40,473 bases of DNA, from positions 1-40,473 of the forward strand of contig CAYOFB010000001.1 of NCBI GenBank assembly GCA_964403145.1, read 5' to 3'. Below are positions 1 through 40,473 of this stretch, piece after piece (within the stretch, counting starts at the first letter, position 1; every line of letters starts with the position of its first letter). Made by a program: the position numbers and the translations under genes. This DNA is from an uncultured Candidatus Bathyarchaeia archaeon (lineage in GTDB: Archaea > Thermoproteota > Bathyarchaeia > Bathyarchaeales > WUQV01). The notes beneath the pieces are model-generated. The model worked only from the letters and a program-made list of their open reading frames with translations. It was not told the DNA's origin and did not search any database.

Positions 1-253
1 TCTATGGTTAAGTCAATTGTAGGATGTTCATCTAGGGTTGTTAATGGTATTCCATGTTCTATTGCTAGGTAGAATGCTTGAGTTGAGGTTGGTATGCCTA
101 AAACTTCAATTTCTTCTTCTCGTATTTTTCGCCCTATTTCGGCTATTGCATAGGCGGCTGTGCTTCCGCTTCCAAGCCCTACTACGAAGCCGTCCTTAAC
201 ATGCTTCACTGCTTCTAGAGCAGCTATTTTTTTCGCTCTCTCTTTCCAATCAT
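1..253 (-). CDS. rpiA: ribose-5-phosphate isomerase A, N-terminal part (gene runs off the left edge)
   Basis: Absent from the ORF track because there is no stop in the window. Manual translation from ATG 253-251: [84 protein letters not shown]. The GLGSGST loop, IPTS and IDLxID motifs are typical of RpiA. Confidence 0.75.
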
Positions 254-255
254 TT

Positions 256-957
256 TTAGGCTTCAACTTCCATTTGCCCCAACCTAGCCAAAACTCTTTC
301 AATTTCAGCTTTAATTTCCTCTATTCTTCTTTCAGCCTCACTCTTTCTGCCCTCTTTTTCTTTCTTTTCCTTTTTCTTTCTTTTCCTTCTGGTTGTCGGC
401 TTCTTCGGAGTTTTCTTTTCGGCTGGTGCTGGGGGAATTATTTCAAGAGGTTTTATTTCTTTAACTGGTGCAACTTGAACTTTTGTTCTCAGTTCCTCTA
501 TCTTTCTGTTTAATTCATCAAATCTTTCGTTAAAAAGCTTGATTAAATCTTCCTGCATAGCTTCTAATTCATGTAAAGCAACAACCGACTGGTTTTTCTC
601 TATTGCCTCCTTTACGCTAAGCATTCTATCTCTATAATGGGATAGAAGCCTATCTCTTTCCGTTTCTGAAATCTTTCCTTCCGCATGCGCCTCATATAAT
701 TTGCGTATAGCATCGCTCAGAATCTCCCTCTCAAGCTCAAGTATTCTAAGCTCTTCTCTAGCCTTTTCCGCTTGATTTGGGCTTATACTACGGCTAATCC
801 TAAAAGATTGAAAGTCAAGTTTTCCAATTTCAGAAACTTCCGGTTCAGAAACAACTTCTTTTTTACCTTTCACTCTTAGAATGAGAAATATGAAAATGAA
901 AACTGCGGCTGCGCTTGCAGTGAGTAAAGCAACCATCAAAGTAGTAGTAGAATCCAC
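256..957 (-). CDS. single-pass membrane protein with a long coiled coil and a K/E/R-rich tail, function unknown
   Basis: 233-aa ORF. Hydrophobic N-terminus ([21 protein letters not shown]), then heptad-like E/K/L/R-rich sequence. The TAA stop lies 2 nt upstream of the rpiA ATG. The antisense ORF 160-513 is low-complexity. Confidence 0.55.
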
Positions 958-1053
958 TCAAGTCCCCCGTTCAGATTCAAGTTTCCATAATCTACTATAT
1001 AAATTTGAGTTAAATGACTGTAGACTAGATACTAACGAGTGTAAGAAATTCTT

Positions 1054-1131
1054 TGGAGCCCCGGGCGGGATTTGAACCCGCGACCTGCGGCTTACGAGGC
1101 CGCTGCTATAACCGGGCTTAGCTACCGGGGC
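1054..1131 (-). tRNA. tRNA-Thr: tRNA-Thr, anticodon CGU, 3' CCA encoded
   Basis: The reverse complement folds as a cloverleaf: GCCCCGG-TA-GCTA-AGCCCGGTTA-TAGC-A-GCGGC-CTCGTAA-GCCGC-AGGTC-GCGGG-TTCAAAT-CCCGC-CCGGGGC-T-CCA. All four stems are perfectly paired, with U33 and A37 flanking CGT. An AT-rich TATA-like box (AATATTTATG) sits about 15-24 nt upstream. Confidence 0.92.
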
Positions 1132-1201
1132 TACTGCCTAAAATGCATAAATATTCTCCTTCTTAAATAGGTTAAGCCGATATTGTTAGGGTTGATAAGC
1201 T

Positions 1202-2191
1202 TTGATTGAGGGGCTCACTGAAAGGGAAATTATAAAGTTGATTCTATCAAAGATTGAAGAGGCTCCGCGGATGAGTATACCCTTTGGCGATGATGTTTCC
1301 GCTGTGGAAATTGGAAATAATCTTGTGGCCGTTTTGAAGACGGATATGCTTGTGGCTGCAACTGATGTTCCGCCTAAAATGAGTTTTTGGCAAGCTGCGA
1401 GGAAGGCGGTTGTGATGAATGTTAGTGATTTTGCGGCGAAAGGAGTAAAGCCTGAAGCATTGTTAGTTTCGCTTGGGATTCCAGGTAAACTTGCAAGAAA
1501 AGATGCGATTGAGCAGATTGCTGAAGGCTTAAATGCTGGAGCCCGCGAGTATGGAGCCTACATCCTCGGCGGAGACACAAATGAGGCTTGCGACCTGATA
1601 ATTGCATGTATGCTTTATGGCATTGCAGAAAAGAATAAGATTGTAGGCAGAGCTGGAGCCAAGCCGGGCGACATTGTTGCCGTTACTGGGCTGTTTGGAA
1701 AAACCGCGGCTGGCTTGAAAATGCTGCTTGAAGGATTAGAAGCAGAAGAGCCTATTAGAGAAAGGCTTGTTGATTCTGTTTTAATGCCTAAAGCTAGGCT
1801 GAAAGAAGGGCTTGCATTAGCCGAAATAGGCGCAGCCTCAGCCTCCATCGACTCAAGCGATGGCCTAGCATGGAGCCTATACGAATTCTCTAAGGCCAGC
1901 AACGTAGGCTTTGAAATAGATAGTGTTCCGCTGGCTCCAGAAGCCGAAAAATTCGCAAAACTGCATAAACTAGACCCTATCGAATTGTGTTTTTATGGAG
2001 GGGAAGAGTATGAGCTTGTCGTTACAATAAAGCCTAAACTTTGGAGAAAAGCCCAAAAGGCGGTTCGAAATGTTGGCGGAAAACTTATCAAAATTGGAAG
2101 AGTTATCGAAAAAAGGGAGATCTACCTAAGAGTTAAGGATAAAATTATTCGGATAGAGGCTCGCGGTTGGGAACACTTTAGGAGAAAATGA
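1202..2191 (+). CDS. thiL: thiamine-monophosphate kinase (AIR-synthase-related fold)
   Basis: 329 aa, TTG start. IPFGDDVSAV...KTDMLV...NVSDFAAKG and GGDTN motifs match the ThiL/PurM-like ATP-binding family. Size fits archaeal ThiL. Confidence 0.8.
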   Translation: MIEGLTEREIIKLILSKIEEAPRMSIPFGDDVSAVEIGNNLVAVLKTDMLVAATDVPPKMSFWQAARKAVVMNVSDFAAKGVKPEALLVSLGIPGKLARKDAIEQIAEGLNAGAREYGAYILGGDTNEACDLIIACMLYGIAEKNKIVGRAGAKPGDIVAVTGLFGKTAAGLKMLLEGLEAEEPIRERLVDSVLMPKARLKEGLALAEIGAASASIDSSDGLAWSLYEFSKASNVGFEIDSVPLAPEAEKFAKLHKLDPIELCFYGGEEYELVVTIKPKLWRKAQKAVRNVGGKLIKIGRVIEKREIYLRVKDKIIRIEARGWEHFRRK

Positions 2192-2198
2192 TTGGAAA

Positions 2199-2477
2199 AT
2201 GGTTGAATCTTATGATGTTGGAAGCATTCCATGTAAAGCGGGCCGCAAAGAACTTTCTGAAATGTTTCAAGCATACGAAAAGGGAGATTCTCAGCTTTCA
2301 AATCGCTTAGAAAAATTAATTGTGGAATCATTTCTGGACAAGGTTCTGGCTGGCATAGATATTCCAAATTATCCGCAATTCCGCGACATGAACGAAATGT
2401 TCCTGTAAATAATCGATAGAATAGAAAGAATAAGGAAAGGCTACGTAGAAACTGGAAGCTTATGTTTAAAAGAGTAG
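2199..2477 (+). pseudogene. remnant of a cobalamin-independent methionine-synthase (MetE C-terminal domain)-like gene
   Basis: A 69-aa ORF (..DVGSIP..AGIDIPNYPQFRDMNEMFL) resembles only the N-terminus of roughly 300-aa archaeal MetE-like proteins. It stops at TAA 2406-2408. The same frame stays open for 22 more protein-like codons (IIDRIERIRKGYVETGSLCLKE) to TAG 2475-2477. The next gene starts at 2529, so most of the gene is missing. Confidence 0.4.
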
Positions 2478-2528
2478 CCAGCGTAGTAAAACAATTTTAG
2501 TAAAAAGACAGCACATAATAGCATTAGA

Positions 2529-3581
2529 ATGAGTATTCAAAAAGCAACTGTCCGCGAAGCCATCCTATATGAGAAGCTTAAAAATGACAAGGTTAGATGC
2601 CTTCTTTGTGAAAGAAGATGCGTAATATCGCCTGGCGCGAAAGGCTACTGTAAGACTAGAATAAATGTTGGGGGTAGGCTTTACACGCTTGTTTATGGAG
2701 ATTTAAGCGCCCTTGAAAGCCGTCCAATTGAAATTAAGCCTTTCTTTCATTATTGGCCTGGCTCAACGGCCCTAACCTTTTCAACTTGGTCATGCAACTT
2801 CAGGTGCGTTTGGTGCCAAAACTTTCACTTATCAACGGTTGAGCCGAATCCAGCTTCAGTCAGCTACTCTCCGCCGGAAAAAATAGTTGAACTTGCCTTA
2901 AAATTCGGCGATGAGGGATTATGCGCAAGCTTTCAAGAACCTACGCTGCTGACTGAATGGGCAATAAACCTGTTCAAAATTGGGAGGGCTAAGGGGCTTT
3001 ACTGCTGTTATGTTTCCAATGGCTACATGACAACTGAGGCTTTAAGGCTTTTGAAAGAGGCTGGCTTAGACGGGCTCAAAATCGACCTGAAGGGAGACGC
3101 TGAAACCTATAGGCGTTATTGTGGCGGAACAGACGTGGAAAAGGTATGGAGAAACGCTAGACAAGCGAAAAACATGGGGATTCACGTTGAAATTGTAAAT
3201 TTGGTGGTTACTGGAGTAAATGACAGCCAAGAATGCCTAGAATGGATTATTGAAAGGCATTTAAAGGAGGTTGGACCCGAAACTCCGCTTCATTTCACAC
3301 GTTATTTTCCAGCCTACAAATTTAGTAATCCACCGACAAAAATTGAAATCTTAGAAAGAGCCTACGAAATGGCTAGGAAAAGCGGAGTATTATATCCTTA
3401 CATTGGAAATGTTGCCGGACATAAATACGAGAACACCTACTGTCCAAACTGTAATGCGGTTCTTGTTAAAAGGTTCGGATGGCAAATTGTGGACTATCGC
3501 ATAACCGAAGAGAAGAAATGTCCCAAATGCGGATTTAAAATTCCAATAACCGGAAAATACATTAGAAAGAGAAGACTCTAA
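2529..3581 (+). CDS. AmmeMemoRadiSam-system radical SAM enzyme (PFL-activase-like)
   Basis: 350 aa. CNFRCVWCQN is a CxxxCxxC radical-SAM cluster motif. It also has an N-terminal CLLCERRCVI..GYCKTR cysteine cluster and a C-terminal CPNC..CPKCG zinc ribbon, the typical family layout. Confidence 0.8.
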   Translation: MSIQKATVREAILYEKLKNDKVRCLLCERRCVISPGAKGYCKTRINVGGRLYTLVYGDLSALESRPIEIKPFFHYWPGSTALTFSTWSCNFRCVWCQNFHLSTVEPNPASVSYSPPEKIVELALKFGDEGLCASFQEPTLLTEWAINLFKIGRAKGLYCCYVSNGYMTTEALRLLKEAGLDGLKIDLKGDAETYRRYCGGTDVEKVWRNARQAKNMGIHVEIVNLVVTGVNDSQECLEWIIERHLKEVGPETPLHFTRYFPAYKFSNPPTKIEILERAYEMARKSGVLYPYIGNVAGHKYENTYCPNCNAVLVKRFGWQIVDYRITEEKKCPKCGFKIPITGKYIRKRRL

Positions 3582-4513
3582 ATTCCAAGCTCACGCAGAA
3601 GCTCGCAAACCTTGCATATTTCGCCTGGGGTTGGCTCGCCGCAGATTTTACATTCTTTAAGCTCCTTCTCAGCCAAGCCTTCAAGAGCCGGCCTTATCCT
3701 CTCAATTGAGCGGAAAATGGTATATTTCATTCCTGGATGTTTCTCTTCAAGCCTATTTAGGATTATGCGTATTTCGCTTCTTAGGGCTTGCGGCGCATAC
3801 GGGCATGGATGACTTTGAAACTCGATATTTTTTAGGTAAGCGTAGAAGGCTATTTCTCTCTCTGGAATTTCGCAGAACGGCTTAACCCGCCTAACAAGCT
3901 TTTCATGAACTTCTTCTGTGACTGGCTTGGCCCTTGCCAGCCTTAAAGGGTCTCCATGCAAAATGTTTAGCAGTATGGTCTGAACTTCGTCGTCTAGGCT
4001 GTGGGCTGTTGCAAGCTTGTCGGCGTCCACTTCGCGGGCGGCAATGTTTAGGGCTCTTCTTCTTAGGACTCCACAATAAGCGCATGGAGAAAGCTCCGCT
4101 TCATGCTTCTTCATTAGTTCAACTATTTCGTCAAGCTTGTAGCCGAAAAGCTCTTTAAAAGAAACTATGTGATGCTCTACGCCTAGTTTTTCACAGTTTT
4201 TCTTGGCTATTTTTAGGGCTTCATCCCTATAACCCTTAATTCCTTCATCTACCGTAACGGCTACGAGAGTTGATTTTGGAAATTCCCGCTCGATTTTTTC
4301 TAGTACATAAAGCAGTGAAGTGCTGTCTTTCCCGCCTGAAACCGCAACCGCGATTCTGTCGTCAAACTCGAACATTTCATATTTGGATATTGTATTGCGA
4401 GTCTTATCTTCGATAGATTCTATGAAGCATTTTCTGCATAGCCTCTCGCCAGAGTATGGCCTAAAATACACTGGTTCTCTACGCTTGCATACGGTGCAGA
4501 CATTGGATTTCAT
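3578..4513 (-). CDS. PP-loop ATPase, tRNA 2-thiolation enzyme of the TtuA/Ncs6(NcsA) family
   Basis: 311 aa. SGGKDS PP-loop, N-terminal CTVC..CRKC and C-terminal CKICGEP..CKVC zinc fingers. The TAG stop overlaps the convergent radical-SAM gene stop by 4 nt. Confidence 0.8.
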   Translation of the reverse strand: MKSNVCTVCKRREPVYFRPYSGERLCRKCFIESIEDKTRNTISKYEMFEFDDRIAVAVSGGKDSTSLLYVLEKIEREFPKSTLVAVTVDEGIKGYRDEALKIAKKNCEKLGVEHHIVSFKELFGYKLDEIVELMKKHEAELSPCAYCGVLRRRALNIAAREVDADKLATAHSLDDEVQTILLNILHGDPLRLARAKPVTEEVHEKLVRRVKPFCEIPEREIAFYAYLKNIEFQSHPCPYAPQALRSEIRIILNRLEEKHPGMKYTIFRSIERIRPALEGLAEKELKECKICGEPTPGEICKVCELLRELGI

Positions 4514-4590
4514 TGCTTCTCATTTTCTGGTTTGACGCTTAACTAAAAAATATACCGTTTAACTATTTAGTCTCGGAGGAAAAGCTCAAG

Positions 4591-4911
4591 TTGACATACA
4601 TACTCGTCATGATAACCACCTCTAGCAGGGAAGAAGCGGAAAAAATAGCCATAGCACTCCTAGAGAAAAAGCTTATTGCATGTGCAAATATTTTCGGGCC
4701 AGTATCCTCCCGCTTTTGGTAGCAGGGCAAAATCGATGAGGCTGAGGAATATATTGTCTTCATGAAAACCGAGGAAAGGCTTTTCGAGGAAGTCGCCAAG
4801 CATATTAAACGGCTGCACAGTTATGAAATCCCGGAAATAATCGCTTTGCCCATAGTTAAGGGGTCTAAGCCCTATCTTGAGTGGATAAGCAACAATCTGG
4901 CTGGCGAGTGA
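4591..4911 (+). pseudogene. cutA: CutA divalent-cation-tolerance protein homolog interrupted by an in-frame TAG
   Basis: Manual translation from TTG 4591 (GGAGGA 10 nt upstream): LTYILVMITTSSREEAEKIAIALLEKKLIACANIFGPVSSRFW*QGKIDEAEEYIVFMKTEERLFEEVAKHIKRLHSYEIPEIIALPIVKGSKPYLEWISNNLAGE. TAG 4720-4722 sits where CutA proteins have the second Trp of the YWW.GKI motif. TGA stop at 4909-4911. Confidence 0.75.
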
Positions 4912-4917
4912 AAGAAT

Positions 4918-5631
4918 TTGGCTAAAAAACCTGTTAGGCGAGCGGAAAGAATTCATGTAATTTATGATGAGAAACGATGGAGTCTGCTGCAAAAGTTTAG
5001 GAGGAAAGCAGAGGAAATTATGGAGGCTCTTGAAAGCTTTAATCTGTCATGCATTGTTCATGGAAGCATAGCCAGAGGAGACGTAACGGAAAAAAGCGAT
5101 ATAGATATCTTCATTCCATCGCCGCCCTCCTCATTCATGGTTGAAACAGCCCTCGAACAAGCCGGAATACCAATCAACAGAAGGACAATTGTTCAAGCAA
5201 CACCAAGCTATGCCATAAAAGCCTACATAGAAATCGAAGAAAACATAAGCGTTTCATTCCCCCTCGTTAAGCTTAGACCTTTAGAAAGGGACTTTTATAG
5301 GTTTGGCGGCGAAATCGACTTAAAAATGCTTAGAGAAAACGTCAGAGTCCCAGGTGTAGATAAGAGGCTTATGCTTATAGAACCGACAACAGACGGCCAC
5401 ATTGAAAGTTCAATTATAGGCAGAGAAGAGCAAGTGGCAAAGCTGCTTGGAGTCTCAGCGGACATTGTCTGGGACCGCGTCAACGCATTAACCCGCAGAG
5501 ACGAAATTGGGCGGACAGGAGTTTTCCTAGAAAGAGAACTCCTGCCTGAAGAAAGCTTCGAGCTTGTTTTAAAGAGAATCGCGGACAAGAATCCTGCTGT
5601 TAGAAGACGAATGAGAATTTCCGAAAAATAG
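4918..5631 (+). CDS. Pol-beta-superfamily nucleotidyltransferase domain protein
   Basis: 237 aa, TTG start. HGSIARGDVTEKSDIDIF matches the GS-x9-12-DxD minimal NTase signature. TAG stop. Confidence 0.65.
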   Translation: MAKKPVRRAERIHVIYDEKRWSLLQKFRRKAEEIMEALESFNLSCIVHGSIARGDVTEKSDIDIFIPSPPSSFMVETALEQAGIPINRRTIVQATPSYAIKAYIEIEENISVSFPLVKLRPLERDFYRFGGEIDLKMLRENVRVPGVDKRLMLIEPTTDGHIESSIIGREEQVAKLLGVSADIVWDRVNALTRRDEIGRTGVFLERELLPEESFELVLKRIADKNPAVRRRMRISEK

Positions 5632-5633
5632 CC

Positions 5634-6602
5634 TTAAAAGAAGTCTAGAAGCGACATGTAAAATTTCTCGCCGTAAACCTCTCCGAAGCTGGCTTTAGCT
5701 AGTTCCTTCACCATTAATAAGTCATAGCTTCTAGTTTCTATTAAATATCCGAGTTTCTTGTAAGCGTTAAGAACATTTTTGTCCAATATGACTGAATCGT
5801 AAATTACTGAAACTGCCCTCTTTTCTATGCTGTGAATCAGATTTCTTGCTTCGGCATCTTCTAATGCAATAATCTCAAGTATTCGGGTTGACGGGTAAAT
5901 GGTGTCTCTATCCTCTTTGAAAATGCAGTATCCCTTTTCGCTTTCAATCACCATTCCCGGATTTATCTCATAATATTTCCGCAGCAATTCGAAACGCTTT
6001 CTATCTCGAATGACAAAGCCAGTCTTATTTACAGCAAATTTGTTGTAGATTGTAACTTTTTTATCCCAGTTAATCTCTCTTTTCCCGTTTTTCTCTTTCC
6101 TTTGCATACTTCTGCCTTTTATTACTTTTTGCGCACTTGAGAATTCTGTCGCATCTTTATAGCCTAACTTTCGATAAAATTGATAGGCTATTATGGTGTT
6201 CGCCGTTAATAGAAATGAGAATCTATAGGCCCTTTCACAAAAATATTCGTGAGCTCTTTCCATTAGTTCCGTTGAGATTCCTCTTCTCGTGTGGCTTGGA
6301 AGGGTTGCGACGCCCCATATGCCGCCGACAGCCTCTATCTCATTATTCAAATTTTTGGTTTTTAAATCCATGACGCCGATAAAGCTTACCACTTTACTGT
6401 TCTCCACCGCGCAGAATCCTATTGGAGAGTTCTTGTAGTGAGGGTCTATTTTGGCCATTTCTTCGAATCTTTGCGGGTTAAACGGCCAGCTGAAGGCTAG
6501 ACGCATGATTGGGAGTATGCTTTCCTTTTCTTTATCAGAAAGTTCTCTGTAGGAAACTATTTTCAATATGCTTTTCCCTTCACTAAATGAAGTGTAAGGC
6601 AT
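5634..6602 (-). CDS. GNAT-family N-acetyltransferase with a C-terminal extension
   Basis: 322 aa. VATLPSHTRRGISTELMERA fits the acetyl-CoA-binding R/QxxGxG/A motif, followed by YRKLGY, typical of the GNAT motif A/B region. Confidence 0.65.
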   Translation of the reverse strand: MPYTSFSEGKSILKIVSYRELSDKEKESILPIMRLAFSWPFNPQRFEEMAKIDPHYKNSPIGFCAVENSKVVSFIGVMDLKTKNLNNEIEAVGGIWGVATLPSHTRRGISTELMERAHEYFCERAYRFSFLLTANTIIAYQFYRKLGYKDATEFSSAQKVIKGRSMQRKEKNGKREINWDKKVTIYNKFAVNKTGFVIRDRKRFELLRKYYEINPGMVIESEKGYCIFKEDRDTIYPSTRILEIIALEDAEARNLIHSIEKRAVSVIYDSVILDKNVLNAYKKLGYLIETRSYDLLMVKELAKASFGEVYGEKFYMSLLDFF

Positions 6603-6643
6603 ATAATTTTAACTATTTTGCATACACGAAAATTTTCTTGGCC

Positions 6644-7720
6644 TTATTGTATTGGAAATCTGAGTATGGCAGCTATTCCTCCGATGGAAGCAAGTTTTTC
6701 GCCGGCTTCATGTTCCGCACTTATTATGATTATTTTTCCGCCCTTCTCTTCAACTTCCTTCATTAGGTTTTCAAGTTCCAGCCTTTCCTCGTCCGTTGCT
6801 TCTCTAAGTCTAATGTCTGTTAGGACCAGTTTTTCTATCGCACCGTAGCTGTTTGCAAGTTTGACCTCTTCTAGGCCGTAGGCTACTGGCTGATTTTTAC
6901 CGAGCCTTTCAAGAATTTCTTCTACTGCCTTGGTTTCCTCTACTATTCTAACATGCTCTAGGGCCTTAACAAGTATTCCGGAGCGTAGAGCCTCTTTTAT
7001 TCCAGCTAACCCGCTGTTATTCACGCTTTTCACATCTATTATTGACTTGGCAATTTCCGGCGCCTTATCTCGCACATACTCTACAAAGCCGTTCTTGATG
7101 AAGCCTACACCCAGAACAACTATCTTGTTTTTCTCCTCTTTCCAAACCTCGTTCAGCGAGTTCAACGCTTTCTTATAGAAGGCTTTAAGGGCCTCCTCCC
7201 TCCTTCCGGCCTGACGTTTGCTTGGAAGCATAACTGACTCTTCAACCTTCACGTCTAAGCCGTATTGCCTAAGCGTAGCTATACAGTAGCCCTCATCATC
7301 TATTGATAAAAGAATTATAGCTGGCGCCGCAGCTTGACTTGCTCTCTCAAGCCTTTCCAAATGATGCATATGCCATTTCGGCTTAACTATTGTTAATGGC
7401 TTGTTGACCGTTATGTTCAGCGTGTGGTGACTCCCCAATCCTATTAGGTCTTCTGGCGCGTGACAAATAATCCCATGAACCCTAAGCCTATTCAATGTTT
7501 TGTTCCAACTTACTCGCTGAACCTTCACTCCGAGGAAGACTGAGACTCTCCGAGGTTTTTGCGGTCTGCTATATTCGGTTGTTTGCTTTATTTCACGGGT
7601 TGTTTGCATGTAAACCTCATCGTTTGGATAAATTATGTTGTATAGATGCCATAAATCGTCTAAGCTCTCCGGAATCAGCTTAGCTATACCCTTCTTCAAG
7701 TCGATTTCAAGTATCTTCAA
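6644..7720 (-). CDS. pelA: archaeal Pelota (Dom34) mRNA-surveillance / ribosome-rescue factor
   Basis: 358 aa. N-terminal MKILE..DLWHLYNII, central eRF1-like domain and C-terminal GG..AILRF end, all characteristic of aPelota. Confidence 0.85.
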   Translation of the reverse strand: MKILEIDLKKGIAKLIPESLDDLWHLYNIIYPNDEVYMQTTREIKQTTEYSRPQKPRRVSVFLGVKVQRVSWNKTLNRLRVHGIICHAPEDLIGLGSHHTLNITVNKPLTIVKPKWHMHHLERLERASQAAAPAIILLSIDDEGYCIATLRQYGLDVKVEESVMLPSKRQAGRREEALKAFYKKALNSLNEVWKEEKNKIVVLGVGFIKNGFVEYVRDKAPEIAKSIIDVKSVNNSGLAGIKEALRSGILVKALEHVRIVEETKAVEEILERLGKNQPVAYGLEEVKLANSYGAIEKLVLTDIRLREATDEERLELENLMKEVEEKGGKIIIISAEHEAGEKLASIGGIAAILRFPIQ

Positions 7721-7931
7721 AACCGTCGCTCTTCCATTACCTACCTAACTACACAATGAATTAGAAAACATTAAAAATGTATTGTTCATTTAGAACACAA
7801 TTTTCAGCTTCATAAACTCAGCAGATGCCCAATGCAATGCGTCTACTGATATAAATAAAGAACATACTTATTCGCACTCAACTGTCAAATTCGATTTAAC
7901 GACTTAGGAAGTAAAAGTGAAAAATAAATAT

Positions 7932-8018
7932 GGGGGTACTAGGGTAATCCAAATTGTTGCCGGGGTAGCCTATTCTCAGCGCTTCCTGGCGATATCCCCC
8001 GCAAACCCCCTTATTTTT
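7932..8018 (+). ncRNA. candidate small structured RNA or att-site remnant at the core/island boundary
   Basis: A GC-rich 80-nt patch in an otherwise AT-rich spacer. GGGGG 7932-7936 can pair with CCCCC 8006-8010, CGGGG 7961-7965 with CCCCG 7997-8001, and GCC 7968-7970 with GGC 7988-7990. It is followed directly by a T-run (TTATTTTTT), an archaeal terminator-like signal. No family recognised. Confidence 0.2.
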
Positions 8019-8199
8019 TAAGTTGATTATCTTTAATTGCAGAAATACGAAATTCTGAATATTTATAGCACGCAACGTGTGAGATGCTGGGATAGCACGC
8101 GCATTCGTGTTTCCTCTAATAGACATTGTTAGTAATACGAAGAAAAAATGAAAAATAGTGATAAATTGTTCTGTCTTGTAATGCTAGAATTGTAATAAG

Positions 8200-8922
8200 G
8201 TGATTAAATATAAAATGAAGGTTCACGAAACTGTACGAAAACTCAAAGAGCTTTATCCTAGATTTAAAGAAGAAGCTACGGAATATCTGAATAAGGCTCG
8301 AAAAATCGAAACAATGTTAGGTCCTGGAACAGCCATTTGTTATTGTTGGTTCTATTCTGTACCTCAAAGATGGACAGCACTGGAGCCAAGAATTATGAAA
8401 CTTGCTGAAGAGACAGAGTACTTTAATTTGGAGAGAATTCTGAAACTAAGGTACAGCGAACTGAAATGTTTATTTAACGGCATCGTCTTTCATAACATTA
8501 TTTCATTACAATTTAGGAGATTCTGCGGTGCAATTGCCAAAATTTATGAATCTTGGGAGAAATTTGGGAAAATACTTAAAGAAAAAGACATCGTTGCTCT
8601 TTTTCGTGAACTAAGAAACGAAAGTAACATCAGGCTAACATTCAAGAACTTATCTGCCATGAAAATTATTGTCGGACAAGATGATAATCTGTTAATACCC
8701 GATACTCACGTAGGCAATTTCCTGGGGTTAACATTTAGAGAAATAACTATGTGCAGACAAGATCCAAAAGCTTTTCTGGCGCTAATAGATCAATGCCACT
8801 TAATAACTAGAGAACTAAAAGTTTTAGGTCTTAAAGATATCTCAACTGCCAAGTGGTCATTAGCAGTATGGTTCAGCAAGTCCAAAACTTCTGCCTCTCA
8901 ATTACTGCCCTGCATTCAGTAA
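8200..8922 (+). CDS. hypothetical protein; weak resemblance to HhH-GPD-type DNA glycosylases
   Basis: 240 aa (GTG 8200, or ATG 8215). KNLSAMKIIVG-x8-LIPDTHVGNF resembles the helix plus catalytic-Asp segment (xVDTHVxR) of EndoIII/Mig/AGOG-type enzymes, but the Gly hairpin is absent. Its stop abuts the convergent MTase stop with no spacer. Confidence 0.3.
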   Translation: MIKYKMKVHETVRKLKELYPRFKEEATEYLNKARKIETMLGPGTAICYCWFYSVPQRWTALEPRIMKLAEETEYFNLERILKLRYSELKCLFNGIVFHNIISLQFRRFCGAIAKIYESWEKFGKILKEKDIVALFRELRNESNIRLTFKNLSAMKIIVGQDDNLLIPDTHVGNFLGLTFREITMCRQDPKAFLALIDQCHLITRELKVLGLKDISTAKWSLAVWFSKSKTSASQLLPCIQ

Positions 8923-10512
8923 TTACAGCCACCGGACCAAAGATGAGCCCTCAGTTTTCAATCTCCAATCGATAATAACTTTATATTCTGGATTAATTTC
9001 GTAGCCGATCCATCGTCTACCTAGTTTATTTGCAACAACTAGAGTTGTGCCCGAGCCAGCGAAGGGATCTAGTACAATATCACCTTTATTTGAGCATAAA
9101 AGTATTATTCGCTTGACTAGCTCTTCCGGATAAACAGCTGTATGTTTTATCTTTTTTTCAGCAGTAATAACTTCTATTGGTTTTCCAATATTTCCTATTT
9201 TTCTATACATTTTCCATACATTTCCTAATAGCTCGTTTCGCTCATGTAGGTAATCAACAAAGCTATTCGGAGGAGGAAGCTTGAATAAGTACCCTTTTTT
9301 CTGCTTTGTGAAGAATAAGATGTACTCATGTCGATCCGTTAGGTTCTTTGGTCCGGTGGTTGGCACAAATATTGGTTTGTGCCAGATTACAATTTCTTTC
9401 AGATAAAAACCCACATCAGTTACTGTTCTAATTATATCTTGAGGAAATAGAAGCATTTTTCCTTCGATGATTCTTTTGTTAATATTTACCCATAGACTAC
9501 CATGTGGAGTAAGAACTCTATAACACTCTTCCCAGACTTTACGCAGTCTTTCTAAATATCTATCATAACTTTCACCGAACCCTATCTGACCTTTGACACC
9601 GTAATCTCTTAATCCCCAATAGGGGGGACTCGTAATTATTAGTTGAACGGACTCATTGGGTACTTCATCCATTTTTTCGCTAGACTTATAGTAGATTCTC
9701 CCGGTAGAAACTTCAGGTATTTTTTTAAAAGACGTAGAAACTTCTTCATTCATCTCTACTATTTGGGCTTCACGATAAGCTACTTTGGAGTTGCAAGTTG
9801 AAAAATTTCTTTTTAATTTTTTTGCAACCTCTTCAAAAGGTGTACCCTCTGTAAACATCCCCAAAATCGTGTCTTGTTCATCAGAGCCAGCGAGGATGCA
9901 TCTCTCTATAACTTCATCCATTGATAATGGAATATGCCTTAACGTTACTCCTTTACGACTTTCTGTTTTCAACCAAAAATTACTAGGATTCTTTCCCTTA
10001 GGATGGTATCGACTTCTTCTTCCTCCCCCCCACTCGACATCTTTCCAGATATGTGGTTCCCTTATGCTATCGAGGTTGAATTTGTAGTTTTTGTTCTTTG
10101 ATGCAAATAGTATGCAACTATATCTATTTACAAGTCCTCTTGATAGGTTCTCCTTTTCTAGGTTGTACCAGATTATAATGTTCCTTAAATAAAAATCGAG
10201 CTTTTGTAATTCTTCCCCTACAATGAATGGAATAGGAATAAGCTCGCCGTCATAGTAGTAATTATCACAAAGCACCCAAAGAGTGCCGTCCTTTCTCAAA
10301 ACGCGGAAGCATTCGCGCCATAAATCATTCAAAGATAGCAAGTTTTCTGATAGGGCCTCTTTGAAGTTATGAGTACCATATTCTGCAAGGGTTCTCTCTA
10401 CAACGGGCAACTTAACCCAAATAAGCTGAAAAGTCTCGTTCTGAAATTTTCGAATTTGTTGTAGAACATCCTGACAGAAAATTCGCTTATCTACTTGACT
10501 ATCAATCGTCAT
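8923..10512 (-). CDS. beta-class N4-C/N6-A DNA methyltransferase with an N-terminal degenerate (pseudo-)MTase domain
   Basis: 529 aa. The C-terminal half has motif IV (LIITSPPYWGLRDYG) and motif I (VLDPFAGSGTT). The N-terminal half is paralogous (LWRECFRVLRKDGTLWV, FYLRNIIIWY, ILFASKN) but carries KLPV in place of SPPY and LGMFTEGTP in place of DPFxGSGTT. Confidence 0.8.
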   Translation of the reverse strand: MTIDSQVDKRIFCQDVLQQIRKFQNETFQLIWVKLPVVERTLAEYGTHNFKEALSENLLSLNDLWRECFRVLRKDGTLWVLCDNYYYDGELIPIPFIVGEELQKLDFYLRNIIIWYNLEKENLSRGLVNRYSCILFASKNKNYKFNLDSIREPHIWKDVEWGGGRRSRYHPKGKNPSNFWLKTESRKGVTLRHIPLSMDEVIERCILAGSDEQDTILGMFTEGTPFEEVAKKLKRNFSTCNSKVAYREAQIVEMNEEVSTSFKKIPEVSTGRIYYKSSEKMDEVPNESVQLIITSPPYWGLRDYGVKGQIGFGESYDRYLERLRKVWEECYRVLTPHGSLWVNINKRIIEGKMLLFPQDIIRTVTDVGFYLKEIVIWHKPIFVPTTGPKNLTDRHEYILFFTKQKKGYLFKLPPPNSFVDYLHERNELLGNVWKMYRKIGNIGKPIEVITAEKKIKHTAVYPEELVKRIILLCSNKGDIVLDPFAGSGTTLVVANKLGRRWIGYEINPEYKVIIDWRLKTEGSSLVRWL

Positions 10513-11368
10513 AGTTTATAACCTTGAAGATGCACTTTCCATACATTAAATTGTCTGGTTCTAATCTTCTACATATCAACTCGCGATATTCCGGATTTAT
10601 CTCGATGCCTATTGAATTTCTGTTAAGCTTCCTAGCAACTCTCATAGTAGTGCCTGAACCTACAAACGGATCCAGTACGATATCTCCTGGGTTAGAACTC
10701 ATTTTAATTATTCTTTCAATCATCGGCTCAGGGAATACACACGGATGATTTATTCCAAGTTTCTTTTTTGTCATATTATTAACTCTATCGAAATACCATA
10801 CGTCCGTAGGATTTCTTCCTTTACCTTTTATTCGTTTGTCATTTGTTAAATATGGAACGCGGATTGCATCCAAATTAAAAACGTAATTCTTTATGTCCTT
10901 TACAAACCATAAAATGGCTTCCCATCGCCCACTTAGTCGCTTTGTACAATTTTGCATGTTATGAAAATGCCATATTATCTTATTACGCAAGTAAAAGCCG
11001 CTTTTTTTAAGTAAGAAGTAAGCGTACGAGTCCAAGGGAATTATTTCCTTTGTCTTGGGATGCGGGATAGGAGAAACATTCAAAAAAAGACTTCCATTTG
11101 GGGTAAGGATTCTGAATAGTTCTCTGCCCACCGTTTCTATCATTCTTGTCCATTTTTCTAAGTTAAATTTGTCGCGGTATTTTGTTCCATATTTTTTCCC
11201 TAAACCATAAGGAGGACTCGTCACGACTAAGTTGACACTTTCATCGGGAAAAATGTTTTCGTCCTTAAGCACCTTAAGCGCATCTCCAATTATGAGAAGG
11301 TGATAAGTAGTGTTTTCTGAAATATCTTCGAAATAGATCTCTTTACTTTCGAGAGTTTTTACCCTCAT
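10502..11368 (-). CDS. beta-class DNA methyltransferase (SPPY type, N4-cytosine or N6-adenine)
   Basis: 288 aa. LVVTSPPYGLGKKYG (motif IV) precedes VLDPFVGSGTT (motif I), giving the beta-class order. Overlaps the downstream MTase by 11 nt. Confidence 0.85.
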   Translation of the reverse strand: MRVKTLESKEIYFEDISENTTYHLLIIGDALKVLKDENIFPDESVNLVVTSPPYGLGKKYGTKYRDKFNLEKWTRMIETVGRELFRILTPNGSLFLNVSPIPHPKTKEIIPLDSYAYFLLKKSGFYLRNKIIWHFHNMQNCTKRLSGRWEAILWFVKDIKNYVFNLDAIRVPYLTNDKRIKGKGRNPTDVWYFDRVNNMTKKKLGINHPCVFPEPMIERIIKMSSNPGDIVLDPFVGSGTTMRVARKLNRNSIGIEINPEYRELICRRLEPDNLMYGKCIFKVINYDD

Positions 11369-11534
11369 ATTTCTCTATCACCAATCTCCTCTTTCCTTTA
11401 TCTATTTTGATAATCACGATATCGCCCTTCTTAAACGGAAACGCAGAGTCTAACGCGATTTCGGAGGGAATATATATCCTTAATCTTCTTCCTTTACTAT
11501 CTCCGGTGATTGTAGCTTTCGATTCTAAAACCAT
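11343..11534 (-). CDS. AbrB/SpoVT-fold small DNA-binding protein, likely controller of the MTase operon
   Basis: The likely start is the internal ATG at 11534 (MVLESKATITGDSKGRRLRIYIPSEIALDSAFPFKKGDIVIIKIDKGKRRLVIEKY..), which has the looped-hinge swapped-hairpin signature. The 46 upstream codons of track ORF 11343-11672 look like AT-rich non-coding sequence. Overlaps the MTase start by 26 nt. Confidence 0.6.
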   Translation of the reverse strand: MVLESKATITGDSKGRRLRIYIPSEIALDSAFPFKKGDIVIIKIDKGKRRLVIEKYEGKNSRK

Positions 11535-11638
11535 TTTGTTACACCTTGCAACACAATTTGTAATAAAAATTGCATCAATATAAATTTTATTGTGGTGGAT
11601 GATACCTTTGAAGTATGCGCCATAGTTTATAAGCTTTA

Positions 11639-13834
11639 ATGGATATAGGAAAAATGAATAAGGGCTGTGCATTGAGTCAAGAAATGGAAAAGAGGGTTAT
11701 AGAAAAGTTTTTCCCAGTTAGATTTATCAACAACATCACAAACGTAGAAGTACACGCCAGAAAGCCTATTTATGACATCCATCGATGGTGGGCTAGAAGA
11801 CCTGGTTCAACATTTAGAGCTATAATTTTAGGTACGCTTCTTTCTGGAAACTCGGTAAACGAGGAATCATTCAAAACAATTTTTTACAGAAAGAATGATT
11901 TGAACGGCAGTATAGTTTTGGACCCGTTTTCTGGAGGAGGGACAACCATTGTAGAGGCCACTAGATTGAATTGCAATACCATAGGCATTGATATTAACCC
12001 TGTTGCATGGTTTATAACGAAAAAAGAAATAGAACATGTAAGCATTAAGAGACTAATCGAAGAATATAGAAACTTGGAAAAAAAGCTTGCACATAAAATT
12101 AAGAGATACTACGTAACTTCTTGTCCTAATTGCGGGAAAACCGCTGAAGTAGTTTACGTCTTCTGGGTGAGGAGAGTAAGATGTAGTCGATGTGGAATGG
12201 AATTTCCAAAATTTTCAGCCGTTAAGTTGGCAGATATAAGCAGGGATAAATCATGGATTTTCTGCCTATTCTGTCATACTATTTTTGCATGGAATAGAAA
12301 GGAAAGAAATATAATCTGCCCAGGATGCGGTAGGCAACTTGATATTGATAGAAGAACAAGAGACAAAAAGTACAGTTGCCCAGGTTGTGGCGCAGGACTC
12401 AGTGCCAAAGAGAGCTTACCAACTAAAAACTTTGATATGTTTGCAATTGAATACTACTGCCCGAATTGTGGAAGGAGAGGGTACAAAGCGGCTGATGCTT
12501 CTGATTATAGATTGTATGAAGAAGCGAAGAAAGAGTTTTATAAGCATAAAGACAACCTAATTTTTCCTCGTGAGGAAATCCCTCCTGGAAAAGAAGTAAA
12601 ACGTCTTTTCAAATATGGTTACAAGTTCTTTTACGAGTTCTTTAATGAGAGACAGTTGTTATGTTTATCGATTTTATTTAACGAAATATTACACATTGAA
12701 GATGATAACATTAGGGAATTTTTCTTGTTAGCATTCTCGGATTGTCTAGATTACAATAACATGTTTGCACGCTATAACTGGAAAGCACGGAAAATAGAAC
12801 CAATGTTTGCACATCATGCCTTCTATCCGAAAGATATCCCTGCCGAAAATAATGTTTGGGGGACAAGATACGGTCGCTGCTCTTTCTCAAAATGTTTTAA
12901 AAAATTAGTTAAGGCTAAGCAATATTGCGACAGACCATACGAGTTAAGAGTAATTGGAGGAAAGGCTAACAAAATCTATATCCGAAATGAAAAAATTAGA
13001 GGAAACCTTGTTGATAACTTCAAGGATTTATCTAAAGGTGGCGGAAATGTCCTTTTAAAGTGCCATGATGCTGAAGATCTATCCTTTATTCCGGATAAGT
13101 CTGTTGACGCCGTTATTACGGATCCTCCTTATTTTGATAATGTAATGTATTCTGAACTTGCGGACTTCTACTACATTTGGTTACGGATAGCTTTGGCAGA
13201 GAAATATGATATATTTAAACAAAAGTACTGCCCAAGGTCCGGGGAGGCAGTAGTAAATAAAGTACAAAGGAAAAATGAAGGGTTTTATTTGCAAAAATTA
13301 ACAAAAATCTTTAAGGAATGTTTTAGAGTATTAAAAGACAATGGTTTGCTCGTCTTTACTTTTCATCATAAAAAAATTGAAGCATGGGCTTCAACTTTAG
13401 AAGCGATATTGAACGCTAACTTTTACATAACTGCAGTATATCCTGTTTTCAGTGAAATGCGAACATCTTTTCATATATTTGGCAAAAAAGCAGTGAGTTA
13501 TGACACCATAATTGTTTGTCGGAAAAGAAAGGGTAAACTTCAGAGGGTTTCATGGAATAATTTGCTTGATGAAATCGAATCTTATGCTAAAGAAATGCTA
13601 AAGGAATTAACTAAATTCAGGAATTTGACTCCAGATGATTTATTTGTAATCATGAGAGGAAAATGCTTAGAGCTGTACTCTAAATTTTATCCCAATGTAT
13701 ACATGAATGAAGAAAAGGTGTCAATTGTGCAAGTGTTAGAATACGTTGATAAAAAGTTGGCTGAACTAATGGAAAAAACGGACGCATTTAAGAAACAAAA
13801 AATCACCTTGGATGAATTTATGCGTAATCTTTAA
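11639..13834 (+). CDS. DUF1156/COG1743-type DNA methylase with internal zinc ribbons
   Basis: 731 aa. IHRWWARRP (DUF1156 signature), VLDPFSGGGTT (motif I) near the N-terminus, and VITDPPYFDNVMYSE (motif IV) about 400 aa later. Six CxxC pairs lie between them (CPNC, CSRC, CLFC, CPGC, CPGC, CPNC). The start codon is uncertain (alternative Mets at 11654 and 11684). Confidence 0.8.
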   Translation: MDIGKMNKGCALSQEMEKRVIEKFFPVRFINNITNVEVHARKPIYDIHRWWARRPGSTFRAIILGTLLSGNSVNEESFKTIFYRKNDLNGSIVLDPFSGGGTTIVEATRLNCNTIGIDINPVAWFITKKEIEHVSIKRLIEEYRNLEKKLAHKIKRYYVTSCPNCGKTAEVVYVFWVRRVRCSRCGMEFPKFSAVKLADISRDKSWIFCLFCHTIFAWNRKERNIICPGCGRQLDIDRRTRDKKYSCPGCGAGLSAKESLPTKNFDMFAIEYYCPNCGRRGYKAADASDYRLYEEAKKEFYKHKDNLIFPREEIPPGKEVKRLFKYGYKFFYEFFNERQLLCLSILFNEILHIEDDNIREFFLLAFSDCLDYNNMFARYNWKARKIEPMFAHHAFYPKDIPAENNVWGTRYGRCSFSKCFKKLVKAKQYCDRPYELRVIGGKANKIYIRNEKIRGNLVDNFKDLSKGGGNVLLKCHDAEDLSFIPDKSVDAVITDPPYFDNVMYSELADFYYIWLRIALAEKYDIFKQKYCPRSGEAVVNKVQRKNEGFYLQKLTKIFKECFRVLKDNGLLVFTFHHKKIEAWASTLEAILNANFYITAVYPVFSEMRTSFHIFGKKAVSYDTIIVCRKRKGKLQRVSWNNLLDEIESYAKEMLKELTKFRNLTPDDLFVIMRGKCLELYSKFYPNVYMNEEKVSIVQVLEYVDKKLAELMEKTDAFKKQKITLDEFMRNL

Positions 13835-15306
13835 GCTGATGCAAAAAAGTTTGTGATTTTCTTTCCAGATGTCTCTTGGAATATGTGGCTGTAGACTTTG
13901 AATAGGTCCCTTCTCAATTCATTATCTGAGAACTCTTCAATAAGCTGCTTTAGTGCTTCGCCATCTTTTATCATTCGAAAAACGCTCTTACACATATAAT
14001 CATGTTGTAAAACAGCATGTGCATACAGTAGAATTCTTGCAAAAAGATAATCTTCGCCTCCATTTGAATAGAACTCTTTGATTTCTTTTATGCTATATTT
14101 TCTACATACATAGCAGTCACATACTACATCATCGCTAACTCTATGGAGTTGTATATATCTGAGTACATTTTTCTTGTTATCTTTTATGACATCTCCTTTA
14201 GAGTCAACTGCTGGAATAAGATATTTGGAAAAGCTTATGCCCTTGACGTTTTGATCAAAGACAAAGTCTATGCTTTCTTTTTCTCCATCGATGGCTCTTC
14301 TCCATGGAGAATGACAATCAAATGAATCAACTCCCGCTGCAACCAATGGAATTATATTAAAGACGTCTCCAATGCCCAGACCATGAATAGGTCTTTGGTC
14401 ACTAATCTTGAGAAGTTCCTGTCTAATGGCTTTCGCAGCTTTACCGACAATTAGTCCAGCTTTTACTCTCCGTCTAGCATCTGAAGGTATTTCCCACATT
14501 TCATTGCTCTTTGTTCTATAATCTGCTAGCCCTGCAATTGCAAAACCGTCAAATTTTTCTCCAATTTTTTCTTCTAGCTTAAGAATCATCCTCAAATATT
14601 CACGGAATTGATCGGGTGTTTCGCCACGAAGCGGAACATATATCATCGTTACTTTATTTTTTCCAAATTTCTTCATATTTTCCAACGTTGACCTGACTAA
14701 ACGCATATTGCTCTCTTTATCCTTACTGAAATGGGCGGATAATCTTCTATAAATTTCGTCTCTAGTCTCTCCCTTCCTATATGTGTACTTCCTGGCGAAA
14801 TCCATCGCTATTTCAATATTGAAATTATGTTTAAATGCAAATTTCATATAATCTGGAATCATTTTCTCAAAAGCTGCGACTACTTCCTCCTCCCTTTGTG
14901 CATTTTCAATTTCATCTCTTAGAAAATTACCCGAACCTGAGTCGAGCATTATTATAGGATTCCACGTTGTTTCTCTGAATTGTAAGTTCTCCCGTACAAA
15001 CCCTTCGTCAAAGAAACATTTTCTAATAAATTTAATGAAGTCAACCATGTCACCAAAATTCTCTAGCTGGCTTGTCCATTTTTCAGTTTTAAACGTACCC
15101 CCAACTGTAAGGTAGTAGTAATTAAATAATGTTGGGATGTTGCTTTGTTCGAACAAATTAATATAGGTGATAATACGGTAAAGGTCACTGGCACCTCCGC
15201 CGAAATCACATGTCATAAAATAGCAGGGGGTAGTTCTTTCCTTCGAGGGAAATACGAATCTTCCAGCCCTAGCTCCTTCTTTTGACCATGTCAAAATCTC
15301 AAACAT
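13831..15306 (-). CDS. tRNA-guanine-transglycosylase-superfamily protein without PUA domain (DpdA-like candidate DNA transglycosylase)
   Basis: From ATG 15306 the product reads MFEILTWSKEGARAGRF..TTPCYF (TGT N-terminus). It also has MLDSGSGNF (DSGGFQ-like catalytic Asp), HGLGIGDVFNIIPLVAAGVDSFDCHSP (GVG..GxDxFDC) and VCDCYVCRKYS...YAHAV (CxCxxC...H zinc site). The track ORF begins 4 codons earlier at GTG 15318. Confidence 0.8.
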   Translation of the reverse strand: MFEILTWSKEGARAGRFVFPSKERTTPCYFMTCDFGGGASDLYRIITYINLFEQSNIPTLFNYYYLTVGGTFKTEKWTSQLENFGDMVDFIKFIRKCFFDEGFVRENLQFRETTWNPIIMLDSGSGNFLRDEIENAQREEEVVAAFEKMIPDYMKFAFKHNFNIEIAMDFARKYTYRKGETRDEIYRRLSAHFSKDKESNMRLVRSTLENMKKFGKNKVTMIYVPLRGETPDQFREYLRMILKLEEKIGEKFDGFAIAGLADYRTKSNEMWEIPSDARRRVKAGLIVGKAAKAIRQELLKISDQRPIHGLGIGDVFNIIPLVAAGVDSFDCHSPWRRAIDGEKESIDFVFDQNVKGISFSKYLIPAVDSKGDVIKDNKKNVLRYIQLHRVSDDVVCDCYVCRKYSIKEIKEFYSNGGEDYLFARILLYAHAVLQHDYMCKSVFRMIKDGEALKQLIEEFSDNELRRDLFKVYSHIFQETSGKKITNFFASA

Positions 15307-16141
15307 CTTTATCACCACACAACGATTTTATTTCATCTATAAATTCCTTAAAATTACCCATCTCAAGGAGTGGAAGGTACACTTTATTTAGCTCTCCCAC
15401 CAGTATCTCCCTATCGCCTTTTCTAACGAAGTCACCAGCCCTTTCGCGTCTACGCCATTCTACACCAACTTCATCTATATACTCGTATACTCGCTCAGCA
15501 GACATGTAAAATATTCCCTTAATACACGGATAATCTAGCCAATACACATAAAAAACTGGCACTCTAATTTTAGTCTGAACTATTTTTCTCTGAGCTTTGA
15601 TTTTCTCACCTACGTCCAGCGTTGTAGACCCTTCGTAGCATTCTCTACCAGGTATTTTTTCAAAAACTTTCACGAAAGGGGCTGTCAGATATTTCACTTC
15701 GCAATATGCTACTACCTTCGTCTTATTATTATCCAACACCTCAATATCTGGATAGTTCCCACCTTCTGCTGTTCTTCGACACGGTACCTTTAGATGAGTA
15801 TTTAAAAAGTCCATTAATACGTCCTCAAATTGCTTCCCCAGAACTACATCAAGCTTTTTAATGGACTCATTTCTTGGATTCAGATAGAATTTCCAGCATT
15901 CGGAGCACTCGGCCTTCAGTCTTGGAATCAAGTGGAAAAAGTTCTGTCTAGGAAGAATTTGTTTCTTTTTTCTTTGATTTTCATACATTATCCTATAACA
16001 TTGTTCATTGAAATCATCAAAAGTAAACTGTCTCTTGTGTAATGGGAAGTTTTTCGTGAATTTCCTCAACTTACTGGAATAAAGTGATAAAAGTCTTTTA
16101 TAGAGCTCTATGCTCTGGGTATAAGATTCGTTATCCTCCAT
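15299..16141 (-). CDS. PD-(D/E)XK restriction-endonuclease-like nuclease
   Basis: 280 aa. QFEDVL ... GGNYPDIEVLDNNKTKVVAYCEVKY gives the E...PD...ExK catalytic arrangement with canonical spacing. Its TGA lies inside ATGTTTGA, an 8-nt overlap with the TGT-like start. Confidence 0.7.
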   Translation of the reverse strand: MEDNESYTQSIELYKRLLSLYSSKLRKFTKNFPLHKRQFTFDDFNEQCYRIMYENQRKKKQILPRQNFFHLIPRLKAECSECWKFYLNPRNESIKKLDVVLGKQFEDVLMDFLNTHLKVPCRRTAEGGNYPDIEVLDNNKTKVVAYCEVKYLTAPFVKVFEKIPGRECYEGSTTLDVGEKIKAQRKIVQTKIRVPVFYVYWLDYPCIKGIFYMSAERVYEYIDEVGVEWRRRERAGDFVRKGDREILVGELNKVYLPLLEMGNFKEFIDEIKSLCGDKDV

Positions 16142-16302
16142 TTCAAATTCCTAGACAAATGGTTTAGTCATTAAATTTAACATGTGCGACTAATCTTTAA
16201 ATATTTCTCGATACTCGTAGCCACGAACTATTAACGCCAGTAAGCTCAAGGATTAGTTTTGATGAACGAACGGAGAATAGAGAGTTTGGAGACGTTTAAC
16301 TT

Positions 16303-18750
16303 TTAATAAGTGACTAACTCCATTTTTCTCCTTAAAATAACTTTTCTTCTCCCTTTAGAAATTATGTCCACTAAGCCCTTACATTTTAAAGATTTTAGAA
16401 CGCTATATGTTGTGCTCCACCCATATCCACTCAACTCCTTTAATTGTTTGATCGTCGGTTCCTTTACACTCTCAATTATCCTCAGTATTTTCTTCTCTTT
16501 CTCCGTTAATCTCCAAATGTATTCTCCGAAGTTAATGAAGTAAGGCTTTGCGTCATTGTATTCATGGAAAAAGAATAGGGCTATGCCCGTTGGAAGTCTA
16601 TTCATAATTTTGGCGTATTCTGTTCCGTAGCTTTGGGCTATTCTCCTCAAATCTGGCTCATATCCGGTTCTGAAGTGAAACCTTAGATTTACAAAACCTC
16701 TGATTAAGCCTATGTCTGGAATTGTGTGCGAGATTAATATGAAGCCAACTCCGTACTTCCTGAGTTCTCTCATGCACCTCTCCAAAATCGAATTTACTTT
16801 TGGGATCAGCCTGTGAAATTCCTCCATAACAATAAGAAACTTCAGCCTCTGACCCAACTTTTTCGGTATTTTTTCATAGATGCTCTCCAGAAAGCTGGCA
16901 GCAGCTTCTCCCTTCTTATCCTCGCTAATATCCCCAAGATCAAGGATCTTAATTCCCTTTCCTAAGTCATCCACATTCTGTATCCCTACAATGACTTCCC
17001 CCTCAACAATGTTTTTCCAAGCTCCCGTAGGATCTATCACAATGATACTTGCTTTTTCCTTCAGTTTTTCAACAATTATCCTAGCGGCTGTCGTCTTTCC
17101 AGAGCCTATTACTCCGGTTATCAATGCGTTCAGAACCAGCTTATCCTTTTCCAGATAGGCTGGAATGTCGAGCTTTCTGAAGTTCGAGCCCACAACACTG
17201 CCTATCAGAATACCTTCGCGGGGAATTTTGTCCTTTGAAGGGGCTGGCACCGGAATAAGCTCTTTCATCATGCCAAAATGTTTGTATATCCTATCAAGCA
17301 GGCTTTTTATGGCTCTGGCGGGCGCATGCGATGCTTGAATTGTAGAGCCTTCAATCTTGAAGCTCTCGCCCAATCTCGGTACATATAGCTGCTCTGCGGT
17401 TTCGATAAGAGGTTGGATTTTCGGATGCTCCTCAGCATAGCTGAGCATTGCATTCGGATTATCCAAGCCCGTGATCTCGCTCAGAACTGATATCGCTGGA
17501 TAAGGGAGATCTTCGAGAAGTAAATGATGCTTCTGCGCGGCCCTCGGCTTTATGGCCTTCGCCTCAGTTTCAAGATCCATCAGAACAAATTTAATTGCTT
17601 CCGGCAGATCATCTTTCCTGACTACGTAGGTTGTCGACTTCACTGAGAGTATGAATGCGATGGCAACTCCTTTCTCGTACCATCCTTTGATTATGGAACT
17701 CTCCGATTCGTACTCTTTCTTTAGCTCCTTGTATCTCCTTTCGAGTTCTTTGAGCTTCTGTTTCCTCTCCTTCATAAACCGACTAATATCTCTCCTTTCA
17801 AACGGATTGTATGCGTAAATCAATCCTATCTGCAAGTGCCTCAGCCTCTTCCTCTCCTCATCCATTTCCCTGCTCGTCTTTTCGAGTTCATATACTGTCG
17901 CTTTCCTGTGATAGGGAACCATGTTCGGCGTTATCCTGTTAACGAAAACCACCTGAAGCCTGAATTCCTTCACAGCATTCTTCAAATAATCATAGAAGGC
18001 GCCGACGTCCTCTATATCAGACTTAAAATCCTCAATATCAGTAACGAAAAAGTGCTTGCTCCCCTTAACCGCATAAAAGTTCTCATCAAGAATTACAACC
18101 TCAACAATTGATCTGCTCTCAGAATGCCAGAAAAGGAACGAACACAAACTGTCGAGGCTAAAGCTTCCAAAGGGAATCAAACCAAGCTTGCTGGTCACCT
18201 TAAGCAAATCTTTTGGTGGATCCATGTAATTTGAAATACTTTCAGCTGTATTTCTTTCAAACTTCCTTGGATCCCCGAACACCTTCTTAATAAAGGACTC
18301 GTTTCTCTCCTTTTCCAGCCTTTCGAGATATTTTACATCATCCAGCTCCTTTAAATTCCAGTAGACCGATTTTGGAAGGATGACATAGCCATACTTGCTC
18401 AAAACTGATCTGAGAATAGGAATGGTGGAGTAATTAATCTCGATTGTTTCCACCAGATCCTTAACTGCAGCTTCTCCTCTTGATCTAACTTCCCCAATGA
18501 ATAGATTTTGAAGCTGAGGGTTCAGGAAGTCTCTATAGGACTGCTCATGCAATAGAGATTTCAAAATAAGCTTTTTCTCAGCTGCTTCCTCTTCCTTTAA
18601 AACATGAAAACCTGCTCCTTTAATTTTCTCAATAATCTTCCCGATGAGTCTCTGATCTAGATTTACGGTTCCAAGTAGAGCTGCAACTTCTTTCGGGCTG
18701 GATTTCCTAAGCTTTCTAATGAACATCCTTGAAAAAAGCTTTCCAAGCAT
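16303..18750 (-). CDS. HerA/FtsK-like (DUF87-type) P-loop ATPase with a roughly 500-aa unknown N-terminal region and a C-terminal winged helix
   Basis: 815 aa. Walker A LITGVIGSGKTT, Walker B LKFLIVMEEFHRL, and a C-terminal wHTH-like ILRIIESVKEPTIKQLKELSGYGWSTTYSVLKSLKCKGLV. I recognise no motif in the N-terminal 500 aa. Confidence 0.7.
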   Translation of the reverse strand: MLGKLFSRMFIRKLRKSSPKEVAALLGTVNLDQRLIGKIIEKIKGAGFHVLKEEEAAEKKLILKSLLHEQSYRDFLNPQLQNLFIGEVRSRGEAAVKDLVETIEINYSTIPILRSVLSKYGYVILPKSVYWNLKELDDVKYLERLEKERNESFIKKVFGDPRKFERNTAESISNYMDPPKDLLKVTSKLGLIPFGSFSLDSLCSFLFWHSESRSIVEVVILDENFYAVKGSKHFFVTDIEDFKSDIEDVGAFYDYLKNAVKEFRLQVVFVNRITPNMVPYHRKATVYELEKTSREMDEERKRLRHLQIGLIYAYNPFERRDISRFMKERKQKLKELERRYKELKKEYESESSIIKGWYEKGVAIAFILSVKSTTYVVRKDDLPEAIKFVLMDLETEAKAIKPRAAQKHHLLLEDLPYPAISVLSEITGLDNPNAMLSYAEEHPKIQPLIETAEQLYVPRLGESFKIEGSTIQASHAPARAIKSLLDRIYKHFGMMKELIPVPAPSKDKIPREGILIGSVVGSNFRKLDIPAYLEKDKLVLNALITGVIGSGKTTAARIIVEKLKEKASIIVIDPTGAWKNIVEGEVIVGIQNVDDLGKGIKILDLGDISEDKKGEAAASFLESIYEKIPKKLGQRLKFLIVMEEFHRLIPKVNSILERCMRELRKYGVGFILISHTIPDIGLIRGFVNLRFHFRTGYEPDLRRIAQSYGTEYAKIMNRLPTGIALFFFHEYNDAKPYFINFGEYIWRLTEKEKKILRIIESVKEPTIKQLKELSGYGWSTTYSVLKSLKCKGLVDIISKGRRKVILRRKMELVTY

Positions 18751-18868
18751 GAATTTGCGAAAGCAAATCTATGGCAAAAATGATTGGGTGATATTTGGAG
18801 GGTACCCATTATGAGAGGTAATTTATTAAATCGGTAGGAGTTTAAACATTTAAATTAGGTGGGCCAGA

Positions 18869-20494
18869 ATGGCGAAGCCGGGTATCAGCCAGGAACCGAT
18901 TGGTAGACTTGTGGAAGGAGTTGTGAGTGGAAAATACGACATCCCGGAATTTCAAAGGGAGTTTGTTTGGACAAAGAACCAAGTTGCCAATCTCCTTGAT
19001 TCGCTGATAAGGGGATACCCAATAGGATCGATTTTGATATGGGACCTAAGTGACTACACTCAAGGTAAGCATGTGTATGAAAACAAACCGAAGGAATGGA
19101 TTGTCGACGGCCAACAAAGACTGGTTGCGCTGTGTATTCTAAATCTGAAGAAGCCATATTGGCTGGAGATCGATAAATGGCAAAGGTATCTGGAAAAGTA
19201 CAAAATAAAGGTAAACATACTAACTCTGGAAGTTTCACTCGAGTATTCGGCCATAAGAAAGAATCCAGAGTGGGTTTACCCCTACGAGATTTTCAACGCA
19301 AATGACCTGAGAACGTTCGCGGAGCGATTGGCAACGGAGATGAATAGACCAGACCTGTTTACGATAATATACGATAATGCAAAGAAGATACGTGACATCC
19401 TTGAGATCGATGTTCCAATTATTAAAGTAAATCACTCATTAGAGAACATAGCAACGATTTTTGAAAGAATTAATAGTGCAGGTACGCGAATTAAGCAAGC
19501 AGATATAACCCTAGGATACATCGCAGCATACAACAAAGGTTGGGTTAGAGACAAGTTCATGGCTTATGTCGAAGACCTAGATGAGGAGGGATTCTACTTT
19601 GAACCAACGCTTTTAATAAGAGCTATCACCGCGGTCGGGGAGGACAAGGCAGTATTGAGAGAGGTGAGCGAAAGCTTTCTAAGGAACGAGAATAATTCGC
19701 TTGAGCAAGCATTTGAAAGATTTAAACATTGTTTGAACAGGTTGATACGTGAATTCAGAAATGTCGGAATCCTTACCTCTAAATTGATCTACGCAAAAAA
19801 TACAATCATTCCAATGATTTACCTTTACAATACATTCGAGGATGAATTTGAGTTTGGTAAGGCTTTCTTCTTTTTCTTGGCAGCTCTTTGGAGAGGCAGG
19901 TATAGCGGGGCATCAGAGACAACGTTGCAGGAAGATATAAACAAAATAAAGAATGCTGCGAGCTTCGAAGATGCGATAAAGAATTTGGTATATCCTCTTG
20001 GGATGAACAAGGTTGATAAGGAAACTGTTAGAAACGCAACGCACTACCAAGGTGAAGGGAGGTTCCTTAAGTTGATGCTTTATTTGATAGCATACCAAAA
20101 TGGGGCAGTTGACTGGTTTACGAAGGATAGGTTAGGTTATACGAGACATAATGAAATTAACAAAGAATTCAATTTTGAAGAACACCATTTCTTCCCGCGA
20201 AGCCTGCTTAAGGGGGTAGGGTTCGAAAGAGATGAATGGAACTTGTTAGCAAATATAGCTTTCATCAATCCGGGGACAAACAAAAGGCTTAGGGACCAGC
20301 CCTACACTTACATCAAAAAGTATGGGATAGAAACAACTGAGTTGGAAAAACAACTGATTCCGTTGGATGAAGATCTGTGGAAACTGGAAAACTACAGGAA
20401 GTTTATAGATGTACGATCTCAGTTAATTGCGGATGGCATTAACCAATTCCTTGAATCTCTATACCCATCACTTTTCAATGAACTGTGCAAATAA
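18869..20494 (+). CDS. DUF262/DUF1524 (GmrSD-family) putative modification-dependent type IV restriction enzyme
   Basis: 541 aa. N-terminal YDIPEFQREFVW and VDGQQRL (DUF262 ParB-like NTPase domain). C-terminal EEHHFFPRS...LLANIAFINPGTNKR (DUF1524 His-Me finger). Confidence 0.8.
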   Translation: MAKPGISQEPIGRLVEGVVSGKYDIPEFQREFVWTKNQVANLLDSLIRGYPIGSILIWDLSDYTQGKHVYENKPKEWIVDGQQRLVALCILNLKKPYWLEIDKWQRYLEKYKIKVNILTLEVSLEYSAIRKNPEWVYPYEIFNANDLRTFAERLATEMNRPDLFTIIYDNAKKIRDILEIDVPIIKVNHSLENIATIFERINSAGTRIKQADITLGYIAAYNKGWVRDKFMAYVEDLDEEGFYFEPTLLIRAITAVGEDKAVLREVSESFLRNENNSLEQAFERFKHCLNRLIREFRNVGILTSKLIYAKNTIIPMIYLYNTFEDEFEFGKAFFFFLAALWRGRYSGASETTLQEDINKIKNAASFEDAIKNLVYPLGMNKVDKETVRNATHYQGEGRFLKLMLYLIAYQNGAVDWFTKDRLGYTRHNEINKEFNFEEHHFFPRSLLKGVGFERDEWNLLANIAFINPGTNKRLRDQPYTYIKKYGIETTELEKQLIPLDEDLWKLENYRKFIDVRSQLIADGINQFLESLYPSLFNELCK

Positions 20495-20498
20495 GCAT

Positions 20499-20750
20499 TT
20501 ACGATATGAGCCTCTCAACTTTTGCTCTCCTGTAAGCTGAGGCAAATAAGCATATGAGTAGGAATATTTCGATTGGCCTTTGGAGGATTGCAATAAGGAT
20601 AAAGAACAATGTTAGGGGCTTTGATGGATAACTCGTTATCCAGTCTCCAAGATCCGCAAGTAATTTGAAAACAGCCATCGATGCTACAGAAATGAAACCG
20701 GAAATTATATGGAACATCTTATCACCCCGGAGAGCAGATAACCTAAGCAT
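20499..20750 (-). CDS. small membrane protein (2-3 TM), unknown
   Basis: 83 aa (or 72 aa from ATG 20717, which is preceded by GGTGAT). Hydrophobic segments IISGFISVASMAVFKLL and LTLFFILIAIL..IFLLICLFASA. Overlaps the upstream small ORF by 8 nt. Confidence 0.45.
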   Translation of the reverse strand: MLRLSALRGDKMFHIISGFISVASMAVFKLLADLGDWITSYPSKPLTLFFILIAILQRPIEIFLLICLFASAYRRAKVERLIS

Positions 20751-20949
20751 TATTTTCCTCTGCCTTTCTTTGCCTCAAAATTCCAACTATCTTTGAAATC
20801 TTCTCCTTGATTTTATCAACTTTCTTTTCCTTTTCTTCAGTAGTTATCGTGAAGATCCTGGTTTCTGTCTTTATTGTTGTTATCCCTCCCCTCAGATAAT
20901 TCTTTGTTTCAACAATCTCCTTACTCCAGATCTTAATCATGATAACCAC
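20743..20949 (-). CDS. small charged protein, unknown
   Basis: 68 aa. Beta-rich N-terminal half and a K/E-rich helical tail. Coupled to the downstream membrane ORF. Confidence 0.4.
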   Translation of the reverse strand: MVIMIKIWSKEIVETKNYLRGGITTIKTETRIFTITTEEKEKKVDKIKEKISKIVGILRQRKAEENNA

Positions 20950-21095
20950 CGCTATTTTTGAGAAATTGGCTGAATAAATCCATTAGAGTGTTATTTTGAG
21001 TGATTTCAGAAAAGTACTGTAGGTTATTTATGCAGTGGAATTTTCGGCATAGTAAACGCGCTATGAATTAAAAGCCAGACTAAAAGTTGGTCAAC

Positions 21096-21350
21096 ATGGA
21101 GCAGAAATCATTGCTCGCGTGGGAAGTTCGTATAATTAAGCGTGGAAAGTGTTGTAGAGCTATAATTATCCCAAAGCCTATATGGCTGGCTTATAATCTG
21201 GAGATAGGAGACATTGTTAGAATTGATCTTAAAACTGATCATACCCTTGTGATCGATCTTAAGAGTGTCAAGAGAAGGAATCCATTAGCCAATGTAGACC
21301 TCGACAAAATTTTTCAAGGAGATAAAAATGCAAGAAGAAAGAGAAAATAA
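21096..21350 (+). CDS. AbrB/SpoVT-fold small DNA-binding protein
   Basis: From ATG 21096: MEQKSLLAWEVRIIKRGKCCRAIIIPKPIWLAYNLEIGDIVRIDLKTDHTLVIDL. The xxIPKxxxxxxxLxxGDxV pattern is AbrB-like. The track ORF starts 3 codons earlier at TTG 21087. Confidence 0.55.
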   Translation: MEQKSLLAWEVRIIKRGKCCRAIIIPKPIWLAYNLEIGDIVRIDLKTDHTLVIDLKSVKRRNPLANVDLDKIFQGDKNARRKRK

Positions 21351-21614
21351 GATATCAGATGAAGTTATGAAATATCTTCCAAAGTGGCAGCAATGGTTAT
21401 GGAAAATTTTGAAAGAAATCAAGAATTCAAGAGAAAGATCATCTAAAGAATTTTCTAATGGATGTTAAGAAGAATAGGCTGTTTAGAGTGATATTCTTAG
21501 TGCACCCATTTTTAAATGAAGGGACTTCAACATTTTGATATGGAGACGGCGGGGGCATTGAACATTTTGTTGGAAACCCAAACGTTTATAAATAAAGCTT
21601 GATTTAGCTTTTTC

Positions 21615-22814
21615 ATGGATGATTTTGGCAGTATTTACAAAAGCGGAATGAATTATGAATCTGCTTTGAAAAGAATTCTAAATTGCAAAGATATTTGTCA
21701 ATGGAATAAGAAGAAGATTAAAGAGTTTTCCGAGTATTTGCTTGCTGAGGGTTTGACAAAAACCAGAGTGGAATTTTATCTTAGGCGTTTGTACAAAATT
21801 GCTAAGTTCTTCGGTAAGAAGAAGTTTGAAAGGGCGAGAAAAGAGGATATCATTAAATTTCTCTCTAAAATAGAAAAGAAAAACTATTCTGAGTGGACGA
21901 AGCATGGATTTAAGGTTACATTGAAGAAATTTTTCAGATGGCTTCGGGGAACTGAGGAATATCCTGAAGAGGTTAAGTGGATAAAGACCACAGTTAAAAA
22001 TAGTAAGAAAAAGTTACCTGACGAACTCTTGACGGAAGAGGAAGTGAGGAAAGTAGCTGAAGCTACGACTCATCCGAGAGATAGGGCTTTTGTCTTAGTT
22101 CTTTACGAAAGTGGCTGTAGAATTGGCGAATTACTCTCTTTAAGATTAAAAAATGTTCAGTTCGATAAATATGGTGCAGTTTTGCTTGTAAATGGAAAAA
22201 CAGGGAAGAGAAGAGTTAGAATAATAGCATCAGCTTCGGATTTAACGGCTTGGATAAATAATCATCCGTTAAAAGATAATCCCGACGCACCGCTATGGGT
22301 ACAGAAGAAGAAGAAAGGAAAAAATGGGTTTGAGCCATTGCATTATGAGGCAGCCAGACTACTCCTAAAAAGACTTTTTGAAAAAGCTGGAGTTAAGAAG
22401 AGATTTAACCCTCACATCTTTAGGCATAGTAGAGCAACACATCTAGCAAAATTTCTTACTGAGGCTCAAATGAAAGAGTATTTTGGATGGGTTCAAGATT
22501 CCAGAATGGCAGCAGTATACGTTCATCTCTCAGGAAGGGATGTAGATTCAGCATTACTAAAATTACATGGCTTTGAAACTGAGGAAAGGAAAGAGGAGAA
22601 ATTTAAGGCCAAAATATGCCCAAGATGTAAAGAGAAAAATTCGCCATTAGCAAAGTTTTGTAGCAAATGCGGATTTGCATTAGATATTAAGCTTGCAATA
22701 GAATTAGACAGAAGAAGAGCTCAGCTTGACAAGCTAATGGATACGATAATAAGCGATCCTGATATTCAAAAGGCGATCATCAGTAAACTTTTGAGAGAAT
22801 TATCGAAAACTTAA
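21615..22814 (+). mobile_element. tyrosine recombinase / phage-type integrase with a C-terminal zinc ribbon
   Basis: 399 aa. Catalytic signature ESGCRIGELLSL (Arg), HIFRHSRATHLA (HxxR), AAVYVHLS (Tyr), plus an N-terminal SAM-like core-binding domain and a C-terminal CPRCKEKNSPLAKFCSKCG. Confidence 0.85.
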
Positions 22815-22907
22815 GGGGGATAAAAAGGGATTGCTTATATAGTAGGCTATTCATACAAACAAAAATAGATTTCACCAGATATTCGAGAATTCGAATTGCA
22901 AAGAACA

Positions 22908-24659
22908 TCACAATTCCTCTAAGTTTTCGAGTAACTCTTTAGGTTCTTTCCAATTTGGCGCAAGGTCTCTGGCTTTCGTAGCGCTCCGACGTATCACTCT
23001 TACCAATTTCTGCCTCTCGGTGCTTGTGAGCTCTCTAGATGCTTCCGCTTTAAGAAAATAATGATATGCATACAGCGCTTTTACGTAGTGAAAAGTTGCT
23101 TCGTTAGGATTAAGTCTGATGCATTTGTCAAGGATTTTTATAGCATCTTTTTCTTTTCCTTCCATGTGGAAATCTGATGCTACACCGTAGAAATAAGCTG
23201 CTTTCAAGGTGTTATCTTGAAGTTTGCTAAAATACTTTTTTGTATATTGTTTTCCCTTTAACACTTCCAAGATTTTTCTTCCATAATTTATCAGCTCTGA
23301 AAAAACTTCAAAATCCGTAAATGAGGGTGTTTTTATCCATTCTTGTCCCATAAATTTTAAAGGAGGATACTTATGTTCCGCCCGTATTCTTCCTTTCCAT
23401 CTAGATGCCTCGTTAATTATTTCTTTAGCAACCTTCTCTGCCAGTTTGGCGTCCTCAGGTTTTCTCCGTTTTAGGAGTAGAGTAGACGCGTAGTAACACA
23501 GTTCACAAAAATACACAGCTTTTTTTGGATGGTCTATTTTTCCTTTCATTTCATCAATTTCTTGGAGAATTTCACTAATGACAACCTCTAGTTGTCCGGG
23601 CACCTTTGAAAGCTCGATAAGACTTCTAAGCCTACCTCTGCATTCTTTAAAGTATTCTGCCAAGCGGTCATAATAAGCAAACAGTAGCTTAAGTTGCTTA
23701 TATGCTGCCTTATTAATGGAGGCCAATAGTTCCATAATTTCAGTTAGTGCGTCCTCGAGAGATATTCTTTCAGCTGGATCTGGTTCTAACATCTTTTTGA
23801 CTAGCGACTCCAATTTCTTCTCGAATTCGCTATTGCCTATTTTCACTATTTTATCTTTATTGCATGCCCATTTTCTCCAAGGTTTCTCATGCTTGTACTT
23901 CCTAGGATATCCTTTCTTCGGATCAGGCCAGATGTTACTCGTCCTTTCACCAATGGGATGGATTCCCGTTACAAGTTCGTACAAGATAACGCCTGCGGCA
24001 AAAACGTCAACCTTAGAAAAATCGGTTCCTTGCGTAAATTGTTCCGGTGCCATGTAAGGTCGGCTACCATATGGTCTTCCGATCTCTCTCCAAGCATTAG
24101 CATTGCCGAAATCTGCTAACTGTATTTTGTATCTAAACCAAGGCATATTTCTGGGAGGAAAATCAGCAAATTTTTCGCGAAGATCTTTAAGAAGAATATT
24201 TTCAGGCTTAAGATCTTGATGAGACTCAATTCCAACCTTTTTAGCATAAGTTAATGCTTTCAGTAGTTGGGCAATAAGTATGAGACTTTCAGTTATGTCA
24301 AGTTTTTGACGTTTTTCAAGATATGTTCGCAGATCTAGCTCGCAAAAGGGCATGCAAATGAGTGGCCTTCTCTTATAAAGGGTTATGTAGTGAGGAGACA
24401 GAATTAACGGGTGACCTTTAACTTTAAACCATTGACGCATTTCATGAACAAACTTCCGAATTTTATCTTTTTCAATTCCTTTAAGAGCCTCATCTTTTAT
24501 TGTCTTGTAGGCTACATACTCTGGCATGCCTTGCTGTCTCACAATATATACGATTCCTAGAGTGCCTTCTTTTTTCTCGACTATTTCTCCTCTTAGAGAA
24601 AATCCCAGAAGGATTTCATCTATTTTCTCCTTATCGACCATTTTCGCTACCTTTACCAC
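22908..24659 (-). CDS. Hanks-type Ser/Thr protein kinase (non-RD) with a C-terminal TPR-like helical-repeat domain
   Basis: 583 aa (GTG 24659, or ATG 24641). VAYKTIK (VAIK Lys), SHQDLKPENILL (catalytic loop with HQD instead of HRD), LADFGNA (DFG), YMAPEQ (APE), DVFAAGVILYELVTG and DPAERIS. The last roughly 280 aa are helical-repeat-like. Confidence 0.8.
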   Translation of the reverse strand: MVKVAKMVDKEKIDEILLGFSLRGEIVEKKEGTLGIVYIVRQQGMPEYVAYKTIKDEALKGIEKDKIRKFVHEMRQWFKVKGHPLILSPHYITLYKRRPLICMPFCELDLRTYLEKRQKLDITESLILIAQLLKALTYAKKVGIESHQDLKPENILLKDLREKFADFPPRNMPWFRYKIQLADFGNANAWREIGRPYGSRPYMAPEQFTQGTDFSKVDVFAAGVILYELVTGIHPIGERTSNIWPDPKKGYPRKYKHEKPWRKWACNKDKIVKIGNSEFEKKLESLVKKMLEPDPAERISLEDALTEIMELLASINKAAYKQLKLLFAYYDRLAEYFKECRGRLRSLIELSKVPGQLEVVISEILQEIDEMKGKIDHPKKAVYFCELCYYASTLLLKRRKPEDAKLAEKVAKEIINEASRWKGRIRAEHKYPPLKFMGQEWIKTPSFTDFEVFSELINYGRKILEVLKGKQYTKKYFSKLQDNTLKAAYFYGVASDFHMEGKEKDAIKILDKCIRLNPNEATFHYVKALYAYHYFLKAEASRELTSTERQKLVRVIRRSATKARDLAPNWKEPKELLENLEEL

Positions 24660-24699
24660 CTTTGGTAGGGTACCGAAATAAGATTTTATGGTAGCTACC

Positions 24700-24903
24700 T
24701 TACATATCTAATCTCAAGCTATTCCTAGCGGAAAATCTCTTTGCTCTTTTCTTTTCAAGCAAATCTTTCTTGCGTGTTCCTCGCATATAGGTTACTTTGT
24801 CTCCTCTTTTCTCTGGAGGAATAAAATATTCAGCTTTCCTTCTACAATATGCACATTCTGCAATTCTTAAAATAAACCAATTAATTAAAACTTTTTGATT
24901 CAT
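24700..24903 (-). CDS. small basic protein, unknown (weakly supported)
   Basis: 67-aa ORF ending 40 nt upstream of the kinase start on the same strand. Very basic, one CxxC pair. Confidence 0.25.
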   Translation of the reverse strand: MNQKVLINWFILRIAECAYCRRKAEYFIPPEKRGDKVTYMRGTRKKDLLEKKRAKRFSARNSLRLDM

Positions 24904-24949
24904 CTGAGTTCGCGAAAGTTTATAAGTTGACTCACTTGAATCTATTAAT

Positions 24950-25873
24950 GTGACGGAAATTGACTTTATCAGTAAAATGACGGAATGGGGCTTCTATATC
25001 TTTGTTTTTGTTACATCAATTATAATTTTTCCACGGCTTAACATTATGCTCTGGTTAGCTCTTTTCTTTTCATTGACCTTTTGTATACCCGTAAGGCACC
25101 GTGCTTGGGAATACAATTTTCGAGTCTTCTGCTTATATTTAAGTAGCATTCTATGGATTCTCGGACTGACCATAGAAGCAGGAAATGCAGCTGCTATTTA
25201 TATTGCGACTTTGCTGGTTATAACCTCCGTCATAACTTGCATCTTATTTTCTCACATTAAGTGGTATATCCCCCATTTATCGGCCGATATTTATCAGCTG
25301 ATTCTAATATTGACGTTTATTGCCGGACTGGCGATAAGTCCGGTTACTGAGACGGGTGCCCAGAAGTATCACATCATTGGTTCGTTTTCTGTGGTCCTCC
25401 TTGTTCTTATGCTTGGAGGCGCAGGCGTTGCGGCTAGGAGATCGAGAATTGTAAGGTGCGTAGGAGATGTGAAACGCTTCAGGGAAAAATTAGAATCAAT
25501 GTACAAGAAACAAGAAGCGAAGCTCGTAAGTATTAGATTTGAAGAATTTCTTAAGCATGTTGATGCTGGTGCCCTTGGTTACGCATATGTCACTCTTTCC
25601 ACAGGGCTTTTGGAAATTATTGGAATCTGGAAGGACAAGAAGCGAAAGTTTCCAGAGTTTGATGGAAAGAGGTTTCCTTATACTCATGATGAGATAAGAG
25701 GTGCCATTGTGCACTCATTGCCGAGGCCAGAAAAAAGAAAGATTACTGATAAAGATGCAGCCAGGAGATTGGAGATATATAATCAGTTTAGAAGATGTCC
25801 CTTCGTTGCGATATGTGATTTACTGATTGCCACTAAAAGAAAGTTTGAAAAATCCTATTCTTGTCAAACATAA
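24950..25873 (+). CDS. polytopic membrane protein with a roughly 140-aa soluble C-terminal domain, unknown
   Basis: 307 aa, GTG start. About 5 hydrophobic segments in the first 165 aa, then a charged domain. A TTTATAA box lies about 30 nt upstream of the start. Confidence 0.55.
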   Translation: MTEIDFISKMTEWGFYIFVFVTSIIIFPRLNIMLWLALFFSLTFCIPVRHRAWEYNFRVFCLYLSSILWILGLTIEAGNAAAIYIATLLVITSVITCILFSHIKWYIPHLSADIYQLILILTFIAGLAISPVTETGAQKYHIIGSFSVVLLVLMLGGAGVAARRSRIVRCVGDVKRFREKLESMYKKQEAKLVSIRFEEFLKHVDAGALGYAYVTLSTGLLEIIGIWKDKKRKFPEFDGKRFPYTHDEIRGAIVHSLPRPEKRKITDKDAARRLEIYNQFRRCPFVAICDLLIATKRKFEKSYSCQT

Positions 25874-25911
25874 AGCGCTACATTACCTCAACTTCGGCCA
25901 AAACTCATTGT

Positions 25912-26592
25912 TTAATGATCGCGTTGAAAAATCAGCTCCTCAAGCCTTGGGTAGTCTCTTAGGAAGAGCAGAGGATTCCTTCTGTATCTCCTAATGGTCT
26001 CTGCAGCTTTTTCTCTTAAATACCAGAAGTCCTCCGATTCATCGTATGCTATTTCAAATCTGTCCTGTTTCCTGTACCATTCATAGAACTCCTTCGAGGA
26101 TGATTCTCTGACTTTGTTCGGTATGAAAATCACGATTTCCTTGTTTCCTCTTCTTATCTTCTTCAGTTTGCCTACATTCGCGAATCTTCCGCAATGCCTC
26201 ATTTTTAGGCCCGCATTCCTGAGAACCTCATAATCCTCGTCGTAGTGACAGTAAACGTTTCCTATCCCGTTCTTTAGAAGCCACTCTGCAACGTAGCTGT
26301 TATCTAGCAGAGAGCACGCTGCATTGTGGCATTCAACCGCATTGTAGTTGTTGATGAAAATTGCTAGGTCCTCGTACTTCACATCAAGATCATCGAAGAA
26401 AACCTCATTAACCTTATCTATAACCTTCTGGTTCTCTTCCTTCCTCCAGAAAATTTTCAGATTGATGAACGGATAACCACTCACTAGGTCATCCCTATCC
26501 CATAGATTGAGGTTCCATCCATACTCCAAGCATGCATACTTCTTATATTCATCAACAATTTCCAAAATCTTTTCGAGGTTTTTATCCTCCAT
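25912..26592 (-). CDS. hypothetical protein
   Basis: 226-aa ORF with protein-like composition and no motif I recognise. Last AT-rich gene before the GC-richer block. Confidence 0.5.
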   Translation of the reverse strand: MEDKNLEKILEIVDEYKKYACLEYGWNLNLWDRDDLVSGYPFINLKIFWRKEENQKVIDKVNEVFFDDLDVKYEDLAIFINNYNAVECHNAACSLLDNSYVAEWLLKNGIGNVYCHYDEDYEVLRNAGLKMRHCGRFANVGKLKKIRRGNKEIVIFIPNKVRESSSKEFYEWYRKQDRFEIAYDESEDFWYLREKAAETIRRYRRNPLLFLRDYPRLEELIFQRDH

Positions 26593-26689
26593 GTTTTCAT
26601 CGGAGAAAGCGACAGCTTTTCTTGATTACGCCCTACATGCCGATCGTGCCAAGCATGGGGTAGAAAATGAGTGAAACCGGAAGCTATGT

Positions 26690-28726
26690 TCACCTTACAG
26701 TAACCACTCTGGAAGCCCCTCCCTCCTTCGTCACCCTGATGATATGATCAGCGAACCCTTCAAGCTCGCGTTCGTGCGATACCAGGATGACCTGCTCGCA
26801 GTTCAGCTCGTTCAGCACATCCCGGACTTTGAAAAGCTGCTCCCTGCTGAAACCGTCGGTCGGTTCGTCTAGTATGAGCAGCCCGGCACCGGCCGCGGTA
26901 GCGATTTCTTGTACAACCGTGTTGAGTGCGAGCCTGTACGCCAGAGCAACGCTTGTTCTCTCTCCCCCGCTGAGCGTGTCATACCTCTGCTCGTAACCGC
27001 TCCTTTCTATTATCGGGGTGAAATCCTCATCCACCCTGACCTGCAGCTCGGGATCCTCTATCAGGATGCTGAACCATTTCCTGAAAAGCTCGTTGAATCT
27101 CAGGTTTATTCTGGCCATAACGTGGCGCTCGATGCTTTCCACGGTTGGCGTGAAAAACTCCTCGAGCCATGTACGGTACTCGCTGAGCTCTTTAATCTCC
27201 TCGAGCTGTTTTTCTTTCCGCTCGATCTCCTTTAAGAGGTTTTCCTCGCTCTGCCGCTGAACTTTTATTTCGGCGCTTATTTCCTTGATGGTCGTTCTTA
27301 GGTCATCGAGCTCCTTTTGAAGTTTCTCATTTTCCGCTTCCAGTCGCTCCAGTTCCTGCCTGATGCCTTCCAGAGGTTTGAGTTCCTTCTCGGCCTCCTG
27401 TATCTCCCCTTTCAATTCGTTGATTTTCCCTTCAAGCTCCTTTCTTGCCTGCTCTTTTTCCCCGCGCAGCTTTTCCTTCTCCTCCATGCACTTCCTCAGT
27501 TCCTCGAGTTCCTTTCGGCTTTGCTCGTATTCCTTCGTCTTCTCTATAAGCTTCTCCAGCTCATCCTCCTTTTCCTGAAGTTTGCCTATCTCCTCGGACA
27601 ACTTTCTGATCTCGTCTTTGAGATGGGCCCCCTTCTTCCCGAACTCGGCAGGATCAACCGGTCTCTCGCACACAGGGCAGACTCCGCTCTTGAGAAGCGA
27701 TTCCACATTCTCTATGCGCTCTTCGAGCTTCCCGTGCATGGTCTGGGCCCTTTTCAGCTTCTCCCTCGTGTCCTCGAGTTCCCTGTCCAGCTCCTCAAGT
27801 GTCTTGTCGGTCGGTCTTGCTAGGGATTCAAGCTCCTTGATCCTCGGCTTTATCTCGTCATTCAGCTCCTTTTTCAGCCTTTGCAGCTCCTCGATGAGGG
27901 TACTTAGATTACTTTCAAAATCCCCGAGCCGCTCACGGAGAACGGGGAGCCTCGCTTCGATCCCGCGGAGCCTCTCCTTCTCCTCCCTCAGTTCCCGGAG
28001 TCTCTTCTCGATGTCACCGATCTTTCCCTCGAGTTCCCTTTTCTTTGCGTCCAGAGGCTTCAGCTTTTCCCCGAGTTCCACGATTCTTTTCCTGATCTCA
28101 TCCAGTTCCTTCCTTTTCTCCTCCAGATCTGAAGTCGCCCCCTTCAAGTATTCAACGCGACCTTGGATCTTCGCGGTCAGCAGCGCCGAGTTCTGAACGG
28201 CTGTTTTGTAGTCCTCTATCCTTAGGGCTTTCCTGAGTGTCTGAAGCCTGCTCTCCGCGCTTTCCAAGATTATCTGTTTCATTTCCTCCTGCGGGGTGAA
28301 TATCGCGTATCTGAAGATCACGCTCTTGGCCCGGGGATTGGCGGGTTCGTTGAACCCAAGGATCTGGAGAATTCTCTCCTTCATTTCGCTCGGTGACAGG
28401 TATTCCCTTCCCTCAGGCCCCTCGAGGTAGCATTCCCTCTGCTGGACAGACCTTCCCCTTCTCTCGAGTGCCCTGTGAACCACATACTCGGTCCCGTTGA
28501 CCTCGAATTTCAGGGTGACCGATCCCCTTTTCTCCCCGTTCCTGAGCAGGAAATCCCCGCTCAACGATCCAAGCCCGAAAAGGGCGAACTCTATAGCGTA
28601 GAGTATTGTTGACTTCCCTGATCCGATGTCGCCGGCGAAAAGCACGACTCCCTTTGGAAAGTTTATGGGTTCGTCCATCCCCGCGTAGCTTCTTATGTTC
28701 TCTAGGTGCAGGGATTTTATTATCAT
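26690..28726 (-). CDS. rad50: Rad50/SbcC-family SMC-like ATPase, short coiled-coil variant with zinc hook
   Basis: 678 aa. Walker A FAGDIGSGKST, zinc hook GVCPVCERP at mid-length, signature LSGGERTSVALAYRLAL, Walker B LLILDEPTDG, and VILVSHE. The ATG overlaps the Mre11 TGA (ATGA). Confidence 0.88.
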   Translation of the reverse strand: MIIKSLHLENIRSYAGMDEPINFPKGVVLFAGDIGSGKSTILYAIEFALFGLGSLSGDFLLRNGEKRGSVTLKFEVNGTEYVVHRALERRGRSVQQRECYLEGPEGREYLSPSEMKERILQILGFNEPANPRAKSVIFRYAIFTPQEEMKQIILESAESRLQTLRKALRIEDYKTAVQNSALLTAKIQGRVEYLKGATSDLEEKRKELDEIRKRIVELGEKLKPLDAKKRELEGKIGDIEKRLRELREEKERLRGIEARLPVLRERLGDFESNLSTLIEELQRLKKELNDEIKPRIKELESLARPTDKTLEELDRELEDTREKLKRAQTMHGKLEERIENVESLLKSGVCPVCERPVDPAEFGKKGAHLKDEIRKLSEEIGKLQEKEDELEKLIEKTKEYEQSRKELEELRKCMEEKEKLRGEKEQARKELEGKINELKGEIQEAEKELKPLEGIRQELERLEAENEKLQKELDDLRTTIKEISAEIKVQRQSEENLLKEIERKEKQLEEIKELSEYRTWLEEFFTPTVESIERHVMARINLRFNELFRKWFSILIEDPELQVRVDEDFTPIIERSGYEQRYDTLSGGERTSVALAYRLALNTVVQEIATAAGAGLLILDEPTDGFSREQLFKVRDVLNELNCEQVILVSHERELEGFADHIIRVTKEGGASRVVTVR

Positions 28727-29988
28727 TCGGGCACCTCCTTTATTCCCAGCGTTTCAACAGCATCTCTCAGGATTCTCTTTTCGTAATCCGCCTTGGTCTC
28801 GCTGTCCTTCTTTCCCTGTTTCAGCACCCTGAGCAGGTTCAGGGACAGGGCGACACCGGCGTCTCCCTTGAGTTTCGGGATGGAAACATTCACCGAGCCT
28901 ATGCTCTCCTTGAAAAGTTTTCTCTCAATCTCCTCCCGAGTCTCGCCTGCTACCCTGATCCTCGTGTACTCCTTGGAGGTAAGCCCGTGGTAGTTCATCA
29001 TGACGTGCAGCGCGCCCTTTCCCTCTATGATTTCCCTTATCCTCGCGAAATTCACGTCGGCGGTCCTTCCCGATGAGAGCTCTCCCCAGACCTTGAAAAG
29101 AACGAGTTTCCCCTCCGCGTCCATATCCTTGGCAATCCCCATCAGCTCGTCCTGCACCTCCTGAGCCGTCCTACCACCCGCATCGTACTCGACGATTTCG
29201 AAGTCGCAGGCTTTCACCTCGACGAACTCCACGCTCTCAACCCTGTCGGAGAAGTTAACCACGTAGAATCCCCTCTTCTCACCCTTCGCGCTCTTTTCAA
29301 GGTCGGTGTAGTTTGCCCCGAAGAGTGTTCCCGGAAACACCACGTGCTCGTACCCGGGCATGCTGGCGACGAGCCTCTCGTGGATATGCCCTCCGGCGTA
29401 ATAATTAAAGTTCTTCGGGAGGAGCGAGACAGGCATGGACTCCGTGTCGGCGATCGAGACAGGCCTGTACTCGTCGATCGCAGCGTGGAAGGCGAAGATC
29501 TTGAAGCCACTTTCTCTCTCGAGACTCTCCCTGTCTAGGATCTCGAAGAATTTTCTCTCCACGCCAGCCTTCCGTCTCGAGATGCCGGTTATCTTCGCAC
29601 CCGTTTTGTCGTCCACAACAAATCGGAGCCTGAGCTTCTCCCCCACCATCTCTCCGTAGGTCACCTTCCGTATGAGACCTGTCTCCTCGATTATGTCTAT
29701 CATGGATGTCTGCGTCGGGCTGAAGTCGTGGCTGCCGTAGATGACGTATATGTTAATGCCCTTCTCCCTCGCCTTCCTGAGGATCGCCACCGCCTGCTTT
29801 ACCACGGAGAGATCGGGGAGGTTTGAGTCGAAAAGATCACCGCTGATCACGATAAAGTCGACTTTCCTTTCAACGCACAGATCGATTGCCTTCCTGAAGG
29901 AATCCAGAACAAGATTCTTCAGGGTGCTGTGTCGAAAGGCGCCGAGGTGAACATCGGACATATGAGCGAAGCTGGGCATTTTTCTCAC
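28723..29988 (-). CDS. mre11: Mre11/SbcD-family calcineurin-like phosphoesterase nuclease
   Basis: 421 aa. Motifs [27 protein letters not shown] (GNHD with N to S), IV FAFHAAI, V GGHIHER. GTG 29988 overlaps the HerA stop (GTGA). The alternative ATG 29979 gives [13 protein letters not shown]. Confidence 0.88.
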
Positions 29989-31508
29989 CCTGTGTAAACC
30001 ACCTTCTTCGTCTCCTGCTTGGCTCCCTCGCGCTTGGCAAGCTCATCGAAAAGCGGGATCTGGATAGGGACGGCGAATTTTGTCAAAATGCTGCTGACAA
30101 TGGCCTCACCGACGTCGAGACTTGCAATCGTCCTGTCTTCCGTGGAGAGATCCTGAGCCGCGCTGTTTATGATGGCGTTCCTCTCGGACGCCATCTCGTT
30201 GCCAAGTATTATCTTCGTGTTCATGTTTGTCAGTATGTCCCTCGGGATCACGCTCGTCAGCTGGGTGATTGCTATGAGCCCCACCTTGAATTTCCTTCCC
30301 TCCCTCGCTATCCTGCTGTAGATGTTGTCGCCGGCGCTCGCCAGCCTCTCGCTTCCGAGAACCCTCGGCGCTTCCTCGATGACCACGCTGACAGGAACCT
30401 TCTCCCGGAGCTTCCCCTCGGACTTCGCCTTCTGGTGATTCTCGAGCACCTCAGTCGCGATTATGCTCCCGATGAGCAGCTCCGCCTCGTCTCCGAGCTT
30501 GGAGGTGTCTACTATCACCACCTTCCCGTCCTCCAGAGCGGTGACGATGTCATCCACGGTCGACTCGCCGGCGGTGTCGCTGAAAACCCTGTTCCTGCAC
30601 AGGATCCGGTCGTCCCTGACTTCCAAGGACAGCGCGGTTCTGAATATTCTCTGAAGAACTGTGAGTGTTCTGGGGTTGACTCCCCCGACCTCGGTTCCCC
30701 TCAGTATGTTTTCGATCCACAGTTCCCCGAATTCCCTGTGATAGAGCCGTATCGCGTGAACCTGCGCATCCGAGAAGGAGACTATGCCCCTGAAATGATC
30801 GGGCCTTATCGATCTCAGGTTTATCACGAGGGTTTTCCCTCCCGCAGGGGGATTCACCGAGTAGTAGAGCACGTTGTCTCCGGCCTTGGGATGATCCTTG
30901 AGACCGGGACCATTCCTGCCGTAGTACTCGTCGTGGGGATCCAAGACCAGCACACCAAACTTGCGCTGCCCTATCACACTCCATAGCATGACCTTGACGA
31001 GATTGCTCTTGCCCCTTCCAGTTGTCGAGGGTATTAGGATATGATGCGTGAAGGCCAGTTCACCGTCGAGATAAACGGGGACATCGATCACCTTGCTCCC
31101 GCTCCTGACCTTCCCCAGATAAACAGGGTTCGGAGGCTTTGTGAGGAATTTCAGGTCCTCGGGCTCGATGTGTCTAACATTTCCGAAGATCGCCGGAAGG
31201 GTTTTCGGCATGCGCGGGTTTTCCGTGACTCTCAGCACAACCTTTGCCTCCGCCAGTATGTAGTTCCTGAGCTCGGGATCCATGAAATCCAGCCCGCCTC
31301 CCAGCCCTTCGAGGCTCATGCCGGCTATCTGCTCCCGGGCCGTCCTCGAGATCTGGCTCCCGTATTCTAGGTTGTACACTTGGAGTATCGAGTAACCCTG
31401 CGGATCCTCGGCCACGAGCAGGTCGCCCAGCTCTATCTTGCTCCCGCTCTTTTCTCTTATCAGAATTCTACCAACCTGTCCACCTATTATCTGACCGCAC
31501 ACGCCCAA
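29985..31508 (-). CDS. herA: HerA-family hexameric DNA translocase/helicase
   Basis: 507 aa. HAS-barrel-like N-terminus ([15 protein letters not shown]...LGDLLVAE), Walker [14 protein letters not shown], Walker [12 protein letters not shown]. The start (TTG 31508 or GTG 31502) is within a few nt of the NurA stop. Confidence 0.88.
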
Positions 31509-31509
31509 A

Positions 31510-32628
31510 TCATATCACCTCCTTAAGCATGTTCAATATGCTGTGGGTATCGACGGCATAGATATGACGGGAAATTTTCTCCCAAGCTCCGAGACTCGAG
31601 ATCTCGGATAGGATCATTATCCGGTAAGTCTCAAGCTCGTTCTTCCTGACACGGGCGTTGTCATCCGCATCTATAAGCCCGTAAGGGTAGCCCGGGAGAC
31701 TGGGATCGCTCGAGTTCAGGGAAAGCTGACTGAAAATCTCGTTCAGGTCCTTCTCCGACAGGTCCCGGGCCTGCTCCGCCTGAATCTCGTACCTGTAGGC
31801 CCTCTTCGCCCTCGGATGCAACATCACGATGTAGATGTTCGCCTTGAGCGGGGGGTTCAGAGATATCGCAACCGGGTGGTAGTACCACGGCGCCTCCACG
31901 CCGTGCTGCTTGGCAAGCCATTTCACAGCCCCTATGAGGGAAACGCCGGTGGTGGTAAAGAGTCTGCTGCTCTTGGAGAGACCTGAAAAAATTACGCCTT
32001 TGCTCTTCGCCGCCGCGAAGGCCGCGAGCGCGTAGTCCGACTCGTTCTTGACGGACGTTCTCAAAGTCCCGTCCATTACCAGAACGTCTCCCCTTTCCAG
32101 CTCTTTCTCGACTATGAAACGCGCAAAGGACCACTCAGCAAATCTCCTAGCCACCGATGCGGCCCTAGACACGCTGGCCCTTGCCCTTCCGATCATGAGA
32201 GCCCTGTCAAACGAGTTGAACGACAGGTCCGAGGGATCGGGGAGGAATTCTATGAACCTGTCCGAGACCGGGAACAGCATGGTGTCGTAATAAACCTCGT
32301 CGTTCTCGAATCTTGCGACCGTCGCCGAGAGGAACTCTATCTTTTTCGGAAGGCTTGTCGCCCTGATCCTTCTTTTTCCCTTGAAGATGTTGAAGTACAC
32401 CCTGTTCAGCTGGACCGAGAAGTTCGGTGCCCCCACGAGTTCCCTGTTACCGCCGTCGATGAAGGCCATCTTCCTGTCATTTTCAGCGACGTCTATCCCG
32501 TGGAAGTTCTCAGGATGAAAGTTCACGGGCCTGTAATCGTGGTCGGCAAAGTGAGGCTCCCCTATGCCGGAGCTCTCTATCTTTTCACTCAATCTCCGAA
32601 CGAGTTTCTTAACAGCGTCACCTATCAT
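31510..32628 (-). CDS. nurA: NurA-family 5'-3' exo/endonuclease
   Basis: 372 aa. AFIDGGN (first catalytic Asp), VLVMDGTL, and [16 protein letters not shown] (the GYPYxL..A motif), which is the NurA signature set. Confidence 0.8.
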
Positions 32629-32634
32629 TCCCCA

Positions 32635-35013
32635 TCACCACACGATGATTCCAGTTGGAATTCTGACCTGCGCCGAGATGTACTCCCCCGTTCTCTGAGT
32701 GATTCTCTGTGGGAGGGCAAACTTCGGTGGCTGGAACAGCGAGAGCCAGTTGAGGTACTTGAGGTGAAAGTACTCCTTCACCAGCCCCTCGATGGTGGGT
32801 TCCTCGAGGTCGGAATCCACGTTGAAATGCTCAACCTTGACCAGCTGTATCGGTTGAACGGTCGCGAGCTCCTTCCCGGCCCACCTGTGAGGTACCGAGC
32901 TGACCAGAATGCCGCTCTTAGGGTTCTCTATTATGAAGATCCCGTGCCTCGGGTTCCTCCATCCCTCCTCGGTCCTCACCAGAACCCTCCGGTTCGGGGA
33001 CTTGTTCACCGCCACTATGTCTATCGAAACGCTGTCGGGAAGATCCCTCCTTTTCCTCATGGCGTCCGGTATTGGCTCGAGGCCGTCCTCGGGGATTCCT
33101 TTCTCGAAGACCTCCCTCATCAGCGCGCGCTCAGCCGGTTTTATCGGGCCGTCTTTGTACAGCACGATCCTCCTGAGCTCGAACCTGAGACGCGGCTCAA
33201 TTCTCGGGAAGAGCTCGGAATACCTCTTGCACACCCGAGCAATCTTCTCCATCAACTTGTAAAACGAGGCCCTCGTGAGGCCCTCTCCGCCGGACTGGAT
33301 GACATCGGACCATATAAAGCGGCCGTAGGGATCCGTCACGGCCGTGAAGACGCTGATCTCGGACTTGTACTTTTTCCTTCTAGATGTATCGAAGCAAGCG
33401 TAGGCCGTGATCCCGGGTTCATCGTAGATGTGGGAATCCGCGGGTTCCTTGCAAAGCCAGATGGCGGCCTGCCTGCCGTAGAGTTTCAGGTAAATCTGCG
33501 GCGCAAGGGTCTCACATATCCTAGTGTTGCCGTTCACTATCGACCTCAACGTCGAGACTTCGAGGCATTGTGTTTGGATTGGTTCAACGGCTCTCAGCGG
33601 CAAGGGAATAGCTGGGTTAAAGAATGCATCCTTCGCCGCGTAGTAGATGTCCCCCTCATAGCTTACATCGGGAAGAATCACGAAGATTATCTTCCTAGCG
33701 GATTCGGATTCTGTCACGGTGCTTATCATGTCATTGAAAGCTTCCACGTAATCGTTAACTCCCCTCCCCTCGGTGTATCTGATCCCGAAGCGCTGTTCCA
33801 AGCTGCCGAAGTTCAACTTGGAGTACGTGTCAGCGATCTTTCCCAGAGCCTTCTCGAGGATCCCCGCGACTTCAGGTGGCGCGACAACTCCGAAAACCCC
33901 ATCCACCTTGCCTGTGTACGGTTGGGCACCGCTGTATAGTGCGTCCCTGACTTCAAGGAGATTCACAGGCAGGTCTTCACCATCCTTTCTCAGCAAAACT
34001 TGGAAGTCCCTCTGCGACCTGAACCTCCCTAATCCCAATGTGACTGCGCTGCTCGAAGCTGGAAGGGTGTCAAATACCACTTCGAACCCGAGGAACCTTA
34101 TCTTACCGAGCCTGTTCAGCAAAGTTAGCACGCGTGACACCCTCTCGTCGGGTGTCAGCCTTCTGGCTGCGTACCCCTTTCTACCGTACTCAAACTCCCT
34201 GTAAACGCAAATCTCGGGGTAATGGTACGGCTTCGGGTTTCCCGGGAATTTGACAATGACAACCCTGTGATCAGCCTCCACGGGCACCCCTCTCCTTCGC
34301 CAAAGGGCGATGTCAATATTCCGCGACTCGCCCACCCTTTTCTCTGAAACTCCCGTCACAAATGCAGCCTTCCAGTCGGGCAGGACTCTGACTTTGATGG
34401 ACTCCTCCTCCGTGGCTCGCATCGCCTCTTGGAATTTCAGCGGGATCATTATCCTGAACCCCGCGTCAATCCAAAGCGAAGGCCTCCCGTGCACGATGCA
34501 AGGCGACACCCTGTAGGCGTGCTTCGTTCTTTCTGGTGAAACGAATTCGCTTGAGTCGACATACACGCGGGTACCTACCTTTATAAACCCCGCTCTCCTA
34601 AGCTCGGCTCTAACCCGATTTTCCCAAGCCGTCTGGAAGATGCAAGCGTGATCCCCCATCCTCAGAGTGAGAGCCCTTGCAAACTCCAGTTGGACATTAT
34701 CGGTCTTGAGGCAACCTTTTATTTTCGGAACTTTATCCTCCCCGCCGAAAACGACGAGATCTCCGCCGAGGGCATCTATCTGCTTCACCGGCACATGAGC
34801 CGCATCGAAGCCCTTTGAAGCTAGGATATTCTCGATCCCTTTGATAACCCTCCATCTTTCCGGCCCGGTCTTCCCGGCTCTTTCCTTGAGGTTGAATATC
34901 AGCGCCTGTGCTTGTTCTTGGAGGGCCCTTTGCCCCATCCACAGATTGACGTGCGTCTCCCCCTTTGATTTTCCAATTATTCCCTTCGCTTGGAGAGCTG
35001 CCAGTTTCACCAT
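32635..35013 (-). CDS. long prokaryotic Argonaute (N/PAZ-like, MID, PIWI)
   Basis: 792 aa. MID-like IIFVILPD...DIYYAAKDAF...IQTQCL (YxxxK and Q of a 5'-end pocket). PIWI motifs AYACFDTSRR (first Asp), SGGEGL (candidate Glu finger), IVLYKDGP (RDG-like second Asp), IVAVNKSPNRRV, and a C-terminal LPQRITQRTGEYI. A PAZ-like KPYHYPEICVY is also present. Confidence 0.8.
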   Translation of the reverse strand: MVKLAALQAKGIIGKSKGETHVNLWMGQRALQEQAQALIFNLKERAGKTGPERWRVIKGIENILASKGFDAAHVPVKQIDALGGDLVVFGGEDKVPKIKGCLKTDNVQLEFARALTLRMGDHACIFQTAWENRVRAELRRAGFIKVGTRVYVDSSEFVSPERTKHAYRVSPCIVHGRPSLWIDAGFRIMIPLKFQEAMRATEEESIKVRVLPDWKAAFVTGVSEKRVGESRNIDIALWRRRGVPVEADHRVVIVKFPGNPKPYHYPEICVYREFEYGRKGYAARRLTPDERVSRVLTLLNRLGKIRFLGFEVVFDTLPASSSAVTLGLGRFRSQRDFQVLLRKDGEDLPVNLLEVRDALYSGAQPYTGKVDGVFGVVAPPEVAGILEKALGKIADTYSKLNFGSLEQRFGIRYTEGRGVNDYVEAFNDMISTVTESESARKIIFVILPDVSYEGDIYYAAKDAFFNPAIPLPLRAVEPIQTQCLEVSTLRSIVNGNTRICETLAPQIYLKLYGRQAAIWLCKEPADSHIYDEPGITAYACFDTSRRKKYKSEISVFTAVTDPYGRFIWSDVIQSGGEGLTRASFYKLMEKIARVCKRYSELFPRIEPRLRFELRRIVLYKDGPIKPAERALMREVFEKGIPEDGLEPIPDAMRKRRDLPDSVSIDIVAVNKSPNRRVLVRTEEGWRNPRHGIFIIENPKSGILVSSVPHRWAGKELATVQPIQLVKVEHFNVDSDLEEPTIEGLVKEYFHLKYLNWLSLFQPPKFALPQRITQRTGEYISAQVRIPTGIIVW

Positions 35014-35684
35014 GTCTCATCACCTATGAGCTTTTTCTGCAGGTCCTTCCCCACGTACGGGGCCAGTATCATCTCGGCCACGTAGTTGAGGATCACGGCG
35101 TGCTCGGCATCGCTGAATCTTCTCTGATGAATCGTGATCACGCCGCGCTTGTCAAAGCTGACCGTCGCCTCTTCTATGCCCTCAAGGTTCACCTTGATCT
35201 TTGCCAAGGGTTCGCTGCCGTAATCCTCCCACAGCTCGGTATCTGTCACTTCCCTCCCGATGCACCTGAGGCGATCCACCCTCTCCAGCCCTCTTCTCAC
35301 GGGTGTCAGATCGAACTGCCTGACATCCCTAGCTTTCTCAAGTATTTTCCTCAGGGTATTCTCCTCGAGCCTCAGGGGAGTCAGGACACAGTCCTTGATG
35401 ATCTTGCTCAGGAAATCGAGAACCTTTTCCTGAATGTCGGATGTCCCGTACCCGAATGCAACGAAGTTTTGCCTGAGAAAGTGTATCGGAATCTTCTGAA
35501 GCGCTTTATCCCTTTTCACTCCCTGCAGGGTTTCATACTCCAACTCGTACTCGAACCCGAACTTGCACGTGACAATGTCGCCCTGAGTTTCAACGCTCCC
35601 GGGCAGGATTCCCTCTTTGAACTCCTTCTCGCTGTTCTCTATAGAAAGCTCGTTGAGTTTCCGGACTAGCTCATCCGTTGACAT
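35007..35684 (-). CDS. hypothetical protein co-translated with the Argonaute
   Basis: 225 aa from ATG 35684 (MSTDELVRKLNEL..., GGGGAT upstream). The track ORF starts at GTG 35735 (242 aa). Its stop and the Ago start overlap (ACATGGTGA). No recognisable motif. The antisense ORF 34965-35669 has antisense-like L/P/H/Q-rich composition. Confidence 0.6.
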   Translation of the reverse strand: MSTDELVRKLNELSIENSEKEFKEGILPGSVETQGDIVTCKFGFEYELEYETLQGVKRDKALQKIPIHFLRQNFVAFGYGTSDIQEKVLDFLSKIIKDCVLTPLRLEENTLRKILEKARDVRQFDLTPVRRGLERVDRLRCIGREVTDTELWEDYGSEPLAKIKVNLEGIEEATVSFDKRGVITIHQRRFSDAEHAVILNYVAEMILAPYVGKDLQKKLIGDETW

Positions 35685-35715
35685 TCCGATCCCCAGATGC
35701 CTGATGAACAGGAAA

Positions 35716-36834
35716 CTAGGCACGGTAAAACTCACCCTCCCGGTACAACTTTAGTTGCACGAATGGGAGCAGGTCTCTCCTTATCCTGTAAAAAGCGAAT
35801 CTTCCCAGCTTGGTGCGTGTCACCACCCGGCCGGAGAGCAGCTGCTCGAGATGATAGGAAATCGTCGCTTTGTCCCTGTTCAGTATTTCAACGAGCCTGA
35901 TCGGACGTATGCCGCGCGGATCCTTGCTGAGGATGATGTGCTTGAGGACCAAGAGTTGCATGTCGCTGAGCCTGTTTAGCAGCTCATCCAAACTCAACAG
36001 GCCCATGGCACCAGCCGCTTTCCTGACGGCTTCAAGGTCGATCCCTGAACCGCCGCTCCTGAAAGATTCCCTGAAACCCCGGAAAAAGAGCGTTATCGCT
36101 ACCCTCGGGATTCCCATGGAGTACCTGTGGATTTCGTCACAGATGTCCTTGGGAATGTTCAGCTTTCCGTCCGAGATGAAACTCGCAATTTTCGAGATGA
36201 GCTGGAACGTTTCCTCGGGGCTGAAGGGATTGAGGAAAACTTCCTCAGTCGTTTCAACGATCTCTTCAATGTCGTCCCTCTCGTATTCCCAAGTGACCGG
36301 GCACCAGCTGGTTATGATCAGAACGCCTCTTCCCTTTGCGCGTATCAGCTCCCTCAGCGAGTATCTTATGCTAGCATCGCTTTCACAGTTGTCCACAATC
36401 AGGATGTCCGGCCTTCCCTCACGAACCTCCTCAAGAAGCTCCTCGAACCTCTGACTCTCGGCCTCCACCTCCGAAAATTCGGCGGCATCCATGAAAAGCG
36501 CGCGCATGCCGACGTTGCTCGAAAAGCCGAAGATCACCCTCAGGATGTGCGTCCTCCCGGAGCCCGACACGCCTAGGATCGGAATGTGCAAGACCTCGGA
36601 TTTTTTCCTAGAATAATAGCCCATGTACTCAGCGATGGTTTCCAGTTCCCGCGTTCTGTCGACCGTGGCCTCCAGGTTAGTTCTCAGAAATTCCTCCACC
36701 TCGTCCAAGCTGAATTTACTACTGTCGATGCCCAGCCCCTCGAGCCATGAATAGAACTTCTTCATGGCCCCTTTCAGTCCCCTTTCGAAAGCCTCGGCCA
36801 GCCTCTCATACATTGAACTCACCGAACCATTCAA
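35716..36834 (-). CDS. AAA+ (Orc1/Cdc6- or Arch_ATPase-like) protein with a degenerate P-loop and a C-terminal winged helix
   Basis: 372 aa. P-loop ILGVSGSGRTHIL (Arg where the Walker A Lys is expected), Walker-B-like DILIVDNCE (DN rather than DE), and a C-terminal ArsR-like wHTH (ATISYHLEQLLSGRVVTRTKLGRFAFYRI). Confidence 0.65.
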   Translation of the reverse strand: MNGSVSSMYERLAEAFERGLKGAMKKFYSWLEGLGIDSSKFSLDEVEEFLRTNLEATVDRTRELETIAEYMGYYSRKKSEVLHIPILGVSGSGRTHILRVIFGFSSNVGMRALFMDAAEFSEVEAESQRFEELLEEVREGRPDILIVDNCESDASIRYSLRELIRAKGRGVLIITSWCPVTWEYERDDIEEIVETTEEVFLNPFSPEETFQLISKIASFISDGKLNIPKDICDEIHRYSMGIPRVAITLFFRGFRESFRSGGSGIDLEAVRKAAGAMGLLSLDELLNRLSDMQLLVLKHIILSKDPRGIRPIRLVEILNRDKATISYHLEQLLSGRVVTRTKLGRFAFYRIRRDLLPFVQLKLYREGEFYRA

Positions 36835-36960
36835 ACCTCAAACGATTCAAACTAATAAAACCATTACCGCCTTATAAACTTTTCGCCTGCAGGTTCTGTT
36901 GATATAAATTAGCTGGTAGCTGGCACTCAAATTTTTAATTCTATTACTTTACAGCACCTG

Positions 36961-38013
36961 TCATTGGTTAAAATCTGAGCACAAAAATCTCCTCCTTCTT
37001 CCTTCTTCGTTAATGACACTTATTAAATTAATTTCTATGAGTTTAGTCAGGTACTTTCTTATGGTTCTTGGTGCTATTGGTTTAATTCCAAGCTTTCTAG
37101 CCTTTTCCTCATATTTCCTATAGATTTCCGAGCTTTCAATTCTTGGATTTTGCTTAATTATTTCATAGAGGATGTTTTGGTCTCTATTCAGTTTTGATAG
37201 CAAATAGGACTGCCTTTGCTTCCTGAAAGATTCCCAAGCATTATCAACGTCTGTTTCACTAATCTTTTTTCTTCCCGCCAGCTCGGCGTTTTCCGCCGCT
37301 TTTCTGAGCATTTGAATCGCTACTCTCGCGTCTCCTTGGGCCAGCTCTGCGATCTTCTCTATGAGCTCTGGATTAATGGCCCCTTTAACTAATCCAATTT
37401 CTGCTCTTGGCTTAAGAATTTCAACTATATCCTTCACTTTATAAGGAGGGAAATATAGCGGTTCAAAAATAAATCTCGATCTAACTCTCTTATCAAGAGA
37501 GGAAAGCCACAAGTTGGTGTTTGAAATTGCAAAAATCCCTGTTTTGCCTATATCCGAAAACGAGTAAAGTAGTGTGCTCTTATCGTCTACCATGTCCAGT
37601 TCATCGAGTACCAAAATAAAGGAGTTCTGGCCAACCTTTTTCCTGATAACATTGATCATGGCCTTCGTATTTATTCTTGGAGACGGAAAGCCTCCAATCT
37701 GCATAACGATGTTACAGAGGACATTGTAAGTCGATCTTTGCTCCCAGCAATTGACGTAAGCTATCGGCTTGTCACAGTTTTTTCTGAATTCCTCCATCAC
37801 ATACTTGACCAGACAGGTCTTTCCTGTTCCAGGAGGCCCATAAATAAGGAGATTTTCAGGCCATCTGTTCCTAAAAGCAGGAAGCATGGCTTTCTTGATT
37901 CTTTCAAGCTGCTCCTCTCTACTCGGAAGCCTAGGCGGAATGTAGTTCTCTTCGAAAACATAAGGGTTCTTGATCAGAGTTGTATAGCTAACCTTAAAAG
38001 CCATAATTGGCAT
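36961..38013 (-). CDS. orc1/cdc6: Orc1/Cdc6 replication-initiator-family AAA+ protein
   Basis: 350 aa. FENYIPPRLPSREEQL (initiator N-terminal motif), Walker A LLIYGPPGTGKT, Walker B FILVLDELD, sensor-1 IFAISNT, and a C-terminal winged helix. Confidence 0.85.
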   Translation of the reverse strand: MPIMAFKVSYTTLIKNPYVFEENYIPPRLPSREEQLERIKKAMLPAFRNRWPENLLIYGPPGTGKTCLVKYVMEEFRKNCDKPIAYVNCWEQRSTYNVLCNIVMQIGGFPSPRINTKAMINVIRKKVGQNSFILVLDELDMVDDKSTLLYSFSDIGKTGIFAISNTNLWLSSLDKRVRSRFIFEPLYFPPYKVKDIVEILKPRAEIGLVKGAINPELIEKIAELAQGDARVAIQMLRKAAENAELAGRKKISETDVDNAWESFRKQRQSYLLSKLNRDQNILYEIIKQNPRIESSEIYRKYEEKARKLGIKPIAPRTIRKYLTKLIEINLISVINEEGRRRRFLCSDFNQ

Positions 38014-38056
38014 GAAGCTATGCCAATTTTTAAGGATTTTGAAAGTAACTTGCCGA

Positions 38057-39346
38057 TTATTCCGAAAAGGCTTTCTGCAAGTTTATTTGGCTTGGAACAA
38101 GAACACCATCTCGCAAAAGGCAAAATATAATCATATATGTCCTTAGCTCATCAAGTCCTATTTTCGAAGAGATTTCTGTTACATTCAGATGGTGACAGTT
38201 CGATTTTATTACCTTTAACGCCTTTTTAACTTTATTTTTTGGTATCTTCTTAATCTCGTTTTCAAATGGGGTTAAGGGGAAATACCACCCTACCCTCCCG
38301 TTTATATACTCCAAGGATAAATGATCCGTTGTCAGCTTATCCAAGAGTTTTATCAGCTTAATTCTGAAGGAAACTGGAACGTGCCTTTTACCTTGAATTA
38401 AGAGTTTGAGCTTGTTTCGTGGAAAGATCTCATCAAATTGGCATTCGCTTTCTAAGACTTGTTTATTATCCTTGGGATTTAGAAAGCAAACTGTGGGGAT
38501 TTTTGATAGTCGAGGAATAATGAAATTTAATAATGTCATTTTTCTGAGCGCCGAGATTAAAGCATCCGAGTTTCTAGTGATGAAGTATGAAACACAATCT
38601 GCCTCATATTCCCTGAACATTGCTGATGAAATCTTAATGAAGATTGGTAGGGAGAAAACTAACCAGAATATAGCAAAGACCACCAAGGATGTCGTTACAT
38701 CATAAAAGAAAATGGGTAATATGGTTTCTTCGATAAACAGCAGGGAAAAGGCAAAGCAGTTGTAGATCACAAGGGGGAGGATTAAGTAAATCTTGTCAAA
38801 CAGAACATTCCAATAGGTGACGAAGGTGAGATCTGATCTAATATGCCATATCTCGTGGGCAAGTACTGCTTTCAGCTCTTCATCGTTCAAATTAGCGCTG
38901 ATCAGTTCGGGTATGAGAATGAACTTCTTCTTTCTTGAAGAGGCCGATATTATGTTGGGAATATCTTCTTTTGTCATGAGAATTTTAGGCTCATCAACCC
39001 CGAGTACTGTGCAAATTTCTCGGGCTAGTCTGACGCATCTGCTATTAGGATCGGCTTCGTAAAGATTTTTGCTTATGCTTTCTAGGAGAGTGTAGGCTGG
39101 GGAAGCATATAGTTTCCTTCCCCGGTAAAGCGAATAGATTGTTACTGTCGATATCAAAGCGTAACCAAATAAGGACCAGAAAACGACTACGGGATTGCTA
39201 ATCAAGGATTGATAGATTTGATAGAGATTATGTGAAGGTTTCGGCGGGACAAGTATGAACAACGAGAGATTGAGCAGACGATAGGCGGAGATACACGCGA
39301 CCAATGCATTTAGGAGGAATAGTACTTTTATCCTATCGATAAACAT
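38057..39346 (-). CDS. M48/M56-like membrane zinc metalloprotease with a C-terminal soluble (wHTH-like) domain
   Basis: 429 aa. Several TM segments, HExxH (VLAHEIWHIRS), and a downstream FREYEADCVSY matching the E-x-x-A-D third-ligand motif of M48/BlaR1-type peptidases. Confidence 0.7.
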   Translation of the reverse strand: MFIDRIKVLFLLNALVACISAYRLLNLSLFILVPPKPSHNLYQIYQSLISNPVVVFWSLFGYALISTVTIYSLYRGRKLYASPAYTLLESISKNLYEADPNSRCVRLAREICTVLGVDEPKILMTKEDIPNIISASSRKKKFILIPELISANLNDEELKAVLAHEIWHIRSDLTFVTYWNVLFDKIYLILPLVIYNCFAFSLLFIEETILPIFFYDVTTSLVVFAIFWLVFSLPIFIKISSAMFREYEADCVSYFITRNSDALISALRKMTLLNFIIPRLSKIPTVCFLNPKDNKQVLESECQFDEIFPRNKLKLLIQGKRHVPVSFRIKLIKLLDKLTTDHLSLEYINGRVGWYFPLTPFENEIKKIPKNKVKKALKVIKSNCHHLNVTEISSKIGLDELRTYMIIFCLLRDGVLVPSQINLQKAFSE

Positions 39347-39358
39347 CTTACTTAGGAG

Positions 39359-39652
39359 CTATTGCTCAAATATCACGTCGATGTTTTCCAGGTCTTTCTC
39401 AGAAACCTCGATGAAACGGAGAGCGTCTCTTAGATTTTTTGGGTTTACAACTTTATCCAATGGAATCAAAAGTAATCCCTTGTCCGTCTCCAAGAAAATG
39501 TAATAGAAATGCTCTTTTTCCCTTGTCTTGTCTAGGTTATGTTTTCTGACTATTTGTTTTGGTATGGTTAGCCTCCACACTCCGCCTTGAGGAAACGGCT
39601 TTGCCACGCCAGCAATTCCTTTAATTGTTATCTGAATTTGGCCAAGTTCCAA
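39359..39652 (-). CDS. AbrB/SpoVT-fold small DNA-binding protein
   Basis: 97 aa. GGVWRLTIPKQIVRKHNL fits the AbrB-type DNA-binding hairpin. Sits 12 nt upstream of the metalloprotease gene on the same strand. Confidence 0.5.
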   Translation of the reverse strand: MELGQIQITIKGIAGVAKPFPQGGVWRLTIPKQIVRKHNLDKTREKEHFYYIFLETDKGLLLIPLDKVVNPKNLRDALRFIEVSEKDLENIDVIFEQ

Positions 39653-39716
39653 TTGGATCCCTCCTCAGAAAAGTAAGCTGAGTTTTATTTGGTATATCAA
39701 TTTTCCGACGTTAATC

Positions 39717-39735
39717 ATGTTAACTTAGTTAACAT
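39717..39735. promoter_or_regulatory. perfect 8-3-8 palindrome in a divergent promoter region (candidate operator)
   Basis: ATGTTAAC-TTA-GTTAACAT read directly from the sequence. It lies between the AbrB-like gene (start 39652, minus) and the plus-strand small-ORF operon (ATG 39788). Confidence 0.4.
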
Positions 39736-39787
39736 TTCTCCGCAGAATCTATGCTCTCTAATTAAGAGCAATGTTTCGGTAAGAAAG

Positions 39788-40102
39788 ATGTCCGAGGTTG
39801 AGAGCGTCACTCTTACGATAAGCGAGGCTGAGGTCAGGTCAGTAAGCGAGGTGGCCCAGAGAATCGTCGATGAAATTGAGAGATTTGCGAGAAAGCATGG
39901 CGTTGAGGACCAGTTCGATAAGAGGCAGCTTCTCGAGGATCTCTATGTGTTTCTGGTCGAACGCCATGTCGTTGGTCTGGAAGAGCTGAGGGTAAGCATC
40001 CTCGAGGACGGCTCCATCACGGCGGACAACGTGATCAAGGGTAGAAGAATTCGGGACCTGATTTTCAAAATCGTCTACAAGGAGGGGGTGTACAGCAGGT
40101 GA
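39788..40102 (+). CDS. hypothetical protein (first of three coupled small ORFs)
   Basis: 104 aa from ATG 39788 (MSEVESVTLTISEAE...). The upstream 33 codons of track ORF 39689-40102 cover the AT-rich promoter and palindrome. GC content rises at 39788. The stop overlaps the next start. Confidence 0.5.
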   Translation: MSEVESVTLTISEAEVRSVSEVAQRIVDEIERFARKHGVEDQFDKRQLLEDLYVFLVERHVVGLEELRVSILEDGSITADNVIKGRRIRDLIFKIVYKEGVYSR

Positions 40103-40299
40103 AAAAGCTTGTCATCCTCGCTACGAAGTATGCGAGAACCCCTGAGGCTGACAGGGTTTTCGAGAAGAGAGGATGGATCAAGGTTTACGACAGGTCTGAG
40201 GCTTCTGGAAAAAGGCGAGTCGTTAGGAAGGACGAGGAATTAACCGATCTCATAGACCTGATGATCGAGGAAATCGTCTACGGTGATGGGGATGAGTGA
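40099..40299 (+). CDS. hypothetical small protein
   Basis: 66 aa. The GTG start overlaps the previous stop by 4 nt. Acidic C-terminus. Confidence 0.45.
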   Translation: MKKLVILATKYARTPEADRVFEKRGWIKVYDRSEASGKRRVVRKDEELTDLIDLMIEEIVYGDGDE

Positions 40300-40473
40300 G
40301 GAGGCGAATGCGCTCAACCTTGAAATCAGACTGGTGGACGGGCAGAGCAATGCGATCTACGGATCCATCTGCAGGTCTATCTACATCTCCTCGGAATCCA
40401 GGACAACCAAGGGCAACAGAGAGAGCTCGGTTTCGAAACTAACGGATTCAATAATCCAAGAGCTGAAGGAAAC
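40292..40473 (+). CDS. hypothetical protein, N-terminal part (runs off the right edge)
   Basis: ATG 40292 overlaps the previous TGA (40297-40299). The frame stays open to the window end (MSEEANALNLEIRLVDGQSNAIYGSICRSIYISSESRTTKGNRESSVSKLTDSIIQELKE). Confidence 0.4.
   Translation, partial: MSEEANALNLEIRLVDGQSNAIYGSICRSIYISSESRTTKGNRESSVSKLTDSIIQELKE

What the first reader, a model, noticed from the sequence alone, without database searches (positions are those of the whole stretch)
13831..16141. PD-(D/E)XK nuclease coupled to a PUA-less TGT-family protein: candidate 7-deazaguanine DNA modification-restriction pair
Seen in sequence:
- A 280-aa protein carries E...PD...ExK (YPDIEV...CEVKY).
- Its stop overlaps by 8 nt (ATGTTTGA) the start of a 491-aa protein.
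- That protein has the TGT N-terminus, a DSGxG catalytic segment, GxDxFDC and the CxCxxC...H zinc site.
- It shows no recognisable C-terminal PUA/tRNA-binding extension, and AGLADY replaces the GGLxxGE substrate motif.
- The pair sits inside a restriction-modification island.

Established knowledge:
- DpdA-type TGT paralogs insert preQ0-derived 7-deazaguanines into DNA in the bacterial dpd system and in phages.
- Archaea already make preQ0 for archaeosine.

Inference: this is a minimal two-gene R-M-like module in which a transglycosylase, not a methyltransferase, marks self DNA. It lacks the dpdB-K partners of the known system, so it would be a new architecture.
Basis: partly seen in the sequence, partly recalled or inferred. 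Interest (0 to 1): 0.8.

Follow-up and report, generated by a model that had tools for sequence, protein, structure and literature searches.

The report
Restriction-modification cassette with a TGT-like enzyme
The nuclease and TGT-like genes are real, but they belong to a conserved, apparently undescribed four-gene restriction-modification cassette that always carries its own DNA methyltransferases, so the TGT-like enzyme is an extra, unexplained activity rather than a replacement for methylation.

Summary
On the minus strand, a 280-aa PD-(D/E)xK nuclease ("X", 15299-16141) overlaps by 8 nt a 491-aa TGT-superfamily protein (13831-15306). That protein keeps all three catalytic Asp residues and the Zn site and has no PUA domain.

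The interpretation as a minimal two-gene module, with TGT marking self DNA instead of a methyltransferase, is not supported.
- Of 29 non-redundant relatives with enough flanking DNA, 28 have X within 200 nt and 28 have at least two N6/N4-type DNA methyltransferases within 4.5 kb.
- Gene order varies between loci, but the four genes stay together.
- The window carries three methyltransferases beside the pair: 8923-10512, 10502-11368 and 11639-13834.
- No preQ0-synthesis, DpdB or DpdC gene recurs near the cassette.

The TGT-like protein belongs to a small separate clade of about 49 clusters among 1.84 billion. It scores far below the Tgt, TgtA and DpdA model cut-offs and is absent from phage, plasmid and viral collections. 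The cassette occurs in several archaeal and bacterial phyla.

My preferred reading (about 0.4) is that the TGT-like protein works on the restriction side, excising or exchanging guanine in unmethylated DNA alongside X. Rivals are a second self-mark (about 0.25) and a tRNA-directed abortive-infection effector (about 0.12). I found no published description. Function remains untested.

The parts
15299..16141 (-). X: 280-aa PD-(D/E)xK nuclease, the presumed restriction endonuclease. It has an N-terminal helical domain (about residues 1-116) and a nuclease core with E106, P131-D132 and E148-x-K150.
   Evidence: ORF. Motif conservation in 32 homologues. Model pLDDT 92.5 and Foldseek matches to PD-(D/E)xK nucleases. 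The family has 108 clusters, all unnamed. Two members carry a weak precomputed Pfam 'MjaV' hit.
13831..15306 (-). TGT-like protein, 491 aa. It is a TIM-barrel transglycosylase fold with an N-terminal beta lid, three invariant catalytic Asp residues (D122, D169, D330), a CxCxxC...H Zn site and no PUA domain. Its start overlaps the stop of X by 8 nt.
11639..13834 (+). DUF1156-type DNA methyltransferase, 731 aa, with DPFSGGGT and DPPY motifs (N6-adenine type) and internal zinc ribbons. It converges on the TGT-like gene and their stop codons overlap by 4 nt.
   Evidence: Pfam N6_N4_Mtase and DUF1156, NCBIfam DUF1156_antiphage, and PADLOC HmaB and DUF1156_MTase. Motifs. Stop-codon overlap. The same gene sits next to the TGT-like gene in L001, L002, L021-L023, L025, L026 and L028.
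11343..11672 (-). Small AbrB/MazE (SpoVT)-like DNA-binding ORF upstream of methyltransferase A, a possible controller protein. The real start is probably internal, near 11534, because the L001 homologue has only 61 aa.
   Evidence: Pfam MazE_antitoxin E=4e-5 on residues 61-103. A 61% identical homologue occupies the same position in L001.
10502..11368 (-). Methyltransferase A, 288 aa, beta-class N6/N4 DNA methyltransferase with SPPY (motif IV) and DPFVGSGT (motif I). The motifs suggest N4-cytosine specificity.
   Evidence: Pfam N6_N4_Mtase E=2e-59. Sequence. An orthologue is present in most TGT-containing cassettes, though some DUF1156-type loci lack it. Its distances co-vary best with those of X (r=0.69).
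8923..10512 (-). Methyltransferase B, 529 aa. The C-terminal half is an active-looking SPPY / DPFAGSGT domain. The N-terminal half is a degenerate methyltransferase-like copy.
   Evidence: Pfam N6_N4_Mtase E=2e-74 in two stretches. Sequence. Orthologues.
8200..8922 (+). 240-aa ORF of unknown function converging on methyltransferase B. Whether it belongs to the cassette is uncertain.
   Evidence: A 44% identical homologue occupies the same position in L001. No hit in Pfam, NCBIfam or PADLOC.

Best explanation
The pair is half of a conserved four-gene, type II-like restriction-modification cassette. The cassette comprises a PD-(D/E)xK endonuclease (X), a catalytically intact enzyme from a separate clade of the TGT superfamily, and two beta-class SPPY (N4-cytosine-type) DNA methyltransferases. 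In the window's subfamily a DUF1156 DPPY methyltransferase is added to these or replaces one of them.

Shown:
- the architecture and its conservation;
- the folds of both proteins;
- the catalytic residues;
- separation from the Tgt, TgtA and DpdA families;
- the absence of recurrent preQ0, DpdB or DpdC partners.

Inferred:
- The methyltransferases supply the self-mark.
- The TGT-like enzyme works on the restriction side with X, as a second 'R' subunit in a 2R+2M layout. It would flip a guanine in unmethylated recognition sites and break its glycosidic bond through the Asp330 nucleophile. The result would be an abasic site or a covalent enzyme-DNA intermediate that helps X convert the site into a double-strand break, or a harmless guanine-for-guanine exchange.
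For: - Cassette: of 29 non-redundant TGT-like genes with enough flank, 28 have X within 200 nt and 28 have at least two methyltransferases within 4.5 kb. At least six different gene orders occur.
- Taxa: Bathyarchaeota, Nitrososphaerota, Asgard archaea, DPANN archaea, Chloroflexota, Patescibacteria, Elusimicrobia and Bacteroidota.
- Coupling: in most loci the stop of X and the start of the TGT-like gene overlap or lie within 4 nt, while the methyltransferases form a separate, usually convergent unit.
- Active chemistry: D122, D169 and D330 are invariant in 56 of 56 sequences, and the Zn site is kept in 53-55 of 56. D330 aligns with the Asp280 nucleophile motif of Z. mobilis TGT.
- Never orphan: no informative locus clearly lacks methyltransferases. 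In L036 and L060, the loci showing none, the gene lies at a contig end, so upstream methyltransferases may be cut off.
- 2R+2M versus 1R+1M: every TGT-containing cassette has at least two methyltransferases. The only intact X loci without a TGT-like gene have one unrelated DPPY methyltransferase.
- Evolutionary rate: the TGT-like protein diverges fastest (mean distance 1.54), then X (1.07), then methyltransferase B (0.85) and A (0.55). Fast divergence is typical of restriction components (general knowledge).
- No special base needed: no QueC, QueD, QueE, FolE, DpdB or DpdC gene appears among the annotated neighbours or among recurrent families in 111 further flanking ORFs.
- Precedent: sequence-specific restriction glycosylases of the R.PabI family, cited in PMC12707154.
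Against: - No TGT-fold enzyme is known to act as a DNA glycosylase or restriction subunit. Every characterised DNA-directed homologue (DpdA) inserts 7-deazaguanines (PMC10164549, PMC10516641).
- X has a complete nuclease site of its own and works genetically without the TGT-like protein in one lineage. A second R activity is therefore not obviously needed.
- In some loci the TGT-like gene is coupled to a methyltransferase rather than to X (L002, L012, L033, L045, L073).
- The 2R+2M versus 1R+1M contrast rests on a single TGT-less lineage.
- The rate comparison is near saturation at 28-35% identity.
- Nothing here shows that the substrate is DNA.
Confidence: 0.4

Rival explanations
1. Second self-mark. 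The TGT-like enzyme exchanges guanine in host DNA for preQ0 or another 7-deazaguanine at specific sites, in addition to methylation. The cassette would then carry two chemically different marks, either protecting against X or hardening host DNA against other nucleases.
For: - All characterised DNA-context TGT homologues are base-inserting modification enzymes (PMC10164549, PMC10516641). A BREX-related system is also predicted to use TGT for self-marking (PMC12839542).
- The full transglycosylase catalytic set and the guanine-binding pocket elements are conserved: D169, N/Q200, the GGL motif and L310.
- The window's host is an archaeon, and archaea normally make preQ0 for archaeosine (general knowledge).
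- In some loci the TGT-like gene is co-transcribed with a methyltransferase (L002, L012, L033, L045, L073).
Against: - At least two dedicated methyltransferases always accompany it, so a further protective mark is redundant.
- X exists without it.
- No preQ0-synthesis, DpdB ATPase or DpdC gene recurs nearby. DNA-inserting enzymes are usually co-located with such genes (10.64898/2026.04.15.718813).
- Many carriers are DPANN archaea or Patescibacteria, lineages generally poor in biosynthesis (general knowledge, not tested here).
- It scores far below the DpdA cut-offs and differs structurally from DpdA.
- It usually sits downstream of the nuclease gene, an unsafe position for a protective enzyme.
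Confidence: 0.25
2. Guarded abortive-infection effector, analogous to the anticodon nuclease PrrC embedded in the EcoprrI R-M locus. The TGT-like enzyme would be held inactive by X or the methyltransferases. When a virus inhibits the R-M enzymes, it would be released to remove guanine from tRNA (G34 or G15) and stop translation.
For: - Overall it resembles tRNA TGTs more than DpdA. It keeps the N-terminal beta lid and lacks the DpdA-specific four-helix bundle in insertion Ins8 (PMC10164549).
- Its profile matches bacterial TGT at 4e-8 but DpdA only at 0.18.
- It needs no special base.
- Tight coupling to X, fast evolution and never being an orphan all fit a guarded toxin.
- PrrC and RloC are precedents (general knowledge).
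Against: - It lacks the PUA and C-terminal tRNA-binding domains of arcTGT.
- Its association with the R-M genes is obligate (28 of 29), which differs from the sporadic PrrC pattern as I recall it (general knowledge).
- TGT-like presence goes with two SPPY methyltransferases, whereas the TGT-less X loci have one DPPY methyltransferase. This link to the methyltransferase set is unexplained by a tRNA target.
- No TGT enzyme is known to depurinate tRNA hydrolytically.
Confidence: 0.12
3. The TGT-like gene is an ordinary archaeosine or queuosine tRNA enzyme (arcTGT, ArcS or Tgt) that happens to lie beside an R-M system. Alternatively, X/TGT-like and the methyltransferases are two unrelated neighbouring modules.
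For: - It hits the Pfam TGT family.
- Source databases label some relatives 'queuine/archaeosine tRNA-ribosyltransferase'.
- The window lies in a crowded defence island where chance adjacency is common.
Against: - Scores are 17 to 33 bits against cut-offs of 307 to 350 for the tRNA enzyme models.
- There is no PUA domain.
- The family has only about 49 clusters among 1.84 billion and a patchy distribution across both domains, unlike a housekeeping gene.
- The four genes stay together through at least six gene orders in more than 30 independent loci.
Confidence: 0.03

Closest known systems
Heteromeric type II R-M systems with two R and two M genes for asymmetric sites (BbvCI, Bpu10I, BtsI/BsrDI type)
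   Same: It is a compact cassette with a PD-(D/E)xK endonuclease, a second translationally coupled non-methyltransferase gene and two paralogous methyltransferases. The methyltransferases usually converge on the R operon.
   Different: In those systems the second R subunit is another nuclease. Here it is a TGT-fold transglycosylase homologue. Recognition site, subunit contacts and cleavage are all untested.
Dpd system (DpdA/DpdB/DpdC plus DpdD-K) and phage DpdA1-4
   Same: It is a TGT-superfamily enzyme in a defence or DNA-modification context. The three catalytic Asp residues and the CxCxxC...H Zn site are conserved (PMC10164549).
   Different: - Score of 15.8 bits against a cut-off of 200 on the DpdA model, and E=0.18 against the DpdA structure sequence.
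- It keeps the N-terminal beta lid that DpdA lacks and has no Ins8 helical bundle.
- No hit to DUF6610, the Pfam family of DpdA4.
- No DpdB, DpdC or helicase partners and no preQ0 genes nearby.
- Absent from phage and viral collections.
- Always accompanied by methyltransferases.
Restriction glycosylases (R.PabI / R.HpyAXII family)
   Same: In these R-M systems the restriction step is methyl-sensitive base excision, helped by endonuclease activity (references in PMC12707154). This is the functional analogy I propose.
   Different: R.PabI has a different fold (half-pipe), excises adenine and is a single R gene with one methyltransferase. No homology to the TGT-like protein.
tRNA-guanine transglycosylases (bacterial Tgt, archaeal TgtA/arcTGT, QTRT1)
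   Same: These are the closest structures: Foldseek E about 1e-12 and TM about 0.7 normalised by the target. They share the catalytic motifs DSG..., GGL, G-x-D-x-F-D and the Zn site.
   Different: - Only 13-19% identity.
- Far below the family cut-offs.
- No PUA or C1-C3 domains.
- Gly instead of the conserved aromatic residue four positions after the first catalytic Asp (DSGSGN versus DSGG[YF]Q, the latter from memory).
- Extra insertions at about residues 262-300 and 340-390.
- Defence-cassette context.
BREX-related capture (BRC) systems with TGT and GNAT modules
   Same: This is another predicted defence system that recruited a TGT homologue without DpdB or DpdC (PMC12839542). A HerA-like ATPase also lies next to X in the window.
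   Different: BRC is built around PglZ, BrxC-like, STAND and HerA components. None of these is conserved with the present cassette, and the HerA-like neighbour is not conserved in other loci.

Membership tests
TGT superfamily (Pfam PF01702) | Profile match above the gathering score and a TIM-barrel TGT fold | tested here: met
   52.5 bits against a cut-off of 26.3, E=5e-14. Foldseek matches to TGT, arcTGT and QTRT1 at E about 1e-12.
TGT superfamily (Pfam PF01702) | Three catalytic or substrate Asp residues and the CxCxxC...H zinc site | tested here: met
   D122, D169 and D330 are invariant in 56 of 56 sequences. C396, C398, C401 and H430 are kept in 53-55 of 56. D330 aligns with the Asp280 motif of Z. 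mobilis TGT.
Bacterial queuine/preQ1 Tgt (TIGR00430) | Score at or above the equivalog cut-off | tested here: not met
   33.4 bits against a cut-off of 306.75.
Archaeosine TgtA/arcTGT (TIGR00432) and ArcS | Score at or above the cut-off, and C-terminal C1-C3/PUA tRNA-binding domains | tested here: not met
   17.4 bits against a cut-off of 350. No PUA hit. The model ends in a helical tail after the Zn site.
DpdA (NF041059; PADLOC DpdA) | Score at or above the equivalog cut-off | tested here: not met
   15.8 bits against a cut-off of 200. PADLOC DpdA E=7e-4 over about 100 residues only. The family profile scores E=0.18 against the DpdA structure sequence 7ui4.
DpdA (NF041059; PADLOC DpdA) | No N-terminal beta-sheet lid, and an enlarged Ins8 with a four-helix bundle (PMC10164549) | tested here: not met
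   The model has strands at residues 2-33 forming a lid. The stretch between D330 and C396 holds only short strands and loops, not a helical bundle.
DpdA (NF041059; PADLOC DpdA) | Genomic association with dpdB, dpdC or preQ0-synthesis genes | tested here: not met
   None in the window. None in nine annotated loci. None among recurrent families in 111 further flanking ORFs.
DpdA (NF041059; PADLOC DpdA) | Inserts a 7-deazaguanine into DNA | not testable with these tools
   Needs LC-MS/MS of DNA or an in-vitro exchange assay.
DpdA4 (DUF6610, archaeal viruses) | Match to PF20314 | tested here: not met
   The Pfam scan at E up to 0.1 returns only PF01702. DpdA4 is defined as DUF6610 in PMC10516641.
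Type II restriction-modification system | PD-(D/E)xK endonuclease gene adjacent to DNA methyltransferase gene(s), conserved as a unit | tested here: met
   X motifs and fold. Methyltransferase motifs SPPY/DPPY and DPFxGxGT. Conserved adjacency.
Type II restriction-modification system | Sequence-specific cleavage that is blocked by the cognate methylation | not testable with these tools
   Needs expression, cleavage assays and methylome sequencing.
MjaV restriction-enzyme family (Pfam PF27324) | Profile match of X to PF27324 | tested here: inconclusive
   Two X homologues carry a precomputed PF27324 hit, and P0031's is marked 'weak'. The Pfam copy available here gives no hit for X or for those homologues.
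Restriction glycosylase (R.PabI family) | Homology or shared fold with R.PabI | tested here: not met
   The fold is the TGT TIM barrel. The resemblance I propose is functional only.

The most novel reading that the evidence does not exclude
A TGT-fold enzyme has been recruited as a methylation-sensitive, guanine-directed restriction subunit. It would excise or covalently capture guanine in unmethylated DNA and work with a PD-(D/E)xK nuclease. This would be the first transglycosylase-fold restriction enzyme and a second, independent origin of restriction glycosylases. It is spread across archaea and bacteria, including DPANN and CPR lineages.
Probability: 0.3. Interest if true: 0.85.

Novelty: new variant of a known kind. 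Interest (0 to 1): 0.7.

Why it matters
TGT-family enzymes are known to act on DNA only as DpdA, which inserts 7-deazaguanines in the Dpd system and in phages. This cassette contains a third, separate clade that is catalytically intact and is locked into a compact R-M cassette with its own methyltransferases. It has no deazaguanine-pathway partner.

Both leading outcomes would be new:
- a restriction mechanism based on guanine excision or exchange, or
- an R-M system that writes two chemically different marks.

The cassette is small (four genes, about 4-5 kb in most loci), so it can be tested directly in E. coli. It also cautions against inferring DNA deazaguanine modification from any TGT homologue found in a defence island.

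Tried and rejected
- **Two-gene reading.** Rejected after mapping 75 related loci with local HMMs.
- **DpdA, DpdA4 or phage origin.** Rejected by model scores, PHROGs, and phage, plasmid and IMG/VR searches.
- **DpdM-type link between the methyltransferases and dPreQ1 methylation.** DpdM is DUF3109, not PF01555 (PMC10516641). I found nothing linking the cassette methyltransferases to dPreQ1 methylation.
- **Gene fusions that might reveal the partner.** None found. All full-length family members are 417-486 aa.
- **Mirror-tree test for the TGT-like protein's partner.** Uninformative. The TGT-like protein correlates weakly with everything (r 0.35-0.46), partly because distances are saturated and modules appear to be swapped. 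X and methyltransferase A correlate well (0.69).
- **Naming X through PDB or a profile search.** No sequence hit in PDB. All 108 clusters are 'hypothetical'. The 'MjaV' label could not be reproduced.
- **MADS-like system.** The DUF1156 methyltransferase, the HerA-like ATPase and the kinase give weak mad2, mad8 and mad6 hits. These genes are not contiguous and are not conserved with the cassette elsewhere, so I did not adopt this reading.
- **HerA-like neighbour (16303-18750) as a cassette member.** Not conserved in other loci.
- **Promoter and terminator scan.** Counts are at the shuffle expectation, and the scan is not suited to archaea.
- **Literature.** Five full-text searches and the papers I read turned up no description of this cassette.
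- **Whole-genome check for arcTGT and preQ0 genes in carrier genomes.** Not possible, because only flanks of up to 10 kb can be fetched.

Full report
**1. What is in the window**

The window is a complete 40,473-bp contig of a Candidatus Bathyarchaeota MAG. Its ThiL protein carries that organism name in NCBI, and its pelota falls in a cluster whose named members are Bathyarchaeota.

Both ORFs of the finding lie on the minus strand.
- X spans 15299..16141 (280 aa).
- The TGT-like ORF spans 13831..15306 (491 aa from the ATG; an alternative GTG lies at 15318).
- The minus-strand sequence reads ...GAT AAA G**ATG TTT GA**G ATT..., so the 8-nt overlap ATGTTTGA is correct.

**2. The two proteins**

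*X.* X has no hit in Pfam, NCBIfam, PADLOC or PHROGs. Even so, it belongs to a coherent family: 67 clusters with a single-sequence query and 108 with a profile, all labelled 'hypothetical'.
- E106, P131, E148 and K150 are invariant and D132 is nearly so.
- Its AlphaFold model (pLDDT 92.5) has an N-terminal helical domain and an alpha/beta core.
- The core matches PD-(D/E)xK nucleases such as the SPARDA nuclease subunit, Hjc, D212, DpnI and HincII.
- Two family members carry a precomputed Pfam 'MjaV' restriction-enzyme hit, and P0031's is marked weak. I could not reproduce either hit.

*The TGT-like protein.*
- It passes the Pfam TGT threshold at E=5e-14.
- It scores far below the curated cut-offs for bacterial Tgt (33 against 307 bits), archaeal TgtA (17 against 350) and DpdA (16 against 200).
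- A family profile matches PDB sequences of bacterial TGT at 4e-8, arcTGT at 6e-6 and DpdA (7ui4) only at 0.18.
- The model (pLDDT 88.6) superposes on TGT, arcTGT and QTRT1 at E about 1e-12 and TM about 0.7.
[quoted passage not shown] According to the DpdA structure paper, DpdA lacks this lid. The model also lacks DpdA's four-helix bundle in insertion Ins8 (PMC10164549).
- It has no PUA domain.
- Across 56 distinct relatives, D122 (DSGSGN), D169, H308, L310, D330 (GVDSFDC), R337 and Q434 are invariant, and the Zn ligands are kept in 53-55. The enzyme is therefore very probably catalytically active on a guanine-like base.
- An exhaustive profile search of 1.84 billion representatives finds about 49 clusters at E up to 1e-30. 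A gap then separates these from canonical TGTs at 1e-12 to 1e-6. No fusion proteins appear.
- The family is absent from phage genomes, plasmids, IMG/VR contigs and PHROGs.

**3. Context decides the interpretation**

I fetched contexts of homologues in three ways: by exact protein look-up, from GTDB genomes using the X profile, and from metagenomes using the TGT-like profile. I annotated all 75 loci with local HMMs for X, the TGT-like protein and the methyltransferases.

Of 29 non-redundant TGT-like genes with enough flanking DNA:
- 28 have X within 200 nt;
- 28 have at least two N6/N4 DNA methyltransferases within 4.5 kb.

In L036, the locus in that set showing no methyltransferase (like L060, where the gene is cut by the contig start), the gene lies at a contig end, so upstream methyltransferases may be cut off.

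Gene order varies (> and < show gene direction):

| Order | Loci |
|---|---|
| X> TGT> <A <B | majority |
| X> TGT> <DUF1156 >A >B | window type |
| X> TGT> A> B> | L024, L035 |
| X> A> B> TGT> | L045, L073 |
| A> B> X> TGT> | L039 |
| A> B> <X TGT> | L033 |
| <TGT X> ... <B <A | L010, L012 (Asgard) |

The four genes remain together through all these rearrangements, which is strong evidence for a functional unit.

Named carriers include Bathyarchaeota, Nitrososphaerota, Promethearchaeota, Woesearchaeota, Aenigmatarchaeota, Micrarchaeia, Chloroflexota, Patescibacteria, Elusimicrobia and Bacteroidota. In *Myroides albus* the TGT-like copy is very divergent and has lost the Zn site.

**4. The methyltransferases**

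In every TGT-containing cassette both core methyltransferases carry SPPY (motif IV) and DPFxGSGT (motif I). This motif pattern is typical of N4-cytosine enzymes. That inference rests on motifs only.

The window's subfamily adds or substitutes a DUF1156 methyltransferase with DPPY. In the window its stop codon overlaps that of the TGT-like gene by 4 nt, convergently.

The window thus holds three methyltransferases:
- B at 8923-10512;
- A at 10502-11368;
- the DUF1156 enzyme at 11639-13834.

It also holds a small AbrB/MazE-like ORF (11343-11672), possibly a controller, and a conserved 240-aa ORF (8200-8922). Both have homologues at the same positions in L001.

The only intact X loci without a TGT-like gene are three Bathyarchaeota loci (L005, L006, L011). 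These have one unrelated DPPY methyltransferase.

**5.

The idea that the transglycosylase replaces methylation as the self-mark in a minimal two-gene module does not hold. Methyltransferases are always present, and X can exist without the TGT-like protein.

Nothing specific to 7-deazaguanine biology accompanies the cassette.
- No QueC, QueD, QueE, FolE, DpdB or DpdC gene appears in the window or in nine loci with precomputed Pfam annotation.
- None is recurrent among 111 further flanking ORFs, where only mobile-element and defence genes recur. That tool lists only the top 25 of 77 families, so a single occurrence cannot be excluded.
- A recent survey notes that DNA-inserting enzymes are usually co-located with the biosynthetic genes.

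**6. Most likely mechanism**

Firm points:
- This is a type II-like R-M cassette.
- X is the endonuclease.
- The methyltransferases provide the self-mark.
- The TGT-like protein is a conserved, catalytically intact third activity directed at a guanine-like base.

Beyond that I can only weigh readings. I favour a restriction-side role (about 0.4) for these reasons:
- In most loci the gene is translationally coupled to X, while the methyltransferases form a separate unit.
- It never clearly occurs without methyltransferases, as expected for a potentially harmful activity.
- Its presence goes with two methyltransferases and its absence with one. This is the 2R+2M layout of heteromeric enzymes for asymmetric sites.
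- It is the fastest-evolving cassette gene: mean distance 1.54, against X 1.07, B 0.85 and A 0.55. That matches restriction rather than modification components.
- It needs no special base.

Chemically, the first TGT half-reaction breaks the N-glycosidic bond and forms a covalent Asp-sugar intermediate (PMC10164549). On deoxyribose, without an incoming 7-deazaguanine, this would end in an abasic site, a trapped adduct, or a harmless guanine re-insertion. This step is my inference. Restriction glycosylases (R.PabI) are a functional precedent.

Against this reading:
- No TGT-fold glycosylase is known.
- X has its own complete active site.
- Some loci couple the TGT-like gene to a methyltransferase.
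- The 1R+1M contrast rests on one lineage.

**7. Rivals**

- *Second self-mark by 7-deazaguanine insertion (about 0.25).* This is the default analogy with DpdA and with the predicted BRC systems. It is weakened by the points in section 5.
- *PrrC-like tRNA-directed abortive-infection effector guarded by the R-M proteins (about 0.12).* It fits the greater resemblance to tRNA TGTs than to DpdA, and the lack of a base requirement. It does not explain the obligate linkage or the link to the methyltransferase set.
- *Housekeeping arcTGT or chance adjacency (about 0.03).* Contradicted by the model scores, the rarity of the family and the synteny.

**8. Novelty**

Five full-text searches and the papers I read gave no description of a nuclease + TGT-like + two-methyltransferase cassette. 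The known DNA-context subfamilies are bDpdA and DpdA1-4 (PMC10516641), and this clade fits none of them. I rate it a new variant of a known kind: an R-M system with an unprecedented accessory enzyme. Its function is open and directly testable.

Noticed in passing
window 26690-36834 (minus strand); L001 1-6775: A high-GC block (51-57% against 34-46% elsewhere) encodes an AAA/wHTH protein, a 242-aa ORF and a long pAgo (32635-35013; PADLOC pAgo E=1e-44). NurA, HerA, Mre11 and Rad50 follow. L001 has the same order (Piwi, a 369-aa ORF in NurA's position, HerA, Mre11, Rad50) immediately followed by X, the TGT-like gene and the DUF1156 methyltransferase. So pAgo is physically linked to the DNA-end-resection operon in two genomes, and the R-M cassette sits downstream of rad50 in both.
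   Followed up: partly
window 16303-25873: The rest of the low-GC island contains four notable genes:
- a HerA/CedD-like ATPase with a C-terminal winged helix (16303-18750; PADLOC mad8 2e-11);
- a GmrSD/HEC-05-like type IV restriction enzyme (18869-20494);
- a tyrosine integrase with a zinc ribbon (21615-22814);
- a Ser/Thr kinase (22908-24659; PADLOC mad6 1.5e-38).

Together with the DUF1156 methyltransferase (mad2 6e-17), this gives three weak MADS-like hits. The genes are not contiguous.
   Followed up: partly
window 8200-8922 (+); L001 13530-14261 (-): A 240-aa ORF with no family hit converges on methyltransferase B. It has a 44% identical homologue at the same position in L001. It could be a further cassette component or a second nuclease.
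   Followed up: partly
L012 6524-7762 and 12594-15397; L033 7025-9824: The Loki-type locus L012 carries two different TGT-like genes. One diverges from X. The other is followed by a 385-aa SPPY methyltransferase of its own. L033 has the same TGT-like > 385-aa methyltransferase pair. This suggests a TGT-like plus methyltransferase sub-module that moves between cassettes.
   Followed up: no
L019 8777-9904 (Myroides albus): The 375-aa ORF between X and the two methyltransferases is missed by the TGT HMM and by Pfam. By eye and in the alignment, however, it is a degenerate TGT-like protein. It keeps the three Asp residues, reads DVGTT instead of DSGSG, and has lost the CxCxxC Zn site.
   Followed up: partly
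window 1054-1131 (-), 1202-7720: The core-genome flank encodes tRNA-Thr(CGU), ThiL, an AmmeMemoRadiSam-type radical SAM enzyme, an NcsA/TtuA-type tRNA thiolation enzyme, a nucleotidyltransferase, a GNAT protein and pelota. No arcTGT or preQ0-synthesis gene is on this contig.
   Followed up: yes
L018 7983-9346 (Pyrinomonadaceae): This is a decayed version of the cassette. X is truncated to 182 aa and is followed by a 274-aa protein that, by eye, carries an HNH-like motif (HIIPWSH), and by a single SPPY methyltransferase.
   Followed up: no

Follow-up and report, generated by a model that had tools for sequence, protein, structure and literature searches.

The window, i.e. the entire 40,473-nucleotide stretch of DNA analysed here, contains at positions 26690-36834 seven minus-strand genes which are read, with moderate confidence, as a pAgo-centred DNA-interference operon. 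The Argonaute (Ago) of this operon is a divergent, long-A-type long Argonaute. Together with an AAA+/wHTH protein and a 242-aa protein, it is predicted to be co-transcribed and translationally coupled with an intact NurA-HerA-Mre11-Rad50 set, which would produce guides from DNA ends and degrade targets marked by the Ago. The defence role and every mechanistic step below are proposed on the basis of sequence. To our knowledge, archaea possess neither RecBCD nor AddAB; the operon would hard-wire an archaeal equivalent of these complexes to an Ago, and the arrangement, found in dozens of lineages, may reveal the source of the DNA guides used by archaeal Argonautes. A description of such an Ago-resection system was not found in the searchable literature, in agreement with the first-pass annotation, to which no described pAgo system with a full NurA/HerA/Mre11/Rad50 set was known.

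It can be observed from direct reading of the junctions that the seven genes run head to tail and either overlap or are spaced by at most 6 nt. The first ORF, encoding the AAA+/wHTH protein, was called at 35716-36834 (minus strand, as for all features described here), for which ATG 36813 (365 aa), where the JGI and ENA copies place the start, is probably to be preferred to TTG 36834. The second ORF, for the 242-aa protein (35007-35735), overlaps both neighbours. Its start had earlier been placed at ATG 35684; GTG 35735 is the most likely start since the N-terminus that it encodes (PSFLF...) is kept in homologues, and this ORF overlaps the stop of the AAA+ gene by 20 nt. A 7-nt overlap, ATGGTGA, leads into the Ago gene (792 aa; 32635-35013), the TGA of which is followed by the 6-nt spacer TGGGGA and the ATG of NurA (372 aa; 31510-32628). 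The NurA TGA is separated by 1 nt from the TTG start of HerA (507 aa; 29985-31508), which overlaps Mre11 (421 aa; 28723-29988) as GTGA, while Mre11 overlaps Rad50 (678 aa; 26690-28726) as ATGA. Since median spacers of -17, +1, +5, -4, +4, and -4 nt hold across 21 complete homologous loci, the tight coupling of the seven genes exceeds chance; the Mre11/Rad50 overlap is -4 in 21/21. The junctions and the spacers thus agree on a tightly coupled operon, as had been claimed from the first reading. On its upstream side, the sole spacer longer than 20 nt is a candidate archaeal promoter region (36835..36960), read directly from the sequence, in which a TATA-like TTTATAA (36872-36878) is preceded by a purine-rich CGAAAAG. 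Directly beyond lies an Orc1/Cdc6 replication-initiator homologue (36961..38013; NCBIfam TIGR02928, 7.8e-67). Cdc6-like genes accompany the cassette in the window and at L001, L008/L035, L010, L025, L042, L060, L068, and L085, representing a recurrent neighbour outside the coupled block. Downstream of Rad50, after 97 nt, a 226-aa protein (25912..26592) probably lies outside the operon core; it is shared only with L001 (87% identity), not being found at the other loci in the neighbourhood comparison, and family searches gave only a weak PHROG match.

The 792-aa protein is a full-length long Argonaute of a small, divergent clade that is invisible to Pfam, in which zero matches were obtained. The PADLOC pAgo model PDLC02436 (SiAgo-type) matches residues 373-781, the MID-PIWI half, at 1.2e-44, and profile matches to long Agos in the PDB include VbAgo (2.7e-21). 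The protein comprises an N-PAZ lobe (about 1-370) and a MID-PIWI lobe (about 373-792). Its AF2 model has pLDDT 78 and pTM 0.71, and the top Foldseek matches are CpAgo (E 2.4e-31, TM 0.60), PliAgo, CbAgo, PIWIs, and hAgo2, with TM about 0.6. The PADLOC model, PDB profiles, and fold comparison therefore converge on the long Argonaute that had been recognised initially. Regarding catalysis, D542 (33388-33390), E577 (33283-33285), D621 (33151-33153), and Q773 (32695-32697) are invariant across 26 clade members, the last three corresponding in profile alignment to E512, D546, and D660 of TtAgo. Y/K-R/Q/K residues resembling those of a MID pocket are also kept. The truly inactive relatives P0100 and P0101 have lost the catalytic residues. 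The catalytic impairment hinted at in the first-pass annotation is not supported, the fourth position alone being unusual. Slicing activity is nevertheless uncertain, because Gln at this position falls outside the canonical D/H/K set.

The catalytic motifs of the NurA-HerA-Mre11-Rad50 set appear intact. NurA is matched by Pfam NurA (1.7e-06; 28.1 bits, with the cut-off at 21), and its motifs F.DGGN, FAEW, and D.H are kept in 95% or more of the 21 loci, as are SGKST (Walker A), the CP.C.R hook, LSGGE, ILDEPT, and VSHE of Rad50. The latter matches Pfam AAA_23, SMC_N, and Rad50_zn_hook, with a short coiled coil and a zinc hook C350-P-V-C353 at 27668-27679. HerA, a hexameric translocase/helicase (Pfam DUF87, 1.8e-26), conserves Walker A TTGRGKSN and Walker B LVLD.HDEYY and is the best-conserved component, with a mean pairwise identity of 0.68. 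Mre11 (Pfam Metallophos, 8.9e-14; NCBIfam Mre11_Pyroc, 1.9e-32) conserves D12-x-H14, GDLF, GSHD, FH, and GHxH, where GSHD has Ser at a position at which Asn is usual. Of the two other partners, the AAA+/wHTH protein is a DnaA/RuvB/Cdc6-like ATPase with Walker A G..GSGKT and a C-terminal ArsR-type winged helix (PDB profiles: ArsR 2e-06, DnaA 3e-05, RuvB lid 3e-05; Pfam on 9 homologues: HTH_5, MarR_2, AAA_16, Bac_DnaA). It is co-conserved directly 5' of Ago in 16/21 complete type-A loci, plus type-B loci, and is possibly a regulator or loader. The 242-aa gene always sits between the AAA+ gene and Ago. Its product, which has no match in Pfam, NCBIfam, PHROGs, PADLOC, or PDB profiles, shares 23-73% identity and 19 invariant residues in 9 aligned loci, and is possibly an adaptor linking Ago to the nuclease complex.

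The neighbourhood check that had been proposed at the outset demonstrates that the adjacency recurs widely. The Ago clade comprises 48 clusters at 90% identity; among the 42 informative ones, i.e. non-redundant members with enough flank, 35 have the Ago followed directly by NurA, HerA, Mre11, or Rad50, and the gene order takes at least three forms. HerA, Mre11, and Rad50 occur together in 26 of the 31 clusters whose flank reaches 6.5 kb or more, and a search started from HerA gave three further linked loci. Three loci with full flanks (L009, L014, and L072) are without a detectable resection partner. Type A has the order NurA-HerA-Mre11-Rad50, while type B, in Halobellus clavatus, a Gammaproteobacteria MAG, and Iainarchaeum, has the order Mre11-Rad50(900 aa)-NurA-205aa-HerA. 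Beside the Ago, L057 and L060 carry a different NurA/HerA-like pair, L010 a Cas4+SF1 Dna2-like nuclease-helicase plus Mre11-Rad50, and L011 an AddA/RecB-like UvrD+PD-(D/E)XK protein. Cas4-type domains are limited to the two sister loci L010 and L011, as helicase fusions. The link of Ago to resection genes is not due to chance; it appears to have arisen several times with different machinery, and the comparative data support functional coupling.

In the preferred model, Mre11-Rad50 would recognise and open free or blocked DNA ends, which would be abundant on linear, replicating, or already-cut invader DNA. HerA-NurA would then translocate and degrade, releasing short 5'-phosphorylated ssDNA. 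Provided that the NurA products are guide-length 5'-phosphorylated oligonucleotides, as assumed here, such fragments would be taken up as guides by the conserved MID pocket, and guide-loaded Ago would bind complementary invader DNA and nick or cut it. The fresh ends would return to the resection machine, which would destroy the target and generate more guides in a self-amplifying loop. It should be noted that the comparative data do not choose between guide generation and recruited degradation as the putative role of these enzymes. The possible but unlikely case that they act as effectors only, as in DdmDE, would require guides from elsewhere, e.g. transcripts or guide-independent chopping by Ago, and a weakened slicer serving as a guide-directed sensor that recruits or licenses Mre11-Rad50 and HerA-NurA for processive degradation. 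The non-canonical D-E-D-Q tetrad is consistent with this, as are partners that in every case combine a helicase or translocase with a nuclease and are able to degrade DNA processively; the 242-aa protein, dedicated to the system, could serve as recruitment adaptor. However, the invariant D-E-D in 26/26 members argues that Ago catalysis is retained. The two models are not mutually exclusive, and sequence favours neither over the other.

The genomic setting bears on a further question, namely whether the cassette serves defence or repair. In the window, the operon has a GC content of 0.542, compared with 0.422 in the chromosomal part (1-7720), 0.378 in the 8-26 kb stretch, and 0.415 in the 37-40.5 kb stretch, confirming a block richer in GC than both flanks (about 54% within a Bathyarchaeota contig of 38-42%). 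Its neighbours are an integrase, type II methylases, a DUF1156/HmaB-like methylase, GmrSD/HEC-05, and a kinase, and a second contig carries the block at 79% nucleotide identity. The discordant GC, the integrase-bearing defence island, and this recurrence support horizontal acquisition of the block as a cassette; the mobile cassette suggested previously holds for this window, whose copy of the resection set is mobile and GC-discordant. The set is not, as had been supposed, the Ago's "own" paralogous lineage. Type-A modules (NurA about 371, HerA 510, Mre11 418, and Rad50 677 aa) are an ordinary Bathyarchaeia operon type, since Ago-free operons of the same order and sizes exist among housekeeping genes on chromosomes of 1.2 and 1.98 Mb (HerA identity 65-70%; 43-70% over the window's proteins) and since Ago-linked and Ago-free copies interleave in the HerA tree, a neighbour-joining tree without support values. 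The module and the ordinary chromosomal operons of these archaea are phylogenetically indistinguishable; therefore, the Ago may in some genomes adjoin the cell's only repair operon, which may suit a repair role as well as defence. The type-B Halobellus version scores far below haloarchaeal equivalogs.

A repair or recombination role, with the Ago trio as an accessory to the double-strand-break repair operon of the cell or element, is accordingly to be weighed, and is considered rather improbable. The trio might steer homologous recombination or stimulate it, act in resolving replication intermediates, or help the carrier element to replicate or be maintained. Besides the ordinary operon type, the recurrent Orc1/Cdc6 gene points in this direction, as do the implication of TtAgo in chromosome decatenation, that of NgAgo in stimulating recombination, and the Mre11/Rad50 homologues that phages such as T4 encode for recombination-dependent replication. 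However, linked loci lie in defence or mobile neighbourhoods (HsdR, Mrr, NOV_C, ParB, and integrases near other loci), whereas the Ago-free operons sampled have metabolic and housekeeping neighbours. Moreover, Ago evolves much faster (mean identity 0.45 versus 0.51-0.68 for resection genes), as arms-race genes would; its relatives were not found on the viral contigs searched; and the clade has a patchy, HGT-like distribution over Thermoproteota, Halobacteria, DPANN, and bacteria. The Ago and resection modules also appear to reshuffle, because the pairwise identities of the four resection genes correlate with one another at 0.85-0.96, as against only 0.45-0.62 with those of Ago, and because the window's resection genes resemble the Ago-free operon L087 (Mre11 59%, Rad50 53%) more than they do other Ago-linked sets (Mre11 about 50%, Rad50 about 45%). 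Such reshuffling, the start/stop overlaps kept between Ago and NurA in 21 loci, and the joining of one Ago clade to differing orders and families, including Dna2-like and AddA-like substitutes, an independent convergence on one biochemical activity that is hard to account for without selection on the link, make it highly improbable that the AAA-242aa-Ago trio merely inserted 5' of a well-expressed repair operon to borrow its expression, with adjacency kept by descent or block transfer, even if Ago-linked and free operons are closely related and the type-A arrangement could in principle reflect one insertion and subsequent spread.

Comparison with known systems places the proposed interference operon more clearly. 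Among PADLOC models, that of the SiAgo-type system (PDLC02436) best matches the MID-PIWI half of the window Ago, but it has only 460 positions, whereas the window Ago has a full N-PAZ lobe and the window is without membrane-effector-type partners. In DdmDE, a plasmid defence of Vibrio cholerae, the pAgo-like, catalytically dead DdmE recruits DdmD, a single SF2 helicase-nuclease. Both arrangements pair a guide-directed Argonaute-family protein with a motor-nuclease that degrades, or here would degrade, recognised DNA; the window system, however, keeps D-E-D, and its partner is a four-protein resection machine. Compared with the canonical archaeal herA-mre11-rad50-nurA operon, the four families are unchanged and their motifs intact, but three translationally coupled genes including the Argonaute are added upstream, and the window's block is GC-discordant, within an integrative element and defence island. 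The stand-alone long-A pAgos CbAgo, TtAgo, and SeAgo rely on host RecBCD or AddAB for guides (PMC10164581; PMC12094033), and guide-directed CbAgo cleavage leads to RecBCD processing (PMC10164581). Guide supply and target destruction are, as proposed here, tied to double-strand-break end processing, and Ago cleavage sets off more resection; the resection enzyme in those cases is an unlinked housekeeping complex, whereas its archaeal analogue shares the Ago operon and, in the window, is mobile. In APACE1 (Mol Cell 2025), a long-A pAgo is accompanied by Cas4-family ACE1, which processes siDNA and boosts interference, and guide generation where RecBCD and AddAB are absent was described by its authors as unclear (PMC12094033). 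Both systems co-encode, in one operon, a long-A-type pAgo with a nuclease related to DNA-repair complexes, and share the concept of a pAgo that brings its own guide-processing enzyme where RecBCD/AddAB are missing. APACE1 is cyanobacterial and relies on one small ssDNA endonuclease without a motor, whereas the window system is mainly archaeal, with six accessory genes encoding ATP-driven Rad50 and HerA, the nucleases Mre11 and NurA, the AAA+/wHTH protein, and the 242-aa protein; its Ago has a D-E-D-Q tetrad and belongs to another clade, one that Pfam does not detect.

The seven minus-strand open reading frames of the cassette (26690-36834) encode, in order, an AAA+/winged-helix protein, a 242-aa protein, a long Argonaute (Ago, 792 aa), NurA, HerA, Mre11, and Rad50. 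The first three are referred to here as the Ago trio and the last four as the resection genes. ORF calling placed all seven exactly where the first-pass annotation had put them, and the junctions were read base by base. The 242-aa gene and Ago overlap as ATGGTGA, the Ago TGA is followed by the spacer TGGGGA and the NurA ATG, a single nucleotide separates the NurA TGA from the HerA TTG, and HerA/Mre11 and Mre11/Rad50 overlap as GTGA and ATGA, respectively. Spacers are uniformly tiny across the 21 complete loci with the gene order NurA-HerA-Mre11-Rad50 (type A). The presence of the 242-aa gene was borne out but its proposed start at ATG 35684 was not: GTG 35735, which creates a 20-nt overlap with the AAA+ stop, is most likely the start, since residues encoded from there are kept in homologues and would be dropped with ATG 35684. 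The first gene probably starts at ATG 36813, giving the 365-aa product called in other copies. Within the sole sizeable upstream spacer, the TATA-like TTTATAA at 36872-36878 is a candidate promoter element. The GC content of the cassette is 54.2%, against 37.8-42.2% in its surroundings.

No match to the 792-aa protein was found in Pfam, NCBIfam, PHROG, or, by single sequence, PDB. A 4-sequence query of PDB also returned nothing, and a 24-sequence profile was needed, which aligned near full length to solved long Agos (VbAgo, 2.7e-21, positions 144-741). The PADLOC pAgo model matched at 1.2e-44. An AF2 model built from 12 sequences (pLDDT 78, pTM 0.71; a 4-sequence version reached a pLDDT of only 44) resembled full-length CpAgo, PliAgo, CbAgo, PIWIs, and hAgo2 (best E 2.4e-31; TM ~0.6 over ~850 columns). 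Profile and model together display the entire long-A architecture N-L1-PAZ-L2-MID-PIWI, and on these grounds the protein is taken to be a true long Argonaute. Its clade is small, with 85 of 1.84 billion representative proteins at E <= 1e-3. A broad Ago alignment queried against a word-indexed protein database recovered the same 4 proteins only. Most members (P0001, P0005-P0015, and the Agos of loci L084-L086) carry no Pfam Piwi or PAZ annotation and are labelled “hypothetical protein” in every source.

For the catalytic site, TtAgo from pTT27 served as the residue ruler, D478, E512, D546, and D660 having been confirmed in its sequence. In the profile alignment E577, D621, and Q773 correspond to TtAgo E512, D546, and D660, and the first Asp of the Ago, in FD[TV]SRR, aligns to GLDVGTR of CpAgo. 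None of the 26 clade members compared deviates at D542, E577, D621, or Q773. The tetrad is therefore D-E-D-Q and departs from the canonical long-A DEDX, in which X is D, H, or K (PMC6299218, PMC12094033). From these residues the Ago would be no obviously dead enzyme, and slicing is uncertain. A putative MID 5'-phosphate motif (Y/H/R-K ... Q ... K) consists of the conserved Y457, K/R461, Q482, Q506, and K510, which are spaced as such a motif would require. The clade member of Halobellus, WP_089764886.1 (762 aa, the same length as the Ago of locus L013), is classed longA in Table S1 of Ryazansky 2018, with its tetrad marked “putative” and its MID motif listed as “YR-putative” (PMC6299218). Gln also occupies the fourth catalytic position in distant relatives beyond the core clade (P0085-P0113; motif [LV]VQ..G[EK]), and in two of these, P0100 and P0101, the Asp residues are all lost, which suggests a wider “DEDQ” group with occasional inactivation. 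A broken Ago is present in one locus (L004:1647-4033, MAG GCA_023256075.1), as two ORFs of 484 and 288 aa, owing to a frameshift, pseudogenisation, or assembly error; a related Thermoproteota MAG holds an intact 795-aa counterpart (P0064).

The four partners were identified as Rad50, Mre11, HerA, and NurA by Pfam, NCBIfam, and PADLOC, and in the 21 complete type-A loci the catalytic motifs of all four are intact. Phosphoesterase motifs I-V of Mre11 (D-x-H, GDLF, GSHD, FH, and GHxH) are each present in at least 95% of these loci. It can be observed that motif III (residues ~85-89; window gene 28723-29988) reads GSHD, in place of the canonical GNHD, in at least 95% of them. In Rad50 the Walker A, LSGGE signature, Walker B, and H-loop are conserved together with CP.C.R at 350-355; Pfam Rad50_zn_hook falls on residues 330-380, and the coiled coil of this 678-aa protein is short. 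HerA was detected through DUF87 (1.8e-26) and NurA at 28.1 bits against a cut-off of 21, both with conserved motifs. The product of the first gene combines a DnaA/RuvB/Cdc6-type AAA+ ATPase with a C-terminal ArsR-type winged helix. For the 242-aa protein no relatives were detectable outside these operons. PADLOC also matched LmuB (Lamassu) and mad3, mad6, and mad8 (MADS), which were rejected as generic; those to LmuB, mad3, and mad8 are attributed to general SMC and HerA similarity. A Lamassu system, suggested by LmuB as the best PADLOC match of Rad50, was ruled out by the lack of LmuA and LmuC matches, the CPxCxR zinc hook, and the overlapping Mre11 gene.

The recurrence of this association was analyzed in 16 genomic and 52 metagenomic Ago-anchored loci, mapped with locally built profiles and de-duplicated at 90% Ago identity into 48 clusters. 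Where at least 1.2 kb of downstream sequence is available (42 clusters), the gene next downstream on the same strand is a resection gene in 35; where at least 6.5 kb is available (31 clusters), HerA, Mre11, and Rad50 occur together in 26. Three loci with full flanks (L009, L014, L072) contain no detectable partner, and no relatives were found on IMG/VR viral contigs. Several architectures can be distinguished. Type A, with the gene order of the window and a Rad50 of ~675 aa, occurs in Bathyarchaeia, Nitrososphaerales, and Thermoproteota; in type A2, seen in several metagenomic loci, the AAA gene is divergent and the 242-aa gene absent. In type B the Ago trio is followed by Mre11, Rad50 (900 aa), NurA, a 205-aa protein, and HerA, and its carriers are Halobellus clavatus, a Gammaproteobacteria MAG, Iainarchaeum, and marine metagenomes. 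The extra gene, conserved between NurA and HerA (L013:17311-17934, L017, L022, L047-L050), encodes a protein of ~205 aa for which no family match was obtained. Type C (L057, L060) contains a different NurA/HerA-like pair. In L010 a Dna2-like 901-aa Cas4+SF1 protein replaces NurA-HerA before Mre11-Rad50, and in L011 an AddA-like 1000-aa UvrD+PD-(D/E)XK protein follows the Ago. Among the carriers, Halobellus clavatus CGMCC 1.10118 has its operon at ~550-572 kb of NZ_FNPB01000001, and a Bathyarchaeota MAG has one on the 2.36-Mb contig CAVSBL010000002.1. As a separate observation, a NurA-like (366 aa) and HerA-like (493 aa) pair of the kind adjoining the Ago in type C loci (listed as L057, L060, L076, L015) is found as a second pair just upstream of the housekeeping operon on a Bathyarchaeota chromosome (L081:6133-8717). 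MjAgo (MJ1321) may adjoin rad50-mre11 (MJ1322, MJ1323). Four or five distinct machines for end resection have been joined to a single Ago clade by independent convergence, and such convergence is a strong argument for a functional link and against mere hitch-hiking. We consider a functional link between the Ago and the resection genes to be very probable.

The first-pass annotation had regarded the resection set as the Ago's own. For type A this claim is not supported: in the NJ tree, HerAs of operons adjoining an Ago (linked) interleave with those of the same operon without one (free), and the free operons lie in housekeeping contexts. On two Bathyarchaeota chromosomes (CP070659, 1.98 Mb; CP070791, 1.2 Mb), nurA-herA-mre11-rad50 is located without Ago among FEN1, tRNA synthetase, and ilv genes, with the order and protein sizes of the window. 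These proteins are 43-68% identical to those of the window, the same range as between Ago-linked loci. No housekeeping synteny (FEN1 etc.) common to free chromosomal and linked loci was found. Cassette-type HerA comprises more than 120 clusters at 63-72% identity. When five HerAs of unknown linkage near linked ones in the tree were sampled, three proved linked, with the neighbours methylase and MazE (L084), HsdR and integrase (L085), and ParB, Mrr, and NOV_C (L086), and two were free (L083, L087). One of the free loci, L087, holds the nearest relative of the window's own resection set, the Mre11 and Rad50 of the window being 59% and 53% identical to it against ~50% and ~45% for other linked sets. 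Pairwise identities correlate at 0.85-0.96 among resection genes and at 0.45-0.62 between Ago and resection genes. Very low NCBIfam equivalog scores, considered as a sign of specialised paralogues, were dropped for type A, since Ago-free chromosomal operons are equally divergent. We read the type-A module as the ordinary resection operon of these archaea, to which the Ago trio appears to have been joined repeatedly, or which the trio appears to have swapped by recombination. For the type-B set of Halobellus the paralogue argument stands: scored against haloarchaeal models, this set reaches 153 against 1000 bits for Rad50_Halo and 70 against 550 for Mre11_Halo, and on these scores is clearly not the haloarchaeal housekeeping orthologue. 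Even in the absence of an Ago, this kind of repair operon can occupy defence-like surroundings: in L077-L079:8880-21527 an OLD/TOPRIM ABC ATPase, Eco57I-type R-M genes, and a Dcm methylase come directly after an Ago-free nurA-herA-mre11-rad50, the HerA of which is recorded in 77 blocks of the contig collection (24 contigs read).

The proposal that the window carries a mobile cassette was supported by the GC step (0.54 against 0.38-0.42), a tyrosine integrase (21615-22814), and the proximity of R-M, GmrSD, and kinase genes. The first 1-7.7 kb are chromosomal, with tRNA-Thr, TtuA-like, GNAT, and Pelota genes, and the Pelota groups with Bathyarchaeota MAG proteins. From ~8 kb a defence island (8200-24659) extends upstream of the cassette in window coordinates. 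In addition to the integrase it contains two type II N6/N4 methylases (8923-11368), a DUF1156/HmaB/PglX-like methylase (11639-13834), a TGT gene that is possibly DpdA-like (13831-15318), an 815-aa HerA-like ATPase with a TrmB/AgaR-like wHTH (16303-18750), GmrSD/HEC-05 (18869-20494), and a Ser/Thr kinase resembling mad6/PD-T4-6 (22908-24659). After the cassette follow an Orc1/Cdc6 gene (36961-38013) and an M48 peptidase. A second contig carries the same cassette at 79% nucleotide identity, surrounded by other genes. In most other loci the GC of the cassette equals that of its flanks, and composition gives no mobility signal there. Terminal direct or inverted repeats bounding the GC-rich block were looked for and none found. 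Our reading is that the seven-gene unit moves and that the window copy would be a recent, GC-discordant import. Cassette proteins also turn up in MAGs assigned to Aenigmarchaeota, Hydrothermae, and Poribacteria, labelled “hypothetical protein” in every case; such scattered binning is what a mobile segment of odd composition typically shows, and these copies are probably mis-binned owing to their GC. An Orc1/Cdc6-family gene lies immediately beside the cassette in many otherwise different loci (the window, L001, L008/L035, L010, L025, L042, L060, L068, L085), and could be the replication module of the carrier element or a further component of the system. GC content varies like a mosaic along the carrier element: the part of the window with the Cdc6 and M48 peptidase genes (37000-40473) is at 0.38-0.43, a block of 0.50-0.54 that encodes a DUF87 protein of 705 aa and an AAA ATPase resumes past the window's end (L005:1-5000), and the corresponding stretch of L001 (1-8000) is at 0.42-0.53 throughout.

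Regarding the kind of link between Ago and resection genes, we infer and favour a loop. Mre11-Rad50 and HerA-NurA would turn DNA ends into short ssDNA, which the Ago would take as guides; the guided Ago would mark or cut matching DNA, and resection of the new ends would both destroy the target and yield more guides. Cleavage by an Ago is known to set off processing of the ends (PMC10164581). In a more far-reaching and tentative form, which we hold to be rather improbable, the Ago, the 242-aa protein, and HerA-NurA/Mre11-Rad50 would be one guide-programmable resection complex, which makes its own guides from DNA ends, directs processive destruction of the DNA that they match, and has repeatedly captured the end-resection machine of the host lineage (NurA-HerA, Dna2-like, AddA-like). 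The main rivals to the loop are a pure effector model, DdmDE-like, and a repair-accessory role.

The cassette is a pAgo system with accessory proteins. No pAgo system with a full NurA/HerA/Mre11/Rad50 set was known to the first-pass annotation, and full-text searches of the openly accessible literature turned up no account of a pAgo paired with NurA, HerA, Mre11, or Rad50. NurA, DUF87, Metallophos, SbcC, and Mre11 are unmentioned in the main text and supplements of Ryazansky 2018 (PMC6299218), and likewise in Makarova 2009; in Ryazansky 2018 the Halobellus protein was already catalogued as a long-A pAgo. In the CbAgo paper SbcCD is a double-strand-break control only, and no Ago partner (PMC10164581). 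The APACE1 paper of 2025 describes the remaining accessory proteins of long-A pAgos (“helicases, phosphatases, NTPases, nucleases”) as still uncharacterised (PMC12094033).

With an Ago tied to the archaeal end-resection machine in several architectures and across dozens of independent lineages, the question of guide source becomes directly testable; among the carriers, Halobellus clavatus CGMCC 1.10118 is a haloarchaeon available in culture. To our knowledge, all archaea lack RecBCD/AddAB, among them the source organisms of PfAgo and MjAgo, two enzymes in wide use. The source of long-A guides in organisms without these enzymes is an acknowledged open question (PMC12094033). If the guide-programmable complex is real, it would amount to an archaeal “RecBCD with an Argonaute attached” and supply the missing siDNA-biogenesis pathway of archaeal Argonautes. 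The D-E-D-Q tetrad and two unknown partners may represent new biochemistry relevant to programmable nucleases. Furthermore, an Ago clade invisible to Pfam has been hidden everywhere among hypothetical proteins, and core DNA-repair operons can enter mobile defence cassettes wholesale. As for known systems, APACE is defined by a Cas4-family ACE nuclease heterodimer with pAgo; the window contains no Cas4-family gene, and among relatives of the cassette Cas4 or PD-(D/E)XK domains occur only in the helicase fusions of L010 and L011. The favoured loop would mirror the dependence of bacterial long-A pAgos on RecBCD/AddAB, as well as the guide-processing role of ACE1 in APACE1 (PMC12094033).
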